A DNA stretch of 32,000 bases from Horticoccus luteus (GCF_019464535.1 NZ_CP080507.1:2400001-2432000); one strand, 5' to 3'; shown: positions 1 to 32,000, numbered from the stretch's first letter. Translations and numbers: made by a program. Notes: generated from the letters alone by a model not told the origin.

Positions 1-382
1 TGAGAAAGATCGCCACATCCTGGGCGCCCTCGTTGTGCTGCTTCACCGTCACAATCTGCTCCCATCCCTGGTCGGCCAGCTTCGAGCGGATCTTTGCCAC
101 GCGTTCAGTGATGTTTTCCGCGTTGCCCTGATCGAGGCCGATGACGTTGACGCGCACGCGCTCCAGACTGCCGAGGAGCTCGGCGGCCGCCGGATCCTGC
201 AACTTGGCCAGGCGCGCGGCGAGTTTCAGCAGTCCTGATTGCAGGTTCACTTCGACAAAATCGCCTTTCCCCGGGGGCAGCGCACCGAAGTCAACGTAGC
301 CGGAGGAAGGTGCAGCGCAGAAGCCGACCGATGCGGCACACACGAGAGCGGAAGAAACGATAAGCGAGCGAAACGAATTCAT
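1..382 (-). CDS. DUF4252-like secreted protein (3' end lies beyond the left window edge)
   Basis: Absent from the ORF track because it runs off the edge. The reverse-strand ATG is at 382-380. My hand translation is MNSFRSLIVSSALVCAASVGFCAAPSSGYVDFGALPPGKGDFVEVNLQSGLLKLAARLAKLQDPAAAELLGSLERVRVNVIGLDQGNAENITERVAKIRSKLADQGWEQIVTVKQHNEGAQDVAIFL, open down to position 1. It has an N-terminal signal peptide. The family assignment is from memory of the DUF4252 pattern. Confidence 0.6.
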   Translation of the reverse strand, partial: MNSFRSLIVSSALVCAASVGFCAAPSSGYVDFGALPPGKGDFVEVNLQSGLLKLAARLAKLQDPAAAELLGSLERVRVNVIGLDQGNAENITERVAKIRSKLADQGWEQIVTVKQHNEGAQDVAIFL

Positions 383-394
383 GGGAGGATGGAG

Positions 395-432
395 GTTGAG
401 GATTGCGCGACAGGTTTGCCGCTGTCCTCAAC
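395..432. repeat. Inverted repeat GTTGAGGA-N22-TCCTCAAC in the divergent intergenic region
   Basis: Perfect 8-bp arms at 395-402 and 425-432, with extra inner pairing (GCG/CGC). It lies 13 nt upstream of the minus-strand ATG at 382, so it would fall in that gene's leader or promoter. Confidence 0.35.
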
Positions 433-590
433 ACACAGGGCCAGCCGCTGAAGTTGCAGAATATTTCCGGCCGCCCCGTTTCGCGGGCATTTGCCCCGTG
501 CTGCCCGGCACGGCGGATTCGCGCGCCCGCGGCGGCGCAAAAATAAACCGAACGTGGTGGCCTCGTCCGCGCCGCGTGTTAAACGAAGGC

Positions 591-1463
591 ATGGCACTTC
601 TCGGGCAACGCAACCTTCTCGCGGTCCTTCGCTCCGTCCCGCCGGGATTGATTCTCGATGGCGGCTCCCATGGAGATATTCTGCTGCCCACGCGCTACGT
701 GCCCGCGGGCACTGCCCCCGGGGCGACTCTGGACGTTTTCGTTTATCGCGACTCCGAGGATCGCGTCATCGCGACGACGGAGACGCCCCTCGCGATGGTC
801 GGCGACTTCGCCTATCTCCGCGCCGTCAGCGTGAACCCCCGCGTCGGCCTGTTTCTCGATTGGGGTTTGGAGAAAGATCTCCTCCTCCCTCTGCGCGAAC
901 TCGCCTCGCCGCTCGAGCCCGGTGATTACCGCGTCGTCCGCATCGCGCTGGACGAACGCAGCGACCGCATCATCGCGAGCGCACGACTCAACCGCTGGTT
1001 GAATCTCACGCCGCCGCCTTACACGGAAGGACAACGCGTCAATCTCATCGTCATTGGCGAAACCCCGCTCGGCTACAACGCCGTCATCGAAAACGCCCAT
1101 CGCGGCCTCCTCTATCATTCCGACCTCGCCGGCGCGCTGCAGACCGGGGAGCGACTCGATGGTTACGTCCGCGCCGTGCGGCCGGACGGCAAAGTCGACC
1201 TCGCGCTCGACCGCGCTGGCTTCCATCGCATTCCTCCGGTCGCCGAGCAGATTCTCGCCGCGCTCAAAGCCGCCGGCGGCCACCTCGCGTTGCACGACGA
1301 CAGCCCGCCTCTGAAGATTCGCGCCGCTCTCGGCATCAGCAAAAAAGCGTTCAAGCAGGCGATCGGCACGCTCTACCGCGATCGCCGCATTGTCATCGAG
1401 CCCACTGGCATTTGGATCGCTCCGCCGAACGCCCGCTCGCGGCGGCCGGGAACGGAGTTGTAA
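591..1463 (+). CDS. CvfB/YitL-family S1-like RNA-binding protein
   Basis: ORF 381..1463, trimmed to the ATG at 591 (MALLGQRNLLAVLRSVPPGLILDG...). The upstream 70 codons are Arg/Pro/Cys-rich non-protein-like sequence. Repeated S1-like segments (GDILLPTRYVP..., FAYLRAVSVNPRVGLFLDWGLEKDLLLP, GYVRAVRPDGKVDLAL) and a C-terminal winged-helix-like tail (KKAFKQAIGTLYRDRRI) are typical of the family. Confidence 0.8.
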   Translation: MALLGQRNLLAVLRSVPPGLILDGGSHGDILLPTRYVPAGTAPGATLDVFVYRDSEDRVIATTETPLAMVGDFAYLRAVSVNPRVGLFLDWGLEKDLLLPLRELASPLEPGDYRVVRIALDERSDRIIASARLNRWLNLTPPPYTEGQRVNLIVIGETPLGYNAVIENAHRGLLYHSDLAGALQTGERLDGYVRAVRPDGKVDLALDRAGFHRIPPVAEQILAALKAAGGHLALHDDSPPLKIRAALGISKKAFKQAIGTLYRDRRIVIEPTGIWIAPPNARSRRPGTEL

Positions 1464-1504
1464 CCCCTCGCCCGTTGCGCGCTCATACTGCCTCTGTTTT
1501 CGCC

Positions 1505-1810
1505 ATGAAGAAAAATTTTCCGCTCCATTCGCCTGCCAAAGATGACCAGCGCGTCTTCGAAGCCGTCGTGCACGAGGTGCGCAAATACCTGAAACGCGAA
1601 CGCCGCAAATCGCCGCCAGAAGGATTCGACCTCTGGGAGTTCCACTGCCGCGTCGGCGCGACCGCTGAAGCCGCTGTCGCATCGTCCGCCAAGGACATCA
1701 TTACGGCCATCGCCGCCGTGGCGAAATCCGGCGCCGAGACCGTTTACGTCGAGATCCTGGCGCACGCCGCCAAGTGGCCCGAACGCGCCGCCACCTCCGG
1801 CGAAACGTGA
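1505..1810 (+). CDS. Small conserved protein, DUF6172-like
   Basis: ORF 1412..1810, trimmed to the ATG at 1505 ([51 protein letters not shown]...). The KYLKRERRK...F.LW.F.C..G signature matches my recollection of the DUF6172 family. Confidence 0.65.
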
Positions 1811-1817
1811 TGAGACC

Positions 1818-2045
1818 ATGACGGCACCCGCTTCATCCAACGACCCGCTGCATGGGGTGACGCTTGAGCGACTGCTGACGGAGCTGGTCGAGCAATTCGG
1901 TTGGGCCGAGCTCAGCCAGCACGTGAATATCCGCTGCTTCCAGTTCGATCCCAACCTCAAGTCGAGTCTCGTCTTCCTGCGCAAAACCCCGTGGGCCCGC
2001 ACCAAAGTCGAGCAACTTTACGTGCGGTGGAAGCGTTCACTATAG
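1818..2045 (+). CDS. VF530-family (DUF2132) putative DNA-binding protein
   Basis: 75 aa with [24 protein letters not shown]...[29 protein letters not shown], the characteristic DUF2132 signature. It starts 8 nt after the previous stop. Confidence 0.8.
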
Positions 2046-2528
2046 CGATCGCGCCAATGCGTTGAGCGTGTCGTCGCAGCGCGGGAAACCCGCATCCGTC
2101 GCCGCCCCCAGCACGTCACCACAGCGTTCCCGGAGCGTTTGCAATTCCGCGGCCTCACTCGTGCCAACAGGCTTCATCGCACGGGCCGCCCACTCGAAAA
2201 GAGTGAGACTCGAGACGAGTTTCAACGCATCTGTCCTTCCGCCCATCAAGCGAACCAGCGGCACTCCGCCGGCAAGTTGCGCCGCCACCACCTCCGTCAC
2301 GCGCAACAGTCGCCCCCGCAGGGTGGTGTCCGCCAGATAGGCGCATGCCTCGGCGCCATCGCGCACCGCGTAAAATTGTGCCGTGCTCGACCGCCCTAGG
2401 CCGGCGAGCTGCGGAAAGACATACCAGATCCAGTGGCTCGTTTTCTCCCCCGTCTGCAATTCGGCCAGTGCGGCCGAGAAACCTTGCCCGCGCTGATTCT
2501 GCGCCTCGTGGAAACGTTCGAGTGCCAT
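2040..2528 (-). CDS. DUF1810 domain protein
   Basis: ORF 2040..2843, trimmed to the ATG at 2528 ([12 protein letters not shown]...). The [25 protein letters not shown]...[15 protein letters not shown] motif is the DUF1810 hallmark. Confidence 0.85.
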
Positions 2529-2596
2529 GTGCCACCGTCGCCGATGAACGCACCCCCGGCAAATCCATCGCTCTCGCGCGCAACCCGCGCGCCAGC

Positions 2597-3547
2597 TCAG
2601 CTCATCCCGATCAGCACACCCGTCAAAAAGACGAGGAATCCTCCAAGCACGACTTGGAAAATCGCGGCGAGCAACGGCGTGTCCATGTAGTGATTGCGAA
2701 TCCACGCGATGATCCCGAGTTCCACCGCCACCACAGCGATGGCGACTCCGATGGCCGTGCGGACATCCGTGATCAAGAAAGGCAGTGTGTGCCCGATACC
2801 GCCCGCGGTCGTCATCACGCCACATACAAATCCTCGCGTCCACGGACGTCCCCGACCGGTGAGGCTGCCGTCATCCGACAGCGCTTCGGCAAACCCCATG
2901 CTGATTCCCGCGCCGACACTCGCCGCTACACCCACCAGAAACGTCTCCCAACTGTTGTGCGTGGCGAACGCCGCGGCAAAAATCGGCGCCAGCGTGGAAA
3001 CAGAACCATCCATCAGACCCGCAAGGCCCGGTTGGACCACTTGCAGAACGAAAAGTCGCTTCTGCGCCGATGCATCCGATTCTTCCGCGCCCGGGCGCGA
3101 GTGGCCCATCGCCTCGGCCGTGTGCGCGTGGCGCGTCTCCTCCGCCACGAGATCGCCAAGAAGCTGGCGGATCCCGGCGTCCGTCGTGCGACGTGCCGCG
3201 GCCGCATAGAAATTTCGCGTCTCTGTTTCCATCGTCTCGGCCGTGGTGCGCGCCGCCTTGAGTCCCAGCGGTCGCACCAACCAAGCCGGCCGCCGCGTCA
3301 CGAAGCCCGCCACATCCTGTCGTCGCAAATACGGCAGATGATCGCCGAAACGACTGCGATAAACGTCGAGCAAGCGATGGCGGTGACCATTCTCCTCCTC
3401 CCGCATCCGCTCAAACTCCGCGGCAGCATCCGGAAAGTTTTCCCGCAAGCCCTGCGCGAAGCTGTCGTAGATTTTGGAGTCCTCTTCCTCCAGCGAGATG
3501 GCGAGCGCTAGAATCTCCCGCTCCGTCAACTGATCAAACGTCTTCAC
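2597..3547 (-). CDS. mbfA: Erythrin-VIT1 fusion (membrane-bound ferritin-like iron exporter, MbfA type)
   Basis: The N-terminal ferritin-like domain has two E...ExxH di-iron motifs (EEENGHRH and EETRHAH). The C-terminal half is a VIT1/CCC1-type membrane domain (GLAGLMDGSVSTLAPIFAAAFAT...). The start codon is GTG, preceded by GGAGG. Confidence 0.85.
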   Translation of the reverse strand: MKTFDQLTEREILALAISLEEEDSKIYDSFAQGLRENFPDAAAEFERMREEENGHRHRLLDVYRSRFGDHLPYLRRQDVAGFVTRRPAWLVRPLGLKAARTTAETMETETRNFYAAAARRTTDAGIRQLLGDLVAEETRHAHTAEAMGHSRPGAEESDASAQKRLFVLQVVQPGLAGLMDGSVSTLAPIFAAAFATHNSWETFLVGVAASVGAGISMGFAEALSDDGSLTGRGRPWTRGFVCGVMTTAGGIGHTLPFLITDVRTAIGVAIAVVAVELGIIAWIRNHYMDTPLLAAIFQVVLGGFLVFLTGVLIGMS

Positions 3548-3729
3548 GACCTCCGGATATGATCAGCGACGGGACGACGCAAATCCCAACCCGCACGCTC
3601 AACCGCCGTCCCATCCGCTGGGCTTCCGAAGTCCGCCGGTCGGCCAGAGCCCCGCAGCCCGCGACGGGCCAACAAGAGCCGAGTGCGGGCGCACTGACGC
3701 TCGCCGGCCACGCGCGCTATCCACTCGCG

Positions 3730-3972
3730 TTACGTCTTCTTCCTACTCCGGCCCGACGACGTCTTCGTTTTGCTGCGCGACGCCGTGGATTTCTTCTTCG
3801 TCTTCGACGACGCCTTTTTCTTTTTCCCTCCGCCCGTCTGTTTGTTGACGGTCGCCCAGGCGCGGGCTTCAGCGGTCTTTTCTTTCACGCCACGTTTTTC
3901 GTAGCCTTCTTCGATATGCGCCGCCTGTCGTTTTTGTTTGTCGGTGTAACTTGATTTGTCTCCACGTGGCAT
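3730..3972 (-). CDS. Small hydrophilic conserved protein with Lys/Ser/Thr-rich basic tail
   Basis: 80 aa. The N-terminal half, MPRGDKSSYTDKQKRQAAHIEEGYEKRGVKEKTAEARAWATVNK, resembles a widespread ~70-aa family that is often auto-annotated as plasmid stabilization protein. The tail is GGGKKKKASSKTKKKSTASRSKTKTSSGRSRKKT. Confidence 0.6.
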   Translation of the reverse strand: MPRGDKSSYTDKQKRQAAHIEEGYEKRGVKEKTAEARAWATVNKQTGGGKKKKASSKTKKKSTASRSKTKTSSGRSRKKT

Positions 3973-4157
3973 GGGTAATTGGGGGTTGTTGCGTTCACGT
4001 TAATCACGCGCAGCCGCTGAGAAAATCGGCCAAATGCAGGCAAAGTTCACCCGGTCGCCTCCGAGGCACCGCCTCGGGAAGTCCGCCATGCAGAAGGGTG
4101 GAGTCCCGTCACCTACTCCGTGTTTCGCGCGTAGCCTACGCGAGCATTTTGAAAAAC

Positions 4158-4251
4158 TGGCGGAGAGAGAGGGATTCGAACCCTCGGTAAGGATTTAAAC
4201 CCCTACAACGGTTTAGCAAACCGTCCCTTTCGGCCACTCAGGCATCTCTCC
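4158..4251 (-). tRNA. tRNA-Ser (anticodon GCU), class II with long variable arm, CCA encoded
   Basis: The reverse complement reads GGAGAGA-TG-CCTGAGTGGCCGAAAGGG-ACGGT-TTGCTAA-ACCGT-(GTAGGGGTTTAAATCCTTAC)-C-GAGGG-TTCGAAT-CCCTC-TCTCTCC-G-CCA. It has a 7-bp acceptor stem, a 5-bp anticodon stem with GCT in the loop, a 7-bp variable arm and a canonical T-loop. Confidence 0.93.
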
Positions 4252-4477
4252 GGAACAGGTCGCCCAGCCAATGCACGCCCCGCCCGAGTGCAAGGCACTT
4301 TTTGCGCGACCGCAATATGCCGCGTCAATCCGCGTTGGAAAAGGGGTTCCGGCGCGAAGGGCTGGCTGTCACGCACGGCGAAATTATTGCCACGCCAACA
4401 CGGCACGCGGGCGGTTTTCCCTTGGCGCATCAGACGAGGGATATTGCATGAGCTGCGCCGCGGCGCTGCGGTGAAAC

Positions 4478-5194
4478 GTGAGCACGTCGCATCCGGATAC
4501 CCCACCCTCCGCCCGTGTGCTCGTCGTCGAAGACGAGTTGCCGGTCCGGCAGTCTATTGTCGAAGCACTGACGCAGGAGGGTTGGCTCGTGATGGAAGCG
4601 GGGCGCGGGCGCGAGATGCTCCCGTTGCTTCGCGAACACGCCTTCGATCTCGTGGTGCTCGATTGGATGCTACCCGGACGCGACGGCTTGGAGTTGTTGC
4701 AACACGTCCGAGCGCGGGGTGCACAAACCCCCGTGCTGATGCTGACTCCCGCCGATGGCGTCGATGACCGTGTGATCGGCTTGGAGAGCGGCGCCGACGA
4801 CTGCCTGGACAAGCCGTTCGTGGTAGCTGAACTCATCGCGCGTTGCCGTGCTCTGCTGCGCCGGCCGTTGCTGAGCATGGGGGATTTTTTGCAGTGCGGA
4901 GACCTGCAACTCGACACGCGGAGACGAGTGGCTTTCCGCGCCGGCGAGGAAATCTCACTTTCGCCCCGCGAGGCGGATTTGCTGGAATTTTTCCTGCGCT
5001 ACCAAGTACAGGTGGTAACACGCGAAATGCTGGAGCACGACGTGTGGAAAGCCTCGCGGCGCTTGACCTCTCTCGACAACGTCATCGACGTGCAAGTGAT
5101 GCGATTGCGGCGCAAAATTGACGGGGAATATCCTGTCAAACTGCTGCACACGGTTCGCGGTGTAGGCTACCGTCTTGCTGCGGACGCTCCATGA
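4478..5194 (+). CDS. OmpR/PhoB-family response regulator (REC + winged-helix); no adjacent kinase
   Basis: GTG start. The receiver has VLVVEDE, a phospho-Asp in LVVLDWMLPGRDG, and DKPF. The C-terminal trans_reg_C domain has LSPREADLLEFFLRY...VIDVQVMRLRRKI...TVRGVGYRL. Confidence 0.9.
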   Translation: MSTSHPDTPPSARVLVVEDELPVRQSIVEALTQEGWLVMEAGRGREMLPLLREHAFDLVVLDWMLPGRDGLELLQHVRARGAQTPVLMLTPADGVDDRVIGLESGADDCLDKPFVVAELIARCRALLRRPLLSMGDFLQCGDLQLDTRRRVAFRAGEEISLSPREADLLEFFLRYQVQVVTREMLEHDVWKASRRLTSLDNVIDVQVMRLRRKIDGEYPVKLLHTVRGVGYRLAADAP

Positions 5195-5322
5195 ATTCTC
5201 CCGTCGCAAAGGCGAAAGAGGGGCAATGATCGCCGGCCGTCCACTTGTCTTGCTTCCAAACCTGACAGAAAGGTAAGGGAGATAGCGTCGTGTGAAACAA
5301 GCATCTGGGCGATATTCCCTAG

Positions 5323-8300
5323 GTGTCTGAAGTGTGCCTTGGTTCGTCAGCGTCCCGCCGCCGTTGGCCGGTCGAAAAGCAGGTGCGAGAAAGTGCTCCC
5401 CGCTTCCGGCCGCATGCGATCGGGTTGAACGCGCTTCAACTCGCTCTCCGGGCCGCAACAATCGCGACAGTGTTCCTTGCGGCAACGCTGTGTCGGGCTG
5501 CCGAAACCAAGTGGCAGGACGGGAGTGGAAACTCCAACTGGACCAACAGCAACAATTGGACGAATGGAGTGCCGGGTTCGGGTGACAAGGCCACGTTCGA
5601 TCAAACCACTACCAAGTCCCCGAATATCAACTCCAACACGACGCTTGGCTCGTTGCAGTTTTCCGGCACCACCGACGCAGAAGCGTTCACGGGATCCCGC
5701 ACCCTCACCCTCAGTGGAGTGGCTGGCGTCGGCATAGATAATCAAGTCGCCCTGACGCAAACGTTCGCGAACAAATTCGCGTTGGACGCGAATCAGACGT
5801 GGCAGACGACCGCCGACGCCAGCGGCCTCGTCTTCAATGGCACGATCAATCTCGGCGGCTACGGGCTGACTCTTGCGCTCGCTTCCGCTTCCGGCGAATC
5901 GGCGACGATCGAAATCAATGCGAACATCGCGAGCACCGCGGGCGACCTCACGATTACGGGGAACGGCAGTGTTCTGCTCAGCGCCAAGGCCAATTACACC
6001 GGCACGACGACGATAGATTCCGGAGCGACCCTCGCGCTTTCCGGGAACGCCACTTTCAACAGCGCGGGCTCCCTTGTGCTGAACTCCGGCGGCACCCTCG
6101 AGATGAACGGTATCAGCGATATGGTTTCGAGTCTCGCAGGGGCCGGCGACCTTGAGTTGGGGGCCGGAAAATTGACCATCAATGGCACTACGTCGACCAG
6201 CTACTCCGGCCAAATTTCCGGCGTCGGCGGCAGCCTTGACAAGCGCGGCTCCAGCACCTTGACGCTGGCGGGCGACAACGCGTTCAGCGGCGGAGTGACT
6301 CTAAACAGCGGCATCCTGCAGATCGATTCGGATACGGCGCTGGGCACGGGCACGCTTGACCTCAGTGGAGGCACCCTGACGTCGACCGCCGATCGCTCGC
6401 TGGCCAACGATTTCGTGATGACCGGCGGGTCCACTATCGCGGCGCTGGCGGGCGTGGATTTCACATTCACCAGCGACAACATCTCGCCCGGAAGCGGCAG
6501 TCTGACTCTCACCAACGAGTCAGGCACCGGAATCGTTTCGGTCGGCTTTTCGGGCAGCGGCGCGACCTTCGATTTCGATCGCACTCTCACACTCAGCGAC
6601 AACACCGAGTTGAGATTTCTCAACGGAAGCGGCGTGCAGACGTTCTCGGGCACGATCGCGGGAACGGGCAACGTTATCCGCAATGCCGCCGGCGGGACCA
6701 CCGTGTTCGACTCCAACAACAACTTCACGGGCAGCCTCGAGTTGTTGGCGGGCACAGTCCAAATCTCCGCCGACAACCAACTCGGCGCCACGCCGGGCTC
6801 CCCGACGGCTGACCGCATTATATTTGACGGGGGCACCCTTGCGACGACTGACACGCTCACGGTGAACGCCAACCGCGGCATCACCTTGGCGGCGGGCGGC
6901 GGGACTTTTGATGTCGTTTCCGCGGGGGCCGATACGACCTACATGGGCGTGATCGCGGGCAGCGGAGACTTGAACAAAACCGGCGACGGGCTGCTTTACC
7001 TCGGCGGAGCGAACACCTTCTCGGGCGATATCGCCATCACCGCCGGCGGCTTGGTGGCCGAAAGCAACGCCGCGTTGGGACCGGGCGGAACGACGTCGGT
7101 AGGCAATGGAGCAACTTTGGCGGTAACCGGCGGAGTGACCATTAACTCTGAAACCAACATCACCTTGGAGGGGGATGGGGTGTCCGGCACTGATGGCGCC
7201 CTATATAGCATGGCGGGCACCAACGAAATCGATAGTCTCCTCACGTTGAGCGCGGACGCTCGCGTGGTCAGCGCCGCGGATAAATTAAGCCTGTCCGGCG
7301 GCATCGCTGGATCCGGAAATAATCTCCTCTTCGATGCCCAAGGCACCAGCGAAATTGCGGTGGACGGCGGCATCGCCACGGGCGCGGGCACGGTGACGAA
7401 AAACGACGCCGGCACGCTCACCTTCAGCGGCAGCAGTGCAAACACCTACACCGGCACGACCACGGTCAACGCCGGCACTCTCGTGCTGGCGAAGAGCGGC
7501 GCGGCCACCGCCATCGCCGGCAATCTTGTGATCGGCGACGGCACCGGCACCGACACCGTGCGACTTGACGCGGCGAACCAACTCGCGAGCACCTCGGCCG
7601 TCACATTCACCGCCGGCGGCACGCCCACGCTCAACCTCAACGGCTTCGCCCAAACGCTCGGTTCCATCGCCAGCACTAATTCCAGCGCGGTGATCGCTTT
7701 CGGTTCTCCCGGCGGCGCCACCGATTTCACGGTCGGCGACGCCACGAGCACGACCTACGCGGGCACCTTCACCAGCGGCAACGCCAACGGCCGCCTCGTC
7801 AAGGAAGGCGCGGGCGCGCTCACCCTGAGCGGCGCGAGCCCGGGCTTCACCGGCGCGGTGCTCGTCGACCAAGGCACGCTCAAAGTGCAAAACGTCAACG
7901 CGCTCGGCAGTGGCACCGCGGGCACTACCGTCGCTTCGGGCGCCACACTGCAATTGGACAGCGTGCTGGCTCCGTTCAACGGCACGCTCACGCTCTCCGG
8001 CACCGGGGTCAGCGGTGTCGGCGCGCTTTATGGCACTGGCGGCAACAACCGCTGGGAAAGCAACATCACCCTCGCCGGCGACGCCACGATCGGCACCAAC
8101 GCCACCGGCTACCTCGCCCTCGGCCTGACGACCACGCGCTACAACCGCGCGCTCTCCGACCCCAGCGGCACACCCACCGACCCGACGACGCTGAGTCTCG
8201 GCGCCAACACCCTCACGCTCACCGGCACCACCTCCGCCGCCAACCACATCGCCACCTATATCAACGCGCAAGTCACCGGCACCGGCAACCTCGTCATCGC

Positions 8301-10527
8301 GATGACCAACGCGACCGACACCGTGCGCATGACCAACAACTACAACCCCACCTTCACCGGCACCACGCAGATCAACAACGGCATCCTCAGCCTCGCCACC
8401 CTCTACAACACCTACCCCGCCGACCCCGCGCACCCGAACTTCTTCGCGATCAACGGCCCCGTCGTCATCGGCGACGGCACCGGCGCCGCCAACTCCGCGC
8501 AACTCACCATCCAGGCCAACACCTCGATCCTTTACGACGAGATGATGAACTACACCACGCCGATCACGCTCAAAAGCGACGGCCAGTTCAGCCTCCTCGC
8601 CGCGCAGACGATCGGCGCCCTCACCTTTAACGGCGGCAATATCGACCTCGGCACCACCGGCAGCCTCTTTCTCAACGACGACGTCACCGTCAACGCCTCC
8701 GCCGGCCACACCGCCACCATCACCGGCTCCGGCACCAGCGCCTTGAGCCTCACCATCCACCAAGGCCCCGTCCCGGTCCCCAACGCCACCCGCACCTTCA
8801 ACCTCGTCGGCGGCGCCGGCAACACCAGCGACCTCACCATCGGCGCCCTCATCTACAACGGCTCCATCGTGAAGACCGGCGCGGGCACGATGACCATCAC
8901 CTCCGATAATCACGCCGGCTACGAAGGCACCACCACCATCAACAACGGCACCCTCGCCATCACCAACAACAGCGCCCTGGGCCAGTCCGACGGCACCGAC
9001 ACCTCCGCCACCCTCGTCAACGGCAACGGCACCACCAACGGCACCCTGCAGCTCTCCAACAACATCACCGTCACCAACGAAAAACTCACGCTGAACAACA
9101 CCGGCTACGGCAATAACGGCGCTCTGCGCAACCTCTCCGGCAACAACACCTGGAACGGCGAAGTCGTCGTCAACGACGCCCGCACCCAGTCCGACGCCGG
9201 TCTGCTCACCCTCAACAACACCGTCACGATCAACACCGCGTTGGAAGTCACCGGTTCGGGCAACACCACGATCAGCGGCCCGGTCGGCGGCGCCACCGGC
9301 ACCCTCACCAAGAACGGCACCGGCACCCTCATCGTCTCCGGCACCAACACTTACGGCGGCGCCACCACGATCAACACCGGCGTCCTCAGCCTGCAAAGCA
9401 ACGCCGGCCTCGGCGCCGCCACCGGCGGCACCACCGTTTCCGGCAGCGGCGGCGCGCTCGAACTCAGCAACGCCGCACACGGCAACCTCACCACCAGCGC
9501 CGAACCCCTCGCCTTGAACGGCACCGGCATCAGCGGCAACGGCGCCCTGCGCAATGCCGCCGGCAACAACACCTTTGCCGGCCAAGTCACCCTGCAATCG
9601 GCCGCCCTCCTCACCGCCAACACCGGCACCACGCTCACCCTGAGCGGCGGCGTGACCAGCGCCAACCAGGCCGCCACCTTCGGCACCACCGCCAACAACG
9701 GCAACATCACCATTTCCGGCGTCACCAACCTCGGCACTGGCAGCCTTACCAAAGACGGCTCGGGCACCCTCGCGATCAACGGCACCGGCACCAACACCAC
9801 CGGTGCCGCGCACCTCAACGCCGGCACGATCTCGGTGGGCAGCGCGGCCACGCTCAAGACCGGCGCCTTCGACTCGGCCGTCAGCACGACGCTGATCATC
9901 GCCAGCGGCGGCACCGTCGTGTCAAATTACGCGAGTGGCAGCACGACGTTTTCGGGCGCGATCGACGGCACCGGCGGCGGCATCTTCCAGAAAGACGGCG
10001 CCGGCACGCTCGTCTTCGACCAAAGCTTCAACGCCGGCGTCGGCTCGCAACTGATCCTCAACGGCGGCACCCTGTCACTCGCCAGTGCCGCTCAAATCAC
10101 CTTCGGCAAGATCCACATCACCGCCGACACCGTCCTCGATTTTAACGGCACCGACGGCACCGTCCTCTCCTCCACCGACCTGGTGATCGACGCCGGCGTC
10201 CACATCACGGTCAACAACTGGAAAAGCACCGCGAACCAAGTCACGCAAAGCACCATCTGGTATGCGACCAACACGGTAAACACAGCGGCGCTTGGACCGA
10301 GCGACCACCTCGGCAACACGCCGCTCAACCAGATCACGTTCACCAATTACAACGGGATGACGACCACGTGGGTATCCGGCAACCACGACGGCTGGTTCAA
10401 CGAAGAAATCCGCCCCACGCCCGAACCCGCGACGTATGGCTTGTGCCTGATGTCCGCCGCCGCCGGCCTCCTGCTCTGGCAACGGCAACGCCGCCGTCAG
10501 CCCGACGTGGCGCGCCACGTCGCCTGA
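5323..10527 (+). CDS. Giant secreted protein with autotransporter-associated beta-strand repeats and a PEP-CTERM anchor (adhesin-like)
   Basis: 1734-aa ORF. The signal peptide is LNALQLALRAATIATVFLAATLCRAAE, so the true start may be the in-frame TTG at 5425 rather than the GTG at 5323. After it comes W.DGSGNSNWTNSNNW. At least eight recognisable units of the type L.K.G.GTLTLSG.NTY.G.TT.N.GTL.L are present. The sequence is Gly/Thr/Asn/Ala-rich throughout, and the C-terminus is PEP-CTERM. Confidence 0.85.
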   Translation: MSEVCLGSSASRRRWPVEKQVRESAPRFRPHAIGLNALQLALRAATIATVFLAATLCRAAETKWQDGSGNSNWTNSNNWTNGVPGSGDKATFDQTTTKSPNINSNTTLGSLQFSGTTDAEAFTGSRTLTLSGVAGVGIDNQVALTQTFANKFALDANQTWQTTADASGLVFNGTINLGGYGLTLALASASGESATIEINANIASTAGDLTITGNGSVLLSAKANYTGTTTIDSGATLALSGNATFNSAGSLVLNSGGTLEMNGISDMVSSLAGAGDLELGAGKLTINGTTSTSYSGQISGVGGSLDKRGSSTLTLAGDNAFSGGVTLNSGILQIDSDTALGTGTLDLSGGTLTSTADRSLANDFVMTGGSTIAALAGVDFTFTSDNISPGSGSLTLTNESGTGIVSVGFSGSGATFDFDRTLTLSDNTELRFLNGSGVQTFSGTIAGTGNVIRNAAGGTTVFDSNNNFTGSLELLAGTVQISADNQLGATPGSPTADRIIFDGGTLATTDTLTVNANRGITLAAGGGTFDVVSAGADTTYMGVIAGSGDLNKTGDGLLYLGGANTFSGDIAITAGGLVAESNAALGPGGTTSVGNGATLAVTGGVTINSETNITLEGDGVSGTDGALYSMAGTNEIDSLLTLSADARVVSAADKLSLSGGIAGSGNNLLFDAQGTSEIAVDGGIATGAGTVTKNDAGTLTFSGSSANTYTGTTTVNAGTLVLAKSGAATAIAGNLVIGDGTGTDTVRLDAANQLASTSAVTFTAGGTPTLNLNGFAQTLGSIASTNSSAVIAFGSPGGATDFTVGDATSTTYAGTFTSGNANGRLVKEGAGALTLSGASPGFTGAVLVDQGTLKVQNVNALGSGTAGTTVASGATLQLDSVLAPFNGTLTLSGTGVSGVGALYGTGGNNRWESNITLAGDATIGTNATGYLALGLTTTRYNRALSDPSGTPTDPTTLSLGANTLTLTGTTSAANHIATYINAQVTGTGNLVIAMTNATDTVRMTNNYNPTFTGTTQINNGILSLATLYNTYPADPAHPNFFAINGPVVIGDGTGAANSAQLTIQANTSILYDEMMNYTTPITLKSDGQFSLLAAQTIGALTFNGGNIDLGTTGSLFLNDDVTVNASAGHTATITGSGTSALSLTIHQGPVPVPNATRTFNLVGGAGNTSDLTIGALIYNGSIVKTGAGTMTITSDNHAGYEGTTTINNGTLAITNNSALGQSDGTDTSATLVNGNGTTNGTLQLSNNITVTNEKLTLNNTGYGNNGALRNLSGNNTWNGEVVVNDARTQSDAGLLTLNNTVTINTALEVTGSGNTTISGPVGGATGTLTKNGTGTLIVSGTNTYGGATTINTGVLSLQSNAGLGAATGGTTVSGSGGALELSNAAHGNLTTSAEPLALNGTGISGNGALRNAAGNNTFAGQVTLQSAALLTANTGTTLTLSGGVTSANQAATFGTTANNGNITISGVTNLGTGSLTKDGSGTLAINGTGTNTTGAAHLNAGTISVGSAATLKTGAFDSAVSTTLIIASGGTVVSNYASGSTTFSGAIDGTGGGIFQKDGAGTLVFDQSFNAGVGSQLILNGGTLSLASAAQITFGKIHITADTVLDFNGTDGTVLSSTDLVIDAGVHITVNNWKSTANQVTQSTIWYATNTVNTAALGPSDHLGNTPLNQITFTNYNGMTTTWVSGNHDGWFNEEIRPTPEPATYGLCLMSAAAGLLLWQRQRRRQPDVARHVA
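10414..10524 (+). other. PEP-CTERM sorting signal (domain within the giant protein)
   Basis: PTPEPATYGLCLMSAAAGLLLWQRQRRRQPDVARHVA contains the PEP motif (10420-10428), a hydrophobic helix and an Arg cluster. This is the canonical exosortase recognition architecture. Confidence 0.85.
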
Positions 10528-10603
10528 CGGAGAGGTTTCTAACGCCGATTCCTCCGCCGCCGGCGCGCTTGGATCACGAGCGGCGGCACGCCGAGCAGGA
10601 CGT

Positions 10604-10636
10604 AAAAAAAAGCGCGCCGTTTGAGGCGCGCTTTTG
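10604..10636. terminator. Bidirectional rho-independent terminator between convergent genes
   Basis: AAAAAAAAGCGCGCC-GTTTGA-GGCGCGCTTTT is a 9-bp GC-rich stem flanked by an A-tract on one side and a T-tract on the other. It sits between the giant gene stop (10527) and the ahcY stop (10660). Confidence 0.7.
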
Positions 10637-10659
10637 AGAATATTGGAAGCCGTATCCGC

Positions 10660-12087
10660 TCAGTAGCGGTAGTGCTCCGGTTTGTAAGGGCCGTCGACGG
10701 GCACGCCGAGATACTCGGCTTGCGCCGGCGTCAGCTTGGAAAGTTTCGCGCCGATCTTCTCCAAGTGCAGCCGCGCCACTTCTTCGTCCAGGTGTTTCGG
10801 CAGACGGTAAACCGCGACTTTATAGGTATCGCGATTTTGCCACAGCTCGATTTGAGCGAGCGTCTGGTTCGTGAAGCTGTTTGACATCACGAACGACGGG
10901 TGGCCCGTCGCGCAGCCGAGATTTACGAGGCGCCCTTCCGCCAGCAGGTAGATGCTGTTGCCACGGGGAAACGTATATAGATCGTATTGGGGCTTTACGT
11001 TGGTGCGCTTGGCATCCGACGTGTTGAGCCGATCCACTTGGATCTCGTTATCGAAGTGGCCAATATTGCAGACGATGGCCTGGTCTTTCATCGCGCGCAT
11101 GTGCTCGAGCGTGATGATGTCCTTGTTGCCCGTCGTGGTGACGTAGATATCCGCCGTGCCAAGCGTGCTCTCGATCGTGTTGACCTCAAAGCCTTCCATC
11201 GCCGCTTGCAACGCGTTGATCGGATCGATCTCGGTGACGATTACCCGCGCGCCAAAACCTTTGAGTGAATGCGCCGAGCCTTTGCCGACGTCGCCATAGC
11301 CACACACGCAGGCGACCTTGCCCGCGATCATCACATCGGTCGCGCGCTTCAGGCCGTCGGCAAGCGACTCGCGGCAGCCGTAGAGATTGTCGAATTTCGA
11401 TTTCGTGACGGAGTCGTTCACGTTGATCGCCGGCACCCGCAGCTTGCCCTTCTCGAGCATCTGGTAGAGACGGTGCACTCCGGTGGTGGTCTCCTCCGAA
11501 ACGCCACGCCATTCCTTGGCGAGCGTGGTCCATTTGAGGGGATCCTCCTGATGGACGCGCTTCAAAACGTTCTTGATCACCTGCTCTTCGTGAGAGCCCG
11601 AAGGGGTGTTCACCCAATCGCTGCCTTCTTCGAGTTCGCAGCCCTTGTGAATGAGGAGCGTCACATCGCCGCCGTCATCGACCACGAGTTGCGGCCCCTT
11701 GCCGCCGGGGAACGAAATCGCCCGCAATGTGAGATCCCAATATTCTTCCAGCGTCTCACCTTTCCACGCGAAGACCGGCACGCCGGAAGCCGCGATCGCC
11801 GCGGCGGCGTGATCCTGGGTGGAAAAAATATTGCAGGACGCCCAACGCACGTCGGCTCCGAGGGCGGTCAGCGTTTCGATCAAAACCGCGGTTTGGATCG
11901 TCATGTGCAATGACCCGGTGATGCGCACGCCGGCCAGCGGTTTGGCAGCGCCAAATTTTTTGCGCACCGCCATCAAGCCCGGCATTTCATGCTCGGCGAT
12001 GACGATTTCTTTGCGCCCCCAATCGGCGAGCGAAAGATCTTTGACGTGACAGTCGGTGAACGAGGAAGAGGGAGCGATATTGGCCAT
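10660..12087 (-). CDS. ahcY: Adenosylhomocysteinase (S-adenosyl-L-homocysteine hydrolase)
   Basis: ORF 10660..12156, trimmed to the ATG at 12087 ([37 protein letters not shown]...). Diagnostic AhcY blocks are present throughout, including the NAD-binding [10 protein letters not shown] and the C-terminal PEHYRY. Confidence 0.95.
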
Positions 12088-12098
12088 GGTGGTATGAA

Positions 12099-13322
<1,224 letters not shown>

Positions 13323-13453
13323 GGTGGTAAAGGATGAGACGAAAGGCCGTGCGGCGCGTCTGCAAGGTTAAATCAACATATTTCAATCGCCTGATACGAT
13401 GAAATCTCTGCTTCCTTTGCCCTCCGCACTTGCGCGCTCCTTCGCCGGCGGAA
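13323..13453. promoter_or_regulatory. Divergent promoter region (metK leftward, kinase operon rightward)
   Basis: This is the only non-coding stretch between the two divergent units. It contains a locally AT-rich core (GGTTAAATCAACATATTTCAATCGCCTGATACGATGAAATC). I could not call a convincing -35/-10 pair by eye. Confidence 0.4.
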
Positions 13454-14614
13454 ATGCTCCCGCCGGCCATGCAGAATTCCGCGGCGTCTTTGCCTCCCTT
13501 CGCCTTTGCCGGACGACGAATCCTCATCGTCGATGACGACCGCATGAACTTGCGCATCCTCGGCGGGATCCTGAAAGCCGATGGTTATACGTTGATCGAA
13601 GCCGCCACCGGCGAGCAGGCCATCGAGCTTTACGCCGCCGCGTCGCCGGACCTGGTGCTCCTCGACGTGATGATGCCCGGTATCAACGGCTTCGAAACCT
13701 GCCGAAAACTGCGCGAGACCTACCGATCCGATTGCGCGCCCATCATTTTCATCACCGCCAAGAGCGATTCCGACGATGTCGTCGAAGGCTTGGCGGCCGG
13801 CGGTGTCGATTATCTACCCAAGCCGTTTCAGGCCAAAGAGGTCCTCGCGCGCATCCGCACCCATCTTTTCAACCAGCAACTGATCGAAGAGCAGCGCAAC
13901 CTCGTTGAAGCCCTCAGCCGGGCCAATGCCGCCAAAAACCGCTTTCTGGGCATGGCGGCTCACGATTTGCGCAACCCACTCGCGTCGATCCGCGCCCTTG
14001 CGGAGTTTCTGCGCGATGGGACGTTTGGGCCGCTCAATCCCGAGCAACTCGACCTGATCAAAACCATCCACGAAGCCTCGCATTCGATGCTCGATCTCGT
14101 GAATGAGCTGCTCGACGTCGCCACGATTGAGGCCGGTGAGTTGAAAGTCTCGCTCGCTCCGCACGATCTCGTCGAAGTCGTGGGTAAATGCGTCGCGATG
14201 GAAAATCTCGCCGCCGCCCGCAAGAAGACGCAAATCGTCCCGCAGCATCCCGCCGCGGCCATGATCACGCAGATGGATTTGCCCAAAATCAAACAGGTCG
14301 TGGAAAACCTGCTGAGCAACGCCGTCAAATATTCGCCGCCCGGATCGACCGTGAGCGTCCAGTTTTATCGCACGGCCGATATGGTCGGCTTCGGCGTGAT
14401 CGACCAAGGCCCGGGGATTCCTGACGCCGAGCGCGACAAACTCTTCCAAGATTTCGGCCGTCTTTCCGCCCAACCGACGGGCGGCGAGAAAAGCACCGGC
14501 TTGGGCCTCGCCATTTGCCGAAAAATTGTCGACGCTCACCGCGGATCGATCACCGCGGCGAATCGCTCCGGTTCCGGCTGCGAATTCCGCGTTTCCCTCC
14601 CCCTTTCTCCATGA
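13454..14614 (+). CDS. Soluble hybrid histidine kinase: N-terminal receiver + HisKA + HATPase_c, no sensor domain
   Basis: The start is uncertain (TTG 13430, ATG 13454 or ATG 13469). The receiver has ILIVDDD, LLDVMMPG and LPKPF. A coiled linker follows, then the H-box FLGMAAHDLRNPL, N-box LLSNAVKYS, G1 DQGPGI and G2 GLGLAICR. No hydrophobic TM segment is present. Confidence 0.85.
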   Translation: MLPPAMQNSAASLPPFAFAGRRILIVDDDRMNLRILGGILKADGYTLIEAATGEQAIELYAAASPDLVLLDVMMPGINGFETCRKLRETYRSDCAPIIFITAKSDSDDVVEGLAAGGVDYLPKPFQAKEVLARIRTHLFNQQLIEEQRNLVEALSRANAAKNRFLGMAAHDLRNPLASIRALAEFLRDGTFGPLNPEQLDLIKTIHEASHSMLDLVNELLDVATIEAGELKVSLAPHDLVEVVGKCVAMENLAAARKKTQIVPQHPAAAMITQMDLPKIKQVVENLLSNAVKYSPPGSTVSVQFYRTADMVGFGVIDQGPGIPDAERDKLFQDFGRLSAQPTGGEKSTGLGLAICRKIVDAHRGSITAANRSGSGCEFRVSLPLSP

Positions 14615-15009
14615 CCCTCCCCGGCCCCTTGCTGATCGTCGATGACGAGTCCCACGTCCGTAAATTTCTTCAAATTCTCGTTCGGCAGCTTGGCATCACT
14701 CATTGCCTCGAAGCCGCCAATGGCGAAGAGGCGTTGGAAATTTACGCGCGAGAGCGCCCCGCCGTGGTCCTGCTCGACATCAGCATGCCGGTGCTGGACG
14801 GCCTCGCCACGTTGCAACGCCTGCGTGAAATCGATCCCGACGCCATTGTGGTGATGCTCACCTCCATGACCAACCGCCAATCCGTCGAGGAAGCGCTGCG
14901 TCACGGCGCCGCCAACTACATTCGCAAGGACACGCCGAAGGAGGAGGTGATGACCGCCCTCCGTGAGACCTTGGAAGAATATTTTCCGTCTCAACCCTCC
15001 TCTCCATGA
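14611..15009 (+). CDS. Single-domain CheY-like response regulator
   Basis: ORF 14515..15009, trimmed to the ATG at 14611, which overlaps the kinase stop (ATGA). Receiver motifs are LLIVDDE, LLDISMPVLDG, VVMLTS and YIRKD. Confidence 0.9.
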   Translation: MTLPGPLLIVDDESHVRKFLQILVRQLGITHCLEAANGEEALEIYARERPAVVLLDISMPVLDGLATLQRLREIDPDAIVVMLTSMTNRQSVEEALRHGAANYIRKDTPKEEVMTALRETLEEYFPSQPSSP

Positions 15010-15191
15010 ACTCGCCCTCTCATCCGCCGGCCGCCATCACGGAAGTCCGCTATTCGCTGCCCGCGATGTTGGCGGAAATCCGGGCCGAACGCTCCGCCGG
15101 AGCCATGGCCATGGACAAACTGGAGCAGCAGGAAATCACCAAGTTGTTTAAGAGCCGCAATGCCCGCCGCCGTGCCAAACCCCAAAAGTAA
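15006..15191 (+). CDS. Hypothetical 61-aa protein with a basic C-terminus
   Basis: Its ATG overlaps the REC stop (ATGA at 15006-15009). Third codon positions are GC-rich, as in neighbouring genes. The other frame across this gap translates to Trp/Cys/Arg-rich nonsense. I recognise no family. Confidence 0.45.
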   Translation: MNSPSHPPAAITEVRYSLPAMLAEIRAERSAGAMAMDKLEQQEITKLFKSRNARRRAKPQK

Positions 15192-16878
15192 ACGGTTCGT
15201 GGACGAAGTGCGCAAACTGCGCGACTTCGATTCCCCGCAGGAACTCGCCCGGCTCGTCGAAATCCACGGGCTCACGCCGCAACTCGTCGACGCGCTGATC
15301 GAGCAGCGTCTCTTGCAAAAGGACGAGGCGTGCCGCGTCTGGGCCAACACCCTGGGACTGGCCTACGTTGATCCCTTTGCCTCCCTCATCACCGACGAGG
15401 CGATCGAGAAAATCCCGCAGGAGATTGCGCGCAAAACGCAGGCGATCGGTCTCTACGTGCTCAACGGCGTGCTCACGGTCGCGATGGCCGACCCCACGCA
15501 AGCCGATACAGTCAAACGCCTGAGTCAGATCGTGCAGATGCCCGTCAGCCCGGTCTTCGCGCTGCCGAAGGAAATCGAAGACGCCGTTTCCGTTTACTAC
15601 TCCACCGAAAAAAACGTCGAAGAAAGCCTCGCCGAGCTCGAGCGCTCCCAGGTTTTCGATCAGCCCGAGCAGGTGGGCAACAAGCTCACCCAACTCGCCG
15701 AATCGAACCAGCTCACGCGGCTGCTCGACGAAATCATCTACTACGCGCTCCGCGAACGCGCCACCGACGTCCACATCGAAGCGCAACAACACCTGTCGCG
15801 CATCCGCTTCCGCATCGATGGCCGTCTGCGCGAAATGCTCACGTTTTCGCGCAAACTCCATCGCGTCGTCATTTCGCGCATCAAGATCCTCTGCAATCTC
15901 AACATCGCCGAAACGCGTTTCCCCCAGGACGGCCGGTTTGCGATCCCGATCGGCACCCAGTCCGTGCAGTTTCGCGTGTCGACGATTCCGGCGCAGCACG
16001 GCGAGAAGGCTGTCATCCGCATCCTCGCCTCAACGAACAAACGCGCCATGTTGACGCTCGACCGGATGATGATCTCCGGTCCCGTGATCCAGCCCTTCAA
16101 GCGGCTCATCCAAAACCCCAACGGCATCATCTTCGTCACCGGCCCGACCGGCTCGGGCAAGACCACGACGCTTTACGCCGCGCTGAATGAGATCAACGCA
16201 CCGGGCGTGAACATTTCCACGATCGAAGACCCGATTGAAATCGAACTCGTCGGTGTCACGCAGACCCAGGTCAACTCGCACATCGATCTCAAGTTTGCCA
16301 CCGTGTTGCGCGCGCTTTTGCGGCAGGATCCGGACGTCATTCTCATCGGCGAAATCCGCGATTTGGAAACCGCCAACATCGCCACCGAAGCCGCCCTCAC
16401 CGGACACTTGGTTTTCGCGACCCTGCACACCAACAACGCCGCCCAAGCGGTCGTCCGCCTCCTCGAACTCGGCGTCAAACCCTACATGGTCGCGCCCTCG
16501 ATCATTGGCGTGCTCGCGCAACGCCTCGCCGCGCGCATCTGCGAAAACTGCAAAGAGTCGTATCAACCCTCTCGCGAGGTGTTGCTCCGCTATTTCGAAG
16601 AGGAAGGCTTGGAGGATGTCCCCTTCTATCGCGGACGTGGCTGCCCCGCGTGCCGGGGCACCGGTTACAAGGGCCGCGTCGCGTTTCACGAACTCGTGCT
16701 CATCACCGAAGAGATTCGCACCCTCATAGCCGAAGGCCGCAGCGCTGCCGATATCAACAAGGCGGCCGCCAAAGTCGGCTACCGTCCCCTGCGTTACGAT
16801 GGATTGAAGAAGGTGCTCATGGGTCTCACCACGATCGAAGAAATCGACGAAAACACGTCGTTCGAGTGGGCCACCTGA
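15160..16878 (+). CDS. PilB/GspE-family type II secretion / type IV pilus assembly ATPase
   Basis: T2SSE_N-like region (LGLAYVDPFASLITDEAIEKIPQEIARK...VLTVAMADPTQADTVKRL...PVFALPKEIEDAVSVYY), Walker A GPTGSGKTTT, Asp box/Walker B (ILIGEIRD), His box (LVFATLHTN) and tetracysteine CENC...CPACRGTGYKGR. An alternative GTG start at 15199 would remove the overlap with the 61-aa ORF. Confidence 0.9.
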   Translation: MPAAVPNPKSKRFVDEVRKLRDFDSPQELARLVEIHGLTPQLVDALIEQRLLQKDEACRVWANTLGLAYVDPFASLITDEAIEKIPQEIARKTQAIGLYVLNGVLTVAMADPTQADTVKRLSQIVQMPVSPVFALPKEIEDAVSVYYSTEKNVEESLAELERSQVFDQPEQVGNKLTQLAESNQLTRLLDEIIYYALRERATDVHIEAQQHLSRIRFRIDGRLREMLTFSRKLHRVVISRIKILCNLNIAETRFPQDGRFAIPIGTQSVQFRVSTIPAQHGEKAVIRILASTNKRAMLTLDRMMISGPVIQPFKRLIQNPNGIIFVTGPTGSGKTTTLYAALNEINAPGVNISTIEDPIEIELVGVTQTQVNSHIDLKFATVLRALLRQDPDVILIGEIRDLETANIATEAALTGHLVFATLHTNNAAQAVVRLLELGVKPYMVAPSIIGVLAQRLAARICENCKESYQPSREVLLRYFEEEGLEDVPFYRGRGCPACRGTGYKGRVAFHELVLITEEIRTLIAEGRSAADINKAAAKVGYRPLRYDGLKKVLMGLTTIEEIDENTSFEWAT

Positions 16879-16901
16879 CGCCGGCTTCCGCCTCTTTCCT
16901 C

Positions 16902-17261
16902 ATGGACACCACTGTCATTGACCCCGAGGCCATCGCCGGCCTCCGCGCGCTCAACCCCGACGACAACGACGAGTTTCTCCGCGAAATCGTGGGCATCTTC
17001 CTCGAAGACACTCCCGCGCGCATCGCCGAATTGGACCAATCCCTCGCCGACGCCGACACACCCCGTTTCGTCCGTGCAGCTCATAGTATCAAAGGGAGCT
17101 CCGCCAACCTTGGGGCCACCCAACTCCGCCATGCCGCCGAGCAACTGGAACGCCACGGGCGCGACCGCGGCCTCGCCGACACCGCGCCGCTGATCACGTC
17201 GATCAAATCCGAGTTCGCGCGCGCCCGCCAGGAACTCGCCGCGCTGGTGGGCAGCGCGTAG
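16902..17261 (+). CDS. Hpt (histidine phosphotransfer) domain protein
   Basis: ORF 16650..17261, trimmed to the ATG at 16902 (119 aa). The canonical Hpt site is RAAHSIKGSSANLGATQL, within a four-helix-bundle-like sequence. Confidence 0.85.
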   Translation: MDTTVIDPEAIAGLRALNPDDNDEFLREIVGIFLEDTPARIAELDQSLADADTPRFVRAAHSIKGSSANLGATQLRHAAEQLERHGRDRGLADTAPLITSIKSEFARARQELAALVGSA

Positions 17262-17286
17262 TCCCGCCGTCGCGCAGCCCGGGACT
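17260..17286. terminator. Hairpin spanning both stop codons of convergent genes (possible terminator, no U-tract)
   Basis: AGTCCCG-N13-CGGGACT is a 7-bp stem. It overlaps the Hpt TAG (17259-17261) and the opgH stop (17286-17288). No T-run is present on either side. Confidence 0.3.
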
Positions 17287-19382
17287 CAGCTCAGCTCCGG
17301 CACCAGCACATTATGCTGGCGCATCCCGAGGCGCCACCACTCGGCCACGCTGTGCCCCGGCCGCCGCCACAATTCCGCGTGGAGCCACACCATCGATTCC
17401 GCGTCCATTAACAGCGCCATTTTTTCGCGCGCAGAAAGCCGGGCGGGACCATCCACCAGCAGCCTCTGCCGCAACTGCGCAAACCACTCGCGCGACTCCT
17501 CCACCGTGCGTCGCGGGCGCAAGAGCGAGACGTGCATCGCATTCACGTAAGGATCGAGCACCGCCCGCATGAGCCCGTAATCCTGCCGCACCGGCTCCAA
17601 CGGCGCCAACCGCCCCGCCCGCCGCGCCAGCCCGCTCTGCAATTCCACCAGCACCGGCGGTGGTTGCGTCTCCTCCGGCGTATCAAACAGCCCCTGGCGG
17701 GCCGCTTGTTGTCCACGATTCACGCTGCCTAGCACCAGCGTAATCGGCACGGAGAGCACGAGACCAGCGATCACCGGGCTCAGCCACACAAAGACGTCGG
17801 GCGCGAGCACCAGCATCGACCCGCCCCAAACAACACCGAACAAAGTCTGCCCTCCGTGGGTGACGATCGCCTCCCGCCAATCCACGCCGCCGCTCTCGCT
17901 GCGCCGCCGTTGCTTCGCCCACGAAACGCCCTGCCCGAAAATCGTGAACAGCACGAATTTCGTGTGAAACATCATGTTGATGGGCGCGAGAAAGACCGAC
18001 GTGACCGTCTCCAGCAGTGCGCTCGCAAGCAGACGCCCCCGACCGCCAAACGCGTTCGCCAGCGCAGTGTCGCTCATCGTGGTGATCGTGGCCGCAATCT
18101 TCGGCAGGAACAGCAGCACCATTGTGAAGATAAAGAGCGGCAGCGACGCCGGCACGCCATGCAGCGGCAGCATCGCCGAATTCCCGGGGCGCAATACCCG
18201 CAACGTGCTCAGGCCGAGAAAAAGCAACCAAAGCGGGGACGACACATAGGCCAGCACACCCATCAGCAAATGAAAGCGATTCGCCGGCAGGAAACCGCGC
18301 GCCGTCAGCAGCCACGTGTGCTGCAAATTCCCCTGGCACCACCGGCGGTCCCGCTTGGCGCTGTCGATCAACGTCGGCGGACCTTCCTCGAAACTGCCGT
18401 CCAAATCATGCGCCAGCCACACCGCCCACCCCGCTTTGCGCATCAACGCCGCCTCCACGAAATCGTGCGAAAGGATCCGCCCGCCAAACGGCTCGGTGCC
18501 CGGTAAATCCGGCAACGCGCAATGCTCGATAAACGGCTGCACGCGAATGATCGCGTTATGCCCCCAGTAGTTCGCCTCGTGCTGCTGCCAGTAATTCAAG
18601 CCGGCCAGAAACAGCGGGCTGTAAACGCGGTTCGCGAACGATTGCATGCGCGCATACAACGTCTCTCCTGCGACCAGCCGCGGCGCCGTTTGGATGATCC
18701 CCACGCGGGGATTGCGCTGCATCATCGCCGTCAGGCGCACGATCGCGTCGCCCGTCATCACGCTGTCCGCATCCAACACGATCATGTATTGGTAGCGCCG
18801 GCCCCAGCGGCGCAAAAAATCCGCCACGTTCCCCGCCTTCTTATTAATCGCGACTCGCCGCTTCCGGTAAAATATCCGCCCGAAACCACCCACTTCCCGA
18901 CACAGTTCCGTCCACGCCACCTCCTCCTCGATCCACTGGTTCGGATCCGTCGAATCACTGAGGATGAAGAAGTCGAAATGTTCGCCCCGGTTGGTCGCCT
19001 GGACCGAGCGATAAATCGCCCGCAACCCCTCGAACACGCGCCCGACCTCCTCATTGTAAACGGGCATGATCACAGCGGTGGCGGCGAGCGGCGCCGCCTC
19101 GTCGTCGCTGATCGTCTGACTGATCCGGCAAGTATCCCCGCCGCGATTGACCACATACAAGCCCACCATCGCCGTGCAAAATCCCGTCGCGATCTGCGCA
19201 AACAACACCGCGAACACCAACGCGAGCAGCACTTCCACGAAGCCGACCGGCCCGGAGCGCCAGAGCAAATCCACCATGAACCATGTCGCCACCGAAGTGA
19301 GTGCGAAGATGCTCGTGAAATAGAGCGTCCGCCGCCGCCCCAGCCGCCGGGCGTCCATCTTCGCGAAGTTAACGTCTTTCAT
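17286..19382 (-). CDS. opgH: Glucans biosynthesis glucosyltransferase H (GT2, osmoregulated periplasmic glucan synthesis)
   Basis: 698 aa with multiple TM segments flanking a GT2 core (VIMPVYNEE, ILSDSTD, MIVLDADSVM, RRWCQGNLQH). These are typical OpgH/MdoH blocks. Confidence 0.92.
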   Translation of the reverse strand: MKDVNFAKMDARRLGRRRTLYFTSIFALTSVATWFMVDLLWRSGPVGFVEVLLALVFAVLFAQIATGFCTAMVGLYVVNRGGDTCRISQTISDDEAAPLAATAVIMPVYNEEVGRVFEGLRAIYRSVQATNRGEHFDFFILSDSTDPNQWIEEEVAWTELCREVGGFGRIFYRKRRVAINKKAGNVADFLRRWGRRYQYMIVLDADSVMTGDAIVRLTAMMQRNPRVGIIQTAPRLVAGETLYARMQSFANRVYSPLFLAGLNYWQQHEANYWGHNAIIRVQPFIEHCALPDLPGTEPFGGRILSHDFVEAALMRKAGWAVWLAHDLDGSFEEGPPTLIDSAKRDRRWCQGNLQHTWLLTARGFLPANRFHLLMGVLAYVSSPLWLLFLGLSTLRVLRPGNSAMLPLHGVPASLPLFIFTMVLLFLPKIAATITTMSDTALANAFGGRGRLLASALLETVTSVFLAPINMMFHTKFVLFTIFGQGVSWAKQRRRSESGGVDWREAIVTHGGQTLFGVVWGGSMLVLAPDVFVWLSPVIAGLVLSVPITLVLGSVNRGQQAARQGLFDTPEETQPPPVLVELQSGLARRAGRLAPLEPVRQDYGLMRAVLDPYVNAMHVSLLRPRRTVEESREWFAQLRQRLLVDGPARLSAREKMALLMDAESMVWLHAELWRRPGHSVAEWWRLGMRQHNVLVPELS

Positions 19383-19397
19383 GAGATGACGTGCGGC

Positions 19398-19994
19398 TCA
19401 TCGCGTGGCGTGAAACGCTGCCGCCAAAGCCACGATGAAGATCAGCCACAAGCTCACCGTGCGCAGCAGCGGCCAGCGCGCGAAATGCTCCAACGCATCC
19501 CCGGCCGCGTCGCTGATCGGACCGAGATCGATCGGCTGCGGCACCATGCTCGAAACCGACATATCCGGGCCGGCAATGATCTCCATGGTGGTGAGGGCCT
19601 GCGTCAATTCCGGGGGCACTTCGTCCGCGAGAAACACTTCCGGCCATCGCTCCGGCGCATTCGCCAGCAGCAACGCCAACCGGCCAGGGATGGCGGCGCC
19701 GCCATGGGACAATTCTCGTTCCGCGGCGAAACGCCGGAACCAACCTTCGATCGTCTCCTCCATCTCCTCCGCCGCGACGACCACCGGGTCGCGCGCGGGA
19801 TTACGTTCGTGGCGCAGCGCCGCCCGTTTGAGTATCTGCACCGCAAGCTGCGTCGCATACAGCCGGTTGTAGATGCGATGAGCGCGAAGATATTCTTCGA
19901 CGCGCGCATACGCCGCATTCCACGCCTCCATCGCGCCGGTCCGCGGGTGAAACGTTCGGCTCAGCTCGTTGAAATCGAAGACGGATGTGCTCAT
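19398..19994 (-). CDS. Hypothetical protein with a single C-terminal TM anchor
   Basis: 198 aa with an ATG start. The body is soluble and helical-looking, and the C-terminal hydrophobic helix is WPLLRTVSLWLIFIVALAAAFHATR. It lies between opgG and opgH on the same strand. I recognise no family. Confidence 0.6.
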   Translation of the reverse strand: MSTSVFDFNELSRTFHPRTGAMEAWNAAYARVEEYLRAHRIYNRLYATQLAVQILKRAALRHERNPARDPVVVAAEEMEETIEGWFRRFAAERELSHGGAAIPGRLALLLANAPERWPEVFLADEVPPELTQALTTMEIIAGPDMSVSSMVPQPIDLGPISDAAGDALEHFARWPLLRTVSLWLIFIVALAAAFHATR

Positions 19995-20055
19995 GGGCGC
20001 AGACCTCCTGCCGACGCTTCGCAGACATCAAACTCGTGGTCGCTCCCCGTGGTGC

Positions 20056-21555
20056 TCATGGATTCCAGAGGTAGCTCCATGTCTCGCTTAAAACGTGGGT
20101 TCCGCTTCGGAGGTAACACCGCAGTTCGACGGGACGGTCCGGCGCATCCGGTGTCACGACAAACGCCGTGCGCCACGTGGCGTTGAAGGCATTGCGCTGG
20201 ATCGTCGCCGGTTCGGCGAGTTTGCCGCCCGTGACGACCGTTACCACCGACTCGATTTGCGCATCCGGCGCGGCCTTGTCCAAATCGCCACCGGCGAAAT
20301 CGACCAGAAACCGGCGTGCCGCGCGATTACCTTCCACCCCGGCCAGCCGGGTCGCAATCGCTTTCCCGCCCGGTGGCTCGACCGCGTTCAACGTCCAATG
20401 CATCCGATAGTGCAGATCAATCACGTCGCCGCGCTTCAGCGCCTTGGCCGGCACCCAAAACGCCACCACGTTGTCGTCGACCTCCTGCTGGGTGGGGATC
20501 TCCAGGAGACGCACCGCACCCTTCCCCCATTCGCCCTTCGGCTCGATCCAGACACTCGGCCGCGCATGATAATACGCTTCCAAGTCCTCATAAGAGGCGA
20601 AACTCCGGTCTCGCTGCAGCAGGCCGAATCCGCGCAACGCCGTGTCGTTGAAACTCGCGACCTGCACCGCCGCTGGGTTGGTGAGCGGGCGCCACAACCA
20701 TTCGCCCGAACTCAGATGCAACAGTAGTCCGTCCGAATCGTGCACCTCCGGTCGGAAATCGCCCCGCGGCCGCTCGGTGTTCTCCGCGTGCCAGAACATA
20801 CTTGTGAGCGGCGCGACGCCCAGCCCCGCCACGTTCTTCCGCGCATACACCACCGCATGCACGTCGACGAGCGTCTCGTCCCCCGGTGTCAGCTCGAAGC
20901 GATACGCGCCCGCTACGCTCGGACTATCCAAAAGGGCGTAGAGCACGAGCGTGGAGGACTCCGGCGCTGGTTGCTCGATCCAGAATTCGGAAAAGCGGGG
21001 AAACTCTTCCGGCCCGGGACCGCCGGCGTTCAACGCCAGCCCGCGCGCGGACAGCCCGTAGTGCGCGCCCCGGCACAGCATCCGAAAGTAGCTCGCACCG
21101 AGAAACGCCCCCACTTCGTCGCGCGCCTTGTTCAGCGGATACAAAATCCGAAAGCCCGCAAACCCCAGCGACGCCGGCAGATTCCCCAGCGGCAAGCGGT
21201 CGTAGTCGAACATGTTTTTCGAGAATGGAATGGGGCGCGCCACACCATCGCGCACTTCGTTGATCACCACGGCCTCGTGATAGAACAACCCGAGATGGAA
21301 AAATTGCAGCTGGAACGGCAGCTTTTCAGCCCGCCACCACGTGGCACCATCAACAAAACGAATGCGGCGATATTCGTCGTAACTCAATTTCTCCAAACTG
21401 ATCGGCAGCGTGGCGGCTGGCGCGACATACGCATGGCTCGCAAGCGCCTTCGCCCGCGCTTCCACCACTTCGAAATCAAACGCCGGCGCCGCGAGCGCGC
21501 TCAGCACGCCGGCAAGCCCCAGGCACCATAATCCGCGAGTAAGCCAATTCATCAC
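20056..21555 (-). CDS. opgG: Periplasmic glucan biosynthesis protein G
   Basis: Sec signal peptide (MMNWLTRGLWCLGLAGVLSALAAPA) and OpgG/MdoG blocks (LSYDEYRRIRF, FQLQFFHLG, FAGFRILYPLN, GASYFR, FPRFSEFWIE, DNVVAFW). The first codon is GTG at 21555, and the next codon is ATG at 21552. Confidence 0.9.
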   Translation of the reverse strand: MMNWLTRGLWCLGLAGVLSALAAPAFDFEVVEARAKALASHAYVAPAATLPISLEKLSYDEYRRIRFVDGATWWRAEKLPFQLQFFHLGLFYHEAVVINEVRDGVARPIPFSKNMFDYDRLPLGNLPASLGFAGFRILYPLNKARDEVGAFLGASYFRMLCRGAHYGLSARGLALNAGGPGPEEFPRFSEFWIEQPAPESSTLVLYALLDSPSVAGAYRFELTPGDETLVDVHAVVYARKNVAGLGVAPLTSMFWHAENTERPRGDFRPEVHDSDGLLLHLSSGEWLWRPLTNPAAVQVASFNDTALRGFGLLQRDRSFASYEDLEAYYHARPSVWIEPKGEWGKGAVRLLEIPTQQEVDDNVVAFWVPAKALKRGDVIDLHYRMHWTLNAVEPPGGKAIATRLAGVEGNRAARRFLVDFAGGDLDKAAPDAQIESVVTVVTGGKLAEPATIQRNAFNATWRTAFVVTPDAPDRPVELRCYLRSGTHVLSETWSYLWNP

Positions 21556-22488
21556 TCAGAGAAAAAATCCCCGCTGCTTCTCCGAAATCGGCAGGCCCGC
21601 CCGCTCCATCACCTTCAACAAATCATCCCAGATCATCCGTTTTTTTCGATTGGTGGGTTCACGCAAAATGTAGCTGGGATGATAAGTCACCATCAACGGC
21701 GTCCCGGCGAATTCGTGCCAGCGCCCCCGCACCTCCCCGAGCGTTCGAAAACTGTCGAGCCCCAGCAACCCGTGGGCGGCCGTGGAACCGAGCGCGACGA
21801 GCAACGCCGGCTTCACCACGTCGATCTGCGCTTTCAAATACGGCAGACAATAGCCCATTTCCTGCGCAGTCGGCGGACGGTTGCCCGTCTGATCGCCGCC
21901 TCCGGCCATCGGCATCTGCGGGCGCCAGTTCATGATGTTGCCAATGTAAACCTGCTCCCGCTGCAATCCCATGCCCGCGACCATTCGCGTGAGCAATTGT
22001 CCAGCGGGTCCCACAAACGGTTCGCCTGCCACTTCTTCGTCCGCGCCTGGAGCTTCGCCGACCAACATGATGCTCGCGTCGAGATTACCCGTGCCGAACA
22101 CGACTTTCTTGCCCGGCCGCACATGAGCGTTGCAGACGGGATCTCCCAATACGCGTTCGCGCAACGCCTCCCATTGCGTGCGTTTATCACCTTCCGGCAA
22201 CGCAAATACGGGCGGCGCAGGGATCGTGTCGTCCTGCGCGCGGGCCGCCGCGGCGCGCGGCAGCGGTGACGGTGGGGCTGACGAGTTTGTGGAGGATTCC
22301 GGAGCATCAGCGGCAATAGGTTCTGGCTGGACCGGTGATTCGCCGGCGGGTTGCACCCGGGCGTTTTTTTGCGCGGCGACCGCGCGCCGTAGCGTCGCGA
22401 GCGTCGCCTCTTCCACGGCCACGCTTTTCACGCCGTCCGCTTTGAGACGCTTCAATTCCGCTGCGAGTGCGAGCAAGGCCGTGCGCAT
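21556..22488 (-). CDS. Family-4-type uracil-DNA glycosylase with ~105-aa N-terminal extension
   Basis: Motif A is MLVGEAPGADEEVAGEPFVGPAGQLL and motif B is VTYHPSYILR. The N-terminal extension is Ala/Pro-rich. Only two Cys residues occur in the whole protein. Confidence 0.8.
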   Translation of the reverse strand: MRTALLALAAELKRLKADGVKSVAVEEATLATLRRAVAAQKNARVQPAGESPVQPEPIAADAPESSTNSSAPPSPLPRAAAARAQDDTIPAPPVFALPEGDKRTQWEALRERVLGDPVCNAHVRPGKKVVFGTGNLDASIMLVGEAPGADEEVAGEPFVGPAGQLLTRMVAGMGLQREQVYIGNIMNWRPQMPMAGGGDQTGNRPPTAQEMGYCLPYLKAQIDVVKPALLVALGSTAAHGLLGLDSFRTLGEVRGRWHEFAGTPLMVTYHPSYILREPTNRKKRMIWDDLLKVMERAGLPISEKQRGFFL

Positions 22489-22491
22489 GAT

Positions 22492-23088
22492 TCAGGTGGA
22501 GCGGCCCACCAGCAGCTTCTCGACGTATTTGCCGAGCAAATCGAACTCAAGGTTGACGAACTCGCCCGCCACCCGCCGTCCAAGATTGGTCACCGCCAGC
22601 GTCGTCGGTATCAGCCACACGGCAAAAGCATCGTCTTCCACTTCCGCCACGGTGAGCGAAATGCCGTCGATTGCGATGCTCCCCTTGTGAATCAGATAAC
22701 GGCCGCCGTTTTTCGGTCCGCGCACGCGAAGATAGCAGTCCTGCCCACGGGTCTCCAAGATTTCGATCTCGCCCACGCCATCGATATGCCCGCTGACAAA
22801 ATGCCCGCCAATTTTGCCGTTGAACGAGAGGCTCTTCTCCAAATTCACCACGGAGCCCGGCCGCAGAAAGCGAAAGTTGGTCAGGCGCCGGGTTTCTTCC
22901 AGCACGTCGAATCTCAATTCTTCGTCGTCGAACGCCGTCACCGTAAGGCAGCAGCCGTTGACGGCCACGCTGTCGCCCACGGCCAAGCCTGCCCGCACGC
23001 GCTGCGCGGCGAGCCGCAGGGACCACGCCGCCGCCCCTTGCTCGAAGGCAAGCACGGCGCCTGTTTCTTCCACGATGCCGGTAAACAT
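22492..23088 (-). CDS. ribE: Riboflavin synthase (alpha chain)
   Basis: MFTGIVEETG, GDSVAVNGCCLTV and the duplicated lumazine-binding half (GSIAIDGISLTVAEV) are present. Length is 198 aa. Confidence 0.93.
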   Translation of the reverse strand: MFTGIVEETGAVLAFEQGAAAWSLRLAAQRVRAGLAVGDSVAVNGCCLTVTAFDDEELRFDVLEETRRLTNFRFLRPGSVVNLEKSLSFNGKIGGHFVSGHIDGVGEIEILETRGQDCYLRVRGPKNGGRYLIHKGSIAIDGISLTVAEVEDDAFAVWLIPTTLAVTNLGRRVAGEFVNLEFDLLGKYVEKLLVGRST

Positions 23089-23093
23089 AAACG

Positions 23094-24476
23094 TTATTTC
23101 AGTTTGATGCGGAGCACCGCCGTCTCGCCCCCGCGGCTCACGAGCAGCACGAATTCCGCGCGCTCCGTCGAATGATCGATCGCGGTCAGACGCTTCACCG
23201 CGTCGGCAAAATCCTTCGCCGGTTCGCCGTCGATCTCTTTGATCCAGTCGTCGGGCCGCAGACCGGCGATGGCCGCGGGACTGTTTGGTTTGACGAAATT
23301 GGCGATCACGCCCGTCGCCCCGGCGAACGTCTCGTGGCGCACCACGGCATCGCCAAACACGAGCTCGCGCACGGTGAATCCAAACCGGTCGAAATAGTGG
23401 CGTTCCGCTTCGCGCATGAGTTTCGGTTCATCGACCAGCGTCGCCTTGATTTCCACGCGTTGCCCGTCGCGCAGCACGGTGATCGGCAGCACATCGCCGG
23501 GTTGATGCGCCGCGATCGCACGCTCCACGTAGCCGACCACGCCGCTCTGCGGCCGGAAGCGCGGGAGCGCGCGGCCATCCAGCGCGACAATCACGTCGCG
23601 CGGCTTCAGGCCGGCTTTTTCGGCCGGGCTGTTTTCGAGCACCTCACTCACCACAGCGGCGGATTGCTGATCGAGCTTCATGAACCGCGCGACTTCCGCA
23701 TCCAAAGGCTGCAGGCCGTATGCGCCGAGCCACGCGAGCGGCCGGCCGTAAATGTTCTTCGGCACGCGCAGAAAATAAGGCCGCGCCTCCGCCGCCACTT
23801 GAAACGCGCTGCTCTCCTCGATGTTGACCAACATGACCGGCTCGCCCGCCCGCTCCGTCCGCGAGAACTCCAAAAAACTCTGCCCGAAAGACGACAACGC
23901 GACTCCCACGAATTCGCCCGCCCGGTTGAACACCGGCAATCCCGGGCCCGCGATTTCCGTTTGCGCGATCGCGGTGCGTTGCGGCAGCGACTGCAGCAGT
24001 GCAACCCTGCCCGACAACAAATACGGCATGAAATCCTCGTCCTTGCCGCGGAGCGCGATTCCCCACACGTCGGCCCCGATCGAGGGTTCTACATCTTTGG
24101 CGGCATAAAAATTGGAAATCGGCACGAGCTTCGACCGCAGAGGCTCATCCACGCGCACGAAATGCCAGCCCGACACCGCATCCTGGCCGAGGTAATGCGC
24201 GGGCACGCTCACCGAATCGCCCGCCGCATAGGCTTTGAAATCCTTGTATTGGTCCAAACCAAACCGCGGATTGATCGCGGCAGACGGCAGCACGATCGTG
24301 CCCTCATCGTCGATCACGGTGCCATAAGCGGTGGTCGGTCGCCGATCGATATCCGTCTCGACCACGAACTCCACCGCCGCGACTGACTTCGTGCGCTCGG
24401 CCCACAGCGCCGAAAGGTCGCTCGCCTGCGCGGTCAAAACCGCCGCCAAGAAAAGAAGAAGTCCGCGAAGTCTCAT
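23094..24476 (-). CDS. HtrA-like periplasmic protein with two PDZ domains and a degenerate (inactive) protease domain
   Basis: It has a signal peptide and an N-terminal trypsin-fold-like region. The triad positions read LPSAAI (His lost), GWHFVRV (Asp lost) and IAGPGLPVF (Ser lost). The two PDZ domains are AVVSEVLENSPAEKAGLKPRDVIVALDG and GVIANFVKPNSPAAIAGLRPDDWIKEIDG. Confidence 0.8.
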   Translation of the reverse strand: MRLRGLLLFLAAVLTAQASDLSALWAERTKSVAAVEFVVETDIDRRPTTAYGTVIDDEGTIVLPSAAINPRFGLDQYKDFKAYAAGDSVSVPAHYLGQDAVSGWHFVRVDEPLRSKLVPISNFYAAKDVEPSIGADVWGIALRGKDEDFMPYLLSGRVALLQSLPQRTAIAQTEIAGPGLPVFNRAGEFVGVALSSFGQSFLEFSRTERAGEPVMLVNIEESSAFQVAAEARPYFLRVPKNIYGRPLAWLGAYGLQPLDAEVARFMKLDQQSAAVVSEVLENSPAEKAGLKPRDVIVALDGRALPRFRPQSGVVGYVERAIAAHQPGDVLPITVLRDGQRVEIKATLVDEPKLMREAERHYFDRFGFTVRELVFGDAVVRHETFAGATGVIANFVKPNSPAAIAGLRPDDWIKEIDGEPAKDFADAVKRLTAIDHSTERAEFVLLVSRGGETAVLRIKLK

Positions 24477-25834
24477 GGTTTTAAAATGAAGAGAAATACC
24501 TGACGCCCCCGGCGCACCTCGACAAGCGTCGGCTCCGGGTGCGCTGCAAACGCTGCGTGTTGCGTCTTCATCACTTCAAGGTCGGTGATCACCTGCTGAT
24601 TCACCTTCGCGATGATATCGCCGCGCTGAATGCCCGCCACGTCAGCCGGAAATCCCGGCTGCACGCCGATGACCAGCACGCCGTTATCGTCGGCGAGTTG
24701 ATTTTCCCGCGCGAACGTCCGGGAAACCTTGCGCACGCTCACTCCCCAGCGCTCAAACGCCCATTCCTCGCCCACGCGGCTTTCCAGTTTTTCAGTGGCG
24801 ATGGGATAATCGCGCGTCTCGGCCCCGCGCTTGATCCTGAGCGTCACTTTCGCTCCTAAAGGTTCGCTCGCGATCAAGTCTTGGATGGCCGGGAGTTGCT
24901 CCGGAAACCGCCCATCCACGGGGCGGCCGTTGATCGCCAGCAAAATGTCGCCTCCGCGCAGGCCCGCGCGCGCCGCTGGCGACCCCACATCGACACTGTT
25001 GACGAGCACGCCGGTGTTGAGCTGCAACGCGTAAAATCCCTCAAGGTCCCGCAGGGGTGCCGGCACGAGGCCGATGTAGCTCCGCGTGATCGCGCCATCG
25101 CGCAGCAGCGCCGCCAGCACCCGCTTCGCCGTGCTCGCGGGTATCGCGAACGCCAGATTATCCGCCCCGAGGTAGCCGCGCGAATTGATGCCGATCACGC
25201 GCCCGTCCTCCGTCACGAGCGGTCCGCCCGAGTTGCCCGGATTGATCGCCGCGTCCGTTTGCAACCACGTGTTAAACGCGCCCGTCTCGTAGCCGCGCAC
25301 GCCGCGGTTGTCCTGCAAATAGCGGTTGTTGTTGGAAATGATGCCGCGGGTCACGGTGCGCGCCAAACCATGCGGCGTGCCGACGGCGTAAACCGTCTCC
25401 CCCGGCACCAGCTTGTCGCTGTCGCCAAACTCGGCGCGCGAAAACGAAAGATGGCGGCGCTTCACGTCCGCCATGTCCAACCGCAGCACGGCGAGATCCG
25501 TCCAGTGGTCCCAGCCCACCAGCCGCGCGTTGACCCGCTCAAGGTTGGCCAGCGTGACGTTCACCTCGACGGCGCGGGGACTGACGACGTGGGCGTTGGT
25601 AAGGATCACCCCATCATCGGTCAAAATCACGCCGGAGCCGATGCTCGCAGAGAAGCGTTTTCCTCCCGCCTCGAACGCAATCTCCCGCACCTCGACGTTG
25701 ACGACTGCATCGAGCAAACGCGTAAAACCACGACTCGGCGCCGCCGCCCGCGCGCACGAAAGCATCGCCCCGAGGCCGAAGACGAGGGCGAAGATTGACC
25801 GGGAAATTGAAAAGTTCACAGTGGGCGGTTTCAC
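24473..25834 (-). CDS. HtrA/DegP-family serine protease with two PDZ domains
   Basis: ORF 24473..26701, trimmed. Candidate starts are GTG 25834 ([30 protein letters not shown]) or GTG 25819, and both give a signal peptide. The ATG at 25764 would not. The catalytic triad is intact ([23 protein letters not shown]). The two PDZ domains are [32 protein letters not shown] and [28 protein letters not shown]. Confidence 0.88.
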
Positions 25835-25837
25835 ACG

Positions 25838-28408
25838 ATGGCAACCAATTGCACAGACTACGACTTTCGGCAGATCGAACCGCACTGGCAAACCTTCTGG
25901 GAGCAAAACCAGTCGTTTCGCGCGGAGAACAACTCCCCGAAGCCCAAGTATTACGTGCTGGATATGTTTCCTTACCCGTCGGGCGCAGGGCTGCACATCG
26001 GCCACCCCGAGGGCTATACGGCGACCGACATCATCGCGCGTTACAAGCGGGCCAAGGGTTTCAACGTGCTGCACCCGATCGGTTGGGATGCCTTCGGTCT
26101 GCCGGCCGAGCAACACGCAGTCAAAACCGGCACGCACCCCGCCTCCAACACGCAGAACAACATCAAGAATTTCCGCCGCCAGATCAAGGCCCTCGGCTTC
26201 AGCTACGATTGGTCGCGGGAAATCGATACGACCGATCCCAAATATTTTCGGTGGACGCAGTGGATATTCCTGCAGCTCTTCCAACGCGGTCTCGCCTACG
26301 TGGATGAACGGCCGGTCTGGTGGTGTCCCGAATTGCGCACCGTCCTGGCCAACGAAGAAGTCGTCGACGGCAAGAGTGAAGTCGGCGGCTTCCCCGTGGA
26401 GCGCCGCAACCTCCGGCAATGGGTGCTGCGTATCACCGCCTACGCTGAACGCCTCCTCGCCGATCTCAAGGACGTGGATTGGCCTGAATCCACGAAACGC
26501 ATGCAGGAAGCGTGGATCGGTCGCAGCGAAGGCGCCGAGATCTTGTTCGACCTCGAGGACAAAACGCTCGGCCAGCTGAAAATCTTCACCACGCGACCCG
26601 ACACGCTTTTCGGTTGCACTTACATGGTGCTCGCTCCCGAGCATCCGCTCGTCGCCGCTCTTACTGCGCCCGAGCAACGCGCCGCCGTCGACGCCTACCA
26701 AAAACGCGCTTCCGCCAAGAGCGATCTCGAGCGGACCGACCTCGCGAAGGACAAGTCAGGCGTCTTTAGCGGCAGTTACGCCATCAATCCCGTCAACGGC
26801 GCGCGCGTGCCCATCTGGATCGCCGATTACGTGCTCATGGGTTACGGCACCGGCGCCATCATGGCGGTGCCCGCGCATGACGAACGCGATTTCGAATTTG
26901 CGACGCAGTTCTCTCTTCCCGTCATCCCGGTGATCGCGAGTGCCGGCGAGGAGACGAATCTTCCCTACGTGGGAGACGGCACTCTGATCAATTCCGGCGC
27001 CTACAACGGCTTGCCTTGGTCGGAGGCGAAGCAGCGCATCACGGCCGCCCTCGCGAAGGAAGATCGCGCCGCCGCCACAGTGAACTACAAGCTCCGCGAC
27101 TGGCTTTTCTCGCGGCAGCGCTACTGGGGCGAGCCCTTCCCCATCGTTTGGGTAAGCGAAGCCGATTACCACCGCGCCGCCTCCGCGCGAGCCGGTGATC
27201 TGCCGCCGACGCCCGTCACTTTCTCAAGTGAAGGCGTCACGCACTATGCGCTGCCCCTGCCTGCGACGGCCCTGCCGCTCGCGTTGCCGGAAGTGGAATC
27301 CTACCTACCGAGCGGCACCGGCGAGAGCCCCTTGGCCAACGTCACACCTTGGCTCGAGATCTGGCTGGACTACACCTCGGGCGCCGCCGTGCCGGCGTCT
27401 GAACCAAAACCGGCAGGCGCAACCTGGATCCGCGCGCGGCGCGAAACCAACACGATGCCGCAATGGGCCGGCTCGTGCTGGTATTACCTGCGTTTTCTCG
27501 ACCCGGACAATGACCAGGCGCTCGCCTCGCCCGCTGCGCTGGCGTATTGGGGTGTGCCCGATCTCTACGTCGGCGGCGCTGAACACGCCGTGTTGCACCT
27601 GCTGTATGCCCGCTTCTGGCACAAGGTGTTGTTTGACCTCGGCGTGGTGCCCCAAAGCGAACCGTTTACCAAACTGTTTCACCAAGGCATCATCCTCGGC
27701 GAGGACGGCGAAAAAATGTCGAAAAGCCGCGGCAACGTGGTCAGTCCCGACACCATCATCGCCTCGCACGGGACCGACTCGCTGCGCCTCTACTTGATGT
27801 TCCTTGGTCCGCTGGAAGCGATGAAGCCGTGGAACGCGCGCGGCATCGAAGGCGTGCACCGCTTTTTGCAGAAGATCTGGCGCGAATGCATCGCCGAGAA
27901 CGGCGCGTTGAACCCCAAAATCACTTCCGCCGCCGAAGAGGCGCCTGAACTGCAAAAACTATTGCACGAGACGATCAAGAAGGTCGGCGAAGACATCGAA
28001 GCCCTGCGTTTCAATACAGCCATCTCGCAATTGATGATTTTCGTGAACGCGGTGCACAAAGCTCCGCAGATTCGGCCCGAAACCATGGCCGCGTTGCTCC
28101 AACTGCTCGCTCCGCTCGCCCCTCACCTCGCCGAAGAACTCTGGGCCCGCCTCGGCCACATGGGCTCCGTCATGGCCGCCCCTTGGCCGGCTTTCGATCC
28201 CGCCAAACTGGTGACCAGCGAGGTAAAGCTTGTTTTCCAAGTGAATGGCAAATTCCGTGGAGACCAACTCGTGCCGGTGGACATTTCGGAAGCGGAGGCT
28301 CTCGCCGCCGCGCACGCTCATCCCAAAGTCGCCCCCTTTCTCACCGGCAAAACGGTGCGCCGAATCGTTTTCGTCCCTCGAAAGATTTTAAATATCGTAG
28401 TTGATTAG
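25838..28408 (+). CDS. leuS: Leucyl-tRNA synthetase
   Basis: 856 aa with the HIGH motif ([10 protein letters not shown]), the KMSKS motif (EKMSKSRGN) and class Ia LeuS blocks throughout ([27 protein letters not shown]). Confidence 0.97.
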
Positions 28409-28425
28409 CCGCCCGCATTCGTTGA

Positions 28426-28441
28426 TAGGGTATTAACCCTA
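28426..28441. promoter_or_regulatory. Inverted repeat TAGGGT-ATTA-ACCCTA just upstream of the polysaccharide-locus first gene
   Basis: 6-bp arms with a 4-nt spacer inside an unusually AT-rich 40-nt intergenic gap, 7 nt before the ATG at 28448. It could be an operator or a small leuS 3' hairpin. Confidence 0.25.
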
Positions 28442-28447
28442 ACTGCA

Positions 28448-29338
28448 ATGAATGCGCGTCCGACACATTTCCGCCTCTTTTCCGCTCTGCTCGGGGCCGT
28501 GTTTGTCCTCGCGGCTGCGCATGCGCCGACTTCCTCGTTCGCGGCTCAAAAGAAGCGGAATCCCGTCAGCAAAATTTACGTGGCTGATCAGGTGGGAGAG
28601 GCCGAAATCGACGACGGTGACAAAATTTCCGATCTAGAGGATAAGTCAGTCCACGACGCGAGTGGCGCCAAATTAAAGACGAAGGATGCTTCCAACTCCT
28701 CCATCGTCTACTCCAACGGCGCGGGTGTTTACATGGACACCGACACCAAGATGGACGTTAAGTCGTTCGTGCAAGAACCGTTTAAACCGAATCGGAGCGA
28801 CTTGGAGGTGGAACCTTCGATTTCGAAAACCGAGGCCCTCATCGCGCAAGGCACAGTGGGCATCTGCACGAGCCGCCTTGTAGCGGGCAGTCGCATGGTC
28901 TATCGCACGCCCTTGGCGTCGGTGAACATTCGCGCGCGGCGCGTCGTCATTCAGTCGAACGACAAAGAAACCAAGATTTCGGTGGTCGAAGGCGACGTCA
29001 CCGTCAGTGCCGGCAAGAACGACGCCGGCGGCCAGATTTTGCGGGCGGGACAGCAAGCGATCATTACTCCTGGCGACGGGCCCAATTCCTTTGTGATTCA
29101 ACCGATTCCGCACGCTGAACGGACAACCGTGGAAGACAAAGTCGTGAAGGCCTGCATGGCGCGGCGCACGGTTTATTTCGAGGTGGCGAGTCGCAAAGGC
29201 AAGGATGCGCAGGCGACCTTGGGCTCGGTCTTCCAAAGCCAGACTGAGTCCAGCCCTCCGGAGATTGTGCCGGTGCCCGTCATCACGCCGCCTCCGCCGA
29301 CCGAAAAGCCCATCAGCCCCGCCCGGCTGAGCAGCTAA
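28448..29338 (+). CDS. Secreted FecR-domain-like protein with Pro-rich C-terminal tail
   Basis: Signal peptide (LFSALLGAVFVLAAAHA). The central beta-rich region has a FecR-like pattern (...GTVGICTSRLVAGSRMVYRTPLASVNIRARRVVIQSNDKETKISVVEGDVTVSAG...ILRAGQQAII). The tail is PVPVITPPPPTEKPISP. Confidence 0.55.
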   Translation: MNARPTHFRLFSALLGAVFVLAAAHAPTSSFAAQKKRNPVSKIYVADQVGEAEIDDGDKISDLEDKSVHDASGAKLKTKDASNSSIVYSNGAGVYMDTDTKMDVKSFVQEPFKPNRSDLEVEPSISKTEALIAQGTVGICTSRLVAGSRMVYRTPLASVNIRARRVVIQSNDKETKISVVEGDVTVSAGKNDAGGQILRAGQQAIITPGDGPNSFVIQPIPHAERTTVEDKVVKACMARRTVYFEVASRKGKDAQATLGSVFQSQTESSPPEIVPVPVITPPPPTEKPISPARLSS

Positions 29339-29353
29339 CTCGTTTCTCTTTCC

Positions 29354-30511
29354 GTGTCGTTTCGGCGTTCGCTTCTTTCCTTGCGACGACTCGGTCGTCC
29401 CAGCCTCGCGGCGCTGCTGGCCCTCGTCCTGTTGGCGTCGCCAGCGCACGCGCTCGTGCGTTTCAACGACGGTCGCGACCAAATATTCGTGGGGGCCAGT
29501 TACTCCTGGGCCTACGATACCAATATCTTCGCCAGTTCCGAAGGAGGCTCCACGAGTGTATCCAGCGCTAATCTGCACATTGATTACGCGCGTCGCGCCG
29601 GCATCCTCGGCTTCAATGCCAGCCTCAGCTACGACATCTCGCGGTTTGACAAATTTTCGGGGCAGAACTTCGCCAACCCATCGGTTTCCATGGAGTTGAC
29701 GAAGGGCGAAGGACGCACGACCGGATCGCTCACCCTTTCCGGAGCTCGCAGCAGCCGCGCCGACCCGTCGACCAACACGCGTTTAAATACGCTCAACTAT
29801 ACGACCGGCCTCTTTCTAAAATATCCTGTCATCGACCGCTACTCGTTCTCCGGCAGCTTTACTTACAGCCAAGCCAAAGAGGTCGACACGCAAGGATTGG
29901 CCAATCTCAACACCTATTCTGCCGCGATCGACCTCAACTACGTTTATACGTCCGAACGCGATCTCATGGGCGGCTATCGACTGCGCGTGACCGACACCTC
30001 GTTCAACACCAAGTCCTACGACAACTCGTGGTCCGCGGGCGTCACCGGCAAACTCTTGCCCAAACTCAACGGGTCCTTCCGCGCCGGCTATCAAGTTCGC
30101 ACGACCCCCGGAGTGCCTGACTCCGACACCCACGGCCTCTTCCTCACGGGTTCAAGCTCATGGAACTTCGATGCCAAGACGAGTCTCACCGGACAGGTGA
30201 CAAAGGATTTTTCGACGACGGCCACCGCGGTAAACATCGACTCCTTCGTCACCTCGCTGGATCTGCAACACACCTTCAACGCCCGACTATCCGCCGGACT
30301 CAACCTCGGCTACGGCCACACCCGCTTTCTGGGATCCTTGGGCGGAGGACGGCGCGACGATTACCTCACGTGGGGCGGAAATTTAAACTACACGATGCGC
30401 GACTATCTCAAGTTTTCGGTCACCTATACGTGGTTTGAAAACTGGTCCACCTTGAGCTTTTCCGATTTTATCCGGCAATCCGTGACCTTTACCGTTAGCA
30501 CCCGTTTCTGA
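29354..30511 (+). CDS. Outer-membrane beta-barrel protein (polysaccharide-locus porin type)
   Basis: GTG start and signal peptide (AALLALVLLASPAHA). Alternating hydrophobic/polar beta-strand pattern throughout, rich in Tyr, Ser, Thr, Asn and Gly. The terminal aromatic signature is VTFTVSTRF. Confidence 0.7.
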   Translation: MSFRRSLLSLRRLGRPSLAALLALVLLASPAHALVRFNDGRDQIFVGASYSWAYDTNIFASSEGGSTSVSSANLHIDYARRAGILGFNASLSYDISRFDKFSGQNFANPSVSMELTKGEGRTTGSLTLSGARSSRADPSTNTRLNTLNYTTGLFLKYPVIDRYSFSGSFTYSQAKEVDTQGLANLNTYSAAIDLNYVYTSERDLMGGYRLRVTDTSFNTKSYDNSWSAGVTGKLLPKLNGSFRAGYQVRTTPGVPDSDTHGLFLTGSSSWNFDAKTSLTGQVTKDFSTTATAVNIDSFVTSLDLQHTFNARLSAGLNLGYGHTRFLGSLGGGRRDDYLTWGGNLNYTMRDYLKFSVTYTWFENWSTLSFSDFIRQSVTFTVSTRF

Positions 30512-30516
30512 TCTCG

Positions 30517-31158
30517 ATGCGCTTTATCTTCTCTCGCTCCTTGGTCGCATTCCTCGCCGTCTTACTCTCGAGCTTCGTGCTGCGTTCGGTCGCCACCGCC
30601 CAGCCGACCGAGACGAAGAATTACGACTACAAACTCACGCCCACCGATCGCGTTCGGATCGCGATCTTTCAGGAGGAAGATCTTTCCACCATCGCGCGCA
30701 TCGATGCGAAGGGCTGTGTGAATCTACCCTTGGTCGGCGAAGTCCGTCTCGCCGGCATGACCCGCACCGACGCGCAGCTCGCGATCGAGAAAGCATATCA
30801 CGACGGGCGTTTTTTGCGCACCCCGCAGGTGACGATCACGGTCGAGGATTACGCCCCTCGTGAGGTCTCCATTTCCGGCGCGGTGAACTCCCCCGGTCGT
30901 TATCCGCTCCCGATCGAATCATCGATGAGTGTATTGGAACTCATCACCCGAGCTGGCGGATTCCGCGACACGGCCAAAGGCACGGCGGTCCGGGTCACAC
31001 GTATCTCTCCTGGCGATAATAACACCGACCAGAAATCCCAAACCTTCATCATCGACGTCGAAAGCCTCATCAAAGGCAAAGACCGTTCCAAACTGAAGGA
31101 AAACGCCCTCATGCTCGAGGCGGGCGACGTTGTCTACGTTCCTGAACGCATCATTTAA
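30517..31158 (+). CDS. Short outer-membrane polysaccharide export (OPX, Wza-like) protein: Poly_export + one SLBB domain
   Basis: Signal peptide. Poly_export block is YKLTPTDRVRIAIFQEEDLS...IDAKGCVNLPLVGEVRLAGMTRTDAQLAIEKAY. SLBB block is VSISGAVNSPGRYPL...SVLELITRAGGF, ending GDVVYVPERII. At 213 aa it lacks the C-terminal amphipathic helix of E. coli Wza. Confidence 0.88.
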   Translation: MRFIFSRSLVAFLAVLLSSFVLRSVATAQPTETKNYDYKLTPTDRVRIAIFQEEDLSTIARIDAKGCVNLPLVGEVRLAGMTRTDAQLAIEKAYHDGRFLRTPQVTITVEDYAPREVSISGAVNSPGRYPLPIESSMSVLELITRAGGFRDTAKGTAVRVTRISPGDNNTDQKSQTFIIDVESLIKGKDRSKLKENALMLEAGDVVYVPERII

Positions 31159-31162
31159 TTCG

Positions 31163-32000
31163 ATGTCCGAGTCCCCCGTCAAACCACCGTCAGGCGTGCA
31201 ACACGCTGCCGAAGAGGAAGCGATCGAGCGCCGCACGCTGCGTGATTACATCATCACGCTCCGCGAACGTTTGTGGATCGCCCTCCCCCTCGCGCTGATC
31301 GTTTCGCTCACGATGGCGTATCAACAAATGAAGCAGACGCCGATGTATTCCAGCTCGGCGACGCTGCAATTCGAACGCCCGGAAAAAGTCGTGCTCAATG
31401 AGCAGGTGGTCGACGAATCCGTGCGCAGCGACGTCGATCTTAATACCAATATTCAGGTCCTCAACAGCGGCCAGTTGCGGTCCCGCGTCATCGAGTCAAT
31501 CACCCCCGAGGAAGCGAAGGTCCTGCAAGCACCTTATCTGGCGTCCCTCAAACCTGGCGAATCGCCTCCCTCTGTCGGCGCGGCGCTCGGCTCGATCAGC
31601 GTCGAGCCCCTGCGCAACAGTCTCCTGCTGCGAATCAGCGTCAGCCACCGCAGCCCCACGGCCGCCGCGTTGATTGCCAACCGCTATGTCGACGAATTCA
31701 TGCAGTATCTCGTGGATTCGAAAGGCGGCAAAAACGACTTTGCCGTCAGCTACCTGCGCACGCGCGCCGAGCAGCTGCGGCACGAGTCCGAAACCGCTGA
31801 ACAGCGGCTGCAGCAATACATGCAGCAGCAGAATCTCGTCTCGCTCGACAACAGTATCAACATCGTCACCGACCGCCTCAAAAGCGTGAACGGCGCCCTG
31901 ACCTCTGCGCGCCTCGAGCGTCTGCAACTCGAAACGCTCTACAACCAGATCACCAGCTTCCAAAAGGACGGCAAGAACCTCCTCGATATCACTTATATCG
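31163..32000 (+). CDS. Polysaccharide co-polymerase (Wzz/GumC/PCP-2-type chain-length determinant), 3' end beyond the window
   Basis: Absent from the ORF track because it runs off the right edge. My hand translation from the ATG at 31163 is open to position 32000. It begins MSESPVKPPSGVQHAAEEEAIERRTLRDYIITLRERLWIALPLALIVSLTMAYQQMKQTPMYSSSATLQFERPEKV. It continues ...NTNIQVLNSGQLRSRVIESI...SLLLRISVSHRSPTAAALIANRYVDEFMQY... and then coiled-coil sequence. This is a TM1 plus Wzz motif pattern. Confidence 0.85.
   Translation, partial: MSESPVKPPSGVQHAAEEEAIERRTLRDYIITLRERLWIALPLALIVSLTMAYQQMKQTPMYSSSATLQFERPEKVVLNEQVVDESVRSDVDLNTNIQVLNSGQLRSRVIESITPEEAKVLQAPYLASLKPGESPPSVGAALGSISVEPLRNSLLLRISVSHRSPTAAALIANRYVDEFMQYLVDSKGGKNDFAVSYLRTRAEQLRHESETAEQRLQQYMQQQNLVSLDNSINIVTDRLKSVNGALTSARLERLQLETLYNQITSFQKDGKNLLDITYI

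What the first reader, a model, noticed from the sequence alone, without database searches (positions are those of the whole stretch)
13454..17261. Sensor-less phosphorelay (REC-HK, CheY-like REC, Hpt) translationally coupled to an orphan PilB/GspE-type ATPase
**Gene packing.** Five co-directional genes have almost no intergenic DNA.
- The REC-HisKA-HATPase gene and the REC gene share an ATGA overlap (14611-14614).
- The REC gene and a 61-aa ORF share a second ATGA overlap (15006-15009).
- The 61-aa ORF overlaps the ATPase start by 32 nt.
- An Hpt gene follows 23 nt after the ATPase stop.

**Phosphorelay.** Every phospho-site is intact: H-box AAHDLRNPL, receiver Asp in LLDVMMPG and LLDISMP, and Hpt HSIKGSSANLG. 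The kinase has no TM segment or recognisable sensor domain. Its only input module is its own N-terminal receiver, so the relay has no visible signal entry point. The part list (HK, single-domain REC, Hpt) looks like a Spo0F/Spo0B-style multistep relay whose terminal acceptor is not encoded here.

**ATPase.** It has the full PilB/GspE architecture: a T2SSE_N-like domain, Walker A GPTGSGKTTT and the tetracysteine CENC...CPAC. The window contains no platform protein (GspF/PilC), pilin or pseudopilin, prepilin peptidase, or secretin. The flanking genes are housekeeping (metK-ahcY, opgH).

**Precedent.** CheY-like PilG/PilH of the Pil-Chp pathway act on type IV pilus motor ATPases, and MshE/PilB N-domains bind c-di-GMP. 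To my knowledge, a dedicated HK-REC-Hpt relay encoded in one operon with the ATPase is not a described arrangement.
Basis: partly seen in the sequence, partly recalled or inferred. Interest (0 to 1): 0.7.

Follow-up and report, generated by a model that had tools for sequence, protein, structure and literature searches.

The report
Phosphorelay operon wired to pilus-type ATPase
A tightly packed five-gene operon in the soil bacterium Horticoccus luteus joins a kinase/CheY-like/Hpt signalling relay and a conserved 61-residue protein to a PilB/GspE-type motor ATPase, and because the kinase–CheY–small protein–ATPase core recurs in several other lineages (two confirmed outside this phylum), it probably represents an undescribed way of switching a pilus or secretion motor by phosphorylation.

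Summary
Window 13454-17261 (Horticoccus luteus, Opitutaceae) encodes REC-HisKA-HATPase, a CheY-like REC, a 61-aa protein, a PilB/GspE-family ATPase and an Hpt protein. All catalytic and phospho-sites are intact, and the window has no platform, pilin or secretin gene. One correction: the conserved ATPase start is GTG 15172, so the overlap is 20 nt, not 32.

The linkage is not accidental.
- All five genes recur in about 70 Opitutaceae genomes.
- The core (kinase, REC, small protein, ATPase) persists where flanks differ.
- The core also persists at 42-50% ATPase identity with other kinase inputs (dCache, ODP, PAS-hybrid). This includes a Desulforhabdus-like genome and a MAG labelled Nitrospirae.

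An Opitutaceae paralogue (REC, small protein, ATPase) is followed directly by pseudopilin-like genes, which ties the module to a type IV filament machine.

None of 85 module ATPases has the c-di-GMP motif of MshEN domains. The small protein is predicted as two helices. Its second helix (LxQxEIxKLF) resembles the FliM N-terminal peptide that binds phospho-CheY.

Best reading: the kinase phosphorylates the CheY-like REC, which acts on the ATPase through the small adaptor. Hpt is probably the input into the kinase's receiver. This is a new variant of response-regulator control of pilus motors. I found no description of it.

The parts
13323..13453 (.). Intergenic region between divergent metK (- strand, start at 13322) and the kinase gene; presumed promoter region of the operon
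   Evidence: Gene layout. The consensus scan found no sigma-70-like site here, so the promoter is inferred, not shown.
13454..14614 (+). Cytoplasmic histidine kinase with an N-terminal receiver as its only input module (REC 23-135, HisKA 160-228, HATPase_c 275-385). Receiver Asp in LLDVMMP at 13658-13678; H-box AAHDLRNPL at 13955-13981. Alternative TTG start at 13430.
   Evidence: Pfam; motif coordinates. It is conserved next to the REC gene in 72 of 74 close loci, with a 4-nt stop/start overlap in 56 of those 72.
14611..15009 (+). Single-domain CheY-like response regulator (132 aa). It has the acidic pair IVDDE, the phospho-acceptor Asp in LLDISMP (14770-14790), the switch Thr in MLTS, and aromatic/Lys residues in NYIRKD (14914-14931).
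   Evidence: Pfam Response_reg 3.5e-26. The best NCBIfam match is an archaeal CheY model, below its cutoff. The 'GAxNYIRKDTP' region is conserved in distant module members.
15006..15191 (+). 61-aa conserved small protein with no known family. It has a variable Pro-rich N-terminus. Motif 1, VRYSLPAMLAEIRAER, lies at 15045-15092. Motif 2, LEQQEITKLF, lies at 15120-15149. A basic tail follows. Proposed adaptor between phospho-REC and the ATPase.
   Evidence: No Pfam or NCBIfam hit. It is annotated as hypothetical protein K0B96_10045, and the family has 1,256 members at E<=1e-3. There is exactly one HMM hit, immediately upstream of the ATPase, in 87 of 89 sources. AF2 predicts two helices, 18-32 and 41-56, at pLDDT 70. 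A PSSM of motif 2 picks out the FliM CheY-binding peptide.
15172..16878 (+). PilB/GspE-family hexameric-type ATPase (568 aa from the conserved GTG; the first in-frame ATG is at 15160). N-terminal four-helix bundle plus MshEN-type alpha/beta domain (about residues 1-150). Walker A at 16141-16167, Walker B/Asp box at 16327-16362, His box at 16417-16434, tetracysteine CENC/CPAC at 16540-16551 and 16642-16653.
   Evidence: Pfam T2SSE 3.4e-122 and MshEN 1.6e-15. NCBIfam PilB 519 bits (cutoff 676) and GspE 515 bits (cutoff 630). PDB relatives are PilF, PilB and GspE. AF2 pLDDT 82. No c-di-GMP motif. The 568-aa length comes from homologues.
16902..17261 (+). Stand-alone Hpt phosphotransfer protein (119 aa), with the phospho-His in HSIKGSSANLG at 17082-17114. 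Proposed entry point of phosphoryl groups from hybrid kinases encoded elsewhere.
   Evidence: Pfam Hpt 5.4e-18. It is present within 900 nt downstream of the ATPase in 67 of 69 close loci that have enough sequence. It is absent from the module in other lineages, and in Pelagicoccus it is fused to a nearby PAS hybrid kinase.

Best explanation
The region is one operon. It encodes a two-component-controlled motor module whose output is not transcription but a PilB/GspE-type ATPase.

**Proposed flow**
1. Phosphoryl groups enter from Hpt-less hybrid sensor kinases encoded elsewhere. They pass through the Hpt protein to the N-terminal receiver of the sensor-less kinase (inferred).
2. The kinase autophosphorylates on its H-box His and phosphorylates the translationally coupled CheY-like REC (inferred from adjacency and intact sites).
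3. Phospho-REC docks on the 61-aa two-helix protein through its FliM-N-like helix LxQxEIxKLF (hypothesis).
4. The small protein's other helix, or the complex as a whole, engages the N-terminal MshEN-type domain of the ATPase. That domain has lost the c-di-GMP signature. This switches the ATPase's activity, assembly or recruitment (hypothesis).
5. The ATPase powers a type IV filament or pseudopilus machine (T2SS- or T4P-like). Its platform and pilin genes lie elsewhere in this genome (inferred from the paralogue).

**Shown**: gene structure, domain integrity, and deep, rearrangement-tolerant conservation of the kinase-REC-small protein-ATPase core.
**Inferred**: the direction of phosphotransfer, the adaptor role, and the identity of the machine.
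For: **Unit of selection**
- All five genes are present in Opitutus terrae and an 8.9-Mb relative.
- In 74 close loci, conserved overlaps are: kinase/REC 4 nt in 56/72; small ORF/ATPase 20 nt in 52/57; Hpt downstream in 67/69.
- The four-gene core sits among unrelated genes in L034, L035, L072 and L074 (OprB porin, FeoB, sulfatase, ffh).
- It is also present in Pelagicoccus between a class II aminoacyl-tRNA synthetase gene (Pfam tRNA-synt_2b) and pfk.
- The kinase is inverted in L005.

**Deep conservation with swapped inputs**
- dCache-kinase, REC, 54-aa protein, ATPase: L091/L092.
- ODP, kinase, REC, small protein, ATPase: L093 and the 'Nitrospirae' MAG L096.
- ODP, kinase, REC, ATPase: L090 and the Desulforhabdus-like L094.
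- Multi-PAS hybrid kinases overlapping the REC start: L081 and L083.

**Small protein**
- One hit, always immediately upstream of the ATPase, in 87/89 sources.
- Two conserved helices.
- A PSSM of helix 2 scores the verified E. coli FliM residues 6-15 (LSQAEIDALL) at 13.9 bits.
  - Only 4e-6 of random 10-mers reach that score.
  - It is the best window in FliM by more than 11 bits.
- A PSSM built from type-1 sequences alone still gives 9.7 bits.
- That FliM peptide is the documented phospho-CheY docking site (PMC6946799, PMC9126983).

**Link to a filament machine**
- The paralogue module (REC, 65-aa protein, ATPase at 46-48% identity) is followed directly by three prepilin-motif genes, a bitopic membrane protein and a DUF7305 protein.
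- L069 (67% ATPase identity) has the kinase, REC, small protein and ATPase, then the first two of those genes.

**ATPase**
- It is catalytically intact and PilB/GspE-like in sequence and predicted fold.
- Its N-domain lacks the c-di-GMP motif in 0/85 module ATPases.

**Hpt as input**
- In Pelagicoccus the stand-alone Hpt is missing, and a PAS-HisKA-HATPase-REC-Hpt kinase lies 1.5 kb away.
- L069 has a divergent PAS hybrid kinase without Hpt next to the module.
Against: - No experiment or structure prediction of any complex was possible.
- No GspF/PilC platform, secretin or prepilin peptidase was detected near the module, either among the Pfam-annotated neighbours of the looked-up loci or in the paralogue regions I scanned. 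Platform genes were not screened for across the ~80 scanned loci. The machine is therefore inferred.
- The small protein is absent from two ODP-type modules (L090, L094), so it is not obligatory.
- The FliM-like motif is only 10 residues long, and I chose FliM as the comparison from prior knowledge.
- By my manual alignment, the E. coli CheY residues K119 and K122 that contact FliM are not conserved in this REC.
- The part list is equally compatible with the order kinase, REC, Hpt, kinase receiver (a closed loop), or with Hpt passing phosphate to an unknown regulator.
- Within core Opitutaceae the whole neighbourhood (ahcY-metK ... opgH-opgG) is syntenic. Those ~65 loci are therefore not independent evidence.
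Confidence: 0.55

Rival explanations
1. First reader's version. This is a Spo0F/Spo0B-style multistep relay (kinase, then REC, then Hpt, then a terminal response regulator encoded elsewhere). The ATPase is only co-transcribed, or is regulated indirectly.
For: The part list of kinase, single REC and Hpt, all with intact sites, fits a four-step relay. Hpt is kept in 67/69 close loci. An OmpR-type regulator exists 9 kb upstream.
Against: Hpt is the least conserved member. It is missing from the module in Pelagicoccus, in L034/L035/L069/L072/L074, and in every module looked up outside Opitutales whose downstream sequence could be read. REC, small protein and ATPase stay together throughout. A single-domain REC that always sits beside the ATPase is more simply the output.
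Confidence: 0.17
2. The ATPase in this operon is itself a signalling or regulatory protein, not the motor of a filament. The model is Myxococcus PilB acting in exopolysaccharide regulation. The relay would tune envelope-polysaccharide output, given that opgGH and polysaccharide export genes lie nearby.
For: No platform or pilin gene is in the window. The module is found beside housekeeping or envelope genes in several lineages: opgH here, tol-pal in L096. There is a precedent for PilB as a signalling intermediary (abstract of PMC5544727).
Against: All catalytic motifs and the zinc-binding tetracysteine are invariant. The paralogue and L069 are physically linked to pseudopilin genes. The flanks vary, so opgGH adjacency is lineage-specific synteny.
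Confidence: 0.12
3. Chance juxtaposition. A displaced pilus/T2SS ATPase gene happens to sit next to an unrelated two-component system, and the 61-aa ORF is a spurious high-GC ORF.
For: High-GC genomes are rich in spurious ORFs. Type IV pilus genes are often scattered around a genome.
Against: The arrangement is conserved at 42-50% ATPase identity with different flanks and different kinase inputs, including two lineages outside Verrucomicrobiota. The small ORF is conserved at protein level, with 1,256 relatives.
Confidence: 0.02
4. The ATPase is controlled mainly by c-di-GMP through its MshEN-type N-domain, as in MshE and some PilB proteins. The relay would be accessory.
For: Pfam MshEN domain hit at residues 65-151. 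Sequence alignment to the MshE N-domain structure 5HTL is weak, E 0.016. A four-helix N-terminal bundle is predicted.
Against: Neither the strict nor a relaxed form of the 24-residue binding motif (RLGxx(L/V/I)(L/V/I)xxG(L/V/I)(L/V/I)...Q) occurs in the first 120 residues of any of 85 module ATPases. A Myxococcus PilB control, whose sequence was recalled from memory, matches both forms.
Confidence: 0.04

Closest known systems
Cyanobacterial Tax/Pix systems: PATAN-CheY response regulators (PixG, PixE, PilG) that bind the pilus extension ATPase PilB1 in Synechocystis (bioRxiv 10.1101/2021.06.11.447907; PMC11181946)
   Same: A phosphorylatable CheY-type receiver acts post-translationally on a PilB-type ATPase rather than on DNA.
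   Different: Those regulators carry a PATAN domain. They are fed by CheA-type kinases and photoreceptor MCPs and are not encoded with pilB. Here the kinase is HisKA-type and the REC has no extra domain. A separate 61-aa protein is interposed, and all are encoded in one operon with the ATPase.
Archaeal CheY-CheF-archaellum pathway (PMC9126983)
   Same: CheY~P reaches a type IV filament motor (driven by a PilB/GspE-superfamily ATPase) through a dedicated adaptor protein. This is functionally the nearest analogue of REC plus small protein plus ATPase.
   Different: CheF is a large PH-domain dimer that binds ArlCDE and contacts CheY near its phosphorylation site. The protein here is a 46-96-residue two-helix peptide with a FliM-N-like motif. 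There is no sequence relationship.
CheY~P binding to the N-terminal EIDAL(L) peptide of flagellar FliM (PMC6946799, PMC9126983)
   Same: The most conserved helix of the small protein (L-D/S-Q-x-E/D-I-x-K-L-F) matches LSQAEIDALL. A PSSM of the family singles out that peptide in E. coli FliM.
   Different: The motif sits in a free-standing protein beside a pilus-type ATPase, not in a flagellar switch protein. The Asp of EIDAL is usually Gly or Lys. Binding is untested.
Pil-Chp system of Pseudomonas: ChpA with PilG and PilH (review PMC11656802)
   Same: Single-domain CheY-like regulators and Hpt domains control type IV pilus motor function.
   Different: Pil-Chp is a chemosensory array (MCP, CheW, multi-Hpt CheA) acting largely through cAMP and polar recruitment. 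It is not an operon with pilB, and it lacks both a REC-HisKA kinase and a small adaptor.
c-di-GMP control of MshE/PilB via the MshEN domain, and the PilB-PilZ-FimX complex (PMC4624772, PMC6957770, PMC8389850)
   Same: Regulation acts through the ATPase N-terminal MshEN-type domain and/or a small accessory protein (PilZ).
   Different: The c-di-GMP motif is absent here. The accessory protein is unrelated to PilZ. The input is phosphorylation.
T2SS GspE with its N1E-GspL interaction (PDB 4PHT)
   Same: Best structural match of the full-length model. Pseudopilin-like GspG/H/I-type genes follow the paralogue.
   Different: Scores fall below the GspE equivalog cutoff. No GspF, GspL, GspC or GspD is adjacent. 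A dedicated two-component system is attached.

Membership tests
PilB/GspE (T2SSE, PF00437) secretion-ATPase superfamily | T2SSE domain with Walker A, Walker B/Asp box, His box and a C-terminal tetracysteine zinc site | tested here: met
   PF00437 at 3.4e-122. Motifs located and invariant across relatives. AF2 model matches PilB, PilF and GspE cores at TM up to 0.92 normalised to target.
Type IVa pilus assembly ATPase PilB (NCBIfam TIGR02538 equivalog) | Whole-protein score at or above the curated cutoff (675.65 bits) | tested here: not met
   519.1 bits. The paralogue scores 497.7 bits.
Type II secretion ATPase GspE (NCBIfam TIGR02533 equivalog) | Whole-protein score at or above the curated cutoff (630.25 bits) | tested here: not met
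   514.8 bits.
Complete T2SS or T4P gene cluster | Platform protein (GspF/PilC), pilins or pseudopilins, prepilin peptidase and secretin encoded with the ATPase | tested here: not met
   None in the window. None appears among the Pfam-annotated neighbours of the looked-up loci. Pseudopilin-like genes, but no platform or secretin, follow the paralogue and L069. The rest of the H. luteus genome could not be read.
MshEN-type c-di-GMP receptor domain | MshEN domain fold at the N-terminus | tested here: met
   PF05157 at 1.6e-15, residues 65-151. Weak alignment to the MshE N-domain 5HTL and to PilF/PilB N-domains. AF2 predicts four N-terminal helices plus an alpha/beta subdomain, with pLDDT about 83-93 over most of it (about 62 for the first ten residues).
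MshEN-type c-di-GMP receptor domain | Tandem 24-residue motif RLGxx(L/V/I)(L/V/I)xxG(L/V/I)(L/V/I)xxxxLxxxLxxQ | tested here: not met
   0 of 85 module ATPases match a strict or a relaxed pattern. The positive control matches. The motif definition and the control sequence are from my own knowledge of the MshEN literature.
Two-component phosphorelay (HisKA kinase, receiver, Hpt) | Conserved phospho-sites: H-box His, N/G boxes, receiver DD-D-T-(Y/F)-K residues, Hpt HxxKG | tested here: met
   Pfam domains and motif positions.
Two-component phosphorelay (HisKA kinase, receiver, Hpt) | Demonstrated phosphotransfer between the components, and its direction | not testable with these tools
   Only context is available: the kinase and REC are translationally coupled, and Hpt is fused to a hybrid kinase in Pelagicoccus.
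CheY / FliM-N-type docking pair | Amphipathic LSQxEIDALL-like helix in the partner protein | tested here: inconclusive
   The family PSSM scores E. coli FliM 6-15 at 13.9 bits, or 9.7 bits with type-1 sequences only. Random 10-mers reach these scores at 4e-6 and 2.6e-5. It is the top window in FliM. The motif is short and the comparison was chosen a priori.
CheY / FliM-N-type docking pair | Phosphorylation-dependent binding of the peptide to the alpha4-beta5-alpha5 face of the receiver | not testable with these tools
Chemotaxis CheY (NCBIfam NF041367 CheY_Halo, best REC match) | Score at or above the curated cutoff (200 bits) | tested here: not met
   84.2 bits. The protein is CheY-like in architecture only.

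The most novel reading that the evidence does not exclude
The 46-96-residue protein family encoded between the REC and the ATPase is a new class of CheY effector. It would be a free-standing FliM-N-like docking peptide that tethers a phosphorylated single-domain response regulator to the N-domain of a PilB/GspE-type ATPase. It would replace c-di-GMP control and give bacteria a counterpart of the archaeal CheY-CheF-archaellum link. The module (sensor kinase, CheY-like REC, adaptor, ATPase) would then be a widespread and so far unrecognised post-translational switch for type IV filament or type II secretion motors. It was confirmed here in Verrucomicrobiota, in a Desulforhabdus-like genome and in a MAG labelled Nitrospirae. 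The input domain is exchangeable: REC+Hpt, dCache, ODP or PAS.
Probability: 0.3. Interest if true: 0.8.

Novelty: new variant of a known kind. Interest (0 to 1): 0.62.

Why it matters

This module would add a self-contained, genetically compact route from an ordinary two-component kinase to the motor itself. It has three practical attractions.
- **A testable adaptor.** The conserved mini-protein's likely CheY-docking helix can be tested with three purified proteins.
- **Natural input swaps.** The dCache, ODP (O2/NO), PAS and REC+Hpt variants indicate which signals gate the machine in different lineages.
- **A handle on a poorly known machine.** It gives access to the scattered type IV filament genes of Verrucomicrobiota, abundant soil and freshwater polysaccharide degraders in which secretion is ecologically central.

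It also gives a name and a context to a family of more than 1,000 'hypothetical' small proteins.

Tried and rejected
- **REC-ATPase fusions.** I looked for Rosetta-stone fusions among longer relatives (700-870 aa). The Pfam-recognised extras were only additional MshEN copies in five and TPR in one; four N-terminal extensions had no Pfam match, and none had a REC.
- **Tandem double ATPases.** Some top relatives are about 1,000-aa tandem double ATPases (scanned example P0122), not informative for this question.
- **Small protein against known families.** Pfam and NCBIfam gave nothing. A profile search against PDB sequences returned only a chance coiled-coil hit at E about 1.
- **First genome scan.** An 8-sequence N-domain alignment was too divergent to search with. 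A 4-sequence alignment worked.
- **Promoter/terminator scan of the operon.** The counts were no higher than in shuffled sequence.
- **Rfam and tRNA scans of the window.** One tRNA-Ser only; no riboswitch or other RNA near the operon.
- **Taxonomy of metagenomic relatives by cluster look-up.** No organism names were returned.
- **Literature.** Searches for an Opitutaceae T2SS/T4P description, or for this arrangement, found nothing relevant.
- **Programmed frameshift fusing the small ORF to the ATPase.** Rejected. The overlap length varies between lineages (-4 to -20 nt, and +23 nt in L089), and both frames are independently conserved.
- **Locating GspF/PilC, pilins and secretin in H. luteus.** Not possible, because only the window and look-ups by exact protein sequence were available.

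Full report
**Source and anatomy**

The ATPase product is 100% identical to 'GspE/PulE family protein [Horticoccus luteus]' on a 4.32-Mb contig. The window therefore comes from this Opitutaceae species (Verrucomicrobiota).

- Kinase 13454-14614, with an in-frame TTG at 13430 as an alternative start.
- REC 14611-15009, with the ATGA overlap.
- A 61-codon ORF at 15006-15191, with a second ATGA overlap.
- An ATPase ORF open from 15160 to 16878.
- Hpt at 16902-17261, after a 23-nt gap.

Pfam assigns Response_reg+HisKA+HATPase_c, Response_reg, nothing, MshEN+T2SSE and Hpt respectively. All phospho-acceptor and catalytic motifs are in place. The kinase's 386 residues are fully occupied by its three domains, so it has neither a membrane segment nor a sensor domain.

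One detail needs correcting. The database protein and essentially all close homologues are 568 aa. They begin at the position of GTG 15172, and the Opitutus terrae gene also starts with GTG at that position. The overlap with the small ORF is therefore 20 nt. This value is found in 52 of 57 scorable relatives.

**Surroundings**

The rest of the window encodes:
- ahcY and metK (divergent, upstream).
- opgH, an unknown 198-aa gene, opgG, a UDG-family protein, riboflavin synthase, PDZ/HtrA proteases and leuS.
- Polysaccharide export genes.
- An OmpR-type regulator, and a 1,734-aa autotransporter-repeat protein.
- One tRNA-Ser.

There is no GspF/PilC, pilin, secretin or prepilin peptidase. No prepilin cleavage motif occurs in any reading frame. 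The ATPase is an orphan within the window, as claimed.

**Is the linkage real?**

In O. terrae and in an 8.9-Mb relative, the same five genes occur in the same order. A scan of species-representative genomes with an N-domain alignment returned 80 loci. Among 74 loci with an ATPase at least 60% identical:
- The kinase/REC junction is a 4-nt overlap in 56 of 72.
- The small ORF/ATPase overlap is 20 nt in 52 of 57.
- An Hpt gene lies within 900 nt downstream in 67 of 69 that have enough sequence.

Because the whole ahcY-metK ... opgH-opgG neighbourhood is syntenic in most of these, they are weak evidence on their own. The decisive evidence comes from cases where the context changes:
- L034, L035, L072 and L074 carry kinase, REC, small ORF and ATPase among unrelated genes such as an OprB porin, FeoB, a sulfatase and ffh.
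- Pelagicoccus (ATPase 49% identical) has the four genes between a class II aminoacyl-tRNA synthetase gene (Pfam tRNA-synt_2b) and pfk.
- L005 (50%) has the kinase inverted.
- L007 and L008 (45-46%) keep REC, small ORF and ATPase, or small ORF, ATPase and REC.

**The module outside Opitutales**

Relatives at 42-47% identity that branch outside the Opitutales clade in a neighbour-joining tree still carry the module, but with different inputs:
- L091/L092: a periplasmic dCache kinase, REC, a 54-aa ORF and the ATPase.
- L093, and L096 (a MAG labelled Nitrospirae, next to tol-pal): an ODP di-iron sensor protein, a kinase, REC, a small ORF and the ATPase.
- L090 and L094 (a Desulforhabdus-like genome): ODP, kinase, REC and ATPase, without the small ORF.

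Named relatives of this outer clade are Desulfobacterales, Syntrophales, Thermodesulfobacteriota, Nitrospirae and Gemmatimonadota; of these, only the Desulforhabdus-like and 'Nitrospirae' loci were checked for the module.

The conserved unit is therefore a kinase with an exchangeable input, a CheY-like REC, usually a small protein, and the ATPase. The 'displaced gene next to an unrelated relay' alternative is excluded.

**The small protein**

- It is annotated only as a hypothetical protein (K0B96_10045).
- A profile of seven members finds 1,256 database proteins at E<=1e-3. None has a Pfam domain.
- An HMM finds exactly one copy in 87 of 89 sources, always on the ATPase strand and immediately upstream.
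- The alignment shows a variable Pro-rich N-terminus, a first conserved block (V/L)(R/K)Y(S/D)LxxMLxE(I/L)xx(E/D), a second block L(D/S)Qx(E/D)IxK(L/M)(F/L), and a basic tail.
- AlphaFold2 predicts two helices (18-32 and 41-56) at moderate confidence (pLDDT 70, pTM 0.27). This fits a peptide that folds on its partners.

The second block resembles the N-terminal peptide of FliM, the documented docking site of phospho-CheY ('EIDAL(L)' motif; PMC6946799, PMC9126983). I tested the resemblance as follows:
- A position-specific matrix was built only from the small-protein family.
- It scores residues 6-15 of E. coli FliM (LSQAEIDALL, read from NC_000913) at 13.9 bits.
- Only 4e-6 of random 10-mers reach that score.
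- It ranks this window first in the 334-residue protein by more than 11 bits.
- A matrix built from type-1 Opitutaceae sequences alone still gives 9.7 bits, and also recognises the motif in the distant module members.

This is a sequence-level indication, not proof of binding.

**The ATPase**

- It is a full-length PilB/GspE-type enzyme, with Walker A/B, Asp and His boxes and the tetracysteine.
- The AF2 model (pLDDT 82) superposes on PilB, PilF and GspE cores.
- It meets neither the PilB nor the GspE equivalog cutoff of NCBIfam (519 versus 676 bits, and 515 versus 630 bits).
- Its N-terminal 150 residues form four helices plus an alpha/beta subdomain that aligns with MshEN-type domains.
- The tandem c-di-GMP-binding motif of MshEN is absent from all 85 module ATPases examined. 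A Myxococcus PilB control matches it.
- The N-domain is thus free for another ligand, plausibly the REC/small-protein pair.
- No relative was found with a receiver fused to the ATPase.

**What machine?**

Eight loci from Opitutaceae genera such as Lacunisphaera and Oleiharenicola carry a paralogous module: REC of 135 aa, small protein of 65 aa, ATPase of 574 aa at 46-48% identity. In the loci that extend far enough it is followed directly by:
- A GspG/H-like prepilin-motif gene.
- A 262-aa bitopic membrane protein.
- Two more prepilin-motif genes (XpsI/GspI-like and HpsC-like).
- A DUF7305 protein with an N-terminal membrane helix.

Two of these loci are preceded by multi-PAS hybrid kinases, the last of which overlaps the REC start. 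L069, whose ATPase is 67% identical to the window's, has kinase, REC, small ORF and ATPase followed by the first two of those genes, and a divergent PAS hybrid kinase upstream.

This ties the module to a type IV filament or pseudopilus system. However, no platform, secretin or peptidase gene was detected near any module I inspected. These genomes scatter the machinery, and the partner of the H. luteus ATPase remains to be located. No homologue of the pseudopilin set is in the window.

**Mechanism proposed**

*Shown:* an operon with translational-coupling-type overlaps, intact relay and ATPase motifs, and deep conservation of the kinase-REC-(small protein)-ATPase core with exchangeable inputs.

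*Inferred:*
1. The kinase phosphorylates the adjacent REC.
2. The REC is the terminal output. It has no effector domain, and its beta5/alpha5 region ('GAxNYIRKDTP') is conserved across the lineages sampled.
3. Phospho-REC binds helix 2 of the small protein.
4. The complex acts on the ATPase N-domain to control activity or recruitment.
5. Hpt delivers phosphate from Hpt-less hybrid kinases to the kinase's receiver. That receiver stands where sister modules have dCache, ODP or PAS sensors.

Two observations favour 'Hpt as input': the Pelagicoccus arrangement, where Hpt is fused to a PAS hybrid kinase 1.5 kb from the module, and the adjacent hybrid kinase in L069. Alternatives cannot be excluded without phosphotransfer assays. 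These include a closed loop (kinase, REC, Hpt, kinase receiver) and an external acceptor.

**Comparison with known systems**

Response-regulator control of pilus motors is known:
- Pil-Chp PilG/PilH (review PMC11656802).
- Cyanobacterial PATAN-CheY regulators that bind PilB1 (10.1101/2021.06.11.447907 and PMC11181946).
- In archaea, CheY acting on the archaellum through the adaptor CheF (PMC9126983).

None of these has a HisKA kinase, a plain CheY-like REC, a mini-adaptor and the ATPase in one operon. The 2024 review of PilB cofactors mentions no Hpt or phosphorelay cassette. Full-text searches found no description of this arrangement or of the small protein. I therefore class it as a new variant of a known kind of control, with a possibly new adaptor family.

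**Verdict**

- The relay is better read as 'input via Hpt and receiver, output via REC and small protein' than as a Spo0-type relay with a missing acceptor.
- The ATPase is probably the motor of a pseudopilus-type machine encoded elsewhere.
- Interest is moderate to high: the module is widespread, compact and directly testable.

Noticed in passing
L081-L088 (e.g. L084 9410-15577): Opitutaceae genera such as Lacunisphaera and Oleiharenicola carry a paralogous module: REC, 65-aa protein, 574-aa ATPase. It is followed by three prepilin-motif genes, a 262-aa bitopic membrane protein with no known family (possibly GspL/M-like), and a DUF7305 protein. No platform or secretin gene lies within 10 kb.
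   Followed up: partly
P0122-P0132 and others; Pfam of P0122: About fifteen of the strongest ATPase relatives are ~1,000-aa proteins with two matched stretches each. The one scanned with Pfam (P0122) has two complete T2SSE ATPase domains in tandem, an unusual fused double motor. Its context was not examined.
   Followed up: no
L088 5899-7650; L094 5593-7260; L077 831-2045: In some genomes a second, more distant PilB/GspE-type ATPase gene (37-41% identity where measured, in L088 and L077) lies a few kb upstream of the module. This hints at paired motors.
   Followed up: no
L090, L093, L094, L096 (upstream of the kinase): In the Desulforhabdus-like, 'Nitrospirae' and two unassigned metagenomic versions, the module starts with a stand-alone ODP (oxygen-binding di-iron, metallo-beta-lactamase fold) protein, followed by a sensor-less HisKA kinase. 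This suggests O2/NO gating of the ATPase.
   Followed up: partly
window 19398-19994 (-): A 198-aa ORF with no Pfam or NCBIfam match sits between opgH and opgG. It is conserved in the same position in O. terrae (L001 14517-15113) and in L003, so it may be an uncharacterised member of the periplasmic-glucan operon.
   Followed up: partly
window 4478-10527 (+): An OmpR/PhoB-type response regulator (4478-5194) lies directly upstream of a 1,734-aa protein with autotransporter-type beta-strand repeats (TIGR02601 x6). That protein ends in a PEP-CTERM-like sequence (TPEPATYGL...WQRQRRR). No cognate kinase gene is adjacent.
   Followed up: partly
window 4158-4251 (-): A single tRNA-Ser (GCT). It is the only Rfam/ARAGORN hit in the window. 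No SAM riboswitch was detected upstream of metK.
   Followed up: yes
window 24473-26701 (-) versus 25838-28408 (+): The mechanical ORF for the HtrA-like protease (742 aa) overlaps leuS by about 860 nt. Orthologues are about 450 aa (L001, L003), so the real start is probably far downstream of the first TTG.
   Followed up: no
L080 (MAG labelled Proteobacteria), L061/L063/L064 (MAGs labelled Akkermansia): Module-bearing contigs occur in MAGs with unexpected taxonomic labels. The 'Akkermansia' ones are 61-69% identical to the Opitutaceae ATPase and share the ahcY-metK flank, so they are probably mis-binned or mislabelled.
   Followed up: no
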